Shown here: positions 1 to 32,000 of the stretch, piece by piece
Layout: each line of letters begins with the position of its first letter
How positions within the stretch are numbered: position 1 is the stretch's first letter
DNA from: an archaeon
Lineage (GTDB): Archaea > Iainarchaeota > Iainarchaeia > Iainarchaeales > 1-14-0-10-31-34
DNA: 32,000 bases
Assembly (NCBI GenBank): GCA_024277355.1
Contig: JAJRVL010000004.1
Coordinates: 90,001-122,000, forward strand
Reading direction: 5' to 3'
Made by a program: the position numbers and the translations under genes
Notes under the pieces: generated by a model
The model's input: the letters and a program-made list of their open reading frames with translations, nothing else
What the model was told of the DNA's origin: nothing
The model's database searches: none

Positions 1-2494
1 CTTCTGCAGTTGAAGAAACACACACATCATAATTTCTGTTTCCAATTAAGTCTCCAGGAACCACATAATCATAATTTATTGTTATATTAGATAAATCCTC
101 AAAACTTAATTCAGAAAAATAAATTGAATTAACTGCTTTTTTTGCTGAAAGATTCTGCAAACTTATTCCTGCTTTAAGATTTGAAACTTTAATTGAATCA
201 ACTATTTCATTTGTTAATGAATCTCTTACAATAACAAAAAAAGAAGATGAATCAACAAAACCATTATTTTGTATTTTTGCAGTTAAACCGACATTTGATC
301 CAGGAGAAACTAATTTTCTATCAAAGTTTGCTTCACTTATTTTTAAGCTTACAAAATTACTGTATTTAAATAAAACTGAAGAAAGATTATTGTTTAATTC
401 ATCTGATTCAGCAAAAGAATTATCATAATCAACAAAAGCAGTAATATTATTTTCTACTTCAGGAATAGAAGAATAAGGCAGAATAAAAGAAAATTCCTGT
501 GATTCTTTTGGATTAATTGAACCAACTAAATCTGAAAAAATAATATTGCTTTCATTTATTTCTTCAATAAAAAAATAAACTTTAACTTGAGGAGAAATAA
601 ATTTACCGTTATTCCTTACTGTCAATAAAACTTTAGCATCTTCTTTTTCAAATAAAACGTCTTTTTCAAAACTAAATGATTCAAGCAGTAAGTCAAATCC
701 ATTATCAATTATTCCATCACCATCATCATCTATTCCGTTTTCTTCTTCTTTTGAAACAACTTTCAAAAACAAGGAATCAGAATCATTGAAAGGATTTCCA
801 TCTGTTTCTGTTCCATAACAATCAGAAGTAATTTTTATTTCTGTTTCACCTGAATTAAATCCAAGTAATTCAGGCATAAAATAAAAACCTGAATTATCTT
901 TTCCTGTTAAATTCCATGAATACAAAGAAGAAACATAGCTTTTTGGAAGAACTTTTTGTTTTCCGTTTACTGTAAATAAATAAGAAAAGCTAACAGATGA
1001 ATCAATAAATTCAAGCAAGGAATCTGAATTAAATACATCTTGTTTACCTGAAAAAACTAAAATTAATTCTTTTTCTTTTTTTTCATCTGAAACATTAACA
1101 CAAAAATTTTTACTGCTGAACTCATTAAAATAATCTTTATTTTCTCCTAATTTTGTCGTAATATCAAAAGGAATTACAATAAAAGAAGGAATTTGTTTTG
1201 AATCAAACCTGAATTTTTTATTTCCCTTTAAGTCAATTACAGGAAAAATTTTTTCATTTGAAGAAGAAAAAATAAATTCAGATAATTCAACTGAATAATC
1301 TGTTTTGCAGTCTTCATCTGTTTTTCCGTCTAAATCATCATCTAATCCATTATAACATAGTTCTTTTATTTCAGGATTAGATGAAACAACATTAAAAGAA
1401 AAAGAACCTGAATTATTATTTTTTGTTGCTTCATGAACTAAATTTAGTTTGTCAACTGAAATACTAAAATTTTCTGTTCCGCTTAAACCAAAAGAAGAAA
1501 CAAAAAAAGTTATTGTTTTTTTTTCGCCTGAATTTAATCCATAAACCATTTTTGATTCAATTGCTTTTCCCTGTGAATCTAAAAGAGAAACAACAAAATC
1601 AGAAGAAATCCCGCTTAAACCATTATTTGAAATAACTGCAGTTACAGGTATTTCTTCTCCTTGATTAATTAATTCAGGGAAATCCAATGAAGAAACAATT
1701 AAATCCGGATAATCAGATGACGCATTAAATAAAACTTCTTTTTGAAGTAAATTATTGTTTTCATTTTGTTCTTCAATTTCAAAAGCAGAATCAATTACTG
1801 CTTCAAAAACATGAGTTCCAGGAAAAACACTTGAATTAAATTCAAATAAAACTTCTTTTGTTTGACTTTGAGTTAAACCAAAAATTCTTTTTTCTCCGAT
1901 TAAAACTTTACCTGAATCAGAATTCAAATATAATGAAACAGTAAACGGCAATGAATCTTTTTTACCTGAATTAACTGTTTTAACTTTAATTTGAGTTGTC
2001 TGTCCTGTTGTAAGTGAATCTGAAACTTCAATTAAAGGAATTAAATCAGGTTTATTTGTTGCAATATTTAAAGCTGAAACTTTTGAATCAAAAACTGAAG
2101 GTTTATTATATTTATCAAATAACACTACTCTGACAGTATAACTTCCATCTTTTGCATCAGTTGAAATACCGCATACATCTTCAATTAAATTTGTTCCTGA
2201 AGTTTTCTGGCAGACTATTCCTGAATAAGTATTGCTTACAATCCAGCCCATTCCATTAACTATTTTAGTGCAGACTGAATTAGATAAATCTGTGTCTTCA
2301 TAAATATCTATTGCATAAGCTAAAGGACAGGAATAATTATAACTGAAATTTACTGGAACTTGTTCTCCTGCAGCAAAATCATAAGTATAATCAGATAAAA
2401 TATTAACAGGTTTATTAGAAATAACTCCTTCAGATAAAGCTGAAACACTGGAAAACAGCATTAAAAAAATTAAAATAATAATTGTATTTTTCAT
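1..2494 (-). CDS. Secreted CARDB-repeat cell-surface protein; C-terminus runs off the window (3'-partial)
   Basis: Missing from the supplied ORF track because it has no in-window stop. The ATG at 2494..2492 opens a frame I read without stops down to position 2 (831 codons). The N-terminus MKNTIIILIFLMLFSSVSALSEG is signal-peptide-like. At least four modules carry CARDB hallmarks: (K/Y)PDLI..., a V.N.G strand, and a terminal D...E..E.NNN motif (AVIDSAFEIEEQNENNN, VDKLNLVHEATKNNN, VDYDNSFAESDELNNN). A GAAGGA SD-like element lies just upstream of the ATG. Confidence 0.8.
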   Translation of the reverse strand, partial: MKNTIIILIFLMLFSSVSALSEGVISNKPVNILSDYTYDFAAGEQVPVNFSYNYSCPLAYAIDIYEDTDLSNSVCTKIVNGMGWIVSNTYSGIVCQKTSGTNLIEDVCGISTDAKDGSYTVRVVLFDKYNKPSVFDSKVSALNIATNKPDLIPLIEVSDSLTTGQTTQIKVKTVNSGKKDSLPFTVSLYLNSDSGKVLIGEKRIFGLTQSQTKEVLFEFNSSVFPGTHVFEAVIDSAFEIEEQNENNNLLQKEVLFNASSDYPDLIVSSLDFPELINQGEEIPVTAVISNNGLSGISSDFVVSLLDSQGKAIESKMVYGLNSGEKKTITFFVSSFGLSGTENFSISVDKLNLVHEATKNNNSGSFSFNVVSSNPEIKELCYNGLDDDLDGKTDEDCKTDYSVELSEFIFSSSNEKIFPVIDLKGNKKFRFDSKQIPSFIVIPFDITTKLGENKDYFNEFSSKNFCVNVSDEKKEKELILVFSGKQDVFNSDSLLEFIDSSVSFSYLFTVNGKQKVLPKSYVSSLYSWNLTGKDNSGFYFMPELLGFNSGETEIKITSDCYGTETDGNPFNDSDSLFLKVVSKEEENGIDDDGDGIIDNGFDLLLESFSFEKDVLFEKEDAKVLLTVRNNGKFISPQVKVYFFIEEINESNIIFSDLVGSINPKESQEFSFILPYSSIPEVENNITAFVDYDNSFAESDELNNNLSSVLFKYSNFVSLKISEANFDRKLVSPGSNVGLTAKIQNNGFVDSSSFFVIVRDSLTNEIVDSIKVSNLKAGISLQNLSAKKAVNSIYFSELSFEDLSNITINYDYVVPGDLIGNRNYDVCVSSTAE

Positions 2495-2538
2495 ATTCCT
2501 TCACTTAATAGTTAATTTTATTCTTAATAAACTTTATC

Positions 2539-3762
2539 TTAACTCAACTCCTGCTTATTTTTCAGTTCAGTCATCCTATTTTCAAGTTTATCTAATTCTC
2601 TGTTATAATTTTCATACTGCTCTAAATAAACATCTCTTGAAATAATTTGTTTATTGAAATAATCATCCTGTAATTTTTTCATTAAAATCAATAATTTTTT
2701 TCTTTCTCTTTTATAAAAAATTCTTCTTACAAAAGTTTTTCCTTCTTTAAATGAAACAAAAATAACATAAAAAATGAATATTACAGGAAAAATATATACA
2801 ATTGCATTTTGTGCAATAAAATAATATAAATGGCCTTTTGGCTCTAAACTTAAAGCTAAATTCCCTGAATTAAAATACTGGTCTTCAGCTAAAACATTAA
2901 CATAAAATATTTCTGCATTTAAATCTTCAGTTGAAATTACAATAAAATAATTGCCTGACTCATTTTTCTGCAAATTAAATTTTTCATTATTATATTCAAC
3001 CCAAACTTTTGCATCAGGTACCGAAACATTATCAGAATAAATCGGTTTAACTTCTAATATTAATGGACTGCCAAAATTAAATTCATTAATTAAAGGTTTA
3101 ATTAACTGGATTTTAATTGGAACAAGCCTTACATTAAAAGAAACAATATTGCTTCCTCCATTTTTTTCTTTAGTTCCTGAAAGAGCTGTAACCATTAAAC
3201 CTTTTTTTTCTATTGCAGCATCAACAGGAATATTTATGTTTTCATAATAATAAATTCCGTTTCCTTCAAAATACATTCTTATTTTATTTCCATTAAAGTC
3301 CCAAAAATAAACTGTTGCATTATTTACAGAAATTCCTGCATCAGTTACTTTAACTCTTACATCAAATGACTGAGTTCTAAAATAAGAAGAACTAGCAGGA
3401 CTAATAAAATCAACTCTAAGGTATTCGCATTTAACTGAACTGTTAACTCTAAACCTTAATTCTTTTTCTTCTTCCTGATCTTTAACTAAAACAACCCAGT
3501 CTCCTGAAGGATCATTGCATGAAATAAAATGCTTAAAAGAAAAAAAACCTTTTTCATCAGGTTCAATTACAGCATTTAATACTGTTTTGTTTCCAGGCAA
3601 AGCATAAACCAAAAAATTAATTTTTCCTGTAGAAGAACCATTTAAGTCCATAAATTCTCCTTTTTCATAGCTCCCTTTTGGAAGTTCAACTGATAAAGAA
3701 GAAACAAAAGAAACAAAGAAAAACAAAAAAAATACAAAAAGAATTTTATTTTTTAATCCCAT
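2539..3762 (-). CDS. Type I single-pass surface protein: signal peptide, Ig/MG-like beta-rich ectodomain, TM helix, 69-aa cytoplasmic tail with SHOCT-like coiled motif
   Basis: N-terminal hydrophobic signal KILFVFFLFFFVSFVSSLSV. C-proximal TM helix YYFIAQNAIVYIFPVIFIFYVIFVSF. Tail: KKLQDDYFNKQIISRDVYLEQYENYNRELDKLENRMTELK. Ectodomain pattern (V.V.D..G..V.NA.V......G.Y) and tail are paralogous to the next gene. SD-like GAAGGAAG lies upstream. Confidence 0.75.
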   Translation of the reverse strand: MGLKNKILFVFFLFFFVSFVSSLSVELPKGSYEKGEFMDLNGSSTGKINFLVYALPGNKTVLNAVIEPDEKGFFSFKHFISCNDPSGDWVVLVKDQEEEKELRFRVNSSVKCEYLRVDFISPASSSYFRTQSFDVRVKVTDAGISVNNATVYFWDFNGNKIRMYFEGNGIYYYENINIPVDAAIEKKGLMVTALSGTKEKNGGSNIVSFNVRLVPIKIQLIKPLINEFNFGSPLILEVKPIYSDNVSVPDAKVWVEYNNEKFNLQKNESGNYFIVISTEDLNAEIFYVNVLAEDQYFNSGNLALSLEPKGHLYYFIAQNAIVYIFPVIFIFYVIFVSFKEGKTFVRRIFYKRERKKLLILMKKLQDDYFNKQIISRDVYLEQYENYNRELDKLENRMTELKNKQELS

Positions 3763-3791
3763 AAATCATCAACTTCCTTCTTTTTTTTCTT

Positions 3792-5885
3792 TTAAACTGC
3801 TTTCTTTAAGTGTGTTTCATTTTCTTTTTTTTCTGGTTGTTCTTCTGATTTTTTTTCGGTTTCTTTTGCTTTTTTTGGCATTGAAAATAATCCAGGAATC
3901 TCTTCATCTCCCTGAACTTTAAAAGTATTTTGTTTTTTTCCGTCTTTTACTTTAAACATTGATTCTAATTCTTTATCATCAAATGAATCTTCTACTTTTT
4001 TTCTTTCACCAAAAACTTCTTCATCTTCAACATCTTTAATTCCTTCTGTTTCCTGAGTTTTCTTAAACGATTCAATTGCTGAATCAATATCTCTTAACTC
4101 AGAAGAATACTGAGACAATAAAGAATAATATTGTTCGTTTCCAACTGCGCCTAAATTAAAGTATTTTTCCTGTAAATCGCTTTTTAATTTTTCCAGATCC
4201 TTTTTTCTTTTTTTCAGTGAACTTAACCTGTCCATTCTTTTTCTTATAACTATAATAACTACAATAATAAAAACAAAAGCAAAAATAACTGAAAGAAACA
4301 ATAAAGGATTTTCTCTGAAATAATACTCTAAAGTTAATTCTCCAGTTACTTCAAATAATTTAGTAAAAGTAATTGAATTACCAAAAGCATCTGATGCTTT
4401 AACATTTAATAATAATTGTCTTGCTTCAGATAAATCTTCATTATTTACAACATAAGAAAAATAAAATACTCCTTGTTCTTTTTCTGCTGCAAAAATATTT
4501 TTATCATTTATTTTAATTGAAACTTTAGCTTTGTTTAATGGTTTTCCATTTTCATAAGAAAATTTTAATTTAAATTTTAATTCTTCACCTAAAGCAGCTG
4601 TTTCTTTTTTTGGTTCAAGCAAAACAGGAATAATTTTTGCATTATCCACTGTAATAGTTAATTCATTTGAACCCCCGTATTTAATTGAACCAATTGTTTT
4701 TCTTGCATTAATTAAAATTTTTTGTTCACCTAAAGGAAAATCAAACGGAATTAAATAAGACAAAGAATATTTTCCATTTGAAACCATTCTTAAATCAACT
4801 TCTTTTCCATCAGGAAACAAAGCAATTACATCTGCATCTTCAACTGGTTTTTCATCAAACAATATATCCACTAAAAGTTTTATTTCCTGTCCTCGTCCAT
4901 AAAGTTTTTCATAATCAGAAAAAGTTACATCCATAAAAATTGTTCCGGTTTCCCTGCTTACAATAATATTTTTTTCTTTTAAGCCTTCGTTGTCAAAAGA
5001 ATCTGCTCCTGAAACTCTTAAAATCCAGTTTCCTTCAGGATAAATTAAACTTGTTCTCTGCTCTAAAGAAAAAAATCCGTTTTCATCTGATTTAGTTTTA
5101 TTTTCAAGAATTTTTATGCCTTTATTTAAAGCAGAAACAGTAATTACAGTTGAAATTGGTTTGCCTCTTTTAAATAATCTTCCATTAAAATTAATTATTT
5201 CTCCTAAAACAAAATTATTTTTATCTATTTCAAAATTTAAATCAAGAGAAGGATTAACTTTAACAATAAAATTTTTTACTGCACTAACTCCTAATTTTTC
5301 TGCATAAATTTCTGAAGCATAATCTGCTTTAACTGTTAATTCTGAAACCAAAAAACTTACTCCATAAACTCCATCATGTTCTTTTCCATCTAAATGATTT
5401 CCATCATCATACATTGGAATATCTCCTGCAAAAGTTTTAACCCTAACATTTGCATTTCTTGCAGTTACGCCGTCAGCTTTAACTTTAGCTTTAAATGTAA
5501 TTTCATCTCCCCTCAAAAAAATATTTGAGTCAGCTGGTTCAAGTAATTCAATTGTAATTGTTGTTGGAGCACAATCAGAATCACAGTTAGCAAAATCTTC
5601 TCCTGATTCACAAATATTGTTTCCGCAGCAATAATATTTTATTTGAGCACGGCATAAACCAGTTAAACAACTGTATTCTTTACATACGTCTCCCTGTACA
5701 TCCCCTGAACAAGTTCCGCAGTCACCAGAACAAGTGCATTTATCTTCGCCTGAATCACAGGTTCCATTATTATTGCAAGTAGATAAATCCCATATTAAAG
5801 GAGTATAATTATTAAATAATTCAGCAAAACCTACTGGAAGCAGTAAAAGCAAAAAAATTAATCCAAAAACACTAATTTTATTCAT
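3792..5885 (-). CDS. Type I single-pass surface protein: signal peptide, Cys-rich module, 4-5 Ig/MG-like repeats, TM helix, 150-aa cytoplasmic tail (SHOCT-like motif plus acidic/lysine-rich end)
   Basis: The track starts at a TTG (5909). The ATG at 5885 gives a much better signal peptide (MNKISVFGLIFLLLLLPVGFA) and has a GGTGA SD 9 nt upstream. There are 14 Cys in residues ~45-113. Repeats follow the pattern G(D/E).h.h...G.P...A.V.......G.Y. TM helix: LLFLSVIFAFVFIIVVIIVI. Tail: LKSDLQEKYFNLGAVGNEQYYSLLSQYSSELRDIDSAIESFK. Confidence 0.8.
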   Translation of the reverse strand: MNKISVFGLIFLLLLLPVGFAELFNNYTPLIWDLSTCNNNGTCDSGEDKCTCSGDCGTCSGDVQGDVCKEYSCLTGLCRAQIKYYCCGNNICESGEDFANCDSDCAPTTITIELLEPADSNIFLRGDEITFKAKVKADGVTARNANVRVKTFAGDIPMYDDGNHLDGKEHDGVYGVSFLVSELTVKADYASEIYAEKLGVSAVKNFIVKVNPSLDLNFEIDKNNFVLGEIINFNGRLFKRGKPISTVITVSALNKGIKILENKTKSDENGFFSLEQRTSLIYPEGNWILRVSGADSFDNEGLKEKNIIVSRETGTIFMDVTFSDYEKLYGRGQEIKLLVDILFDEKPVEDADVIALFPDGKEVDLRMVSNGKYSLSYLIPFDFPLGEQKILINARKTIGSIKYGGSNELTITVDNAKIIPVLLEPKKETAALGEELKFKLKFSYENGKPLNKAKVSIKINDKNIFAAEKEQGVFYFSYVVNNEDLSEARQLLLNVKASDAFGNSITFTKLFEVTGELTLEYYFRENPLLFLSVIFAFVFIIVVIIVIRKRMDRLSSLKKRKKDLEKLKSDLQEKYFNLGAVGNEQYYSLLSQYSSELRDIDSAIESFKKTQETEGIKDVEDEEVFGERKKVEDSFDDKELESMFKVKDGKKQNTFKVQGDEEIPGLFSMPKKAKETEKKSEEQPEKKENETHLKKAV

Positions 5886-5944
5886 TAAACATTTCACCGC
5901 AAACTTCAATTAAATTTATTTCAAAAAATTCATTCATTAATTTT

Positions 5945-6796
5945 TCACCACAAAATTTCATCTGTTTTCTTTTTTTCTTTTACTTTTTCAAAAGTTACGC
6001 CTTTATCAGTTAAAGAATAAGGAAGCAAAGTTTTTGAGTGATTAGTACAACGCATTTTCAGTATTTCCACTGCTCTTCTTCTTGAATTACCTGTTTTAAC
6101 ATTATATAATACTATTACGCCGTCAGCTAAAAATTCTTCTATTCCTGTTCTTGAATAAATTCCTGGGTCTTGTTCAGTTTCAGAAATAATAAAATTAACT
6201 GAATCATACTGGTTTAATGAATCAAACATATGCTTAATGTAATACCTGTAATTTTCAGAGTTCCCCATGAATGCAACACTTAAAGCAGACAAAGAATCAA
6301 CTACAATTTTATCAGGAACAAAAGGCAATTCAAGCTGTTCAACCTGAACCAATAAAGCTCTTCTTTGTTTTAATAAAGAAGCTTCAACACTTCTTGCAAT
6401 TTTAAATGGATTAATTTTTAATACAGCAAATTTTCCTTTTTCTTCAAATTTAGCTAAATCCCAGCCATAATTGTTTCTCATATGTCTTTTGAGTTTTTCT
6501 GCTGTTTCTTCAAATAAAATATAAACTGCTTTTTCTCCTTTTAATAAACTGTGATACAAAGACTGCATACAAAAAGTGCTTTTTCCTGTTCCGCATCCGC
6601 CTGAAATCAAAATAGTTGAACCTCTTTCAATGCCTCCTGCATCTAAATGAGAATCAAATTCAGCAACTCTTACAGGCAAAAACTCAATTTTTTCTTTTCT
6701 TTTCTGCCTTCTTTCCTTCATATCCTCTAATTCTTCTTCTTCAATACTTCCAGGTTCAATTTCTTCTTTTCCTGCAAACTTAATTCCAAAAGGCAT
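5945..6796 (-). CDS. KaiC/RecA-superfamily ATPase (single-domain, COG0467-like)
   Basis: Walker A ISGGCGTGKSTF. Walker B-like KIVVDSLSAL. KaiC-family C-terminal signature ILKMRCTNHSKTLLPYSLTDKGVTF (compare KMRG..H......F.It..Gi). No signal peptide or TM helix. Charged N-terminal extension EEEELEDMKERRQKRKEK. Confidence 0.85.
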   Translation of the reverse strand: MPFGIKFAGKEEIEPGSIEEEELEDMKERRQKRKEKIEFLPVRVAEFDSHLDAGGIERGSTILISGGCGTGKSTFCMQSLYHSLLKGEKAVYILFEETAEKLKRHMRNNYGWDLAKFEEKGKFAVLKINPFKIARSVEASLLKQRRALLVQVEQLELPFVPDKIVVDSLSALSVAFMGNSENYRYYIKHMFDSLNQYDSVNFIISETEQDPGIYSRTGIEEFLADGVIVLYNVKTGNSRRRAVEILKMRCTNHSKTLLPYSLTDKGVTFEKVKEKKKTDEILW

Positions 6797-6942
6797 ATTA
6801 TCCCTTTTAATAAAGCACTAAACTAATATAAAAAGCTATCTAAAAAGTATATAATAAATATATATTAAATAAATCAGGAAAATTAGGTTAAGTTAAGCTA
6901 AAAACATTCCTTATTATTAAATTTGCTTTCTTTTATTTTTTG
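6797..6942. promoter_or_regulatory. Divergent promoter region between the KaiC-like ATPase gene (-) and traB-family gene (+)
   Basis: 146-nt spacer, almost pure A/T. On the minus strand, TTTTATATT (plus-strand 6826-6834) lies 30-38 nt upstream of the ATPase ATG. TTATTATTAAAT lies ~21-33 nt upstream of the TraB ATG at 6943. Both fit archaeal TATA positioning. No experimental support. Confidence 0.35.
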
Positions 6943-8097
6943 ATGTCAGTAGAAAAAATTAAAATAAATGACAAAGAAATAATTTTAGTTGGTACAGCAC
7001 ATATTTCAGAGAAAAGCGTTGAATTAGTTTCAGAAACCATTGAAAAAGAAAATCCTGATTCAGTTGGAATTGAATTAGACTTCCAGCGATTTAAGCAGTT
7101 AAAATCAGGAAAAAAATGGAGTGAAACTAATATTTCTTTTATAGTAAAATCAGGACAAACTTATTTGTTTTTAATTAACTTAATGCTTGCAAACATGCAG
7201 AGAAAATTAGGAGACGAATTAGGAATTAAACCAGGAGCAGAAATGATTCAGGCATATGAAATTGCAAAAGAAAAAAACCTTAAAATTGAATTATTAGACA
7301 GAGACGTCCAGATAACTTTAAAGAGAGCTTTTGCATTTACAGGTTTAATGGAAAAAATGAAAATAATCTGGCATGTTATTTCAGGTTTTTTTTCTGAAAA
7401 AGAAGAATTAACAAAAGAAAAAATTGAATCATTAAAAGAAAAAGATGTAATGACTGAATTAATGAAAGAACTTTCAAATACTGCTCCTACAATAAAAAAA
7501 GTTTTAGTTGATGAAAGAGATTTATTTATTGCAAACAGAATCATAAATTCAGATTCAAAAAAAATTGTTGCAGTAGTCGGTGCAGGCCATTTAGAAGGAA
7601 TAAAAAAAGCTTTAAATGAAAAAGTGGATTTAAAGCCTTTAATGGTTGTTCCCAAAAAAAAATCTGTTTTAGGAACAATACTCAAATATTCTATTCCTGC
7701 ATTATTTATTGCATTTTTAGTTTATGCTTTTTATAATAAAGGAATTAATGCTTCAGTTGAATTAATTGTTTTATGGTTTGCTATAACAGGAATTTTTTCT
7801 GCTTTAGGCGCTTTATTAGCCAGAGCTCATCCAATGTCAATTTTAGCTGCTTTTATTGCTGCGCCATTTACTACTTTGCATCCTGCTTTGGCCGCAGGAT
7901 GGTTTGCAGGAGCAACAGAAATAAAATTTAATTCTCCTAAAGTAAAAGATTTTGAGTCATTAAATAAATTAGATTCAGTTAATGCCTTTTATTCAAATAA
8001 AGTCACAAAAATTCTACTTGTAACTGCATTAACTAATCTTGGAGCTACAATTGGAGTAGTTATTGCTTTGCCTTATATTTTAAGTATTTTAACTTAA
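6943..8097 (+). CDS. TraB/PrgY (GumN-superfamily) family protein with C-terminal membrane domain
   Basis: N-terminal ILVGTAHISEKSVELV...NPDSVGIELD and later VAVVGAGHLEGIKKAL are the two TraB-family signatures. The C-terminal third has 3-4 hydrophobic helices. The track start at 6940 is TTG; the ATG is at 6943. Confidence 0.85.
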   Translation: MSVEKIKINDKEIILVGTAHISEKSVELVSETIEKENPDSVGIELDFQRFKQLKSGKKWSETNISFIVKSGQTYLFLINLMLANMQRKLGDELGIKPGAEMIQAYEIAKEKNLKIELLDRDVQITLKRAFAFTGLMEKMKIIWHVISGFFSEKEELTKEKIESLKEKDVMTELMKELSNTAPTIKKVLVDERDLFIANRIINSDSKKIVAVVGAGHLEGIKKALNEKVDLKPLMVVPKKKSVLGTILKYSIPALFIAFLVYAFYNKGINASVELIVLWFAITGIFSALGALLARAHPMSILAAFIAAPFTTLHPALAAGWFAGATEIKFNSPKVKDFESLNKLDSVNAFYSNKVTKILLVTALTNLGATIGVVIALPYILSILT

Positions 8098-9233
8098 TGT
8101 TTATGCACTTTTGATTCATGCAGTTTTATATCGCCGCAAACTTTACAGTGTTTTTTGATTCTTTCTAATGCAATTTGTCTTGCTGCATGTCTTGGATAAA
8201 TTTTTTCTTCTTCTGCTTTTTCTAAAACCAGTTTAGTGTTTCTTTCTATTTTTTCTTTTACTAATTCAAACATTTCTTTTTCATTTCCATTAATATATTC
8301 AACATAAGAAGAAATTACTCCTCCTGCATTAGCAACAAAATCAGGAACAATCAAAACTCCTTTTTCATGCAATGCTCTTTCAACATGAGTTGCAATAGGA
8401 ATATTGCTTCCTTCAACAATCAATTTTGCTTTAACTTTATCCATGTTTTCTGCTGTAATTACATTTGGTATTGCAGCAGTAATAATTACATCTACATCTA
8501 ATTCAAATAATTCATGCGAATACATTTTTTTTGCGTCATCATATTCAAAAATAGTTTTTTTTTCCTGATTTACTTTAACTAATTTTTCGTAATCTAATCC
8601 TTTTTCATTGTAAATACATCCGTTTACATCAGATACAGCATGAATTTTTGCGCCTTCTTCGTGCAGAAATTTTGCTGCAAAGCTTCCTACATTGCCAAAT
8701 CCTTCAATTGCAATTTTTGCTTTTTTTAAATCTATTTTTGCGTGTTTTGCACCAATTTTTGCTGCTAAAAATACTCCATAACCAGTTGAACCTAATTCAT
8801 GAGGCAGTCCTCCCATTAAAGAAGGTTTTCCTGTAACTGAATTGTTTTTTCCATTTGTTTCAGCATAAATTTTCATTTCGTTTTCTCCCATACTGATATC
8901 AGGAGCAGAAACATAATGTTCAGGCGAAACAACTTTTAGTGCTTCAGCAAAAGCTTTAACGATTTCAGCTTTTTTTTCAGGAGAAATTTTTCTTGGGTCA
9001 GCTACAATTCCTGCTTTTGCTCCGCCAAAAGGAAGTTCAGCTAAAGCATTTTTCAAAGTCATAGTTCTTGCTAATTTTAATACTTCTTCAGGAGAAACAG
9101 TAGGCGTCATTCTTATTCCGCCTTTTCCCGGACCAAAAGTAGTGTTGTCAATTACAACAAATCCTTTCATTCCAACTTTAGGATTATAAACCTGTAAAAC
9201 TTTTTCAGGACCTATTTCATCAAATTCAATCAT
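8094..9233 (-). CDS. Glu/Leu/Phe/Val dehydrogenase family protein (glutamate dehydrogenase-like)
   Basis: GPGKGGIRMTP...LARTMTLKNALAELPFGGAKAGIVADP matches the catalytic-Lys region of this family. EGFGNVGSFAAKFL is the NAD(P) Rossmann motif. The ATG at 9233 is preceded by AAGGTGG (SD) with 5-nt spacing; the track's GTG at 9242 is an alternative start. The protein is short for a GDH, so substrate specificity is uncertain. Confidence 0.85.
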   Translation of the reverse strand: MIEFDEIGPEKVLQVYNPKVGMKGFVVIDNTTFGPGKGGIRMTPTVSPEEVLKLARTMTLKNALAELPFGGAKAGIVADPRKISPEKKAEIVKAFAEALKVVSPEHYVSAPDISMGENEMKIYAETNGKNNSVTGKPSLMGGLPHELGSTGYGVFLAAKIGAKHAKIDLKKAKIAIEGFGNVGSFAAKFLHEEGAKIHAVSDVNGCIYNEKGLDYEKLVKVNQEKKTIFEYDDAKKMYSHELFELDVDVIITAAIPNVITAENMDKVKAKLIVEGSNIPIATHVERALHEKGVLIVPDFVANAGGVISSYVEYINGNEKEMFELVKEKIERNTKLVLEKAEEEKIYPRHAARQIALERIKKHCKVCGDIKLHESKVHKH

Positions 9234-9282
9234 AATTTCCACCTTTAACTGCCTTTATAAAAAAACAATCAATAAAAAGATT

Positions 9283-9312
9283 TAAAAAACAGAGAGATGT
9301 TAGGACAGCCTA
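9283..9312 (-). terminator. Putative terminator downstream of ogg: 5-bp hairpin followed by T6
   Basis: Minus-strand reading just after the ogg stop: TTAGG-CTGT-CCTAA (plus-strand 9299-9312), then CATCTCTCTGTTTTTT (A6 on the plus strand at 9283-9288). The stem is short, so this is tentative. Confidence 0.3.
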
Positions 9313-9313
9313 A

Positions 9314-9946
9314 CTATTTCAGTATTTTTCCTGTTTTAGTAAACCACAAAAATAAATCCAGTTCTCCTAAAGTTAAATTCAGTTTTTCTGCTATTTTCTT
9401 TAATTTTTTTTCTAATTCAAAATAAGTTTTTTCATTTAATTTTATTGATTCTTTTTCTTCTTTGATTAGTTTGTTTTCTTTTGCAACATTGAAAACATGT
9501 TTGTCTATTATTGCATAATTTAAGTTCCCTGTATTTCTTAAAAAATGGCTTGCTTCTTTTAATCCAAATCCTTTAATGTTTTTCACTAAAAAAATTCTTT
9601 TTTCTTTTTCAGGCAGACTTTTTAAGATTTCTTTTATGCCTGAAAACTTTCTTGCTGAACAGATAAAATTTGCCCGCCTGTTATAAAATCTGCTTCCTGC
9701 TTTTCTTAATTCTCTTGCAAGTTTTTTTTCCGGCAAACTCAAAAACTGTTTTGCTGAAATTTGTTTTTGCACTCTTATTCCCATTTCAGCTGAAGTGTTT
9801 GCTGTTAACAGACAAAAACATAACTCTGAAAACCATTCTTCATTTGAATGATTTTTAAAAGCTAAAAATTCTTTTTTTCTTTGTTTAACTGTTTGTTTTT
9901 GTTTTGTCTGCATTAAAGTTTTTATTTCCTGAATTAGTTTTTGCAT
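9314..9946 (-). CDS. ogg: 8-oxoguanine DNA glycosylase / N-glycosylase-DNA lyase, archaeal Ogg2 type
   Basis: 210 aa. ELCFCLLTANTSAEMGIRVQ, HhH-GPD element NIKGFGLKEASHFLRNTG with the catalytic Lys, IIDKHV with the catalytic Asp, and C-terminal LGELDLFLWFTKTGKILK. From memory this is colinear with the ~207-aa Methanocaldococcus jannaschii Ogg. Confidence 0.85.
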   Translation of the reverse strand: MQKLIQEIKTLMQTKQKQTVKQRKKEFLAFKNHSNEEWFSELCFCLLTANTSAEMGIRVQKQISAKQFLSLPEKKLARELRKAGSRFYNRRANFICSARKFSGIKEILKSLPEKEKRIFLVKNIKGFGLKEASHFLRNTGNLNYAIIDKHVFNVAKENKLIKEEKESIKLNEKTYFELEKKLKKIAEKLNLTLGELDLFLWFTKTGKILK

Positions 9947-9999
9947 TAAATAATCATATAAAGCAAAAATTAAAATAGTTTCAAAGCCTTAATTTTTTC

Positions 10000-10725
10000 A
10001 TGAAAAACAACAAAGGAGCAATAGCAATAGGAATTAATCACACAGGAATGCAAAATGGATTAAATGTTGTTGAAGCACTTAAAGAAAATGGCTTTAAAAA
10101 AGGAGATAAAGTTGCATTTGAAATGAGCGAACAGAATATTCATGAAATTAAAGAAATAATAAAAAGCAAAGAGAAAACAAAATACATAATCTATGAATTA
10201 AATAATGAATTAAATCAAATGAAAGAAAAAATAAAGAAAGCTAAATTTAAAAAAAACAGTGTTGAATTAAAACAATATAAACTGCAAAAAAAAGAATTAG
10301 AATATGCTGTTAATGAATCATTGTTTTTAATTCCTGTTTTTGATTTTCTTTTTTCTAATAAAGCAGTAATTATTCCTTTAAGGGGAAAAACAAATTTTGC
10401 TGAAAGAGCCATTAAATTTGAACACAAAAGTTTTTCTTCAAGGAAAAATAAAAGGTTTTTTGATTTCTTTAAAATTCCTGTTCAGGAAAAATTATTTAAA
10501 AAAAACCTTAAAGGAAAAAACCCTAAATTTGTTTTAACTGGATGGGCTCATCTTTCTGCAGTTAAAAAAATGATTTACTGCAGGAAAACAATTGATTTAA
10601 GCAGAATGGATTTTCCAGTAACAACTGCTTTAAAAATAAATGAATGGTTTATCAGAAAAAGATATCAGATTCACACAGCAAAAAAGAAAAAAATAAGAAA
10701 ACAATTAACTAAAAGAAAACTTTAA
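10000..10725 (+). CDS. Hypothetical lysine-rich protein (weak TraB/GumN-like motifs)
   Basis: Long ORF with the sense-strand A-richness typical of this genome. IAIGINHTG and VLTGWAHLSAVKKM faintly echo the two TraB-family His motifs. Very basic C-terminus. No firm family assignment. Confidence 0.5.
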   Translation: MKNNKGAIAIGINHTGMQNGLNVVEALKENGFKKGDKVAFEMSEQNIHEIKEIIKSKEKTKYIIYELNNELNQMKEKIKKAKFKKNSVELKQYKLQKKELEYAVNESLFLIPVFDFLFSNKAVIIPLRGKTNFAERAIKFEHKSFSSRKNKRFFDFFKIPVQEKLFKKNLKGKNPKFVLTGWAHLSAVKKMIYCRKTIDLSRMDFPVTTALKINEWFIRKRYQIHTAKKKKIRKQLTKRKL

Positions 10726-10769
10726 TAAAAAATAAAAAAAAACGAAAATTTGAAGATCAGACACTTAAA

Positions 10770-11363
10770 CTAAATAACCTTTTTTCTTCTGGAAAACAAT
10801 TTTTTTGGATTAAGTTTTTTGATTTTTCTTATTATTCTTTTTTTCTTCATTGATATAGATCTATGCAGAGCTATTGTTCTTGTAAGTTTTTTTATTGATT
10901 TGTTATAAGTATAACTAAACCCTGAATTTTTTTCTTGCAGCCCTCTGTTTTCAAGTTGTCTCATTCTTGGACCAGCAGGCATTGGATGAAATATTATGTT
11001 AATTTTTGAAAATCTTTTTTTCATTTCTTTTAAAACTTTTAATTCAAGCAATGATGCAATTCCTTTTCCTGTAAAGGCTTCTCTGTATTTTCCTACGCCT
11101 ATTTTTTTTGTTGGTTCAGGAAAATAAAAAGGATAATATGCTTCCCATAATGCACTTTTTTTAGTCCTGTTAATTTCTAAGCTCATTCTTCCAATTTGCA
11201 TCTTTTCTTTAAAAAGATTTTTGTTTTCTTTTATTGTTTTTCTTATTGCAGGATTAGAAATAAAGTTTTCTGATATAACTCCTTTTTCAACAAAAAATCC
11301 AGCTCTTATTTCTCTTTGAGTAGAAGAATAATTAATTCTTATTCCATCAACTTGTTTTTTCAT
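10770..11363 (-). CDS. Hypothetical protein with very basic C-terminus
   Basis: 197-aa ORF, convergent with the previous gene. EAFTGKGIASLLELKVLKEM only loosely resembles GNAT motif A. The tail MKKKRIIRKIKKLNPKKLFSRRKK is highly basic. Function unknown. Confidence 0.5.
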   Translation of the reverse strand: MKKQVDGIRINYSSTQREIRAGFFVEKGVISENFISNPAIRKTIKENKNLFKEKMQIGRMSLEINRTKKSALWEAYYPFYFPEPTKKIGVGKYREAFTGKGIASLLELKVLKEMKKRFSKINIIFHPMPAGPRMRQLENRGLQEKNSGFSYTYNKSIKKLTRTIALHRSISMKKKRIIRKIKKLNPKKLFSRRKKVI

Positions 11364-11405
11364 AATTAAATTAGTTTTTGTTTATTTAAAAGCTTTTCAG
11401 AGAAT

Positions 11406-11738
11406 TCAATGAATTTCTGAACCTGAAGGCAGTTCTTTATCTAAAGTAAGTAAAGCGATTTTTTCTCCTTGTTCTGCTGCCAAAAGCATTCCTTCAGATA
11501 AAATTCCAGCCATTTTTTTTGGCTCTAAATTTGCTACAATAATTATTGTTTTTCCTAGCATTTCTTCTTTTGAATAAAATTCTTTTAATCCTGCTAATAA
11601 AGTTCTTTTTTCGTTTCCAACTTCAATTGTCAGCTTATATAATTTGTCTTTTCCTTCTATATCATTTACTTCAATTATTTTTGCTGTCCTTAAATCTAAT
11701 TTCATGAAATCTGAATAAGAAATTGTTTCTTTTGCCAT
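11406..11738 (-). CDS. tRNA-binding domain protein (Trbp111/CsaA/MetRS-C-terminal-like OB fold)
   Basis: FMKLDLRTAKIIEVNDIEGKDKLYKLTIEVGNEKRTLLAGLKEFYSKEEMLGKTIIIVANLEPKKMAGILSEGMLLAAE matches the family pattern F.klDlRvg.I......adkLy...vd.G.e.R.ivsGi...Y..eel.Gk.v.vv.NLkP.k..G..S.GMlL. Confidence 0.85.
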   Translation of the reverse strand: MAKETISYSDFMKLDLRTAKIIEVNDIEGKDKLYKLTIEVGNEKRTLLAGLKEFYSKEEMLGKTIIIVANLEPKKMAGILSEGMLLAAEQGEKIALLTLDKELPSGSEIH

Positions 11739-11792
11739 AAAATCACAATTAAATTTGTTTAAGGAAATTAATTTATTGTTTTGGATTTAAAA

Positions 11793-11993
11793 TCAGCTTA
11801 CTTCATTTAATCTTATTACATTTATTTTTATTCGTGAATTAACATCTGAAATCATATCTGATGCTTTCAAGTAATTTACTGCTCTTTTAATTTCTTTAAC
11901 GCTTAAATTAGTTTTTTCTGCCAACAAAAATACATCTAATTGAGTGTTATTTTTGATTTCTTTGAAGACTTTTAAATAATTCACTAAATTCAT
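11793..11993 (-). CDS. Small (66 aa) putative winged-helix protein
   Basis: LLAEKTNLSVKEIKRAVNYLKASDMISD looks like the helix-turn-helix plus wing of MarR/Lrp-type domains. Short ORF with no further support. Confidence 0.4.
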   Translation of the reverse strand: MNLVNYLKVFKEIKNNTQLDVFLLAEKTNLSVKEIKRAVNYLKASDMISDVNSRIKINVIRLNEVS

Positions 11994-12060
11994 TTTTATC
12001 CCGAATTCTCTGTTAAAAGGCGATTAAATAAGGAATAAGTTATATATAAACCTAACGTAA

Positions 12061-12729
12061 TCAGTAATTTTTCGGCTTAAAAAACCCGTTTTTCGCAAAA
12101 AATGTTTTGATGTGAACCATCATTGAACTTCTTTTTCCATGCAAAGTTGATTTGCCTTTTTTTAGTAATTTTCTTGCATCTTCTAATGAATCAGTTTTAA
12201 CTTCAGTGAAAGCCATGCCGATTTCTTCAGGAAAATGAGCATCACTTCCTGCAGTCATTGGAATTCCATGAAATTCAGCAAAAGATTTAGCTTTTTCATT
12301 AAATGAATCAGCATAACACCTTGAATTAAATCCTTCAATGCAGTCAACTTTCTTGAATTCAGTTTTTAATAATTTGAAGTCATGTCTTAAAAAATCAAAT
12401 GGATGAGAAACAGAAATTAATGCGTCCTGTTCTCTTAATTCATCAATTACTTCTAAATAAAATTTAGGTTTAACAAATTCATTCATAAAAAGACCTAAAA
12501 TTTCTCCAATACAGTTTTTATTTTCATCAAAAACTTTTATTTCTTCTCCTTGGACTACTTTAACGCCTGCTTTTTTTCCTAATGAAACTAATTCTTTCCA
12601 TGAACGAATTGAATTATGATCTGTTATTGAAATATCAATTTTTTTTTTGCGGGCTAAATGAATTATTGTTTTAGGACGATTAATTGAATCAGAAGAACGA
12701 AATGAATGCAAATGTAAATCTAATTTCAT
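12061..12729 (-). CDS. PHP-domain metal-dependent phosphoesterase
   Basis: N-terminal MKLDLHLHSFRSSDS (DLH.HS..S.D motif), internal ITDHNS, and C-proximal TAGSDAHFPEEIG are the conserved PHP metal-ligand motifs. Confidence 0.85.
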   Translation of the reverse strand: MKLDLHLHSFRSSDSINRPKTIIHLARKKKIDISITDHNSIRSWKELVSLGKKAGVKVVQGEEIKVFDENKNCIGEILGLFMNEFVKPKFYLEVIDELREQDALISVSHPFDFLRHDFKLLKTEFKKVDCIEGFNSRCYADSFNEKAKSFAEFHGIPMTAGSDAHFPEEIGMAFTEVKTDSLEDARKLLKKGKSTLHGKRSSMMVHIKTFFAKNGFFKPKNY

Positions 12730-12801
12730 TTAATCACTAAATTTAAATGCTTAATGCAGGTAAATAAGATAATCTTTAAACTATAAAAAGGTAATTAAAA
12801 A

Positions 12802-14019
12802 ATGAATGAAATAAGAGAAGATTTTCCTGTTTTAAATAGAAAAATAGACGGAAAAAAAATCATTTATTTTGATAATGCAGCTACTTCATTAAAACCAATT
12901 CAAGTCATTAAAGCAATAACAGAATACTATGAATTTGGAACAGCAAACATTCACAGAGGCTTGCATAAATTAAGCGAAGAAGCTTCAATTAAATTTGAAA
13001 AAGCACATAATAAAACAGCAGAATTTTTTAATGCAAAAAAAGAAGAATTTGTTTTAACTAAAAATACCACTGAAGCAATAAACACAGTAATGTATTCACT
13101 TTACACAAGTGATTTTTTTGAAAAAGGAGATAAAATTTTAGTTTCAAAAGCAGAACATCATGCAAATTTAGTTCCATGGCAAATGCTGGAACAAAAAGGT
13201 TTAATTGAATTAAATTTTGTTGAATTAAACGAAGATTTCACTTTAGATTTAGAAGACTTAGAAAATAAATTAGATTCAAAAACAAAATTGATTGCTTTAG
13301 CTCATGCAACAAATACTACTGCTTCAATTAACCCTATACAAAAAATAGGAAAAATAGCTGAAGATAATGAAAGTTTATTTTTAGTTGACGGAGCACAAAC
13401 TGCACCTCATATGGAAATTGATTTCCATAAATTAAATGCAGATTTTTTTGCTTTTGCAGGACATAAAATGTTAGGGCCTTCAGGAACAGGAGGATTATTA
13501 GCTAAAAAAGAATTACTGGAAAAATTTAATCCTTTTTTGTATGGCGGAAGCATGATTCATTCAGTTGAATTGCATAAAAGTTCATGGAATAAACTTCCCT
13601 GGAAATTTGAAGCTGGAACACCTAATATTTCCGGAATGATTGGATTAGGAAAAGCAGTTGAATATTTAAGTAAAATTGGAATGAATAAAATCAGAAAACA
13701 TGAAAAAGAATTAACTAAATATGCTTTAGATAAAATGCATGAAATTAACGGCATTAAATTTTATTGTCCTGAAAATGAAGAAAAACAAGTTGGAACAATT
13801 TTATTTGAAATTGAAGGAATTGAAGCACACGATTTAGCTATAACTTTAGATGAATTTGCTAATATTGCTGTAAGAAGCGGAATGCATTGTGCTGAACCAT
13901 TAGTAAGCACTTTAAATGACAAAGGATTAGACAGAGCTTCATTTTATTTATATAATTCAAAAGAAGAAATAGATGTTTTTATTGAAGCATTAAAAACTAT
14001 TTCTAAGAGTTTTAAGTAA
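12802..14019 (+). CDS. sufS: Cysteine desulfurase, group II (SufS/CsdA-like), PLP-dependent
   Basis: YFDNAATSLKP, NIHRGLHKLS, PLP-lysine motif FAFAGHKMLGPSGTGGL, and group-II active-site motif VRSGMHCAEPL. Length 405 aa. Confidence 0.9.
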   Translation: MNEIREDFPVLNRKIDGKKIIYFDNAATSLKPIQVIKAITEYYEFGTANIHRGLHKLSEEASIKFEKAHNKTAEFFNAKKEEFVLTKNTTEAINTVMYSLYTSDFFEKGDKILVSKAEHHANLVPWQMLEQKGLIELNFVELNEDFTLDLEDLENKLDSKTKLIALAHATNTTASINPIQKIGKIAEDNESLFLVDGAQTAPHMEIDFHKLNADFFAFAGHKMLGPSGTGGLLAKKELLEKFNPFLYGGSMIHSVELHKSSWNKLPWKFEAGTPNISGMIGLGKAVEYLSKIGMNKIRKHEKELTKYALDKMHEINGIKFYCPENEEKQVGTILFEIEGIEAHDLAITLDEFANIAVRSGMHCAEPLVSTLNDKGLDRASFYLYNSKEEIDVFIEALKTISKSFK

Positions 14020-14052
14020 AAAATTAAATACTTCTATTGAGTTAAATGTTTT

Positions 14053-14973
14053 ATGCCAAAAATATTTCATAGAAATAAACTTAAACCACTTATTTTAGCT
14101 AATCCTGGAAGTTCATTAAAACAAATAAAAGAATTATTATTTCAGAAAACAAAACAAAAAGCAGATATTGCAACAGTCTACAGAGCAAAAAAAGAATTAA
14201 TTAAATCAGGCAAACTTGTAATTGGAAAACACACTGTTTTGAATTCAACAGAAGCAAGAATACTTAAAGCAATTTATTATAATCCTAAAATGCCTAATTC
14301 TAAAAAATATAATTCCAGAATTGCTATAATAGCAGACGCCGGCGAAAGAACAGTAAGGCAAATAAGAAAAAGATTAGCTGAAGGATTTTACGGTAAACAA
14401 GAATTTTTTATAAGCCCAAGACAAGAACTGCTTGAAGCTGTTGAAAAAGAAAACAAATCAAAAAAATACTATTCTAAAAGAAAAACTGCCCAGACTTCAA
14501 ATAAAACTCCAAGACAAGAATTAACTGAAACTATTAAAAAACAAAATGAACAACTAAAGAAACAAAAACAAAAAAAACTTGCTGCTGAAACAAGAAGCAC
14601 TAAAGTAAAAATGACTACTAAAAGCAAACAATATCAAAAAAGAATCGCAGCTACTATAATGGTAATTGAAAACCCTAAACTTAATTCTCTTCAAATATCA
14701 AGATTATTTACAGGAAAAAAATTTGGAAAAATATCAGCTAATAAAATTGAACAAATAAAAAACAGATTAAACAAAAGAAATAAAACAAAACTTCTAAAAA
14801 GAATGATAATAGACAGCACAATATTAGATAAGCCAAATATTAAACCAAGCACAGCAATAAAATTTCTTGAAAAACAGGGATTCCCAAAAATTCCAGAAAA
14901 AACAATTAGGTCAAGAAAAGTTATATTAATGAAAATGAATTTAATCCCAAAAGAAACTAAATACACTTTTTAA
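14053..14973 (+). CDS. Basic protein with about four HTH-like modules and an internal PRQEL repeat; function unknown
   Basis: HTH-like segments: SLKQIKELL...IATVYRAKKELIKSG; ARILKAIY...ERTVRQIRKRLAEG; LNSLQISRLF...ANKIEQIKNRL; PSTAIKFLEKQGF...EKTIRSRK. Repeat: SPRQELLEAVEKENKSKK and TPRQELTETIKKQNEQLKK. Lys/Arg-rich. Confidence 0.55.
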   Translation: MPKIFHRNKLKPLILANPGSSLKQIKELLFQKTKQKADIATVYRAKKELIKSGKLVIGKHTVLNSTEARILKAIYYNPKMPNSKKYNSRIAIIADAGERTVRQIRKRLAEGFYGKQEFFISPRQELLEAVEKENKSKKYYSKRKTAQTSNKTPRQELTETIKKQNEQLKKQKQKKLAAETRSTKVKMTTKSKQYQKRIAATIMVIENPKLNSLQISRLFTGKKFGKISANKIEQIKNRLNKRNKTKLLKRMIIDSTILDKPNIKPSTAIKFLEKQGFPKIPEKTIRSRKVILMKMNLIPKETKYTF

Positions 14974-15076
14974 AAAAATTAATACAACAGTTCAATTATT
15001 TCCTGAAAAACAAACAAATATATTTAATTCAAAAAAACGAAAAGAATTAATAAAGGAAAAGCACTTATTTTAGCTG

Positions 15077-17158
15077 ATGGCTTTTACAACAGATGAATTA
15101 ATTCAGATTGGATTAATTGTAGGAATAATAATTGTTTTTGGTTACACTATATTCAATTACTTAAAGAACAAAGGATTATTAGAAAAATTAACCCAAAAAA
15201 CAGAAAAAAGAACTGAAAGACCTGCAGCTAAATCATTATCTTTTGCAAAAAACAGAAAAATGAGAGGATTAGAAAAATTAATTCCAGACAAAAAATTAAG
15301 TAAAAAACCAATTTTAACTGAATTAAGAATTGAAAGCACTGAAGGATTGTGGGAACCAGAAAAAGAACCTTTAATAGAAAACAAATCTGAACAAAAAACA
15401 GAAATAAAACAAAAAGAAATTCCCTTTAAACCTGAAATAAAATCAAAAGAAGAAATTAAATTATCTGAATTAAAGCCTGAATCAAAATCTTCAGCAAAAG
15501 GAATATTATCTGACATTATATTAAAAATTAAAACAGAAAAACAGGAAATTTTAAAACCAAAAATTGAGCCAGCAAAACCAAAAGAAGAAACAAAAAAGTT
15601 TGAATTCAAAAAAGAAAAACCAAAAGATAAACTTGAAATTAAAAAACCAGAAATAAAACCAATTGAAAAAAAATTAAAAACGGAAACAAAAGAAAAAGGA
15701 TTTTTTGAAAAATTAGGGTTTAATTTAAAACTTAAAGCTAAACAAAAAACAATAGAAAAGAAAAAAGAAAACAAATTTGAAGAAAAATTAAAACAGTCAA
15801 TTCAGAAAAAACCTGAAATAAAAGAAAAATCAAAAACAGAAGGAAAAAAAACAGAATTAAAAGAAACAGAAAAAAAAGATTCAGTTAAGTCTTTAATTAA
15901 ACCTGCAGACGCTTTTGCTTTACCTGAAGAAAAAAATAAAACTAATGAATTAACTGTAGCAAGAAAATTAGAAGAAAAAATAAAAGGATATCAAGAAAAA
16001 GCCAGAAAAAGCCAGAAAAAACCAAAAACAAATGTTTTATTTGACAATCAAGAAGAAAAAGAAAAACATGAACAAAAATTCGTTCAAAAAATCCTTGAAT
16101 CAGAAGAAGAAGAGGAATTAGAAAAAATAAGCAAGGCAATAGACCCAAAAACAGACAAAAACTGGCAGAAAGAAAAAGAAGAAACAATTAAAGCGCTAAA
16201 AAAAGAATTCACTGATTTAGATAAAACAGAAAAAAAAGATTTATGGAAAAAACCTGAAGAAAAACAGGAAATTCATAAAAAAGAAGAAGAACAAAAAAAT
16301 AAATTAATTCCTAAAGCATTTCCTGAAAAACCAAAAACAATAATTCCTGAGATAAAAAAAGAAATTAAAACAATTAAACCAAAAAAAAGCTTTTTTGATT
16401 TTTTTAAAAGGAAAAAAACAGCAGGAAAAAAACATGAAATAAAACAAAAAGAAATTACAATTAAAAAATCTGAACCAGAAATAAAAAAAGAAATAATTAC
16501 TAAACCAACTGAAACAAAAAAAGAAAAAACAGAAATAAAAAACAAAAAACCAGTTGAATTAAATAAAAAAATTAAACCAGAAAAAAAAGAAAAAGAATTA
16601 ATTAAACCTGTTAAAGAAATTAAACCTGAAATAAAAAAAACAAGCACTTCAACAGAAGAATTAAATGCAGAAATGAGAAAACTAATTGAAGAACAACAAA
16701 AAGCCAAAGGAATAAAACCAAGAAAATTTAAATCAAGAAAAGAAACTGAAATTAAAGCTAAAGATATTGAAATCAAAAAAGAAGTTCCAATAAAAATTAA
16801 ACCAAAACAAGAAGAACATTCATTGAAACCTGAAATAAACGAAAAAATAAAACCACATTTCGAGAAAAAACAAGTTATCAAAACAGAAATAAAAAAACCT
16901 GAATTTAAACCTGAAATAAAAACAGAAAAAAAAGAAGAAACTAAACCAAAACAAAAAAAGAAAGGTTTGTTTGAAAGATTTGGATTAAAAAAAGAAAAAA
17001 TTAATTTAACTAAAGCAGAAGAAGATCAACTGCAAAAAATAATGATAGTTTTAAAAGGAAAAACGTCTGAATATTCAAGGGACGACATGAGAGATGCAAT
17101 GAAAAACTTAGGTTACACTGAAAAAATAATTGAAGAAGCAATAAAAAGGTTGTATTAA
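15077..17158 (+). CDS. N-terminally membrane-anchored protein with ~580-aa K/E/P-rich low-complexity spacer and a small globular C-terminal domain
   Basis: TM helix LIQIGLIVGIIIVFGYTIFNY. Recurrent KPEIK-type motif. Three amphipathic motifs: GFFEKLGF, SFFDFFKR, GLFERFGL. The C-terminal 50 aa (LTKAEEDQLQKIMIVLKG...MKNLGYTEKIIEEAIKRLY) are shared with the next gene. The stop overlaps the next gene's ATG. Confidence 0.65.
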   Translation: MAFTTDELIQIGLIVGIIIVFGYTIFNYLKNKGLLEKLTQKTEKRTERPAAKSLSFAKNRKMRGLEKLIPDKKLSKKPILTELRIESTEGLWEPEKEPLIENKSEQKTEIKQKEIPFKPEIKSKEEIKLSELKPESKSSAKGILSDIILKIKTEKQEILKPKIEPAKPKEETKKFEFKKEKPKDKLEIKKPEIKPIEKKLKTETKEKGFFEKLGFNLKLKAKQKTIEKKKENKFEEKLKQSIQKKPEIKEKSKTEGKKTELKETEKKDSVKSLIKPADAFALPEEKNKTNELTVARKLEEKIKGYQEKARKSQKKPKTNVLFDNQEEKEKHEQKFVQKILESEEEEELEKISKAIDPKTDKNWQKEKEETIKALKKEFTDLDKTEKKDLWKKPEEKQEIHKKEEEQKNKLIPKAFPEKPKTIIPEIKKEIKTIKPKKSFFDFFKRKKTAGKKHEIKQKEITIKKSEPEIKKEIITKPTETKKEKTEIKNKKPVELNKKIKPEKKEKELIKPVKEIKPEIKKTSTSTEELNAEMRKLIEEQQKAKGIKPRKFKSRKETEIKAKDIEIKKEVPIKIKPKQEEHSLKPEINEKIKPHFEKKQVIKTEIKKPEFKPEIKTEKKEETKPKQKKKGLFERFGLKKEKINLTKAEEDQLQKIMIVLKGKTSEYSRDDMRDAMKNLGYTEKIIEEAIKRLY
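15250..17000 (+). repeat. Coding low-complexity region (degenerate KPEIK / KKE repeats)
   Basis: Motif instances read directly: FKPEIKSKEE, KKPEIKPIEKK, KKPEIKEKSK, IIPEIKKEIK, SEPEIKKEII, IKPEIKKTST, LKPEINEKIK, KKPEFKPEIKTEKK. The DNA is A-rich on the sense strand, which generates long spurious antisense ORFs. Confidence 0.7.
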
Positions 17159-18312
17159 TGAATAAAATGAAAATTACTGCTGGATTAATTTTATTTTTAA
17201 TTGTATTAAGCGGCTGCATTGAATTAGCCAAAAACGGCGAAGAAACAATTTTATTAAATTACTCAAAAACTGGTTCAGTTTATTTTGAACACACAATTAA
17301 AGGAGAAAAAGGAGAATTATATTTTAACTGGGAAGGAGACTGCACAAATAAAGCAAAAGAAATTATTGACGCAAACATAAGTAATTTCCAAAAACAATCA
17401 TTAGACATACAAGGGGCAGCAAATTTAACTGAACCAGAAAAAACTGAATTAATTGAAGAAAACAACAGAAAAATCAATACTTTGCTTTCAATTAAATCAA
17501 CAGTTAAATGCAAAGTAGAAGATGACAATTCAATGGGTTTATTGGTTTATTCATTTAATTTAGCTCAAGGATTTGAAAACATTAAATTATTCAATGACAA
17601 TTACAGTATTTCTTTAGTTAAAGATGAACATAAAATTCAATCAACAATAAAAGTAAATAATACTGCAAACCAAAAAAACGGAAATTTACTTAAAAAAATA
17701 ATGATTTTTTCTGAAGGAAAAATTGAAAGTATTGAACCAAAAGACAAAATGACATTAAATGAAGGAATCTATGAAATTGACATGCTTGGAATGGACGGAA
17801 AAGAAATAACTTTAACAATAAATACACAAGAAAAAAATCCAGTTGTAATTATACCAGATAAACCAGATGCAATTTCAGTTTTAATTCAGGGATTTATGCC
17901 AAATAAAATAATTAGTTTAGAAAAAGAAGATTCAATTCAATGGATTCCAACAATTTTATTAGCTTTAATTATTGTAATTATTGTTTCAAAAGCAGTCAAA
18001 AACGTAAAACTTCCTGAAAAAACAAAACCAGTCCCAAAAAAAGAAGAATTAGAAGAAAAAATTCTTTCAAAAACCAAAAAAATTGTTACACCAAAAAAAG
18101 ATTTCAGTTATATGAAAGAAATAAAAAAATCTGAACCAAAAACACTTAAACCAAAATTCAACGAAGAAGAAAAAAAACAAATTAAAACAATAATACTGTC
18201 ATTAAAAGAATCATTCCATAACTATTCAAAAGAAGAAATAAAAAAAGCAGTAATAGGAAAAGGTTATTCATCAAAAATAAGTCAAGAAGTAGCTGATTTT
18301 TTCTACCCTTAA
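17158..18312 (+). CDS. Lipoprotein-like surface protein with C-proximal TM helix and a cytoplasmic tail ending in the same ~50-aa domain as the upstream gene
   Basis: Signal plus lipobox-like LIVLSGC. ~250-aa ectodomain. TM helix WIPTILLALIIVIIVSKAV. Lys-rich tail. Terminal domain: FNEEEKKQIKTIILSLKE...VIGKGYSSKISQEVADFFYP. The ATG shares one nucleotide with the upstream TAA (17158). Confidence 0.7.
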   Translation: MNKMKITAGLILFLIVLSGCIELAKNGEETILLNYSKTGSVYFEHTIKGEKGELYFNWEGDCTNKAKEIIDANISNFQKQSLDIQGAANLTEPEKTELIEENNRKINTLLSIKSTVKCKVEDDNSMGLLVYSFNLAQGFENIKLFNDNYSISLVKDEHKIQSTIKVNNTANQKNGNLLKKIMIFSEGKIESIEPKDKMTLNEGIYEIDMLGMDGKEITLTINTQEKNPVVIIPDKPDAISVLIQGFMPNKIISLEKEDSIQWIPTILLALIIVIIVSKAVKNVKLPEKTKPVPKKEELEEKILSKTKKIVTPKKDFSYMKEIKKSEPKTLKPKFNEEEKKQIKTIILSLKESFHNYSKEEIKKAVIGKGYSSKISQEVADFFYP

Positions 18313-18380
18313 ACTGTTTCGGCAGTTTAGTACGATATGCTATCTTACGATAGCAGTGCAATAAACTTTTTTAAAAGTTT
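18311..18380 (+). terminator. Hairpin cluster plus T6 downstream of the 17158..18312 gene
   Basis: Three inverted repeats read directly. AAACTG-tttcgg-CAGTTT (18311-18328). TGCTATC-ttac-GATAGCA (18338-18355, 7-bp stem). AAACTTTT-tt-AAAAGTTT (18363-18380), which contains a T6 run at 18367-18372. Confidence 0.4.
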
Positions 18381-18384
18381 AATC

Positions 18385-18434
18385 AAAAATAAAAATATAA
18401 AAAGAATTAGTTGCCGGACTTTTTACAAGCCGGC
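18385..18434 (-). terminator. Putative metK terminator: GC hairpin overlapping the stop codon, followed by T-runs
   Basis: Minus-strand reading GCCGG-cttgtaaaaagt-CCGGC (plus-strand 18413-18434), followed by AACTAATTCTTTTTATATTTTTATTTTT. The GC-only stem is conspicuous in this AT-rich sequence. Confidence 0.4.
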
Positions 18435-19589
18435 TTCTTTTTTCAATAAATCTGTTTTATCAGTTTTTTCCCAGGTAAAATCAGGGTCATTTCTTCCAAA
18501 ATGGCCGTAAGCAGCAGTCTTTTTGTAAATAGGTCTTTTCAAATTTAACTGCTTTAAGATATCAGCTGGCTTTAAAGGAAAATGCTTTCTGACTAATTCA
18601 GCAATTTTGTCTTTAGAAATCTTTTCTGTTCCAAAACAATCCACATTAACTGAGACAGGTTCAGGAAAACCAATTGCATAAGCTAACTGAACTTCACATT
18701 TTGAAGCTAAACCTGCTGCAACAATATTTTTTGCAATATATCTTGCAGCATAAGCAGCACTTCTGTCAACCTTTGAAGGGTCTTTTCCTGAAAAAGCGCC
18801 TCCACCGTGTCTTCCAATGCCTCCATAAGTATCAACAATAATTTTTCTTCCAGTTAAACCTGCATCAGCATAAGGGCCGCCTCGAACAAAAGCACCAGTA
18901 GGATTAACATAAAACTTAGTATTTTCATCAATCCAATCCTTACAAACAGGCTTAATGATTTTTTCAATTACTTCAGATTTAATTGTATCATATTCAATTC
19001 CACCATTATGCTGAGTTGAAATCAAAATTGCATCAGCTCTTAAAGGTTTACCATTTTCATCATATTCAATAGTTACCTGGCTTTTGCCGTCAGGTCTTAA
19101 AAAATCAATTCCATTGCTTCTTCTTATTTCAGCTAATTTTTCGCATAATTTATGAGCCAAAACAATAGTTAAAGGCATTAATTCAGGTGTTTCATTACAG
19201 GCAAAACCATACATCATTCCCTGATCTCCCGCACCTTGTTCTTTAAATAATCCTTTTCCTTCAGTTACTCCTTGAGAAATATCAGGACTTTGTTCTGTAA
19301 TTTGAGTCCAAACTGAACAAGTTTCAAATTCAATACCATATTCAGCATCAGTGTAACCAATTTCTTTAATTGTATCTCTTACAACAGAAGGAATATCAAC
19401 ATAAGCTTTAGTGGTAATTTCACCAAAAACATTTACTCCTCCATTTTTTGTTGCTGTCTCGCAAGCAACTCTTGCTTCAGTATCTTGTGCAAAAATTGCA
19501 TCAAGAATTGCATCTGAAATTTTGTCACACATTTTATCAGGATGACCTTCAGTGACTGACTCTGAACTTAATAAAATTTTTTCTGCCAT
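18423..19589 (-). CDS. metK: S-adenosylmethionine synthetase (methionine adenosyltransferase), bacterial/eukaryotic type
   Basis: [34 protein letters not shown] and [23 protein letters not shown] are canonical MetK motifs. The real start is the ATG at 19589 ([10 protein letters not shown]...), preceded by a GAGGTG SD. The track's 19-codon upstream extension (MCCFLFIYF...) is spurious. Confidence 0.95.
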
Positions 19590-19655
19590 AAAAATACACA
19601 CCTCATTAATAAAAAATCTAAAATAGATAAATAAAAAACAACACATAACTTTAAA

Positions 19656-19692
19656 AGAATAATTACAGAATAAAATATTCTTTAGAGAATAA
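19656..19692. promoter_or_regulatory. Candidate operator in the metK / HTH-CBS divergent promoter: three AGAATAA copies, one forming a palindrome
   Basis: AGAATAA occurs at 19656-19662, 19667-19673 and 19686-19692. The middle copy is part of the palindrome AGAATA-AAA-TATTCT (19667-19681). That palindrome sits ~30-40 nt upstream of the regulator's ATG, where a TATA box is expected. Confidence 0.35.
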
Positions 19693-19709
19693 TATTAGAG
19701 GCTTTGTTT

Positions 19710-20267
19710 ATGATTCCGGAGTTAAGCGAAATACGAATTAAAAGAAAAGAACTTCATTTGACACAAGAAGAACTTTCAGAAAAAAGCAGCGTACCGCAGT
19801 CAGTTATTGCAAAAATAGAAAACAATAAAGTAATTCCTTCATATGAAAACGCAAAAAGAATTTTTGATGCATTAAGCTTTGAACTGAAAAAAAAACAGAC
19901 AGTAAAAAGCATTATGAGAAAAACACTTGTTTCAGTTTTAGAAAAAGAAAAAGTTTCTGAAGCAATTAATTTAATGAATAAACATGGAATAAGCCAGCTG
20001 CCTGTAATGAAAAAAAACATTCCAATTGGAACAGTAACAGAAAAAAATTTAATTGAAAAAATTAATTCAGGAACAATAAATTCTTCAGATAAAGTAAAAG
20101 AAGTAATGGAAGGTTGTCTTCCAATACTTGAAAGCAATTCAGTAATTGAAGTTGTTTCTTCTTTATTAAAATATTATCCTGCAGCATTAATCAAAGAAAA
20201 AGACAAAATAGTAGGAATTGTTACAAGAACAAATATTATAAGAAAGGCAATTCCTTCAAAAAGCTGA
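19710..20267 (+). CDS. Transcriptional regulator: XRE-type HTH plus CBS-domain pair
   Basis: HTH: LTQEELSEKSSVPQSVIAKIENNKVIPSYENAKRIFDAL. CBS1: VKSIMRKTLVSV...LMNKHGISQLPVM. CBS2: VKEVMEGCLPILE...IVGIVTRTNIIRKAI. The track start at 19704 is TTG; the ATG is at 19710. Confidence 0.85.
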   Translation: MIPELSEIRIKRKELHLTQEELSEKSSVPQSVIAKIENNKVIPSYENAKRIFDALSFELKKKQTVKSIMRKTLVSVLEKEKVSEAINLMNKHGISQLPVMKKNIPIGTVTEKNLIEKINSGTINSSDKVKEVMEGCLPILESNSVIEVVSSLLKYYPAALIKEKDKIVGIVTRTNIIRKAIPSKS

Positions 20268-20295
20268 AACAAATTTAAGACAAATGACGAACAGA

Positions 20296-20322
20296 AAGTT
20301 ATTTATAACTTAATTAAGTTAT
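20296..20322. promoter_or_regulatory. Palindromic candidate operator/promoter upstream of the small-protein/aspartic-protease pair
   Basis: AAGTTAT-tt-ATAACTT (20296-20311) encloses a TTTATA box. A third direct AAGTTAT half-site lies at 20316-20322. An AGGAG SD lies ~9 nt before the ATG at 20349. Confidence 0.35.
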
Positions 20323-20348
20323 TAAATAGTTTATAGGAGACTTACTTT

Positions 20349-20561
20349 ATGAATACTAATCCAAATATGTCAAATTACAATAATTTTTATGCTAATGCTG
20401 ATTTATCAAAATACGCCGGAGAATGGGTTGCAATAATTAACAGTAAAGTTGTAGCTCATGGAAAAAACTTAAAAGACATTATGAAAAAAGCTAAGGAAAA
20501 AGATTCTACTATTACTCCATTTATTGCTAAAATCCCTTTAAAAGAAATCATGATTTGGTGA
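20349..20561 (+). CDS. Small (70 aa) protein, DUF5678-like by recollection
   Basis: The core YAGEWVAIINSKVVAHGKNLKDIMKKAKEK resembles small archaeal/cyanobacterial proteins of pattern (W/Y).GKWVAI.dgkVva.g.dl.e....A. There is a good SD. The stop overlaps the start of the next gene. The family name is from memory and unverified. Confidence 0.6.
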   Translation: MNTNPNMSNYNNFYANADLSKYAGEWVAIINSKVVAHGKNLKDIMKKAKEKDSTITPFIAKIPLKEIMIW

Positions 20562-20977
20562 TTTTTTTGTCTCTTTCTTTCAGATACAGGAAAGAAAAAT
20601 TCAAGAATAAAACAAGCTATTTTCCAAAAATTCCAGTATTACTTTATAACGAAGGAATTTCCATAGAAACTCCTGCATTACTTGATTCAGGGGCAACAGA
20701 TTTGTTTATTCCAAAAGAAATTGCAGAAGAATTTGAACTTAACTTAAGAAATCCAGATACTGCAGAAAGCTGGACTGGAAAATTTAAAGTCTGGGAATCA
20801 AGGATAGGAATAGTTGTAGGAAAAGGAAGCCAAACTTTTAGAAAAGTACTTCCCTGCATTGTTCCAGATAAAAAAGGAGAACACGATCAAGTTGTTCTTG
20901 GGAGAAGTTTCTTCAGATTTTTTGAAATTACCTTTAATGAAGACAAAAAAATAACAAAATTAAAAAGACTTGTCTGA
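20555..20977 (+). CDS. Retropepsin-like (clan AA) aspartic protease
   Basis: The active-site motif ALLDSGATDLFIP (D-S/T-G-A) and the C-terminal VVLGRSFFRFFEITFN (compare ILG.DfL..f.v.fd) are typical of single-lobe retropepsin-like proteases. There is no ATG, so the start must be TTG (20555) or GTG (20558), overlapping the upstream stop. Confidence 0.75.
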   Translation: MVIFLSLSFRYRKEKFKNKTSYFPKIPVLLYNEGISIETPALLDSGATDLFIPKEIAEEFELNLRNPDTAESWTGKFKVWESRIGIVVGKGSQTFRKVLPCIVPDKKGEHDQVVLGRSFFRFFEITFNEDKKITKLKRLV

Positions 20978-21080
20978 AAAAACTATTTAAGCTATTTTTC
21001 GCAGCACAGTTATATTTAAATATTTGTTTTAACTCTATAGTAATAACAAATATACATAAGTTTGTGTGTTTTGTGGTTTA

Positions 21081-21866
21081 ATGAAATTAAAATATTTAAT
21101 TCTTCCTTTGCTTTTGGTTTTTGCATTAAATGCAAATGCTTTTACTTCTGATTTACCTAATTTTATTAATTTTTATGAAGAACCTGAAACAATAAGTTTT
21201 TTTGTTGAAAATGATTCAGGAAGCATTCAGCCATTAAATATCAGTGTTTTTTCTCCTTTAGCTTATGAAATACAGGGAAAAAAGAATTTTATTGAATCAG
21301 GAGAAAAAATTCAGATTGACTTAGTTTTTTTTCCTAAAGAAGAATTAATTAATTCAGTTTATGAGTCAAGTGTTTTAATTGAATTAGGAAATGAAAAAAC
21401 AAAAAATAATTTTTCAATGTATTTTTTGAAAAGAAATTTTTGTCCAATGGAATTTAATGCAGAACAAAAAGGAAATTTAATTGAAGTTAAAGTAAAAAAT
21501 AATTCTTTTTATGAAACTAAACTGGAAGTTTTAGGATTAAAAAATAAAGAAAACTGGAGTATAGAAAAAAAAGTTTTTTCTTTTGATTCAGATGAAGAAA
21601 AAATCATTTCGTTAAGTGTTTCAGGTTTTGGTTCAGAAGAAAATAATTCAGTTTTAATTAAATGCAATGAATTAGAAGAAGAATTTAATGTAAAATTAGA
21701 AAGCAGGAATTCAAATGTTATTTCAGCAACAGGCAATGTTCTTGTCACTGAATTTGGAGAATTAACTGAACCAATTAATGTTGTTTTAATTGTAATTGCT
21801 TCAGTTTTATTGATTTTATTTATTTCAAGATTAGTTAAAAGATTAAACAAGGAGGAAATTAAATGA
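21081..21866 (+). CDS. Type I surface protein: signal peptide, two NEW3/CARDB-like beta-sandwich modules, C-terminal TM anchor
   Basis: The ATG at 21081 gives MKLKYLILPLLLVFALNANA (the track's GTG at 21066 adds 5 codons). Modules: ISFFVENDSGS...ESGEKIQIDLVFFP and IEVKVKNNSFY...DEEKIISLSVS. TM helix VVLIVIASVLLILFI with a short basic tail. ATGA overlap with the next gene. Confidence 0.7.
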   Translation: MKLKYLILPLLLVFALNANAFTSDLPNFINFYEEPETISFFVENDSGSIQPLNISVFSPLAYEIQGKKNFIESGEKIQIDLVFFPKEELINSVYESSVLIELGNEKTKNNFSMYFLKRNFCPMEFNAEQKGNLIEVKVKNNSFYETKLEVLGLKNKENWSIEKKVFSFDSDEEKIISLSVSGFGSEENNSVLIKCNELEEEFNVKLESRNSNVISATGNVLVTEFGELTEPINVVLIVIASVLLILFISRLVKRLNKEEIK

Positions 21867-23635
21867 AAAAATTAATGTTGTTTTTGATTTTGATTGCATT
21901 GCTTTCAAATGTTAATGCTTTAATTGAACCTGAAAAAAATATTGTTTCAGTGGCTTATGATGAAAGTTTTTCTGTTGCAGTTAAAGTGAAAAATGATTCA
22001 AATGAAAAAGCATTAATTCATTTAAGTTCTTTTAGTTCAATTAAAACAGATTTTTCGGTTAATGATTTTTATTTAAATGCAGGAGAAGAAACAGTTATTG
22101 CATTGAATATTCTTTCATATTATTATAACAGCAATACTAATATTGAATTAAGAGCAGAATACAATGGAATTACTGAATATGCTGATTTAACTGTTATTAC
22201 AGGAAACAGTTCAGGAAAAGTCAACTTAAAATATTACAAGCAGAATATATGCAGGAATGGATTAGATAAATTAAGTTTATGGATTAAAAATGATTCTTTA
22301 ATTACCCAAAAAATTAAGTTAAGTGCTGACTCAGAAGTTTTTTTGCCTTCAATTTACCCTGAATTAATTGAATTAAATGCAGGACAAGAAAGATTTGTTG
22401 AATTAGAATTATATTCAAATAATTCTTTTCCATTAAAAGATTATTCAGTTAATGTTGTACTTGAATCAGAAAATGAAATTACTTCAAGAGAAATATTTTT
22501 TGAGTTAACTGAATGCATTGAAATAGAAAAAGGATTTAGATTAATTATTCCTGATTCTTTTTTGAGTATTGAAAAAGGAGAAACCAAAAAAATTTATTTT
22601 AGTGCAAGAAATTTAAGTGATAAAGATAATGAAATTTCTTTTGCAGTTAAATCAGATTTAATTACTGAATTACAGCAGACTAAAACTGTGTTGGCTGAAG
22701 GAGAAACAAGAAGATACTGGATTGAAGTAAAAGCATTAAAAACTGATGAAGCAGGAAAACATAAACTTGAATTATATGCATTTAATCCTTTTATTGAAAT
22801 AAAAAAAATAATTAATGTTAATGTAAAAAAAATGCATGAAGTTAATGCAGAATTATTAACTGATAACCTTGAAATTGAAAGAGGCCATTCAGGTGTTTTT
22901 TCTTTGTTAATTGAAAACAAAGGCGATTATAAAGAAAAAATTGAAATAAATTATTTTTCTGAAGAAGAAATTAATGTTTTGTTTTCAGAAAACGATTTTT
23001 ATTTAAATGAAAAAACTGATAAAAAAATTTATTTTTCTATTAACCCTTTAGTTAATGCAGAATTAGGAGAAAAAGAAATTGAAGTTAAAGTTAATGAAAA
23101 AACAATTTTAGTTAATTTTAGTGTAATAGAAGAAGAAAAACCATTAATTACTTCAGGAGTAATTGAATTGCTTTCAGTTCCTGAAAAAATCACTTTAACT
23201 GAAGAAACAGAAATAAAGGTTCTAATTAAAAACATTTCAGGAGAAAAAATTGAAAATACATTCTTTTGGATTGAAGGCCTTCCTAAAGGAACTGCCTTTG
23301 AATCAGTTTCAATTAAAGAAATAAACAACGAAAAAACAAAAGAGTTTACTGGAAAAATTCTTTTAGATGAAAAAGCAGTAAAAGGAAGTTATAGTATTAC
23401 ATTAGTTTTTGAAAACAGTAAATTCAGACAAAAAAAAGAAATACAATTAATTATTCTGGAACAAGAAAAACAAGAAGAAAAAGAAATACATGAAAATGAT
23501 TTTCTTGCAGGCTTGATTTCTTTTGGTTCAATGGAAGGAATTGGATTAATTGTAATTGCATTAATTATTTTAATTTTGTTATTAAATCCAGGAAAACAAA
23601 AAGAAAAATGGAATATAAGGGGGAATAAAAAGTGA
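21863..23635 (+). CDS. Type I surface protein: signal peptide, ~5 NEW3/CARDB-like modules, C-terminal TM anchor
   Basis: Signal MKKLMLFLILIALLSNVNA. AAGGAGG SD upstream. Repeated h.h.h.N.(S/G)....h.h...........(F/L).L..GE...h.h.h pattern (for example VKVKNDSNE...LNAGEETVIALNI; WIKNDSLIT...LNAGQERFVELELYS; LLIENKGDY...). TM helix GIGLIVIALIILILLL. GTGA overlap with the next gene. Confidence 0.75.
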   Translation: MKKLMLFLILIALLSNVNALIEPEKNIVSVAYDESFSVAVKVKNDSNEKALIHLSSFSSIKTDFSVNDFYLNAGEETVIALNILSYYYNSNTNIELRAEYNGITEYADLTVITGNSSGKVNLKYYKQNICRNGLDKLSLWIKNDSLITQKIKLSADSEVFLPSIYPELIELNAGQERFVELELYSNNSFPLKDYSVNVVLESENEITSREIFFELTECIEIEKGFRLIIPDSFLSIEKGETKKIYFSARNLSDKDNEISFAVKSDLITELQQTKTVLAEGETRRYWIEVKALKTDEAGKHKLELYAFNPFIEIKKIINVNVKKMHEVNAELLTDNLEIERGHSGVFSLLIENKGDYKEKIEINYFSEEEINVLFSENDFYLNEKTDKKIYFSINPLVNAELGEKEIEVKVNEKTILVNFSVIEEEKPLITSGVIELLSVPEKITLTEETEIKVLIKNISGEKIENTFFWIEGLPKGTAFESVSIKEINNEKTKEFTGKILLDEKAVKGSYSITLVFENSKFRQKKEIQLIILEQEKQEEKEIHENDFLAGLISFGSMEGIGLIVIALIILILLLNPGKQKEKWNIRGNKK

Positions 23636-26121
23636 ATAAAAAGAATTTTTTATGGATTGGAATAGGAGTAATATTAATTTTAATGAGTTTTATAGTTAAT
23701 GCTCATACTTTAAACGGAGACTTCAGCGGAATAGCTTTTCAGGGAGAAACAATTGAAAGTGCTTTTGTTTTATGCAACACAAGTGATTCAAGTGAAAACT
23801 TCAGAATAAATTCAGATAATTCATGGATGACTTTAAGGCCTTTAAGTGTTTACTTAAATGCAAATTCATGCGGAGAATTTTTTGCTTTTACTACCCCGGA
23901 TCCATATGCCCAATCAGGAAATTATGAAATAACAATTACTGCTCAAGGAAACCAAAGTATTTCAGGAATATTTGATTTAACTGTAGCAGAAGGACACAAA
24001 ATAAACATTCAGTCAAATCAAAGTTTAATTAATTCAACTCAATGCAAAGAAGAATTATTTAAATTTGAATTAACTAACACAGGAATATTTGATGAAAAAA
24101 TACTTCTTTCAGTTGAAGGATTAAATCAAAACTGGATTGAATTAAGTTCAGAAGAAATTCTTTTACCAAAAAATTCAATGCAGGAACTTGAATTAAAAGT
24201 TTTAATTCCTTGTAATCAGGAAACAAAAAACTATGACTTAAAATTAAAAGCAGAACTAAAAAACACAGGAATAACTAAAACAAAAAATATTTCATTAAAC
24301 ATTGAAAACGCACAAGAAATTTTAATTCAGAATAAATCTTTCAGTTCATGCAATGACTTAAAAACAAAAGATTCAATTTCATTAACAAATACTGGTTTAT
24401 TAACTGATGAATTAACTTTAGAAATTCAGGGAAATAACTGGATTTCATTAAACCAGACAAAAATTTCATTAAATTCAAATGAAACAAAAGAAATTGAATT
24501 AAATTTTAATGGAATAGAAACTGAAGCAAAAAATTATTCTTTTACTTTAAAAGTTTACTCAGAAAAATTCAATCAATTATATGAAAAAGAATTTAATGTT
24601 TTAATTGAAGACTGCTTTGATTTAAGCATTGAATCCCAATCAAAAGAAACAGCTTGCATTGAATCAAATCCAGAAGCAGTTTATATTCTGAAAAACAATG
24701 GAACAAAAAAAATGGTTTTTCAGTTAAACCTTGAAGGCATTAAAGCAGAATTAGAAAAAAATTCTGTTTCATTAAATTCAAATGAAAGCATTGAAGTAAA
24801 AGCAAAACTTGATTTCAGTGAAAGCAAAACAGGAGAAACAAACTTTGTTTTTATTGCTGACTCAGAAAACTATTCAAAAAGCATTGAAAACACAATATTA
24901 ATACAGGACTGTTATAATACTGAAACAATTGTTCCTGAATTAAATTTATGCAAAGAAATTCCATCAACAAACAATATTACAATAAAAAATACCGGAACAG
25001 AAAAACAAGTTTTTTCAGTTTCCTCAACAGTTGAATGGATTAACTTAAAAGAAACAGACTTTGAATTAAATTCAAATGAAGAAAGAATAATTGAATTAAA
25101 TGCTTTACCAAAAAAAGATTCAACTGAAAACAGGTATTCAATTAAAACAAAAACAGAAAACAACCAGTTTATAATGAACGGAAAAATCAATTATTTAAAT
25201 GAAACTGAATGTTTTGGAATAGAAATGACTAACTTAAAAAATACCATTGATGTTAATGCAGGAGAAGGTGCAGTAACAACCATTAAAGTTTCAAACAAAG
25301 GAAAAACCATTCAGACAGTAAGTTTTGATTTAAAAGAATTATGGGTTTATTTTAATCCAAAAGAATTTTCTTTAAATAAAGGAGAAACAAAAGAAATTTA
25401 CGTTTATTTTAATCCTCCTTTTGACTTTAAAGAAGAACAAGCAGTAGTAATAGTTAAAGCAAAAACAAACTTTGGTTTTGAAACACAAAAACAAGTTGAA
25501 GTAAATGTTTTTGGAGGAAGTATTGTATTAACTATTAATCCTGAAGACATTAAAGTTAATTCAAAAGAAGTGGAATTAAAAGATACAAACGAAAATACAA
25601 TTGAAATTAAAATTGAAATAGAAAACAATACAGAAACAAGCATGAAAATACTTGACGTAAAAACAAATTTTGATTCAAGTTATTTTATTGAAGAACCAGT
25701 AATAAAAAAAGATTCAACAAGAGAAATATTACTGAAATTTACTGCAAGTGAAGAACTTGAATTAAATGGATTAGAGATTCCGGTTGAAATAATTTCAGAT
25801 AAAGGAACTTATTATAAAATTGTAAAACTTCCTGAAAAAGAAACAAAAGAAGACCAAGAAAAAACAGGAGAAACAGGGTTTGTTTTATTCGGAGAAAATG
25901 ATTATGTTTTAGTTATTCTTGTTGTAATTGTAGTTATTTTAATTATTATGGCTGCATTAAGAACAGATGAAAAATCAAACAAAGAAGAAAAAGGCACAGT
26001 AGTTGATTATTCTCCTGAACAGGACTTCCAGAAAGAACTCAAAGAAATAATTACAAAAAAACCTCAGACAAGGAAAAAAACAAGCAGTAAAACAAAGAAA
26101 AAACCAACAAGAAAAAGATAA
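23632..26121 (+). CDS. Type I surface protein: signal peptide, ~8 NEW3/CARDB-like (COG1470-style) modules, TM anchor, basic cytoplasmic tail
   Basis: GTG start with an AGGGGG SD. Signal FLWIGIGVILILMSFIVNA. Modules such as FKFELTNTGIFDEKILLSVEGLNQNWIELSSEEILLPKNSMQELELKVLIP fit the NEW3 pattern (v.N.G....v.l....p.gW.v......l.pg.s..v...v). TM helix YVLVILVVIVVILIIMAAL. Tail KKPQTRKKTSSKTKKKPTRKR. Confidence 0.8.
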   Translation: MNKKNFLWIGIGVILILMSFIVNAHTLNGDFSGIAFQGETIESAFVLCNTSDSSENFRINSDNSWMTLRPLSVYLNANSCGEFFAFTTPDPYAQSGNYEITITAQGNQSISGIFDLTVAEGHKINIQSNQSLINSTQCKEELFKFELTNTGIFDEKILLSVEGLNQNWIELSSEEILLPKNSMQELELKVLIPCNQETKNYDLKLKAELKNTGITKTKNISLNIENAQEILIQNKSFSSCNDLKTKDSISLTNTGLLTDELTLEIQGNNWISLNQTKISLNSNETKEIELNFNGIETEAKNYSFTLKVYSEKFNQLYEKEFNVLIEDCFDLSIESQSKETACIESNPEAVYILKNNGTKKMVFQLNLEGIKAELEKNSVSLNSNESIEVKAKLDFSESKTGETNFVFIADSENYSKSIENTILIQDCYNTETIVPELNLCKEIPSTNNITIKNTGTEKQVFSVSSTVEWINLKETDFELNSNEERIIELNALPKKDSTENRYSIKTKTENNQFIMNGKINYLNETECFGIEMTNLKNTIDVNAGEGAVTTIKVSNKGKTIQTVSFDLKELWVYFNPKEFSLNKGETKEIYVYFNPPFDFKEEQAVVIVKAKTNFGFETQKQVEVNVFGGSIVLTINPEDIKVNSKEVELKDTNENTIEIKIEIENNTETSMKILDVKTNFDSSYFIEEPVIKKDSTREILLKFTASEELELNGLEIPVEIISDKGTYYKIVKLPEKETKEDQEKTGETGFVLFGENDYVLVILVVIVVILIIMAALRTDEKSNKEEKGTVVDYSPEQDFQKELKEIITKKPQTRKKTSSKTKKKPTRKR

Positions 26122-26147
26122 TTAAATATAAAAAAACAAAAAAAAAC

Positions 26148-26191
26148 TAAACAAAATAAACATAAAAAAATAAAGAATAAACAAAATAAAC
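26148..26191 (+). repeat. Two perfect 14-nt direct repeats TAAACAAAATAAAC spaced 30 nt apart
   Basis: Copies at 26148-26161 and 26178-26191, upstream of the nucleotidyltransferase gene. An 11-nt partial copy (TAAACAAAATA) lies at 27131-27141, downstream of the two-gene cassette. The low-complexity A-rich context makes chance matches plausible. Confidence 0.5.
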
Positions 26192-26199
26192 CAGAAACA

Positions 26200-26232
26200 G
26201 CAATTACAGTTATTTTAAATAGTTTTAATTGC
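26200..26232. promoter_or_regulatory. 7-bp inverted repeat bracketing a TATA-like box upstream of the nucleotidyltransferase gene
   Basis: GCAATTA (26200-26206) and TAATTGC (26226-26232) flank CAGTTATTTTAAATAGTTT. The repeat ends 12 nt before the ATG at 26245. Confidence 0.3.
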
Positions 26233-26244
26233 ATTTAATTATTT

Positions 26245-26814
26245 ATGAATCGTTTTGTAAGCGACAAAAACATATTAAATGAATTCATAAAAGATTTTGT
26301 TAAAGTTATTGAAAAAAATAAAATAAATTACATTATTGTTTCAGGTTTTGTTGCAATTTCTCATGGAAGAAGCAGAGGAACAGAAGATATTGACTTAATA
26401 ATTGAAAGAATTTCCTTTGAACAATTCAATAAATTCCATAAAAACATAACTAAAACTGATTTTGAATGCCTTCAGGGAAAAAACCCTGACAGGTTATTTA
26501 CTGATTATTTAAAAGAAAATCTTAGTTTACGTTATGTAAGAAAAAATAGTTTTATTCCTGAAATGGAAATGAAAATGTCAAAAGATGCTTTAGATGAAAA
26601 ACAGTTAAATGAAAAAACAAAACTTAAATTAACTGGACTTCCATTTTATTTTTCTACTATTGAAACAAATATTGCATTTAAAGAAGAATTATTTAAATCC
26701 CCAAAAGACATTGAAGATTCAAGACATTTACGCATAATTTATGCTGAAGAATTAAATGAAAGCAAAATAAATGAAATAAAAAGATTAATAAGAAAATACA
26801 GGCTAAAAGATTAA
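26245..26814 (+). CDS. Minimal nucleotidyltransferase-fold protein (pol-beta superfamily, DUF-type)
   Basis: IIVSGFVAISHGRSRGTEDIDLIIE matches the vGG.A...hG..R.T.DiDl.v NTase pattern. The C-terminal TNIAFKEELFKSPKDIEDSRHL matches the li..K...gR.KD..D...L helix seen in such proteins. The subfamily was not verified. Confidence 0.65.
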   Translation: MNRFVSDKNILNEFIKDFVKVIEKNKINYIIVSGFVAISHGRSRGTEDIDLIIERISFEQFNKFHKNITKTDFECLQGKNPDRLFTDYLKENLSLRYVRKNSFIPEMEMKMSKDALDEKQLNEKTKLKLTGLPFYFSTIETNIAFKEELFKSPKDIEDSRHLRIIYAEELNESKINEIKRLIRKYRLKD

Positions 26815-26815
26815 T

Positions 26816-27004
26816 ATGAAAAATGAAAGATTAGAACATGTTGAAAAATGGGCTTTTCACTGTAAAAACAACATAAAGGAATGCCAAAAAGAATTAACTC
26901 CTTTTATTAATGCTCAAATAGAAAACGCAAACAAATTCTATAAAAAACTTGCTAAAACAAAAAACGGCAAAGAAAAAATAAAGAAAATAAAAAGAATTAA
27001 ATAA
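26816..27004 (+). CDS. Small (62 aa) helical, basic hypothetical protein, adjacent to the nucleotidyltransferase gene
   Basis: The ATG lies 1 nt after the upstream stop. Contains WAFHCKNNIKECQKEL and a lysine-rich end. No recognisable family. Coding status rests on position and frame only. Confidence 0.4.
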   Translation: MKNERLEHVEKWAFHCKNNIKECQKELTPFINAQIENANKFYKKLAKTKNGKEKIKKIKRIK

Positions 27005-27158
27005 ACATTAAAAAAAGAAAACAAACAAATTAAATAAAATTAAATAAAAAAAATTAATAAAAAGTAAGTATAAAAAAACGAAAAAATTACTGAAAAAATC
27101 AAAGAAAATAAAAAAAATAATAAAATTAAATAAACAAAATAGTATGCAAAAAAATTAA

Positions 27159-27878
27159 TTAAAGTCTGCTTAAATATTTTGCAATAAAAGGGCTTTCAAT
27201 CAATAAAGCCTTTTCATCTTCTTCTTTTTTTTCATTAAAAAACAACAAAACTTTTTTGTTGTCAAACAACATAAACCTTGAATTATTTTTTGACTGAATT
27301 ACATTAAAATCCTTGAATTCCCTGCCTATTCTGCTTCCATTAACTGAATTCAACACAAATTTCAAACCAATACCTTTATCTTTTAAACTCTTGAATTTTG
27401 TGTTAAAGGACTGTATTTTCTTTAAAGCATTAGCTTCAGATGTAGAAATAACCACGCTTTCCTGTGCATTTTTTAATGATTCAGCTATAATATGGTTTAT
27501 TTGGTTGCCTGAAACACTCCATGCCTGAGAAAAGCTTTCTTTTTGAGGAACTTTATCAAACTTCTTTTTTAATAATCCTTTTAATGAATTCATTTCATTT
27601 AACTGGCTTTCAAAAGCCTTTCTTTTTTGTTTTTCAAAATTAACTAAAGCTTTTTCTGGTTCAACTGCCTTAAATGAAACAGGTCTTCCAATTGAAATCA
27701 TTACAAAACCTTTTTTTTCTAATACTAATAAAACATCATAAACTCTTGCTCGAGGAATTCCTGCTTTTTTGCTTATCTCAGAAGCAGTTAAAAGGTTCCC
27801 TGAACTTAAAGAAGAATAAACTTTTGATTCATATTCATTTAAACCAATTCTTTTCAGCAAAGCAGTTAATTCATTCAT
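27159..27878 (-). CDS. TrmB-family transcriptional regulator
   Basis: The N-terminus LKRIGLNEYESKVYSSLSSGNLLTASEISKKAGIPRARVYDVLLVLEKKGFV is the canonical TrmB winged-helix signature (lGLs.yEakvY..Ll..g..ta.ei....g.Pr.kvY.vL..Le.kGfv). AGGGGT SD upstream. Confidence 0.85.
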   Translation of the reverse strand: MNELTALLKRIGLNEYESKVYSSLSSGNLLTASEISKKAGIPRARVYDVLLVLEKKGFVMISIGRPVSFKAVEPEKALVNFEKQKRKAFESQLNEMNSLKGLLKKKFDKVPQKESFSQAWSVSGNQINHIIAESLKNAQESVVISTSEANALKKIQSFNTKFKSLKDKGIGLKFVLNSVNGSRIGREFKDFNVIQSKNNSRFMLFDNKKVLLFFNEKKEEDEKALLIESPFIAKYLSRL

Positions 27879-27919
27879 CTAATAACCCCTAAAATAGCGG
27901 ACAGATAAATAATGCTGTT

Positions 27920-28747
27920 TTATTTTAAATTCTTTTCGTTTTGCTTTTTCCACAAAACAACAACAATAACTAAATAAACAAGATAAGATAACACTTCAAT
28001 TAATGATGGATTTCCATTATATCCAAATAATCCTTTTGCAATACTTCCAATTAATCCTTTTTCATGAAGCAAAGGAAAACTTCCATCAGCATTTAATGCA
28101 GGATTAATATTCCAGACTTCATTAATTATTACCGGAACAACTCCTGCTTCCTGTAATTCATGTATTCCATGAGAAGTTAAACCTGCAGCAAACAAAATTA
28201 ATAAAATACCTGTAATTCCAAAAAACTTTTTTATATTAATTTTTTTTGAACTGACAAACAATAAATAACCTAAAAATACTGCCCCAATAATTCCTGCAAA
28301 AGCACCAATTAAATTTGATGAACCTGAAGCAAAAAAAGATGCATTTAAGAAAATAACTGTTTCAATTCCTTCTCTTAAAACCAAAACAAAAACTAAAAAG
28401 AATAAACCAAATTTTTTTGCTTCACTTATTTCAACTGAAACTTTTTCTTTTATTTCGCCTGCAATATTTTTTTGTTTTATCATCCATAAAATCATTGAAG
28501 TTAATAAAACAGAACCAATTAACATTGTTATTCCTTCAAATAAAGCTTCATTTTCAGCAAAGCCTCCTGCAATAAAACTAAACAGCACTGCTCCAATTAA
28601 ACTGAAAATTATTCCTGCAGCTAAACCAACAAAAACTATATTATTGTATTTTTCTTGTTTTGTTTTAGTTAAATAACCTAAAATTATTCCAATAATTAAA
28701 GCTAATTCTAATGCTTCCCGAAAAGTAATAATAAAATCAGCTATCAT
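27920..28747 (-). CDS. FTR1/EfeU-family high-affinity iron permease
   Basis: Two REXXE motifs in TM helices (TFREALELALIIG and VLREGIETVIFL). About 7 hydrophobic helices. Length 275 aa. Confidence 0.85.
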   Translation of the reverse strand: MIADFIITFREALELALIIGIILGYLTKTKQEKYNNIVFVGLAAGIIFSLIGAVLFSFIAGGFAENEALFEGITMLIGSVLLTSMILWMIKQKNIAGEIKEKVSVEISEAKKFGLFFLVFVLVLREGIETVIFLNASFFASGSSNLIGAFAGIIGAVFLGYLLFVSSKKINIKKFFGITGILLILFAAGLTSHGIHELQEAGVVPVIINEVWNINPALNADGSFPLLHEKGLIGSIAKGLFGYNGNPSLIEVLSYLVYLVIVVVLWKKQNEKNLK

Positions 28748-28793
28748 CTAAAACAAAGAAATAAAAGAAAAGAATAAAAAGGTTAGGCAACCC

Positions 28794-31700
28794 TTAATTT
28801 TCAACTTCAAATACTCCTGTAACAAACTTATAGTCAATACATGAAAGACATTGAATTACATTTGAACAGGTTTTGCATGCTTCAGGTGTTTCAATCAGAG
28901 GTTTAGATTCAATTACTGTTGTATCTGAAACTTTTGTCGGCTTGCAGTAATCATTACCTAATTCTATTTCTTTCCCATAATTTTCTTTGAATATTCTGTA
29001 CCACGCAATAACACTTGGAACATATGTTTCTCTTGTGCTTGTTGCTTTAATTTCAGTACAAGAAACATTTTTTGGACCTGAATTATATCCTGCAATCTTT
29101 AATGCAGTTTTCCAGGTTGCTTTTGCAATTCCTGAATTAACTAACACTTTATTTAATTCTTCTTCATTACAGTTTAATCCATTAATCTCTTTTTCTAATG
29201 AATTATCTCCTGCTTCAGTTGAATTAAAATATCTTGTTCCTGCCCAAATACTATTTTCTGAGTCAGCCCAGCTTTCAGTTGTCTTCCAGTCTAAACCAAA
29301 AATATCCATCCAAGAATCTAAATTTGTTTTATGAATCTGCATTAAACCATAAGAACTTTCATTTCCGCTTTCATCAGGACCAATTGCATCAGGAACAAAA
29401 GAACTTTCCTGCTGAATTATTGCTCTGATTAAATCTGCGTCCATTGAATAATGATTTTCATTTCCATATCTTTCAATTAAAGAATCATATTTCTCTGCAT
29501 TCTTCATTGCGATAACACAATCTGCACTTTGTTTACCTAATCTTACTGTTTCTTTTTTTGTTACTTCTGCTTTAAAAGTAATTTTTTTATCTTCTCCTGG
29601 AGTTAAAACAATTGTAGTGTCTTCTGGAGTTAATTTAACGGTATAATCAGTTGAATCAGTTGGACTGCATAAATCATTAGGATATGGCGGTTGGTCACAA
29701 ACATAATCTAAACCATCTATTAAACTGCATGAATCTGGTGCAGGCGGCTGATCACAAATGTACAGTTCTCCAATTGTTGCAGGCACTTCAACTGGCTTTA
29801 ATGGAACTTCTTGTTCTTCATAAATTTCAATTACAACTCTTGTTGCATCAGGATAATTTGGAATTGGATCTAATCTTAAATCTTTAATCTCTCCTGGAAT
29901 CTGTTTTAGGATTTCATCTATTGCATCTTTAATTACATCTTCAGAACATTCAACTTCCAAGTCACATTCAATTGTTATTCCAATTTCAGTTGTATCTTTT
30001 GGAGTTGAGTCTGTTTTCATTTGAACTTCAATTGAAGCAGCTTCATAATTTGGTTCAACAAAAGTTCCTCCAAAAATTTCTTTTCCATCCGCATAACCTT
30101 TTAAATCACATTTTCCGTCTCCGGTTTTATCCTGACAAACAAAAAACTGGAAAGTAGAATTATCCCAATTTTTTAAAATTATTCTTGGCTGAGCTGAAGA
30201 AGAAAAAGATTCATAAGAAAAAGTCAATCCATTTTCTTTTGCATCAAGGAAATCAACTAAAACTGAAGTTCTAGGATAATAATTTAATGTTTTTATAGTG
30301 CTTGGAATTTCACCGTGTTTTGTTCCATTTTCATCAAATACAATAATTGAAAAAAACCCTTTTTTACTTTTATCATATTCCTGTAACATAACTGAAAATT
30401 GTTTGTCTGCTTTTGTTTCTGCTTTATCTAAATAAACTATATGTTCAGGAACTTTAGAACCTGGATTTCTTATTATTTTTTTTCCATCAACAGAAGCAAT
30501 CTGCAAGTTTTTTTGTTTTCCGTCAGAAGTTTTTGGAGTTTCTGAAGAAATTACCGGAGAATCAAATAACAATGAATCACTTTTTCCAAAAAACTTGTTT
30601 ATTCCGTTTTCACTAAAATCAATTATCCCAGTGTTTTCAGTTATTGGCTGAGGAAAAACTGCTCCAAACACACCATATATTATGTCTTTTAAATAATCAT
30701 AATAATTAGTTGAATTTGAATCCTTAATAATTAAATTATATTTTTTTCCTTTAATTAATTCAACAGTAAAACGATCTTTTTTTGCTATATCAGGATTAAT
30801 TACAATAATATCATTGTCTTCTTTTAATGCCTTAAAATCAATTATGTTTTCAAAGTTTTCTTTTGCAAAAACCTTGTAATTATCTTCTCCTAAAATTACA
30901 GTTAAAGTAAATTTATTATCTGGTTTTGAAACAATTGTTTTAGCAGTATCTTTTGGAACAGTAATTTGAGTGTTTTCTGCAGAATTACTCCAAACCCATG
31001 CTTTAGTTGCAGTTGAATCAGGAATTTTAATTGTTATTTCTTCTCCTTGAGAAAATAAAACAGGCCAAGTATTTATTCCTTCAGAATCCACTCTTAAAGT
31101 AGTAAATGGAACAAAAACTTCTTTTCCAGTTGAATCTTCTACAATTGGAGTAACTGAAACTGAATCCATTGCATTAATTACTTCTTCTGGAATTAAAACA
31201 TCAATTTTTGCTGTCTGTTTTTTTATGTTAATTTTATTTCTTAAATCAATTACAGTATCAGAAGAAACAATAATTTTATCTGAAACCCAATCCTGCAATT
31301 CAGAGGAATTTGAAATTAATTTTAATTTATAAGAATTTTTTGGAACTTTACCTGAAAGCAAAGCAAAAGAATTCTGTGAAAGATAAATTGATTTTGCATT
31401 AATTGTATCATAAAAATCAAAAGTTAATTTTCCTTCATTTAAATAATCCATTACTTCTAAACCTAAATTTATTTTTAAATTAAATTCTTTTTCTTCATAA
31501 AGTTGTTTTGTTTTAACTTGTTTTAATAAATCATAACCATCTAAAATAGAAAATTCAATTGTGTTTGCCTGGCTTGCAATAACAGATTTCAGTATTTGTC
31601 TGTTGCTGATTATTAATTCAATCGAAGTTCTTTCAGGTACAAAAGAAAATTCTAATACAGGAGTAGTTTTATCAAAAGAATCTAAACCAAAAAAATAAAC

Positions 31701-32000
31701 AAATAAGGGAAGTCCTTCTAATTTATATAAAACAGGAGTTTTTGGATCCAAATTTTCTGTTTCAAAAGAATATTTTCCGTTTCCTAAACTTTTAGCTAAA
31801 GGAATTTCTTTCAGTGTATCTGTTTCATTATAAGTTATTGCTAAAGAAACAGTGTTATCTGAATTAACTGAAACTAATTCGACATCAACAATTGAACAAG
31901 AAGCAGTTCTATTTGATGCAGTTAATTCAATTGATGCATTTGAAAATAATCCTGTACCACAATCATATTCTATAAAAGGAAATTCTTTACTTTCCATAAA
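28794..32000 (-). CDS. Giant (>=1067 aa) beta-rich protein with C-terminal SLT-type lytic transglycosylase domain; probably 5'-partial
   Basis: The frame stays open to the window edge (the codon upstream of the ATG at 31997 is TTT). The visible N-terminus MESKEFPFIEYD has no signal peptide, so the true start is probably upstream of the window. ~750 aa of beta-strand-rich sequence, a tandem CDQPP motif, one Ig-like module, an SLT domain and a Cys-rich end. Confidence 0.85.
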   Translation of the reverse strand, partial: FMESKEFPFIEYDCGTGLFSNASIELTASNRTASCSIVDVELVSVNSDNTVSLAITYNETDTLKEIPLAKSLGNGKYSFETENLDPKTPVLYKLEGLPLFVYFFGLDSFDKTTPVLEFSFVPERTSIELIISNRQILKSVIASQANTIEFSILDGYDLLKQVKTKQLYEEKEFNLKINLGLEVMDYLNEGKLTFDFYDTINAKSIYLSQNSFALLSGKVPKNSYKLKLISNSSELQDWVSDKIIVSSDTVIDLRNKINIKKQTAKIDVLIPEEVINAMDSVSVTPIVEDSTGKEVFVPFTTLRVDSEGINTWPVLFSQGEEITIKIPDSTATKAWVWSNSAENTQITVPKDTAKTIVSKPDNKFTLTVILGEDNYKVFAKENFENIIDFKALKEDNDIIVINPDIAKKDRFTVELIKGKKYNLIIKDSNSTNYYDYLKDIIYGVFGAVFPQPITENTGIIDFSENGINKFFGKSDSLLFDSPVISSETPKTSDGKQKNLQIASVDGKKIIRNPGSKVPEHIVYLDKAETKADKQFSVMLQEYDKSKKGFFSIIVFDENGTKHGEIPSTIKTLNYYPRTSVLVDFLDAKENGLTFSYESFSSSAQPRIILKNWDNSTFQFFVCQDKTGDGKCDLKGYADGKEIFGGTFVEPNYEAASIEVQMKTDSTPKDTTEIGITIECDLEVECSEDVIKDAIDEILKQIPGEIKDLRLDPIPNYPDATRVVIEIYEEQEVPLKPVEVPATIGELYICDQPPAPDSCSLIDGLDYVCDQPPYPNDLCSPTDSTDYTVKLTPEDTTIVLTPGEDKKITFKAEVTKKETVRLGKQSADCVIAMKNAEKYDSLIERYGNENHYSMDADLIRAIIQQESSFVPDAIGPDESGNESSYGLMQIHKTNLDSWMDIFGLDWKTTESWADSENSIWAGTRYFNSTEAGDNSLEKEINGLNCNEEELNKVLVNSGIAKATWKTALKIAGYNSGPKNVSCTEIKATSTRETYVPSVIAWYRIFKENYGKEIELGNDYCKPTKVSDTTVIESKPLIETPEACKTCSNVIQCLSCIDYKFVTGVFEVEN
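28990..29480 (-). other. SLT (family-1 lytic murein transglycosylase / goose-lysozyme-like) catalytic domain
   Basis: Three canonical motifs in order. AIIQQESSF (catalytic Glu codon at 29406-29408). SYGLMQIH (29334-29348). IAGYNSGPKNV (about 29064-29090). WAGTRYF lies in between. Confidence 0.8.

Follow-up and report, generated by a model that had tools for sequence, protein, structure and literature searches.

A KaiC-like ATPase encoded with paired tail-bearing surface proteins: a putative membrane module of DPANN archaea

Genes for a KaiC-like ATPase and for surface proteins that share a short cytoplasmic tail lie together in the archaeal DNA analysed here (the window, a stretch of 32 kb as a whole) and in many other genomes, and this linkage is conserved far beyond residual synteny. 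An ATPase gene near a gene encoding a signal peptide, an ectodomain, a transmembrane (TM) helix and a hairpin of helices marked by LQxxYF...Y...Y was found in the window and in 53 of 80 compared loci. The module so defined has three components; it is found widely among DPANN archaea and extends to some Hadarchaeota. With moderate confidence, we interpret it as a conserved membrane module that couples the ATPase to the tails of a surface receptor or adhesin made up of two chains; the ATPase would dock on these tails.

The gene cluster and its KaiC-like ATPase

The cluster consists of a run of four minus-strand genes, and the gene coordinates confirm the gaps of 59, 29 and 44 nt given in a preliminary description of this DNA. 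Its features are, in window coordinates:

1..2494, minus strand: g4, CARDB-repeat surface protein, 831 codons seen, running off the window start
2539..3762, minus strand: g3, short type-I membrane protein, 407 aa (AF2 model, pLDDT 84)
2563..2805, minus strand: TM helix (2749-2805) and conserved tail motif KKLQDDYFNKQIISRDVYLEQYENYNRELDKL (2563-2715) of g3
3792..5885, minus strand: g2, long type-I membrane protein, 697 aa (open reading frame, paralogy to g3, tail HMM)
4065..4304, minus strand: TM helix (4245-4304) and conserved tail motif LQEKYFNLGAVGNEQYYSLLSQYSSEL (4065-4217) of g2
5945..6796, minus strand: single-domain KaiC-like (RecA-superfamily) ATPase, 283 aa (PF06745, PDB profile, AF2)
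6281-6307, minus strand: Walker B IVVDSLSAL of the ATPase (sequence reading)
6506-6517, minus strand: catalytic Glu pair in LFEE of the ATPase (sequence reading)
6575..6601, minus strand: Walker A GGCGTGKST of the ATPase, residues 66-74 (sequence reading)
6776..6796, minus strand: MPFGIKF, conserved peptide at the N-terminus of the ATPase; a variable charged linker comes next
6797..6939, no strand: AT-rich intergenic region between the ATPase gene and a divergent TraB/PrgY-family gene (TraB by Pfam)

The SD-like elements GGTGA, GAAGGAAG and GAAGGA were likewise found directly 5' of the starts of g2, g3 and g4. Hairpin terminators, described as absent, are indeed not found between the genes, but this carries little weight for an archaeon, because archaeal transcription terminates at oligo-T tracts. 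A T6 run is present in the first gap (59 nt, ATPase to g2); as T runs of at least five occur about 12 times per kb on the cluster strand, neither their presence nor their absence is informative. A TATA-like TTTATATT lies about 30 nt 5' of the ATPase start within 6797..6939, and this region is probably the cluster promoter.

The last gene, g4, had been described as a secreted CARDB-repeat adhesin belonging to the group. The CARDB assignment holds (E 1.8e-41, 140.9 bits against a Pfam cut-off of 22.7, in three stretches). Secretion is not established, since the window cuts g4 and the homologue in the syntenic locus L001 (1234 aa) has two or three hydrophobic segments at its C-terminal end. Membership in the module did not hold up: a homologue stands next to the module only in this closest relative, and g4 is a lineage-specific addition outside the conserved module.

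The first gene encodes a single-domain KaiC-type ATPase, as proposed. It matches PF06745 with E 1.7e-49 and 168.8 bits (gathering cut-off 26.6), residues 43-270 aligning to profile positions 4-227 of 231, and a PDB profile search returned KaiC (E 7e-73) and Pyrococcus PH0186 (E 3.7e-39). In the AF2 model, the core fold spans residues ~38-272 with pLDDT above 90, while both ends are flexible (residues 1-34 and 275-283 below 50). The top Foldseek match of the model is the KaiC CI ring (TM-score ~0.86, target-normalised); the core also matches PH0186. Within our ATPase alignment (A1), residues G66, G67, G69, G71, K72, T74, E96 and D167 and the motifs GGCGTGKST, FEE and VVDSLSAL are invariant, and the protein has the RecA-like fold features of the KaiC superfamily. 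The ATPase retains every catalytic motif and shows 50-60% identity between phyla. The N-terminal segment is predicted to be disordered. Many family members begin with a peptide of the MPFGIKF or MGLFKK type. Of 120 family representatives, 28 have MPFG[ILV][KR]F at their very N-terminus, including some with only 52% identity, and the linker behind it varies. This makes MPFGIKF a candidate membrane-targeting or docking peptide.

Matches of the ATPase to NCBIfam models all fell below the equivalog cut-offs, including those for KaiC (NF006799, 130 vs 408 bits; TIGR02655, 107 vs 546). In sequence and fold it is closest to the CI domain of cyanobacterial KaiC, at 28-29% identity, and to PH0186, and its catalytic motifs are intact; yet circadian KaiC has tandem CI and CII domains in about 500 aa, whereas the window ATPase has a single domain in 283 aa. 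Neither KaiA nor KaiB gave a Pfam match among the window ORFs (at least 60 aa in 1-10 kb, at least 100 aa in 10-32 kb). The GvpD_P-loop model scored 21.5 bits, under its cut-off of 24, and the window holds no gvp genes. An anti-phage or viral origin was also considered and rejected: the ATPase gave generic RecA-fold matches (mad8, E 2e-7; DnaB-like PHROGs), and g2, g3 and g4 had no matches in the same defence and viral searches. Some ATPase paralogues are longer; an HMM comparison of their N-terminal helical domain with the C-terminal motifs of window ORFs at 15077-18312 gave no match at E<=10.

Paired surface proteins and their cytoplasmic tail

Each of g2 and g3 has at least three beta-sandwich ectodomains, one TM helix and a conserved cytoplasmic helical hairpin. 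The long protein, g2, starts at ATG 5885 (an alternative in-frame TTG lies upstream at 5909) and comprises a signal peptide, a Cys-rich N-terminal region (37-105), beta-sandwich domains and a TM helix (528-547). In the AF2 model of g3, a signal peptide precedes beta-sandwich domains at 24-107, 116-212 and 217-309, and the TM helix runs on into a cytoplasmic helix-turn-helix. Much of what had been said of this pair was borne out. The two are paralogues (BLASTP 27% identity over ~400 residues, E 6e-21, spanning ectodomain, TM helix and tail), their cytoplasmic tails measure 150 aa (g2) and 69 aa (g3), and the g3 model, whose fold matches are macroglobulin (MG) and Ig arrays, agrees with type-I topology and MG/Ig-like ectodomains. 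The short protein, g3, matches no Pfam or NCBIfam family; the g2/g3-type family comprises 581 clusters at 50% identity (E<=1e-3).

Such ectodomains would also suit a biogenesis or remodelling machine, in which the ATPase spends ATP on assembling, clustering, anchoring or extracting the two surface proteins with no transfer of information, for example in a stalk or anchor layer under an S-layer or in an adhesion patch. We regard this as unlikely. In its favour, the ectodomains are arrays of generic structural beta-sandwiches, and the g3 model does resemble the S-layer protein 7ptp; this resemblance is one of fold in general, at rank 47. The S-layer protein of Micrarchaeota, moreover, is not itself anchored in the membrane, and the study describing it postulates a second protein, a stalk fixed in the membrane (bioRxiv 10.1101/2021.04.28.441871). 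Against the biogenesis reading, Pfam and NCBIfam find no N- or C-terminal S-layer domains of the PF05123 or TIGR01564 type in g2 or g3, a result that also led us to reject a canonical S-layer identity; the Micrarchaeota S-layer protein itself belongs to a different family.

The tail signature LQxxYF...Y...Y corresponds in g3 to Q365, Y368, F369, Y379 and Y386, and across 78 sequences these positions are conserved as Q (91%), Y (85%), F (78%), Y (81%) and Y (65%). The g3 tail is predicted to form a helix-turn-helix with the turn at residues 370-375 (AF2). A tail HMM scored g2 (E 3e-31) and g3 (E 1.3e-27) as the sole matches in the window, and among 962 ORFs no TM or coiled-coil protein outside the tail family fell below E 7.7e-4, although the score is partly compositional because the HMM includes the TM helix and a Lys/Glu-rich helix. 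Mean pairwise identity in the g2/g3 family at large is 0.25 for the tail and 0.27 for the ectodomain, so that the tail is not the better conserved part; among close relatives alone it is (0.66 vs 0.57). A SHOCT-type short C-terminal domain was considered for the tail and rejected, with no match to Pfam SHOCT even at E<=10 for the g2 and g3 tails and two Woese-type tails. Likewise rejected was a CdvA-like tail, given a coiled-coil match of E 0.003, under threshold, for one Woese-type tail. A 63-sequence tail profile retrieved nothing at E<=1e-3 from a collection of 5.8 billion proteins, because the element is too short for a database of this size.

Linkage and signalling context across archaeal genomes

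We compared 80 loci from species-level archaeal genomes that carry ATPase relatives (38-84% identity). The TM+tail HMM found tail-bearing ORFs in 53 of them, 31 with g2/g3-like ectodomains and 22 with unrelated and much larger ones. Each of the 74 tail-bearing ORFs counted is found no more than five genes away from the ATPase gene, and for 56 the distance is two genes at most, so that the linkage suspected from a single locus is present in related genomes as well. Homologues of g2 adjoin the ATPase gene in other loci. The larger, unrelated ectodomains belong to Woese-, Nano- and Pacearchaeota-type genomes, where the tail is retained; the long proteins of the Woese and Nano types carry a duplicated tail motif. 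The TM helix and tail are thus the only element common to both ectodomain families, which calls for a common cytoplasmic partner. Natural fusions of tail and ATPase were not found among the 120 ATPase representatives. Linkage is not universal in the wider ATPase family, since about one third of the 80 loci lack a tail-bearing gene; many of these are short contigs, but some have no such gene despite 10 kb on both sides (L038, L043, L046, L053, L071, L078).

The other neighbours of the cluster recur in just one to three loci, neither the flanking genes nor the CARDB gene being conserved. In small AT-rich genomes, narrow gaps and runs of genes on one strand are frequent, and the cluster might reflect a chance neighbourhood of unrelated genes in such a compact genome; this is nevertheless extremely improbable here, as the linkage is kept over phylum-level distances while other neighbours change. 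Gene order itself varies, with 24 tail-then-ATPase and 16 ATPase-then-tail adjacencies as well as divergent arrangements. Several genomes hold two complete modules (for example L003 and L028, L015 and L024, L022 and L027). Tail genes usually come as one long and one short gene; of 28 tail-tail pairs, 21 overlap, mostly as ATGA, and 22 have the long gene in front. Certain ATPase-tail gene pairs likewise overlap at stop and start codons. That the operons are tightly packed and translation is coupled suggests a complex of fixed stoichiometry, a point for the biogenesis reading.

In other lineages, the ATPases carry additional domains. Some have an N-terminal hemerythrin fusion (PF01814, E 4.6e-12), and winged-helix (wHTH)-KaiC fusions occur in L042, L046, L058 and L070. 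The wHTH-fused ATPases could be mere transcription regulators of adjacent genes. About 20 loci have HAMP/PAS histidine kinases and stand-alone receiver proteins as neighbours, and extra KaiC and inactivated-KaiC (DUF7504) paralogues are present in related loci. The hemerythrin- and wHTH-bearing ATPases and the two-component neighbours belong to Woese-, Nano- and Pacearchaeota-type genomes. These fusions and neighbours further support a signalling role. Together with the linkage, they favour the ATPase-receptor part of the signalling module first proposed; the CARDB protein drops out of it. They also indicate regulation rather than biogenesis, which is further disfavoured in that the characterised members KaiC, ArlH and GvpD are slow regulatory ATPases and are not known as unfoldases or translocases.

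If transcription of the adjacent surface genes were controlled by the ATPase, either by itself or together with wHTH or receiver proteins, no contact with the tails would be needed. Regulators are often encoded beside their targets, some of the arrangements are divergent, and the wHTH-KaiC fusions fit such a scheme. We consider it quite unlikely: it leaves unexplained both the same cytoplasmic hairpin on unrelated ectodomain families and the stop/start overlaps between tail-bearing and ATPase genes, and Pfam detects no DNA-binding domain in the window ATPase.

Relation to known systems and a proposed mechanism

ArlH (FlaH) has one KaiC-like ATPase domain and acts at the membrane through the partner proteins to which it binds; its gene follows those of two paralogous beta-sandwich envelope proteins, ArlF and ArlG. 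The window cluster likewise combines a single-domain KaiC-like ATPase with two paralogous beta-sandwich proteins. KaiC families are moreover associated with archaeal type IV pilus loci (PMC4858521; PMC9563170), and 6 of the 80 loci have T2SSE and/or T2SSF genes no more than 10 kb away, in L012 directly downstream. Still, we judge it very unlikely that the ATPase is an ArlH-like partner of an ArlI/ArlJ-type motor with g2 and g3 as envelope components of an apparatus resembling a type IV pilus or archaellum. The window ATPase is not an ArlH orthologue (NF052589, 45.9 vs 215 bits; PRK06067, 49.9 vs 194). The archaellum has ArlI (T2SSE) and ArlJ (T2SSF), neither of which was found in the 32-kb window, and both are absent nearby in 74 of 80 loci. 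ArlF and ArlG are anchored N-terminally, whereas g2 and g3 have the opposite topology, with a cleavable signal peptide, a C-terminal anchor and cytoplasmic tails.

Another ATPase encoded beside membrane-anchored proteins with extracellular Ig-like domains is that of the predicted arCOG01314/arCOG02884 secretion or membrane-remodelling complex, made up of a MoxR/GvpN AAA+ ATPase, vWA proteins and 2-4-TM proteins (Makarova 2015, PMC5898192). We rejected an identity with this MoxR-linked system, as its components were not found here. Archaeal KaiC-like ATPases have been predicted to act as signal-transduction hubs (Makarova, Galperin and Koonin 2017, as cited in PMC5847659 and PMC6393860). Such hubs resemble the present case in their single KaiC/RecA-type domain, sensor and output fusions, inactivated paralogues and histidine kinase or receiver neighbours, and differ from it in that the constant partner here is a type-I surface pair with a dedicated cytoplasmic hairpin. 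Our literature search, with the 2017 study itself outside it, returned no description of an ATPase-surface-pair module; an earlier mention is possible.

We propose that the paralogues g2 and g3, long and short, probably form a heteromer, their genes usually being translationally coupled. At its C-terminal end, each chain has a TM helix and behind it a cytoplasmic hairpin of helices that bears L-Q-x-x-Y-F ... Y ... Y. The dedicated single-domain ATPase is catalytically intact and, by analogy with KaiC and PH0186, presumably a hexamer; it may be held near the membrane by its short N-terminal peptide and bind the hairpins, and its nucleotide state would therefore be linked to whatever state the surface proteins are in. 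Such a complex would serve as a transmembrane signalling and regulatory device, connecting the archaeal KaiC 'hub' network with the cell surface. Signalling may run in both directions, which we favour, with surface-to-cytoplasm sensing as the primary one.

Integrin alpha/beta offers a functional analogy, with two type-I chains, multi-domain ectodomains, single TM helices and short cytoplasmic tails, which a factor in the cytoplasm would read. There is no homology, however; the cytoplasmic partner here is an ATPase, and heterodimer and adhesion are only putative. A bolder and rather doubtful version of our proposal is an ancient integrin-like DPANN device, in which a hexameric KaiC-type ATPase grips the hairpins of a two-chain receptor or adhesin. 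Adhesion would then be turned on or off by ATP turnover and by intracellular cues (oxygen or iron via hemerythrin, two-component signals), and the cell would in return be informed of contact at its surface. If true, the archaeal KaiC 'hub' ATPases would have their first defined transmembrane partner, and the device would be a candidate for a host-recognition machine.

Few regulatory protein families of archaea have expanded as much as the KaiC-like ATPases, most of which have no known partner (PMC4858521). The module gives a testable KaiC partner, a short conserved tail with five signature residues, and would tie the KaiC network to the cell surface; the tail-bearing proteins define an uncharacterised family that has no Pfam model. 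DPANN archaea depend on contact with other cells, and the lineages in question are genome-reduced and presumably live attached to host cells. The module may play a part in host contact. As a surface-coupled unit that such lineages retain and at times duplicate, it is a strong candidate for sensing contact or regulating adhesion.

A KaiC-like ATPase and its minus-strand neighbours

Four successive genes on the minus strand fill positions 1-6796 of the window (G+C content of the window, 23-33%) and are separated by gaps of only 59, 29 and 44 nt:

5945-6796, minus strand: ORF of 283 aa, the KaiC-like ATPase
3792-5885, minus strand: ORF of 697 aa, the long type I surface protein g2 (alternative start: upstream TTG at 5909)
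2539-3762, minus strand: ORF of 407 aa, the short type I surface protein g3
1-2494 region, minus strand: the CARDB gene g4, extending past the window start, with 831 codons visible

Purine-rich elements (GGTGA, GAAGGAAG and GAAGGA) precede the starts of g2, g3 and g4. Coordinates and sequence confirm the cluster with small gaps and SD-like elements proposed in the preliminary description. By a bacterial criterion, no hairpin terminators were found in the cluster. A T6 run in the first gap is uninformative either way, because this strand has about 12 runs of five or more T per kb. The nearest relatives of the window are metagenome-assembled DPANN archaea with varying labels (Micrarchaeota, Diapherotrites/Iainarchaeum or 'archaeon').

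The ATPase is a KaiC-domain protein (PF06745, 168.8 bits versus a cut-off of 26.6), but it falls below all NCBIfam equivalog cut-offs (KaiC, 130 versus 408; KaiC_arch_3, 126 versus 249; ArlH, 46 versus 215). The Walker A and Walker B motifs and the Glu pair do not vary across an alignment of 28 sequences sharing 47-87% identity. In the AF2 model, residues ~38-272 form a confidently predicted core, which can be superposed on the KaiC CI domain and on PH0186, in line with the sequence comparison; residues 1-34 and 275-283 are predicted to be disordered. Of 120 family representatives, 28 keep the extreme N-terminal MPFGIKF, the most distant at 52% identity, and many others begin with hydrophobic-basic peptides of the MGLFKK or MGLLKK type; we regard these N-terminal peptides as candidates for membrane targeting or docking. 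At the C-terminus (window 5948-5959), close relatives end in ...LW or ...MW (EILW, ESLW, DLMW, DVLW), preceded by a variable stretch rich in Lys, and the conserved terminal W may serve as a docking residue.

A cytoplasmic tail genetically linked to the ATPase across archaea

The two surface proteins share 27% identity (E 6e-21) in an alignment spanning ectodomain, transmembrane (TM) helix and tail, and are paralogues. Searches of Pfam and NCBIfam assign neither protein to a family above threshold. For g3, AF2 (pLDDT 84) predicts a signal peptide, three beta-sandwich domains and a TM helix, which extends on the cytoplasmic side to residue 369 and is followed by a turn (370-375) and a second helix. 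In fold, g3 matches an archaeal S-layer protein, giant adhesins and the macroglobulin-domain arrays found in complement C3/C5, all of them generic structural arrays. A profile built on g3 together with close relatives retrieved 581 clusters at 50% identity among 1.84 billion representatives, in two size classes of ~400 aa and ~580-1600 aa.

Conservation of gene order was examined with a single genome standing for each archaeal or bacterial species, which yielded 80 loci with ATPase relatives of 38-84% identity. ORFs in these loci were called for this analysis and compared with the window proteins; the calling was crude and passed over g3 of the syntenic locus L001, which was recovered by tblastn only. 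BLASTP detected g2/g3 homologues in 29 of the 80 loci; the other window neighbours (TraB, GDH, Ogg, CARDB) recur in just 1-3. Alignment of the C-termini delineated a conserved element of the TM helix plus ~60 cytoplasmic residues, with the tail consensus L..E......K.LQ..YF..x.I....Y...M..Y...L (g3 numbering: Q365, 91%; Y368, 85%; F369, 78%; Y379, 81%; Y386, 65%). Of the 80 loci, 53 contain ORFs matched by an HMM of this TM-tail element; the best unrelated ORF among 962 reached only E 7.7e-4. Ectodomains resembling g2/g3 occur in 31 of the 53 loci, including Hadarchaeota, Aenigmarchaeota and Nanoarchaeota. The remaining 22, from Woese-, Nano- and Pacearchaeota-type genomes, carry unrelated ectodomains, and here a 1300-2500-aa protein bearing the tail motif twice in tandem is paired with a 300-450-aa protein that bears it once.

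In the loci around ATPase relatives, none of the 74 tail-bearing ORFs counted is more than five genes away from the ATPase, and 56 are at most two away. Where at least 4 kb was available on both sides, a tail-bearing gene lies within three genes of the ATPase in 29 of 37 loci. Adjacent tail-bearing genes overlap in 21 of 28 pairs, mostly by 4 nt, with the long gene first in 22 of 28. Tail gene and ATPase adjoin each other in either order (24 and 16 cases; median gap ~17 nt), and several genomes hold two full modules, that is, the ATPase with a tail-bearing pair. Genes that stay close to each other despite rearrangement, duplication and wholesale exchange of the ectodomain show a classical signature of functional partnership, and this comparative evidence suggests that the ATPase and the tail-bearing proteins are partners, probably physical ones.

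The gene g4, which encodes three CARDB domains according to Pfam, had been counted in the preliminary description as a member of the module and as secreted. A homologue adjoins the module in only one of the 80 loci, L001, whose synteny with the window runs from Ogg through the CARDB gene. The gene g4 is a lineage-specific passenger outside the conserved module. The 'secreted' label is not secure, as the L001 homologue (1234 aa) ends in hydrophobic segments.

Other genes of the window

A 1067-aa protein encoded at 28794-31997 (minus strand) has an SLT lytic transglycosylase domain (PF01464, E 4.7e-12) at its C-terminus and adjoins an FTR1 iron permease and a TrmB regulator (27920-28747 and 27159-27878). 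As a murein-cleaving enzyme would have no obvious substrate in the archaeal cell itself, it may be aimed at bacteria. Three plus-strand genes at 21066-26121 (266, 590 and 829 aa) have overlapping stops and starts, and each product bears a signal peptide, a C-terminal TM helix and a short basic tail. They match neither a Pfam family nor the tail HMM and form a second type I surface-protein cluster, unrelated to g2/g3.

Three plus-strand ORFs at 14053-18312, none with a Pfam family, lie in a stretch of extreme A-over-T skew (+0.35 to +0.57). One product, of 693 aa, is 26% Lys and 16% Glu with an N-terminal TM helix, and shares similar terminal motifs (...YSRDDMRDAMKNLGYTEKIIEEAI... and ...YSKEEIKKAVIGKGYSSKISQEVA...) with the 384-aa product; no relation was found between these proteins and the N-terminal helical domain of longer ATPase paralogues. 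A SAM synthetase (18423-19646, minus strand) has the S-AdoMet_synt domains PF00438, PF02772 and PF02773, which we take to be of the bacterial/eukaryotic MetK type, and a retropepsin-like aspartyl protease (PF13975) is encoded at 20555-20977 (plus strand).

Signalling and pilus context of the module

In other lineages, the ATPase is extended at its N-terminus by winged-helix domains, by a small helical domain or by hemerythrin (PF01814, E 4.6e-12). About 20 loci encode HAMP/PAS histidine kinases and stand-alone receivers nearby, and some neighbourhoods contain extra KaiC and inactivated-KaiC (DUF7504) paralogues. The domain additions and two-component neighbours are consistent with the proposal, cited in PMC5847659, that KaiC-like ATPases act as archaeal signalling hubs.

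Several further arrangements were observed. In some Iainarchaeum-type genomes (L015 9581-13158; L008, L022, L023, L025), three or four KaiC/inactivated-KaiC paralogues stand beside the tail-bearing pair, along with coiled-coil proteins in two sizes (~135 and ~430 aa). Among the inactivated KaiCs, an 800-aa protein shares the N-terminal helical domain of the ATPase. Short Lys-flanked hydrophobic-glycine motifs (GLFSMPKK, KKGLFSGFLQKK, KKGFFSGLFGKK, KKKGFILRL) recur in the g2 tail extension (window 3870-3893), in linkers of ATPase and inactivated-KaiC paralogues (L009, L010, L022, L025) and at the C-terminus of the L001 CARDB homologue; by their appearance they may be amphipathic membrane-targeting peptides of the MinD type. 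In Woese-, Nano- and Aenigmarchaeota-type loci, pairs of small proteins (family 16; ~105-140 aa, two or three TM helices), which may be a further membrane component, occur immediately upstream of the ATPase (L037, L064, L070, L073; also L035, L036). A divergent pair of a second KaiC-like gene (~223 aa) and a 110-aa AbrB/SpoVT-like protein adjoins the ATPase in L043, L050, L052 and L068.

Type IV pilus ATPase and platform genes occur within 10 kb in 6 of the 80 loci, echoing the known association of KaiC with type IV pili (PMC4858521; PMC9563170), and none occur in the window. In L012, from an Iainarchaeum MAG, a T2SSE type IV pilus/secretion ATPase with an N-terminal 4Fe-4S ferredoxin domain (11349-13142) follows directly downstream of the module. 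The module could be an accessory of a pilus-like machine, but this reading would apply to few loci.

In the best-supported model, the long and short surface proteins would form a heteromer whose cytoplasmic hairpins recruit the membrane-proximal ATPase; its nucleotide state would be coupled to the surface proteins, and the whole assembly would act as a transmembrane signalling and regulatory unit. ATP-driven assembly or anchoring of the surface proteins is a possible rival that accounts for less of the evidence, as is a purely transcriptional relation between regulator and target. The functional idea of the preliminary description, outside-in signalling or surface-protein deployment, draws support from the conserved linkage and the signalling context; docking of the ATPase on the tails and sensing of host contact stand as hypotheses. 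Full-text literature on KaiC with DPANN, S-layer, hemerythrin or surface proteins yielded no description of the module; the 2017 KaiC paper lies outside that coverage and may contain an earlier mention. Within the literature covered, these findings would provide a KaiC-type regulatory ATPase with a conserved, previously undescribed transmembrane partner.

What the first reader, a model, noticed from the sequence alone, without database searches (positions are those of the whole stretch)
2584..4196. Shared SHOCT-like cytoplasmic tail motif on two otherwise divergent surface proteins
Seen: immediately after their TM helices both proteins carry a colinear motif.
- LQDDYFNKQIISRDVYLEQYENYNRELDKL (DNA 2584-2685)
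- LQEKYFNLGAVGNEQYYSLLSQYSSELRDI (DNA 4071-4196)

The consensus is LQ..YFN...h....Y......Y..EL..h.

Known: the pattern (L..L...G.I....Y......L) recalls the Pfam SHOCT 'short C-terminal domain', a putative oligomerisation module on membrane-protein termini.

Inference: conservation of the tail while the ectodomains diverge suggests the tail is a docking or oligomerisation element. It is the obvious handle for a cytoplasmic partner such as the adjacent ATPase. The longer tail also carries an acidic stretch and a PGLFSMPKK element.
Basis: partly seen in the sequence, partly recalled or inferred. Interest (0 to 1): 0.6.

Follow-up and report, generated by a model that had tools for sequence, protein, structure and literature searches.

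The report
Conserved inner tail on paired surface proteins
Two neighbouring cell-surface proteins of a tiny DPANN archaeon share a real, conserved 60-residue helix-loop-helix tail just inside the membrane; such tails nearly always sit beside one KaiC-type ATPase, but the two proteins are full-length relatives, not unrelated proteins sharing a module.

Summary
The motif is real and not compositional. It lies at nt 2584-2673 and 4086-4175. The pairwise score beats 5000 shuffles, and the tail-profile comparison gives E 1.3e-10.

"Otherwise divergent" is wrong. The two proteins are colinear paralogues (26% identity over 402 aa, E 3e-20), and the tail is no more alike (29%) than the rest.

The tail is a roughly 60-aa juxtamembrane helix-loop-helix. 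The first helix continues from the TM helix, the loop is NKQIIS or NLGAVG, and a second helix follows.
- It starts about 5 aa after the single C-terminal TM.
- It matches no Pfam or NCBIfam model.
- It occurs in 94 of 215 genomes of the phylum and in 239 representative proteins, in 1-3 tandem copies.

Link to the ATPase:
- 62 of 64 genomes with the window-type KaiC-like ATPase have tails.
- There are about two tails per ATPase.
- Tail genes lie next to the ATPase in 17 of 18 fetched loci.
- Docking on the ATPase is therefore well supported by genomic context but not shown physically.

SHOCT kinship is only suggestive (no HMM hit; hhalign 54-64%). An OST1-tail kinship is also only suggestive.

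The CARDB neighbour lacks the tail.

This scan found the same module earlier in other DPANN genomes.

The parts
2539..3762 (-). p1: 407-aa type-I membrane protein. It has a signal peptide, three Ig/macroglobulin-like beta-sandwich domains, one TM helix and the cytoplasmic tail.
   Evidence: ORF. AlphaFold2 model on 13 orthologues, mean pLDDT 84.3. Foldseek hits to complement C3/C5 MG domains and adhesin Ig domains, E about 1e-13.
2743..2820 (-). p1 transmembrane helix (about residues 315-340).
   Evidence: Hydropathy. It is part of the continuous model helix 311-369.
2542..2736 (-). p1 tail domain (residues 343-407). A basic helix continuous with the TM runs up to LQDDYF. Then comes the loop NKQIIS (370-375), then helix 376-406.
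   Evidence: Tail HMM match 343-408. Model secondary structure with pLDDT 80-90. Mean pairwise identity among orthologues is 66% for the tail and 57% for the ectodomain.
2584..2673 (-). p1 core motif LQDDYFNKQIISRDVYLEQYENYNRELDKL.
   Evidence: Q365, Y368, F369, N370, Q372, I374, R376, Q382, Y386 and L390 are invariant in 13 orthologues.
3792..5909 (-). p2: 705-aa ORF. The database start gives 697 aa (ATG at 5885). It has a signal peptide, a Cys-rich tip, Ig-like domains colinear with p1, one TM, the tail and a long distal extension.
4242..4319 (-). p2 transmembrane helix (about residues 531-556).
   Evidence: Hydropathy.
4044..4241 (-). p2 tail domain (residues 557-622), homologous to the p1 tail.
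   Evidence: Tail HMM match 557-622. hhalign E 1.3e-10. Mean identity 67.5% among 15 orthologues against 58% for the ectodomain.
4086..4175 (-). p2 core motif LQEKYFNLGAVGNEQYYSLLSQYSSELRDI.
   Evidence: L571, Q572, Y575, F576, N577, G579, E584, Y586, Y587, L589, L590, Y593, E596, R598 and I600 are invariant in 15 orthologues (P0017 numbering).
3795..4043 (-). p2 distal tail. It has an acidic stretch and repeated (hydrophobic)-F-x-(hydrophobic)-K-type motifs (SMFKVK, TFKVQ, GLFSMPKK). It is lineage-specific.
   Evidence: SFDDxELxSMFKV and PGLFSxPKK are conserved in alignment A2. Mean identity is only 40%. p2-like proteins of other families end right after the tail.
3753..3794 (-). Premature TAA (3792-3794), followed in frame by KKKKKEVDDLWD and the ancestral stop. 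That stop overlaps the p1 start codon.
   Evidence: Orthologues read through to ...DDLW[DEKS].
5945..6796 (-). Single-domain KaiC-like ATPase, the first gene of the cluster. Walker A is GCGTGKST, followed by an acidic FEE pair. The C-terminus is ...KKKTDEILW.
   Evidence: Pfam PF06745, E 1.7e-49. Best solved relative is KaiC 8zn5, E 1.6e-56. Sequence read.
2..2494 (-). CARDB-repeat surface protein, the fourth gene; it runs off the window. It has no LQ..YFN tail. It ends in about three TM helices and a Lys-rich tail ...KGKFILKL.
   Evidence: Pfam CARDB, E 1.8e-41. Full C-terminus read from the genome. Orthologues.

Best explanation
The shared motif is the core of a roughly 60-residue cytoplasmic juxtamembrane domain. 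A basic amphipathic helix continues straight out of the single C-terminal TM helix and ends in L-Q-x-x-Y-F. A short loop follows (often N-x-G-x-I-S). Then comes a second amphipathic helix (Y-x6-Y-x2-E-L-x2-I).

p1 and p2 carry it because they are tandem paralogues of one DPANN family. They share the whole membrane-proximal Ig-like stalk, the TM and the tail.

Shown:
- homology of the tails
- strong conservation
- helix-loop-helix prediction
- position right after the TM
- family-wide occurrence in sets of 2-3 paralogues (or 2-3 tandem copies on giant proteins)
- tight co-location and about 2:1 copy-number coupling with one branch of single-domain KaiC-like ATPases

Inferred: the tails of the paralogues pack together under the membrane into a small helical bundle. 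That bundle recruits or regulates the KaiC-like hexamer. The module would then link events at the cell surface (adhesion or host contact) to ATP-dependent signalling or assembly in the cytoplasm.

The fold may be a distant relative of SHOCT and/or of the OST1 cytosolic domain, but the tail is not a member of either family as defined.
For: - Tail homology.
- Conservation in 13 and 15 orthologues.
- Structure: model helix 311-369, loop 370-375, helix 376-406, pLDDT 80-90. Both halves of a 326-tail alignment show 95-100 degree hydrophobic periodicity, with Gly/Pro enrichment between them.
- Position: of 147 representative tail proteins, 127 have a TM upstream. The median gap is 11 aa, and 124 have a gap of 40 aa or less. 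Copy numbers 1/2/3 occur in 57/68/22 proteins.
- Distribution: 94 of 215 phylum genomes and 239 representatives at E<=1e-3.
- ATPase link, operon: the order ATPase-p2-p1-CARDB is conserved in distant orthologous loci.
- ATPase link, loci: 17 of 18 fetched loci have 2-3 tailed paralogues beside a close ATPase homologue, although gene order and strand vary.
- ATPase link, genomes: 62 of 64 ATPase-positive genomes are tail-positive. Mean tails are 1.9/3.4/4.75/8 for 1/2/3/4 ATPases, Spearman 0.73.
- By my manual cross-reading, about two thirds of the 100 listed ATPase genes have a listed tail within 5 kb.
- The same trio (giant protein with 2 tails, a ~300-aa partner with 1 tail, and the ATPase) occurs in other families and in a bin labelled Thermoplasmatota.
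Against: - No physical or structural evidence for tail-ATPase or tail-tail contact. No multimer prediction was available.
- Adjacent genes are co-inherited, so co-occurrence counts among related genomes overstate independence.
- Tail-like modules also occur on ~800-1100-aa single-pass proteins with no KaiC gene in the fetched stretch (L100-L102, L107). L051 is another such case. Thirty-two tail-positive genomes lack an ATPase at E<=1e-40. ATPase binding therefore cannot be a property of every tail.
- No tail-KaiC fusion was found among 20 representative proteins scanned for Pfam domains.
- The CARDB protein belongs to the operon without having the tail.
Confidence: 0.55

Rival explanations
1. 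The tail is a bona fide, divergent SHOCT domain. It does whatever SHOCT does on membrane-protein termini, independently of the ATPase.
For: - hhalign of tail profiles against 18 phylum SHOCT domains gives 53.5-63.9% probability, P 1.3e-4 to 6.6e-5. The score of 21.0 compares with 8.2 +/- 1.9 (maximum 13.6) for 100 column-shuffled controls and 9.8 for the reversed alignment.
- Bridging proteins exist. In ~800-aa single-pass proteins (L075/L107, L102) a tail-like repeat and a near-threshold SHOCT repeat (25.9 bits, cut-off 27) stand in tandem or overlap after the TM.
- Both are two amphipathic helices around a Gly-containing turn.
Against: - No SHOCT HMM hit at E<=10 on the window tails, and none listed for 86 tails or tail-bearing fragments.
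- The alignment needs a one-residue gap, whereas SHOCT is described as free of indels.
- Gly is replaced by Gln in the whole p1 family.
- The near-invariant Q-x-x-Y-F is not a SHOCT feature.
- The domain is twice as long as SHOCT.
- SHOCT has no established function.
Confidence: 0.3
2. The tail is homologous to the cytosolic helical domain of OST1/ribophorin I. Like that domain, it binds ribosomes (or RNA) at the membrane.
For: - A lead from an earlier scan note.
- PDB 8WHN (MK-D1 OST1 cytosolic domain) ranks 5th of 177,635 sequences with two different tail profiles.
- A 326-tail HMM scores the aligned 8WHN stretch at 25.2 bits in two repeats. Five hundred shuffles give -0.9 +/- 2.5, maximum 9.9. 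hhalign gives 54%, P 1.3e-4.
- Both domains follow the single TM of a type-I protein. The OST1 domain is a 4-helix bundle that pulls down ribosomes (PMC11417166).
Against: - The PDB-wide E-values are not significant (0.78 and 0.18). An unrelated streptococcal adhesin scores better by chance (E 0.004).
- Foldseek of a modelled tandem-tail region found no 8WHN and nothing below E 0.8, although the model was weak (pTM 0.36).
- No ribophorin I lumenal domain appears in p1 or p2.
- Ribosome binding would not explain the fixed partnership with a KaiC-like ATPase.
Confidence: 0.2
3. The tail is only a homo- or hetero-oligomerising coiled coil with positive-inside anchor residues. It holds the paralogous surface proteins together, and the ATPase acts on something else in the operon.
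For: - Amphipathic 3-4 spacing in both helices and a basic first helix.
- Proteins always come in sets of 2-3, or carry 2-3 tandem copies.
- Some tails occur without a KaiC gene nearby.
Against: - A plain coiled coil would not keep near-invariant Q, Y, F and Y positions across a phylum (73, 72, 70 and 69+6F of 75).
- The about 2:1 coupling with one ATPase branch is left unexplained.
Confidence: 0.2
4. The resemblance is chance or composition (K/E/Y-rich helices).
For: Weak look-alikes of many helical families appear at E 0.01-1. A regex hit in an unrelated Lys-rich 590-aa protein of the same genome is coincidental.
Against: 0 of 5000 shuffles reach the real score. Profile-profile E is 1.3e-10. 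The domain is recovered phylum-wide.
Confidence: 0.01

Closest known systems
SHOCT domain (Pfam PF09851)
   Same: - Two short amphipathic helices around a Gly-containing turn, with a G-x-I-[ST]-x-x-E-[YF]-like core.
- Often on the cytoplasmic end of membrane proteins.
- Profile-profile similarity above shuffled controls.
   Different: - No HMM match.
- About 60 aa rather than about 28 aa.
- A one-residue indel is needed in the alignment.
- The Gly is lost in the p1 family.
- The signature Q-x-x-Y-F and the C-terminal Y-x2-E-L-x2-I helix are absent from SHOCT.
- The tail is fixed directly behind a TM helix and tied to a KaiC-like ATPase.
Cytosolic C-terminal domain of OST1/ribophorin I (PDB 8WHN; PMC11417166)
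   Same: - A helical domain directly after the single TM of a type-I protein.
- It contains two tail-like repeats, of which the second reads LLKDRYKRGKLPSKAAYERL.
- Local HMM score far above shuffles.
   Different: - Not significant in a PDB-wide search.
- OST1 has four helices in one chain, whereas p1 and p2 have two.
- A different ectodomain.
- OST1 acts in the oligosaccharyltransferase and binds ribosomes, with no KaiC partner.
KaiC-like ATPases of archaea, including ArlH of the archaellum motor and the 'signal-transduction hub' proposal of Makarova, Galperin and Koonin 2017 (cited in PMC6393860; the paper itself was not held)
   Same: A single RecA-fold KaiC-type ATPase encoded with membrane or surface machinery.
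   Different: - The window ATPase is far below the ArlH and KaiC_arch model cut-offs.
- Its partners are paired Ig-like surface proteins with this tail, not ArlI/ArlJ or pilins.
- I found no description of the pairing in the papers searched.
HAMP domain of transmembrane receptors (analogy recalled from general knowledge)
   Same: A helix-loop-helix of about 50-60 aa that continues from the last TM helix. In dimers it forms a four-helix bundle relaying signals to cytoplasmic partners.
   Different: No HAMP match in any Pfam scan listing. The loop is shorter. No fused output domain follows.

Membership tests
SHOCT (PF09851) | Match to the Pfam model at or above 27 bits | tested here: not met
   No hit at E<=10 on either tail or in the six-frame genome search. 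No SHOCT hit listed among 6 + 34 + 46 tails or tail-bearing fragments.
SHOCT (PF09851) | Two amphipathic helices joined by a short loop | tested here: met
   Model helix-loop-helix. Periodicity of 95-100 degrees in both halves.
SHOCT (PF09851) | Strongly conserved Gly and Glu, and no insertions or deletions (PMC3581485) | tested here: not met
   Gly is present in p2 but is Gln in all 13 p1 orthologues, and occurs in only 45 of 75 tails. The hhalign alignment needs a one-residue gap.
SHOCT (PF09851) | Profile-profile homology | tested here: inconclusive
   53.5-63.9% probability, P about 1e-4, above 100 shuffled controls. Bridging repeats in L075, L102 and L107.
OST1/ribophorin I | Ribophorin I lumenal domain | tested here: not met
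   No such Pfam hit in p1 or p2. The ectodomain consists of MG/Ig-like sandwiches.
OST1/ribophorin I | Sequence similarity of the cytosolic domain to 8WHN | tested here: inconclusive
   PDB-wide E 0.78 and 0.18. Local score 25.2 bits against a shuffle maximum of 9.9.
OST1/ribophorin I | Four-helix bundle fold | tested here: inconclusive
   A single tail has two helices. The tandem-tail model has four helices but pTM 0.36 and no Foldseek match to 8WHN.
OST1/ribophorin I | Ribosome binding | not testable with these tools
   Needs a pull-down or co-sedimentation assay.
DPANN tailed surface protein / KaiC-like ATPase module (undescribed in papers searched; noted earlier in this scan) | Signal peptide, Ig-like stalk, one C-terminal TM, then the tail within about 40 aa | tested here: met
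DPANN tailed surface protein / KaiC-like ATPase module (undescribed in papers searched; noted earlier in this scan) | Two or more tailed paralogues in tandem beside a dedicated single-domain KaiC-like ATPase | tested here: met
   Window genes at 5945-6796, 3792-5909 and 2539-3762. The same arrangement occurs.
HAMP (PF00672) | Match to the Pfam model | tested here: not met
   No HAMP hit listed.

The most novel reading that the evidence does not exclude
The single-copy tails of two or three paralogous surface proteins assemble under the membrane into an OST1- or HAMP-like helical bundle. That bundle is the dedicated receptor for one branch of KaiC-like hexameric ATPases. The result would be a previously undescribed transmembrane signalling or force-generating apparatus, through which DPANN archaea couple surface or host contact to the cytoplasm. 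A deep evolutionary link to the ribosome-docking tail of OST1 would follow.
Probability: 0.3. Interest if true: 0.8.

Novelty: new variant of a known kind. Interest (0 to 1): 0.55.

Why it matters
DPANN archaea live attached to other cells, yet how they sense or handle contact is largely unknown.
- A conserved cytoplasmic domain on their Ig-like surface proteins, always partnered with one KaiC-like ATPase, gives a concrete and testable handle. The tail peptides and the ATPase are small soluble pieces that can be expressed and assayed.
- It would give a defined partner to one branch of the archaeal KaiC-like ATPases.
- The domain has no Pfam or NCBIfam model, so a family definition would improve annotation of several hundred 'hypothetical' proteins.
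- For this particular finding the correction matters too: the shared tail reflects tandem duplication of a whole stalk-TM-tail cassette, not a module shuffled between unrelated proteins.

Tried and rejected
Searches that found no family or structure:
- Pfam on whole proteins, tails and 86 tails or tail-bearing fragments shows no consistent family.
- NCBIfam gives only a sub-threshold choice-of-anchor X hit in the p2 ectodomain.
- PDB sequence-profile searches with three tail alignments find nothing significant. The best hit is a chance LQNSYYNGKKISKIVY in streptococcal AgI/II.
- Foldseek of a single-sequence model of a natural tandem-tail region (L091) finds nothing below E 0.8. CdvA is top but not significant.
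- CdvA also appears weakly. I treat it as generic helical-hairpin likeness.

Leads rejected:
- A regex hit for the motif in a 590-aa Lys-rich protein on contig C9 is not recognised by the tail HMM.
- A search for tail-KaiC fusion proteins among representatives found none.
- N-terminal extensions of longer ATPase homologues have no Pfam domain.
- There is no DNA-level repeat between the two tails and no Rfam family in the region.

Tools and papers not available:
- The Makarova 2017 KaiC paper is not in the held library.
- Co-phylogeny of tails and ATPases was considered and dropped, because adjacent genes are co-inherited and it would not discriminate.


Full report
**Setting.** The window is contig C2:90001-122000 of a 1.13-Mb, 27% G+C, 96%-complete genome. 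Close relatives are labelled Candidatus Diapherotrites, Iainarchaeum or Micrarchaeota, that is DPANN archaea. On the minus strand lie four tightly packed genes:
- a single-domain KaiC-like ATPase (5945-6796; PF06745, E 1.7e-49)
- p2 (3792-5909; 705-aa ORF, 697 aa from the database start)
- p1 (2539-3762; 407 aa)
- a CARDB-repeat protein (2-2494, running off the window)

A TraB-family gene is divergent upstream.

**The observation.** Both quoted strings exist. In p1 the motif is residues 364-393 (nt 2584-2673); in p2 it is residues 579-608 (nt 4086-4175). Each protein has an N-terminal signal-like helix and one C-terminal TM helix, at about 315-340 in p1 and 531-556 in p2.

The similarity of the tails is not compositional:
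- Smith-Waterman scores 74 against 29.7 +/- 5.7 for 5000 shuffles, and none reaches 74.
- BLASTP of the tails alone gives E 1e-4.
- A profile of 13 p1-orthologue tails aligns with a profile of 15 p2-orthologue tails over 57 ungapped columns at 96.9% probability, E 1.3e-10.

**The correction.** The proteins are not 'otherwise divergent'. BLASTP aligns p1 residues 23-405 colinearly with p2 residues 224-620 (26% identity, E 3e-20). p2 is p1 plus an N-terminal extension (Cys-rich tip and extra domains) and a C-terminal extension. The tail is 29% identical between them, about the same as the rest. The shared tail is therefore inherited with the whole protein by tandem duplication.

Within each orthologue set the tail is somewhat better conserved than the ectodomain:
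- p1 family: 66% for the tail and 72% for the core, against 57% for the ectodomain.
- p2 family: 67.5% against 58%.

Many tail positions are invariant. The most distant p1 orthologue (40% identity overall) keeps KLQDDYFNKQMITRKIF.

**Anatomy.**
- An AlphaFold2 model of p1 on 13 orthologues has mean pLDDT 84.3.
- It shows three beta-sandwich domains (residues 24-107, 116-212, 217-309). Foldseek matches them to complement C3/C5 macroglobulin domains and adhesin Ig domains at E about 1e-13.
- One continuous helix then runs from 311 to 369. It covers the TM, a basic stretch and LQDDYF.
- A six-residue loop NKQIIS (370-375) and a second helix (376-406) follow. pLDDT is 80-90 through the tail.
- In an alignment of 326 tails, both halves show alpha-helical hydrophobic periodicity (95-100 degrees). 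Gly/Pro are enriched exactly between them.
- The consensus from 75 phylum tails is L-x6-L-x2-L-x-K-x-L-Q-x2-Y-F-x2-G-x-I-S-x3-Y-x6-Y-x2-E-L-x2-I. Q occurs in 73, Y in 72, F in 70 and the next Y in 69 of 75.

**Distribution.**
- The 6-tail profile finds the domain in 94 of 215 genomes of the phylum, with up to 8 copies per genome.
- It finds 239 proteins among 1.84 billion representatives at E<=1e-3.
- I examined 147 of these representatives. A TM lies upstream in 127; most of the rest are short fragments. The gap to the tail has a median of 11 aa, and is 40 aa or less in 124. Tails come in 1, 2 or 3 tandem copies (57/68/22). The last copy ends a median of 13 aa from the C-terminus.
- Ectodomains differ widely (Laminin_G_3, NPCBM_assoc, Big_7, CARDB, DUF11, MG2).
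- Within the phylum most tailed proteins also share the membrane-proximal domain, which has a D-x-x-G-N motif.
- In the window's own genome only p1 and p2 carry the tail.
- No Pfam or NCBIfam model covers it.

**The neighbours.**
- The order ATPase-p2-p1-CARDB, with overlapping stops and starts, recurs in loci whose p2 is only 44-68% identical.
- I fetched 18 loci from across the phylum. Seventeen have 2-3 tandem tailed paralogues beside a close homologue of the window ATPase (phmmer E about 1e-39 to 1e-104). The ATPase may lie upstream, downstream or on the other strand.
- Of 64 genomes with that ATPase at E<=1e-40, 62 have tails. The 2x2 table over 215 genomes is 62/2/32/119.
- Tail copies scale with ATPase copies: 1.9, 3.4, 4.75 and 8 tails for 1, 2, 3 and 4 ATPases (Spearman 0.73, not corrected for relatedness).
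- By my manual cross-reading, about two thirds of the 100 listed ATPase genes have a listed tail within 5 kb. Many of the rest sit on short contigs or may match tails that were not listed.
- Other families, and a bin labelled Thermoplasmatota, show a variant: a giant protein with two tandem tails, a ~300-aa partner with one tail, and the ATPase.
Nothing here shows contact.
- There are exceptions. Proteins of ~800-1100 aa in families f10 and f17 carry tail-like repeats with no KaiC gene in the fetched stretch.

**SHOCT.**
- The Pfam model (28 positions) hits neither tail at E<=10. No SHOCT hit was listed for 86 tails or tail-bearing fragments scanned singly.
- I collected 18 genuine SHOCT domains from the same phylum.
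- hhalign of a 75-tail profile against them gives 53.5% probability, P 1.3e-4, score 21.0. One hundred column-shuffled SHOCT alignments give 8.2 +/- 1.9 (maximum 13.6), and the reversed alignment 9.8.
- A 326-tail profile gives 63.9%, P 6.6e-5 over 26 columns, with a one-residue gap.
- Some ~800-aa single-pass proteins carry, after the TM, a tail-like repeat followed by or overlapping a near-threshold SHOCT repeat (25.9 bits, cut-off 27).
- This suggests distant kinship but is not membership. SHOCT is described as about 30 aa, free of indels, with a strongly conserved Gly and Glu. Its authors' size-exclusion experiment did not support oligomerisation (PMC3581485). The p1 family has Gln in place of the Gly.

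**OST1.** After my own analysis I read earlier notes of this scan. Several describe the same tailed-protein and KaiC pairing in other DPANN genomes. One proposes kinship with the cytosolic domain of OST1/ribophorin I (PDB 8WHN). I tested that proposal:
- 8WHN ranks 5th in PDB-wide profile searches with two different tail alignments, but at E 0.78 and 0.18.
- An unrelated streptococcal adhesin scores better by chance (E 0.004).
- Locally, the 326-tail HMM scores the aligned 8WHN stretch at 25.2 bits in two repeats. Five hundred shuffles give -0.9 +/- 2.5 (maximum 9.9). hhalign gives 54%.
- 8WHN is a four-helix bundle directly after a single TM, and it pulls down ribosomes (PMC11417166).
- A single-sequence model of a natural tandem-tail region has four helices but pTM 0.36. 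It has no Foldseek match below E 0.8.

The kinship is possible but unproven. It suggests how two single-copy tails might pair into a four-helix bundle.

**The longer tail of p2.**
- Beyond the domain lie an acidic stretch and motifs conserved in the closest orthologues: SFDDxELxSMFKV and PGLFSxPKK. These are absent from p2-like proteins of other families, which end right after the tail.
- Orthologues in the same genus end in [DE]DLW[DEKS]. In the window a TAA (3792-3794) stops p2 13 codons early. The frame then continues KKKKKEVDDLWD to a stop that overlaps the p1 start.
- The CARDB gene also has one in-frame TAA just outside the window. Its orthologue is uninterrupted.
My crude count of same-frame ORF pairs is compatible with that. 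Reads could not be checked.

**CARDB C-terminus.** Read from the genome, the CARDB protein continues after its internal stop. It ends in about three TM helices and a Lys-rich tail ...KGKFILKL, with no LQ..YFN motif. Its complete orthologues likewise end in F-x-L-[KR]-[LI].

**Verdict.** The motif is real and marks an unmodelled juxtamembrane helix-loop-helix domain. That domain belongs to a DPANN family of paired surface proteins tied to a KaiC-like ATPase. The 'shared module on divergent proteins' framing is wrong for this pair, and SHOCT is at best a distant relative. The module has been seen repeatedly by this scan on other DNA. I found no description of it in the papers I could search.

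Noticed in passing
window 3753-3794 (minus strand): p2 is cut 13 codons early by a TAA. The same frame continues KKKKKEVDDLWD to the ancestral stop, which overlaps the p1 ATG. Same-genus orthologues read through to ...DDLW.
   Followed up: partly
G000:C2:89864-89866, 135 nt before the window start: One in-frame TAA splits the CARDB gene (876 + 353 aa). The orthologue in L006 is an uninterrupted 1234 aa. Many other same-frame ORF pairs separated by a single stop exist in this genome record.
   Followed up: partly
window 5948-5981 and 3759-3792: The C-terminal coding ends of the ATPase (...KKKTDEILW) and of read-through p2 (...KKKKKEVDDLWD) are 71% identical over 34 nt. In the same genus the ATPase ends [DE][DE][IS]LW wherever p2 ends [DE]DLW. 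More distant clades have neither ending. This may be a shared C-terminal docking peptide.
   Followed up: partly
C-terminus of the CARDB protein (G000:C2 about 88805-88830); window 3890-3990: All complete CARDB orthologues end in K-[KG]-F-x-L-[KR]-[LI]. This resembles the repeated (hydrophobic)-F-x-(hydrophobic)-K-K motifs in the p2 distal tail (SMFKVK, GLFSMPKK). It could be a second short linear motif shared by operon members that lack the main tail.
   Followed up: no
L039, L041, L045, L052, L055 against L042, L046, L049, L053, L054: Loci with three tailed paralogues tend to have longer ATPase ORFs (385-525 aa, with an N-terminal extension that has no Pfam domain). Loci with two tails have ATPase ORFs of 261-311 aa. 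ORF starts were not verified.
   Followed up: partly
L102 (G054), L107 (G153), L108 (G050): About 800-aa single-pass proteins carry a tail-like repeat and a near-threshold SHOCT repeat in tandem after the TM. No KaiC gene lies in the fetched stretch. They may be evolutionary intermediates between SHOCT and the tail.
   Followed up: partly
window 5571-5800 (p2 N-terminal tip): A Cys-rich region (14 Cys, with the unit CDSGEDKC..DCG repeated) is the best-conserved part of the p2 ectodomain, at 74% mean identity.
   Followed up: no

Follow-up and report, generated by a model that had tools for sequence, protein, structure and literature searches.

A three-gene operon of Iainarchaeota that probably encodes an undescribed cell-surface complex, its likeliest role being to carry attachment domains as a stalk and not to form the protein coat

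Three adjacent genes on the forward strand of an Iainarchaeota (Diapherotrites) genome, located in the 32,000-nucleotide stretch of DNA analysed here (the window), encode proteins built from strings of beta-sandwich modules, and the locus raises the question of whether the three products form one surface structure and, if so, which. The Iainarchaeota are uncultured archaea with small genomes, and the literature covered apparently contains no description of their cell surface or of their contacts with partners; nothing on the operon was found there, most subscription papers lying outside the coverage. The operon is proposed, with a probability of about 0.55, to build one low-copy membrane-anchored surface complex of the Iainarchaeales, most likely a stalk for attachment domains. 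The features of the locus are as follows.

19704..20267, + strand: HTH-CBS gene, a frequent operon neighbour (22 of 37 first-round relatives), given as context, operon membership not shown
21081..21866, + strand: gene 1 (P1, 261 aa); signal peptide 1-20, module 1 (21-118), module 2 (119-211, dispensable), TGxF-like stretch, conserved transmembrane helix (TM), short basic tail
21771..21842, + strand: P1 TM and its end (residues 231-254), family consensus LxxIAAxLLIAFIxRxxxR, the best-conserved part of P1
21849..21855, + strand: SD motif AAGGAGG of gene 2, within the end of gene 1
21863..23635, + strand: gene 2 (P2, 590 aa); signal peptide 1-19, five sandwiches, acidic linker, AGLI motif, TM 559-577, short Trp-containing tail
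22829..23137, + strand: P2 module 4, putative contact module; position 341 is nt 22883-22885, Gly in the window
23618..23623, + strand: SD motif AGGGGG of gene 3, within the end of gene 2
23632..26121, + strand: gene 3 (P3, 829 aa, GTG start); signal peptide 1-24, seven sandwiches, TGFV motif, TM 758-777, 52-aa Lys-rich tail
25207..25521, + strand: P3 module 6, putative contact module; position 544 is nt 25261-25263, Gly in the window
27159..27878, - strand: TrmB-family regulator, a convergent downstream neighbour in 13 of 37 first-round relatives, given as context
P2 sandwiches (AF2 model): residues 20-115, 116-216, 217-322, 323-425, 430-535
P3 sandwiches (AF2 model): residues 25-120, 121-227, 228-326, 327-425, 426-525, 526-630, 631-735
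P3 intrachain Cys pairs (five, from Cys co-occurrence): 48-80, 138-194, 240-328, 342-427, 440-527

The genetic organisation is as the initial annotation had reported it: the three ORFs overlap by 4 nt (ATGA at 21863-21866, GTGA at 23632-23635) and the strong SD motifs AAGGAGG and AGGGGG are present ahead of genes 2 and 3. The signal peptide and the single C-terminal TM described for each product were found by hydropathy in all three proteins, and the AF2 models of P2 and P3 agree. Judged by sequence, all three chains are exported and anchored by the C-terminal helix. The archaeosortase sorting motif (PGF/PEF-CTERM) gave no NCBIfam match in the three proteins, and the LPETN-TM-basic C-termini carried by seven other proteins of the genome are absent from P1, P2 and P3. 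A scan for sigma-70 promoters and terminators returned counts at chance level, the sigma-70 model being unsuited to archaea.

In the order Iainarchaeales, 184 of 196 genomes have a profile match to gene 1 (hand count), and retention in more than 90% of the order's genomes points to a core envelope function and a lineage marker. The gene order is conserved in the relatives, as a concerted role had been expected to require, with gene 2 directly behind gene 1; the gene 1-2 junction is at most 30 nt in 103 of 120 cases, and the gene 2-3 junction is at most 30 nt in 70 of 84 and never exceeds 200 nt. An in-frame P1-P2 fusion was observed in one genome (G029) and may be an assembly error, as a 2-nt loss at the ATGA overlap would produce it. 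A stoichiometric complex of graded lengths had also been proposed, and neither attribute fared well in the relatives. A fixed three-way stoichiometry is doubtful, since searches found no gene 3 in several families retaining genes 1 and 2, and of 84 complete operons 54 follow the order P1<P2<P3, with P2 longer than P3 in 29; protein lengths vary up to threefold. Module 2 of P1 is lost in 73 of 121 cases, and the five-module core of P2 could be traced in almost all of 121 homologues. P2 bears an N-terminal extension of at least 90 aa in 56 of 120 relatives; 24 extensions were scanned, of which 11 carry FN3, PKD, Big, Ig or LamG families and 13 no Pfam family, and a recognisable binding domain is absent from the window's own P2. 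The lengths of P1 module 2 and P3 module 5 gave no support for a coupling (0.6 of 4 independent pairs).

The modules had been counted by eye as about 15 (2 + 5 + 8). The total is 14 (2 + 5 + 7), because AF2 and module HMMs give P3 seven sandwiches rather than eight; the structure models cover P2 and P3 (pLDDT 90.3 and 71.5), and the two modules of P1 rest on alignment and module HMMs. The strand-B signature h.h.N.[GST] noted earlier is present in 14 of 14 modules. The (D/E)C(F/Y/I) motif, which had been read as marking the module boundaries, does occur four times, but NFCPM falls outside the pattern and the motif is not a general boundary mark; a Cys lies at only 5 of 11 module junctions, and these cysteines are halves of intrachain disulfides. 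Common ancestry of the modules was borne out by all-vs-all comparison, in which 70 of 91 module pairs had an hhalign probability of at least 90. Recent repeat amplification was considered and rejected, the identity between modules being 11-33% (median 22%). By these alignments the modules are anciently related and position-specific and constitute three orthologous families. Close paralogues were not found in the genome by phmmer, distant ones were found by profile, and a DNA-pattern scan with P2 found no relative.

The NEW3/CARDB-like label given to the modules holds in its first half, as a NEW3/FixG_C/PapD-like Ig sandwich, and is poor in its second. Among 34 P2 homologues at E<=0.001, FixG_C (PF11614) was matched by 15 and NEW3 (PF10633) by 12; CARDB (PF07705) was matched by one (E 3e-4), with a structural Z of 9.9, under the NEW3/FixG rows, and the CARDB profile had no match to the window proteins. 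None of these proteins reaches a Pfam or NCBIfam cut-off: P2 scored 14.9 bits against the Pfam gathering score of 24.4 bits for NEW3 / NPCBM_assoc (PF10633), and P1 and P3 had no NEW3 match at E<=0.1. A PDB sequence search with the P2 profile gave a best E of 0.047. Structural comparison confirmed the NEW3/FixG_C/PapD-type Ig sandwich (Z 11.5-12.6, rmsd 1.7-2.4, ~100 residues), with VIA-align matches to sialidase 1eut, whose domain we take to be NEW3-type (Z 12.0, rmsd 2.0, 101 aligned), to FixG-related 2r39 (Z 11.8, rmsd 2.2, 97 aligned) and to Hydin 2e6j (Z 11.5, rmsd 2.2, 105 aligned). Foldseek with both models returned tandem ASH-domain ciliary proteins at low TM-scores, which is a repeat-fold match only, and the Atlas look-alikes are NEW3 proteins of about 420 aa from Woesearchaeota/Nanobdellota. 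The operon modules share the fold and the h.h.N.G/S strand-B signature with NEW3 (PF10633), FixG_C (PF11614) and ASH/PapD-like Ig domains, to which we presumptively add the COG1470 type, a putative label taken in part from Atlas cluster names. In contrast to these, the operon comprises three position-specific orthologous families in a fixed arrangement, with signs of an interchain disulfide.

These signs come from two cysteines. At P2 position 341, 61 of 121 homologues have a Cys that lacks an intrachain partner, and at P3 position 543/544 an unpaired Cys is present in 52 of 81. P2 C341 and P3 C544 are concordant in 72 of 81 genomes (49 with both, 23 with neither), and the nine discordant genomes divide into six with P2 C341 only and three with P3 C544 only. 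Each Cys trait changes 11-12 times on the tree; among 9-10 independent pairs about 7 changed in the same direction and 0 in the opposite one (sign test median p 0.016 on the P2 and P3 trees, which are FastTree only, and with the 'unpaired' rule for the P3 Cys fixed after the data were seen). Ten control Cys traits changed in the same direction in 0-2 pairs, and the raw Cys columns did so in 5.2-5.6 of 9 pairs with none opposite. Additionally, three genomes (G021, G025 and G132) lack both usual cysteines and have P2 C397 and P3 C597 instead, with 2-3 independent origins. Positions 341/544 and 397/597 occupy the same two loops of homologous modules, and these loops lie close together, because an intrachain Cys pair joins them in P3 modules 1 and 2 (38-91 and 138-194). 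Where gene 2 has no gene 3 orthologue next to it (31 genomes, hand count), C341 is never present. Mean-field coupling between P2 module 4 and P3 module 6 (81 rows) placed 341-544 first of 8,925 pairs with a z of 6.8, a rank that is not counted as evidence because three shuffles gave 8.5, 4.6 and 5.7. When 504 interchain Cys column pairs were ranked blindly by phi, clade-specific traits dominated and 341-544 fell outside the top 22; the pair is separated only by the tree-based test.

The joint gain, loss and shift of the cysteines therefore suggests a P2-P3 heterodimer that is disulfide-linked in many species, and to this extent the hetero-complex of the initial annotation is supported. P2 and P3 very likely lie side by side and in register, touching via P2 module 4 and P3 module 6, with an interchain disulfide in many species and a Gly/Gly pair in its place in the window. 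Pairing in the window's species is extrapolated, because its own family lacks both cysteines and Gly is found at both 341 and 544. The contact would involve the penultimate modules, one module above the membrane, in a pseudo-twofold arrangement, and the models and Cys co-occurrence suggest that each chain consists of NEW3/PapD-type Ig sandwiches in series, with intrachain disulfides that stiffen it. The co-evolving cysteines would locate the P2-P3 interface at residue level, so that the complex is directly testable.

P1, which amounts to little more than a single module attached to a strongly conserved TM, is on balance the obligate membrane-level partner of P2. It would join probably through this TM, which is unusually conserved (modal conservation 0.54, versus 0.34 for P1 module 1 and 0.38 for the TMs of P2 and P3), and P3 would be an accessory arm that is missing in some families. 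Mean-field coupling of P1 with P2 modules 4 and 5 (121 rows) gave a top interchain z of 6.3-6.4, with 6.3-9.3 in shuffled data. A complex prediction for P2 (20-582) and P1 (21-258), both entered as alignments, returned a score of 0.00 in two runs and so no answer.

As to function, the complex may, at a little under even odds, be a stalk that presents adhesive domains at or beyond the S-layer, with P2 as a fixed five-module base for swappable distal domains. An adhesin-display stalk is the likeliest role because variable PKD, FN3, Big or LamG domains sit at the N-terminus of P2 in relatives, and this base would be a defined place to seek host or surface specificity. Fibrillar adhesins have an Ig stalk with a distal binding domain, and the likeness extends to the repeated Ig stalk, the membrane anchor and the variable distal PKD, FN3, Big or LamG domains of the P2 relatives; the operon, however, would be heteromeric and is short, the P2 of the window has no distal extra domain, and the modules are ancient rather than recent repeats. 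It is distinctly unlikely that the structure is a core DPANN partner-attachment receptor, near-universal in the Iainarchaeales and with distant two-gene relatives in Micrarchaeota-titled genomes, in which a disulfide-linked heterodimer of type I Ig chains bears swappable adhesive heads and the TM of a small third subunit couples it to the cytoplasm. The architecture of a disulfide-linked type I Ig heterodimer has so far been associated with eukaryotic cell surfaces.

An S-layer-like coat had been among the roles first suggested, and a separate S_layer_C protein with far stronger codon bias speaks against it. With codon bias as a proxy for abundance, genes 1, 2 and 3 stand at the 4th, 32nd and 74th percentiles and the S_layer_C gene at the 99.8th, ranking second among 887 genes in C-ending codon bias. 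This S-layer candidate (G000 C2:446613-449453, 946 aa) has a terminal S_layer_C segment and lacks a C-terminal TM, and its gene is unlinked to the operon, from which some 330 kb of their common contig separate it. Genome-wide, S_layer_C matches only at C2:449190 and C6:14360 and PF05123 and PF07752 have no match, while S_layer_N, S_layer_C and S-layer (PF07752) domains were not found in the operon products. That the three proteins themselves form an S-layer lattice or a polymeric fibre is extremely unlikely: tandem Ig domains with a TM do form S-layers in other archaea, according to two reports (10.1101/2024.05.28.596244; 10.64898/2026.08.21.746120), and the proteins contain 6, 7 and 15 N-glycosylation sequons, but the operon genes have low to average codon bias beside the extreme S_layer_C protein, lengths vary up to threefold, and a donor-strand fibre fits poorly with a TM on every chain and complete sandwiches in two models. 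The complex could instead serve the S-layer as its membrane anchor or spacer and so be a heteromeric SlaB analogue that sets the distance of the TM-less S-layer protein from the membrane. The TM-less end of the candidate, the fixed P2 core, which would suit a ruler, and near-universal retention, which would suit a housekeeping envelope role, are in keeping with such an anchor, and SlaB likewise has Ig-like domains on a TM (PMC10903991). This role is nevertheless unlikely, given that the P2 and P3 models have no long coiled-coil helix before the TM (the P1 linker is <25 aa), that the S-layer gene is unlinked and that gene 1 and S_layer_C are distributed independently: in family f30, 18 of 18 genomes contain gene 1 and none an S_layer_C match, and in family f34 12 genomes have S_layer_C matches and gene 1 is weak at most (hand counts to which detection limits apply).

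Very unlikely, too, is a receptor-like complex in which the P2-P3 ectodomain senses a partner cell or surface and signals by way of the cytoplasmic tails and the conserved TM of P1. The conservation of that TM beyond the needs of anchoring, the Trp in the P2 tail (68 of 121), the long basic tail of P3 (median 41 aa) and the frequent HTH-CBS and TrmB neighbours are what such a receptor would explain; the chains, however, have no cytoplasmic signalling domain, the P3 tail varies in sequence and length, and the two regulator genes, which are found widely among archaea, are absent at many loci. There is equally little likelihood that the three are co-regulated surface paralogues, each acting alone or as a homo-oligomer. 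One module family is ancestral to all three, gene 3 is dispensable, module numbers vary independently and -4 overlaps are not rare in the genome (74 of 753 co-directional ORF pairs with a crude ORF caller), yet separate action leaves unexplained both the fixed gene order and the joint gain, loss and shift of a single Cys in two chains.

SlaB is described as a homotrimer joined through a coiled coil of 132 aa (PMC10903991). SlaB of Sulfolobales resembles the operon products in its signal peptide, tandem beta-sandwiches, C-terminal TM, sequons and oligomeric stalk beside the S-layer, whereas the partners in the proposed stalk complex would be different chains in contact via Ig modules, with no long helix and with genes unlinked to the S-layer gene. 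The MSTP-like S-layer proteins of DPANN archaea (10.1101/2024.05.28.596244) share the same envelope and are likewise beta-rich and exported; the S-layer role here falls to another gene, and the operon encodes Ig chains of type I topology.

The operon encodes three type I surface proteins, termed P1, P2 and P3.

Genes of the operon in the window
21081-21866, + strand: gene 1, reading frame of 261 aa (P1)
21863-23635, + strand: gene 2, reading frame of 590 aa (P2)
23632-26121, + strand: gene 3, reading frame of 829 aa (P3)

The reading frames, the 4-nt overlaps (ATGA between genes 1 and 2, GTGA between genes 2 and 3) and the SD motifs (AAGGAGG 5' of gene 2, AGGGGG 5' of gene 3) are as the initial annotation gave them, and hydropathy bears out an N-terminal signal and a single C-terminal transmembrane (TM) helix in each product. 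The overlaps alone carry little weight because -4 overlaps are common in the window's genome (1.13 Mb, 96% complete), where a crude ORF caller placed them in 74 of 753 co-directional pairs. Small genes lie on both operon flanks, a 70-aa gene and a clan AA aspartic protease upstream (20349-20977) and genes of 189 and 62 aa downstream (26245-27004); this is almost never so in relatives, and they are apparently recent insertions. Named P1 homologues belong to Ca. Diapherotrites and Ca. Iainarchaeum, and the nearest three records for the neighbouring HTH-CBS gene comprise two with these names and one titled 'uncultured archaeon'. The NCBI label 'Micrarchaeota' on one close P2 homologue is taken as a loose label.

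Gene order was studied in DNA around matches from 38 genomes and, in a second round, at 100 of 150 listed P1 places, those already covered or near a contig end being skipped. One genome (G029), in which P1 is fused in frame to the P2 signal peptide, was set aside, leaving 137; the fusion could be genuine or an error of assembly. Among the 137, 121 yielded calls for P1 as well as P2, and 84 for all three proteins. Gene 1-2 junctions on one locus (n = 120) are -4 in 35, at most 30 nt in 103 and above 200 nt in 7, and gene 2-3 junctions (n = 84) are at most 30 nt in 70 and never above 200 nt. The expected synteny holds: gene 2 unlinked from gene 1 was never seen except in G032, where the pair of type I genes downstream has diverged strongly, and the remaining loci without simple linkage are contig ends, inserted genes and split frames. 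In families without P3 the operon stops after gene 2, or the third type I gene is diverged. In family f27 a gene for a secreted, TM-less protein sits between genes 1 and 2 (loci L127, L128, L130, L138, L141, L145, L151 and L158). The f27 proteins have further unexplained cysteines (P1 58/63, P2 102/116, P3 90/669), and the inserted gene may encode a fourth, disulfide-bound subunit.

Searches with single proteins in 41 genomes detected P1 in 31, P2 in 38 and P3 in 28. By hand counts, the P1 profile matches 189 of 215 genomes of the phylum: 184 of the order's 196 genomes match, 163 of them at E<=1e-10, along with 5 of 19 from other orders, where four of the matches are weak. The P3 profile matches 147 of the 215 at E<=1e-10, of which 116 are at E<1e-49; the 31 weaker matches, not examined individually, are probably cross-hits to P2. 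Families f2, f31, f32, f24 and f30 have no strong P3-profile match. In the phylum of G217, whose record is titled Micrarchaeota, 151 genomes were searched; the P1 profile gave just weak matches in 17 (best E 2e-10), with no P1-like protein at six inspected loci of ten, and the P2 profile gave 17 matches at E<=1e-20. Related type I proteins adjoin in pairs at several of these loci and in G214, from another order, so distant relatives exist. No description of the order-wide operon was found in the literature searched.

AlphaFold2 models resolve five beta-sandwiches in P2 (pLDDT 90.3, 121-row alignment) and seven in P3 (pLDDT 71.5, 26 rows; module 4 weak); P1 has two, judged from the alignment rather than a fold, the second being lost as a block. 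The total is thus 14 modules and not the roughly 15 first counted, and all 14 hold the h.h.N.[GST] pattern. P1-P3 of the window reach no Pfam or NCBIfam cut-off. At E<=0.001, FixG_C is matched by 15 of 34 P2 homologues, NEW3 by 12 and CARDB by 1, which upholds the NEW3 half of the NEW3/CARDB-like label but hardly the CARDB half. Taken singly, modules of the P2 model align with solved domains of Vpr, WxLIP, sialidase (1eut), a FixG-related protein (2r39) and the Hydin PapD-like domain (Z 11.5-12.6, rmsd about 2 A); the domains are of an already known kind. The modules share 11-33% identity (median 22%) and 70 of 91 profile pairs reach a probability of at least 90, as common ancestry would have it, while whole P1-P3 share 47-61% with within-genus orthologues. 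These values therefore point to one ancient module family in which each position forms a separate orthologous group.

Lengths vary among relatives (P1 161-329 aa, P2 556-1646, P3 458-1065, a few of them truncated at contig ends). The order P1<P2<P3 is seen in 54 of 84 operons and P2>P3 in 29; P1 module 2 is kept in 48 of 121 and P3 module 5 in 53 of 87. The graded series seen in the window is thus incidental. The five-module core and TM of P2 are nearly always whole, and N-terminal additions of at least 90 aa occur in 56 of 120 relatives; FN3, PKD, Big, Ig or LamG families were found in 11 of 24 such extensions scanned, and no domain-family match in the other 13.

Most cysteines are gained or lost jointly, in pairs, inside one chain.

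Cysteine pairs within P1, P2 and P3
P1 121-195: joint presence/absence
P2 51-70, 130-218, 233-318: joint presence/absence
P3 48-80, 138-194, 31-114: joint presence/absence
P3 240-328, 342-427, 440-527: near-invariant where the module is present

All these pairs are read as intrachain disulfides, and these cysteines account for the (D/E)C(F/Y/I) motif, which does occur four times but had been taken for a module boundary mark. At P2 position 341 (module 4), 61 of 121 sequences have a Cys without a partner in its own chain (best phi 0.47), and a counterpart in P3, likewise lone, sits at 543/544 in module 6. Module 6 is missing in 3 of the 84 genomes; in the other 81, which have both modules, both cysteines are present in 49, neither in 23, P2's only in 6 and P3's only in 3, with 11-12 changes each. 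Of nine independent pairs differing in P2 C341, on P2 and P3 trees built without the trait columns, P3 differs in the same direction in about seven and in the opposite in none (median p 0.016); ten control Cys traits did so 0-2 times. The 'unpaired' rule for the P3 Cys was fixed after data inspection, and without it the figure is 5.2-5.6 of 9 from raw columns and 6.3 of 9 from a rule-free parity count, with none opposite. G021, G025 and G132, counted among the 23 with neither, have P2 C397 and P3 C597 instead, residues found in no other genome and of 2-3 origins. In the homologous modules, the turn preceding strand B holds 341/544 and the loop following strand E holds 397/597; these two loops are neighbours, since they are bridged within P3 modules 1 and 2. 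C341 is present in 0 of 31 genomes without a P3 orthologue adjoining gene 2. Five other P3-less rows carrying it are contig-end or inserted-gene cases, four with a strong P3 match in the genome and the fifth (G165) 55% complete. In the window both P2 341 and P3 544 are Gly.

The simplest reading of these correlated cysteines is that an interchain disulfide spans a pseudo-twofold contact between the penultimate modules of P2 and P3, which would stand at equal height over a shared membrane. The hetero-complex initially proposed thereby gains support for its P2 and P3 part, and a P2-P3 heterodimer is given a probability of about 0.8; that P1-P3 are merely independent paralogues is improbable. No description of such a heteromeric, disulfide-locked design was found in the literature searched. 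TM conservation of P1 is 0.54 versus 0.34-0.38, far beyond anchoring needs, and somewhat favours P1 as a partner at the TM level. Adhesive display is the likeliest function, at slightly under an even chance.

The suggested S-layer-like coat fares worst. A separate 946-aa protein (G000 C2:446613-449453, - strand; G000 is the window's genome and C numbers its contigs), about 330 kb from the operon, matches S_layer_C over cut-off and is surpassed by just one of 887 genes in C-ending codon use, where P1, P2 and P3 stand at the 4th, 32nd and 74th percentiles. It is the probable main S-layer protein and may be MSTP-like; the accessible part of a preprint (10.1101/2024.05.28.596244) ascribes MSTP-like S-layers to neighbouring DPANN phyla and mentions Iainarchaeota just in one figure legend. 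That P1-P3 are themselves the coat is thus very improbable. An S-layer anchor is unlikely, though less so: S_layer_C matches, which include a shorter unrelated fusion protein, are decoupled from the operon across families, which weakens a SlaB-like role, and SlaB, described in part of PMC10903991 as a coiled-coil homotrimer, differs from the operon products, which lack a coiled coil. A receptor role is improbable. The 304-aa protein at G000 C6:13877-14791 (+ strand) looks HTH-like by eye at its N-terminus and matches S_layer_C at its C-terminus; ORFs resembling it, 300-340 aa long, are the best S_layer_C matches in many genomes of the phylum.

Before the TM, [TSA]G[LFMY][hydrophobic/S] occurs in 87 of 136 P1, 100 of 121 P2 and 53 of 85 P3 sequences (background 2-3% of ectodomain windows). 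It is not operon-specific, because 9 of the genome's 30 predicted type I proteins have a looser form. Unrelated type I proteins from Iainarchaeota and Micrarchaeota-titled genomes share with P1-P3 a TG[FL]F-like motif placed 5-25 residues ahead of the C-terminal TM (G000 C10:61597, C2:144516 and C7:10075; loci L264, L265, L267 and L272); this motif could be a sorting or membrane-interface signal not yet described. Seven further proteins end in LPETN, a TM and basic residues, a PEF/PGF-CTERM-like signal.

Putative sorting-related genes of G000
C1:59, C2:19635, C2:267370, C2:298209, C2:381315, C3:6420, C10:132095: LPETN-TM-basic proteins
C3:12061, C10:92022: two small exosortase/archaeosortase-family genes

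Further side observations concern other proteins of the window. The gene at 28794-31997 (- strand; full ORF G000 C2:118794-122387) encodes, in this archaeal host, a secreted protein of 1197 aa whose transglycosylase SLT domain scores over cut-off (Pfam E 4.7e-12). The SLT part also adjoins the operon in five same-family relatives; the protein possibly acts on bacterial peptidoglycan. A second exported-protein cluster (2-5909, - strand) encodes 831+, 407 and 705 aa, the latter two having a helical, charged cytoplasmic segment after a TM and one of them a weak choice-of-anchor X match; the ORF end at 1-2494 supplies the N-terminal portion of a secreted 876-aa protein in which CARDB-like repeats can be seen by eye. 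At 15077-17158 (+ strand) is a protein of 693 aa whose single TM is N-terminal and whose body is very rich in Lys and Glu; it ends with a short helical domain resembling that of the next gene.

Follow-up and report, generated by a model that had tools for sequence, protein, structure and literature searches.

The locus and its host

At the end of the window, meaning the whole stretch of 32,000 nucleotides that was analysed, lies a genuine gene whose product is a large secreted protein with an SLT/GH23 domain near its C-terminus. The minus-strand ORF 28794..31997 encodes 1067 amino acids and a stop codon and runs open into the window edge, and it is 100% identical to the last 1067 residues of P0001, a 1197-aa entry in the protein collection that comes from an NCBI contig of 526,574 bp. 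The protein thus exceeds 1000 aa, as originally predicted, both inside the window and at full length, and the original caveat that the N-terminus lies past the window edge was right because the ORF holds only the C-terminal 1067 of the 1197 residues: the window covers residues 131-1197 and the stop codon, while the first 130 residues are encoded past position 32000, as are the signal peptide and the first conserved domain of the N-terminal part. The features of the locus are as follows.

21066..26121, plus strand: convergent three-gene operon (266 + 590 + 829 aa), conserved across loci
27159..27878, minus strand: TrmB-family transcription regulator, conserved in related loci
27920..28747, minus strand: FTR1-family iron permease
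28794..32000, minus strand: 3' 3.2 kb of the gene for the 1197-aa secreted protein (100% identity to P0001)
28797..28877, minus strand: four-cysteine tail CKTCSNVIQCLSCIDYKFVTGVFEVEN, a separable module (family comparison)
28935..29528, minus strand: SLT/GH23 lytic-transglycosylase domain, ORF residues 824-1021 (Pfam, family profile, AF2, Foldseek)
29406..29408, minus strand: predicted catalytic Glu codon, E994 of P0001, in the E-S motif (alignments of the family and of bacterial SLTs, MltC)
29643..29780, minus strand: variable Cys/Pro-rich linker with short repeats CDQPPxPxxC...DY (sequences, family alignment)
29988..30509, minus strand: conserved Cys-bridged beta module, P0001 627-800 (family alignment)
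30510..31997, minus strand: fast-evolving beta-rich region with no recognisable domain, P0001 131-626 (alignment, model, search)

P0001 begins with MKKIILFLVLIFLFSFVSA, followed by EEN, a typical Sec signal peptide as judged by eye and by hydropathy scan rather than by a trained predictor. The secretion signal sought upstream is therefore present, and it is kept in the homologues. It is the sole hydrophobic segment of the protein, as a hydropathy scan of the whole of P0001 found no other such segment and no membrane anchor; the protein contains 18 cysteines.

Downstream of the SLT-protein gene, at a distance of 46 nt and on the same strand, lies the FTR1 gene, which occupies this position in this genome only. 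FTR1 was rejected as a conserved partner: the gene conserved downstream is that of TrmB, and FTR1 has been inserted in this genome alone. The TrmB gene directly follows the gene for the protein with the four-cysteine tail in L001-L008 and L010, which is every related locus that reaches past the 3' end of the tail-protein gene, whether the SLT domain is present or not, and the TrmB regulators of the syntenic loci bear the archaeal TrmB C-terminal domain. The window and L001-L005 have in common the gene order MAT, CBS-HTH, 266/590/829, TrmB, SLT protein. Each of the 266-, 590- and 829-aa proteins has a signal peptide and a beta-rich or Ig-like body, is anchored in the membrane at its C-terminal end and bears a basic tail, and the convergent trio is conserved beside Cys-tail proteins even on distant contigs; the 590-aa and 829-aa proteins have no significant relatives in the PDB. 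Upstream of the SLT-protein gene are genes for one secreted protein and two N-terminally anchored helical proteins of about 200 aa. These anchor proteins are found in L001, L002, L004 and L006, with remote versions of weak similarity (22-28 bits) in L011 and L015, and carry two conserved cysteines, one C-terminal and one internal. An intermolecular disulfide between the C-terminal cysteine of the anchors and the tail was considered and set aside for an internal disulfide, which is simpler because the anchors have that second, internal cysteine. Taken as a whole, the comparison shows a conserved cluster of surface-protein genes: two anchored helical proteins, one secreted protein, the tail protein, TrmB and the anchored Ig-like trio.

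The host is very probably an archaeon, as had been supposed from the window, and of DPANN type. The syntenic locus occurs in three species-representative genomes whose deposits name them as archaea, and the MAGs with related loci are titled 'Candidatus Micrarchaeota archaeon', 'uncultured archaeon' or 'archaeon'. The TrmB regulators, an archaeal-type SSB/RPA-like neighbour in syntenic locus L004, and the Ogg equivalog (an Ogg2-type glycosylase) and KaiC-like ATPase among the neighbouring genes likewise fit an archaeon and not a CPR bacterium. Were the contig bacterial (CPR/Patescibacteria) or chimeric, the SLT protein would be ordinary wall housekeeping, and the GC content of about 26% with a small genome suits CPR as much as DPANN, MetK is of bacterial type, and the 32-kb window has no rRNA or tRNA to settle the domain of life. 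Such an origin is nevertheless scarcely credible in the face of the archaeal deposits and archaeal genes just named. No murein synthesis genes occur in the window or in any of the syntenic loci inspected, and bacterial-type genes in DPANN are documented (PMC8204110). A binning artefact is ruled out by the position of the gene, which has housekeeping genes around it and conserved synteny on a contig of 526 kb.

The SLT/GH23 domain

The assignment to the SLT family was borne out by profile comparison. Pfam SLT (PF01464) matches ORF residues 847-979 (nt 29061-29459, E = 4.7e-12); the score of 46 bits, where the curated cut-off is 21.3, is far above chance, and the relatives score 42-112 bits; the wider limits of 824-1021 were set by the family alignment. 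The three signature motifs named in the original prediction, QQESSF (nt 29397-29414), GLMQI (nt 29334-29348) and AGYNSGP (nt 29073-29093), all on the minus strand, are present and in order, but they sit 92-206 residues from the C-terminus and not in the last 170 or so. No variation is seen in Glu-Ser, with its predicted catalytic Glu, in GLMQ or in YN, either among the nine SLT domains of the family or in a 53-sequence alignment that includes bacterial SLTs. The catalytic Glu also stands up to profile alignment, as the family profile run against the PDB aligns the Glu of ESSF with that of the ESSF of MltC (E = 7e-10); this profile matches EmtA/MltE and goose lysozyme too. The AF2 model of the domain has a pLDDT of 73, with a core above 85, and the top Foldseek matches to it are all GH23, with goose lysozyme 1gbs, MltE and Slt70 found at a probability of 1.00 and TM values of 0.41-0.59, a moderate similarity. 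Weak similarity below threshold was seen to Phage_lysozyme2 in the Pfam search and to EtgA with the family profile.

The domain is thus a GH23/SLT domain with an intact, conserved catalytic Glu and is predicted to be catalytically competent. Goose-type lysozymes and EmtA obtain similar scores with the family profile, and sequence does not separate the two chemistries, so that a goose-lysozyme-like muramidase, a hydrolase, is as possible as a lytic transglycosylase. It might be asked whether catalysis matters at all, for the domain could serve mainly as a lectin-like anchor on bacterial walls. Several relatives have a degenerate motif III (variants ARYNTKA, ARYNSSS and ARYNCSQ), and some have lost its Gly; P0010 has lost the catalytic Glu with the remainder of the domain retained, and 'attachment' is among the proposals of Castelle et al. 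(PMC8204110). The invariance of Glu-Ser and GLMQ in 9/9 full domains would be unexpected for a pure binding module, however, and makes this a very unlikely account.

The substrate is a separate matter. Murein is unproven, because GH23 also includes chitinases, and the Ralstonia A-471 GH23 chitinase appears lower down in the Foldseek list. The domain might accordingly have been repurposed for chitin-like or other GlcNAc glycans, such as those coating an archaeal host or, while the neighbouring surface proteins are being assembled, the archaeon's own surface polymers. The known hosts of cultivated DPANN are archaeal, and the genes clustered around this one encode surface proteins of the archaeon itself. 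Identity to the closest bacterial SLT sequences is no more than 25-30%, so specificity could have changed. Against such a shift, motifs I-III are of the family-1 murein transglycosylase type and strictly conserved, and the best profile matches are MltC and EmtA. A remote relative, the distant tail-module protein L012, joins an SLT domain to a weak SGNH/GDSL-like domain, a pairing typical of O-acetyl-peptidoglycan processing. The SGNH/GDSL fold is that of O-acetyl-peptidoglycan esterases, and the pairing thereby links the tail-module proteins to peptidoglycan. A non-murein substrate is accordingly held to be improbable, and bacterial peptidoglycan is the substrate that we infer. As to where the domain came from, the bacterial or phage donor that had been envisaged did not emerge: a search with a 9-sequence profile gave no bacterial SLT closer than those 25-30% relatives, and tblastn found no match among 50,697 phage records.

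The body, the tail and the family

The part before the SLT domain amounts to 823 residues in the window and 953 in the full protein, so that the earlier description of some 750 residues of beta-rich, adhesin-like sequence was short on length. It was right to call the body beta-rich, as the full-length AlphaFold model (4-sequence alignment) consists mostly of strands there, with a low mean pLDDT of 41; 'adhesin-like' has no domain match behind it, as the Pfam search of the ORF gave SLT alone above the cut-off and only sub-threshold matches to beta-sandwich families. A search of 1.84 billion representative proteins brought up just 12 relatives of the beta-rich part of about 950 aa. This body is 34-41% identical across the syntenic loci, against 55-80% for the neighbouring genes. 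Column identity within the family is 20-45% over P0001 131-626, and the linker, with two repeat units here and three in P0003, has the lowest conservation of all. The SLT domain and the tail are the best-conserved parts of this otherwise fast-evolving protein. Outside the SLT domain, conservation is highest in the Cys-bridged module at 627-800, which opens with NLQI..VNGK and closes with WDG..F.F.VCQDKTGDGKCDL...EPNYEAASI, and which is present twice in the SLT-less relative P0008. One relative has two SLT domains, while P0008, P0010 and P0012 lack the domain or its Glu, which implies that the core function of the protein family is independent of SLT.

After the SLT domain comes a conserved stretch of 46 residues that ends in the four-cysteine tail. 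Its pattern is C-x2-C-x5-C-x2-C followed by D-[YW]-x-F-x-x-G, with the consensus C-x2-C-[SN]-[ST]-[IV]-x-[EQT]-C-L-A-C-x-D..., and the pLDDT of the tail in the AF2 domain model is below 50. The same CxxC-x5-CxxC module also terminates unrelated secreted proteins without SLT, which shows that the tail is a separable module, and tail proteins adjoin homologues of the 590- and 829-aa proteins in L014 and L009. A known C-terminal sorting signal (PGF-CTERM, PEP-CTERM or similar) was considered and rejected, as there is no C-terminal hydrophobic segment and no NCBIfam match to the tail even at E = 10; the CQDK module likewise has no NCBIfam family.

Function and relation to known systems

Together these findings favour, with moderate confidence, a Sec-exported extracellular DPANN protein whose GH23 domain most likely cuts bacterial peptidoglycan outside the archaeal cell. 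The domain would cleave the MurNAc-beta-1,4-GlcNAc bond, as a lytic transglycosylase or a muramidase, and the archaeon could in this way reach, or gain a grip on, bacterial cells or wall debris; we infer a biological role in attack, attachment or feeding. As the protein has no anchor of its own, the gene neighbourhood suggests that it is probably tethered at the surface through the four-cysteine module and the products of the conserved neighbour genes.

Feeding could also be the whole of the matter, with a released or surface-bound enzyme breaking down free peptidoglycan debris for the import of amino sugars and peptides, and with no specific partner and no breaching of walls. No adhesin or host-recognition domain was recognised with Pfam, a conserved TrmB of sugar-sensing type in the same transcription unit suits a substrate-responsive catabolic module, and dead-cell peptidoglycan has been proposed as a nutrient of Pacearchaeota (PMC11537232). 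Yet the window and the syntenic loci hold no muropeptide transporter and no amidase, NagZ-like or MurQ-like genes, the very fast evolution of the body relative to its neighbours is more like that of a protein that has to deal with a changing partner surface, and the constant company of anchored surface proteins does not suit a freely released enzyme. Feeding alone is hence rather unlikely.

For the surface-held, peptidoglycan-cutting protein that is preferred here, a more specific arrangement can be offered tentatively: in a modular system for surface display in DPANN-like organisms, the four-cysteine module may dock variable secreted cargo on membrane-anchored partners encoded beside it, and the SLT giant would be the working end of an apparatus dedicated to contact between archaeon and bacterium. 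The candidate docking partners may be the N-anchored helical proteins of about 200 aa, with their two conserved cysteines, and/or the Ig-like proteins of 590 and 829 aa. The original prediction had also considered a conduit-forming, secretion or pilus apparatus, for which neither the window nor the four to five syntenic loci, including L001-L004, offer any genes; secretion-system, pilus and phage genes are all absent. This separates the protein from VirB1, EtgA and the tape-measure or tail lysozymes of phages, which are alike in using an SLT domain to open peptidoglycan locally but which cut the wall of the producer or of the infected cell within a known machine, and the phage search gave no match.

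The bacterial enzymes MltC, EmtA/MltE and Slt70 share the Glu-Ser, GLMQ and AYNxG motifs and the alpha-helical, goose-lysozyme-like fold. Identity to the solved GH23 structures is 17-22% over the Foldseek alignments, and the domain here is lengthened by an inserted stretch, with Cys, that separates motif II from motif III. It is also fused, unlike the bacterial enzymes, to an archaeal-specific body of about 950 aa, in a producer that presumably has no murein, so that the target would be foreign. Archaea are known to secrete enzymes against a polymer that they do not themselves possess, as described by Strock et al. 2025 (PMC12352652) and for the GH25 muramidase of Aciduliprofundum boonei (Metcalf 2014). 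In the former, archaeal peptidoglycan hydrolases of other families are shown to kill bacteria and such hydrolases are reported as prominent in Nanoarchaeota (DPANN); the tested enzyme named in that text is a GH25 muramidase only, and 'SLT', 'GH23' and 'PF01464' are absent from its main text. The GH25 muramidase was traced, in the text available, to a likely bacterial donor, whereas the SLT domain here has no identifiable donor.

Closest of all are the large extracellular SLT proteins of Pace- and Woesearchaeota, described in Castelle 2021 (PMC8204110) and Vigneron 2022 (PMC9723730) as tools against bacterial walls; PMC11537232 takes the same view. Like P0001, fam00969 of Castelle 2021, AR20 of Castelle 2015 and the GH23 proteins of Vigneron 2022 exceed 1000 aa and come from DPANN with small genomes, which for P0001 is the probable host type. 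They also have in common with P0001 SLT as the sole recognisable domain, a predicted extracellular location and a proposed role in binding or degrading bacterial walls. The SLT giant thus repeats a published kind, and its novelty had been overrated. P0001 was compared with fam00969 by published description. Its non-SLT part has those 12 relatives, and its SLT domain is not close to that of another giant, the 1903-aa protein of L011, for which the family profile gives a score of no more than 18 bits; proteins of the P0001 type thus appear to form a subfamily at least.

That some DPANN live on bacteria is argued, on the genomic side, mainly from such SLT giants, and within the literature searched no DPANN archaeon has been shown to do so. 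P0001 is a clean, full-length example: its active site is intact, its export signal is clear and its conserved partner genes are defined, which makes the idea of bacterial contact directly testable. Term searches of the available text of PMC8204110 and PMC9723730 gave no description of the four-cysteine module or of the conserved cluster. The separable C-terminal CxxC-x5-CxxC module and the gene cluster therefore seem to be additional to what those texts describe and, if confirmed, would indicate by what means archaea hold enzymes of this kind at their surface.

A predicted exported GH23 enzyme

The SLT domain lies in a single open reading frame that extends without interruption to the window edge, with two genes behind it on the same strand and an operon facing it from the other:

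28794-31997, minus strand: SLT-protein reading frame, 1067 codons
27920-28747, minus strand: FTR1-family iron permease, 46 nt after the SLT gene
Beyond FTR1, minus strand: TrmB regulator, after a gap of 41 nt
21066-26121, plus strand: operon for proteins of 266, 590 and 829 aa, converging on the SLT, FTR1 and TrmB genes

A search of 5.8 billion proteins recovered P0001, a 1197-aa protein on a 526,574-bp NCBI contig that is 100% identical to the frame over all 1067 residues. The first 130 residues therefore lie outside the window, and the true start, which according to the original prediction appeared to lie beyond the window edge, could be read from P0001. The protein begins with MKKIILFLVLIFLFSFVSA followed by EEN, that is, two Lys, a hydrophobic core of 14 residues, V-S-A and then acidic residues, which by inspection is a predicted standard Sec signal peptide, with cleavage expected near A19|E20. 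Neither a lipobox Cys nor a class-III (pilin-type) cleavage motif is present in its sequence. The secretion signal whose absence was to count against the whole reading is thus in place, and it is kept in homologues. When the entire protein, which holds 18 cysteines, was scanned for hydropathy, the 19-residue value exceeded 1.6 in the signal peptide only and no other membrane segment was seen; thus P0001 is predicted to be exported, and either soluble or peripherally held.

The identity of the enzyme was well supported. On residues 847-979 of the frame the Pfam SLT model scores 46 bits, where its cut-off is 21.3 (E = 4.7e-12), and the three signature motifs named in the original prediction (QQESSF, GLMQI and AGYNSGP) were all found, in the order claimed. 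Nine SLT domains of the family, once aligned, show no variation in E-S, G-L-M-Q and Y-N, nor does the addition of 52 bacterial SLT proteins introduce any. Among solved structures the family profile matched MltC (E = 7e-10), EmtA/MltE and goose-type lysozymes, and placed the family ESSF on the ESSF of MltC, so the region of the predicted catalytic Glu (E994 of P0001) aligns as it should. When the last 248 residues were modeled with AlphaFold, pLDDT stayed above 85 over most of the SLT domain core, and the Foldseek matches of the model (goose lysozyme 1gbs, MltE, Slt70) are all GH23. Lower in the same list stands a GH23 chitinase, and goose lysozymes score equal to true transglycosylases when the family domain is compared with solved structures, so that sequence does not tell a transglycosylase from a hydrolase, nor does it settle the substrate. 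A substrate other than murein is one of the two main rivals to peptidoglycan cutting, and one that we regard as improbable.

The probable archaeal host and the source of the domain

An archaeal (DPANN) origin of the window, as originally assumed, is very probable. Only three species-representative genomes hold a relative, deposited as 'Candidatus Micrarchaeota archaeon', 'uncultured archaeon' and 'archaeon', and over at least 15 kb they share the gene order of the window. The TrmB regulator of the cluster carries the archaeal TrmB C-terminal domain, an archaeal SSB/RPA-like protein is encoded in the syntenic locus L004, and in the window itself an Ogg equivalog scores above its cut-off and there is a KaiC/ArlH-like ATPase. 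A bacterial-type S-adenosylmethionine synthetase, MetK (18423-19646, minus strand; TIGR01034, 568 bits), is found at the same place in four of the related loci, L001-L004, with 54-81% identity by tblastn; hybrid gene sets are documented for DPANN in passages of Castelle et al. (PMC8204110). No rRNA or tRNA genes were found in the window. In the syntenic genome of L002, a tRNA-Ile with anticodon TAT (3646-3722) adjoins the isoleucyl-tRNA synthetase gene.

The donor of the SLT domain was also sought. The closest non-members found by family profile search are small SLT proteins of about 186 aa, several of them from Clostridia, which are 25-30% identical (E = 1e-10 to 1e-12). In local comparison, family members score 76-540 bits versus 39 bits for the best outsider, and 50,697 phage records gave no match. 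From these searches no bacterial or phage donor of recent date can be named; the domain either was acquired long ago or evolves fast.

A variable body, a conserved tail and anchored neighbors

A search of 1.84 billion representative proteins with the 800 residues that precede the SLT domain yielded no more than 12 relatives. The domain is at the C-terminal end of nearly all full-length relatives, and one of them, P0002 (L004 10001-14071), has a second SLT domain at the N-terminus, directly after the signal peptide. Column identity in the body is as low as 20-45% within the family, the exceptions being a domain at the N-terminus, which the window does not reach, and a module bridged by Cys (…VCQDKTGDGKCDL…EPNYEAASI…); conservation is highest in the SLT domain and at the extreme C-terminus. 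The SLT protein is 34-41% identical between genomes, as against 55-80% for neighboring genes in the same genome pairs. By these figures P0001 is a rapidly evolving surface protein whose head is conserved. The body had been described as beta-rich and adhesin-like; the strand-rich secondary structure of a full-length model, itself poor (pLDDT 41), agrees with the first term.

The last 27 residues of P0001 (CKTCSNVIQCLSCIDYKFVTGVFEVEN), a four-Cys tail, are kept in all relatives, including P0008 and P0012, which lack the SLT domain, and P0010, in which it is degenerate and without the Glu. A metagenome scan with the tail alignment brought in more family members and also unrelated secreted proteins that end in the motif (L008, L009, L011, L014 and L015, on contigs of 39-50% GC). 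In L012 and L013 the module is internal, between SLT and a weak SGNH/GDSL-like domain; the 955-aa secreted protein of L012 (3913-6777), with SLT at 25 bits and the GDSL/SGNH-like part at 21 bits, below cut-off, may by these matches combine a transglycosylase with an O-acetyl-esterase. No NCBIfam model matched the tail, and the AlphaFold model gives it no confident structure. It has no transmembrane helix, so a sortase-type signal was ruled out.

The setting of the gene is conserved too. Loci L001-L005 show the arrangement of the window, with the SLT gene, TrmB and the convergent operon but without FTR1, whose place between the SLT gene and TrmB is peculiar to this genome; TrmB is directly 3' of the SLT or tail-protein gene in the related loci that extend past that gene's 3' end. 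Each of the three operon proteins, all uncharacterized, has a signal peptide and a beta-rich or Ig-like body and closes with a membrane anchor and a basic, Lys-rich tail; no PDB relatives were found for the 590- and 829-aa proteins. Upstream of the SLT gene, related loci contain three overlapping genes, for an anchor of about 200 aa, a secreted protein of about 350 aa and a paralogous anchor:

L002 7753-10001: all three genes
L004 7674-10023: all three genes
L006 314-2536: all three genes
L001 2-508: last anchor only, at the contig end

Each of these anchors has a membrane helix at the N-terminus and a helical ectodomain; two Cys are conserved, of which one is at the very C-terminus. In the genome of the window their genes would lie just beyond position 32000.

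Tail proteins keep similar company elsewhere. That of L014 adjoins homologues of the 590- and 829-aa proteins (133 and 157 bits), that of L009 is convergent with an 829 homologue, and TrmB follows the tail-protein gene in L008 and L010. L011 (1288-11830, 50% GC) encodes, in order, an anchor, a 722-aa secreted protein, an anchor, a 497-aa Cys-tail protein and a separate 1903-aa giant whose SLT domain is central, with a membrane segment and then a large C-terminal region behind it, and in L015 an anchor-like protein comes after the tail protein. Remote anchor similarities are weak (22-28 bits). The presence of anchored surface proteins beside the tail across divergent contigs suggests a docking function for it. 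A thioredoxin-reductase-like gene adjoins in L011 and likewise in L014.

Surface proteins take up much of the window. In the region 1-6796 (minus strand), the KaiC/ArlH-like ATPase (5945-6796) has as neighbors a pair of anchored surface proteins, Cys-rich or beta-rich (3792-5909 and 2539-3762), together with a CARDB-repeat protein that extends past the start of the window. At 15077-17158 (plus strand) a low-complexity protein of 693 aa is encoded, rich in Lys/Glu and with a membrane segment at its N-terminus; the AT skew over this stretch is about 0.5, and conservation in L002 is limited to the last 60 or so residues. Between a CBS-HTH gene and the convergent operon lies the gene (20555-20977, plus strand) for a small retropepsin-like aspartyl protease (PF13975/PF13650), which is conserved in L001.

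The favored reading and published SLT proteins

The original interpretation stands as to enzyme identity, export and archaeal host. Its analogy with a conduit or secretion machine did not hold up, as there are no pilus, secretion-system or phage genes in the window or the related loci. The most likely mechanism, which we hold with moderate confidence, is that the exported GH23 enzyme would cut bacterial peptidoglycan while probably held on the surface by its Cys tail together with the anchored proteins encoded alongside. Feeding on peptidoglycan debris, the stronger of the two main rivals, we consider rather unlikely.

SLT proteins of this kind are already in the literature. Passages of Castelle et al. 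(PMC8204110) say that the SLT domain had previously been noted in three DPANN genomes and propose that such proteins bind or degrade bacterial walls. Those of Vigneron et al. 2022 (PMC9723730), who found a 'large lytic murein transglycosylase' (GH23) in a number of Woesearchaeota, make a case for predation, and passages of later surveys repeat such a reading. The original idea is therefore the published one. According to parts of Strock et al. 2025 (PMC12352652), peptidoglycan hydrolases occur in about 5% of archaeal genomes and are prominent in Nanoarchaeota; the title and introduction state that archaeal peptidoglycan hydrolases kill bacteria, and the terms 'SLT', 'GH23' and 'PF01464' are absent from the main text. 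Searched by term, passages of this literature gave no description of the Cys-tail module or the conserved cluster, which may be described elsewhere. The P0001 gene is an additional, rather isolated member of the published kind, and while the core of the finding was already known, its value is that of a well-defined, testable example with a possible display system.
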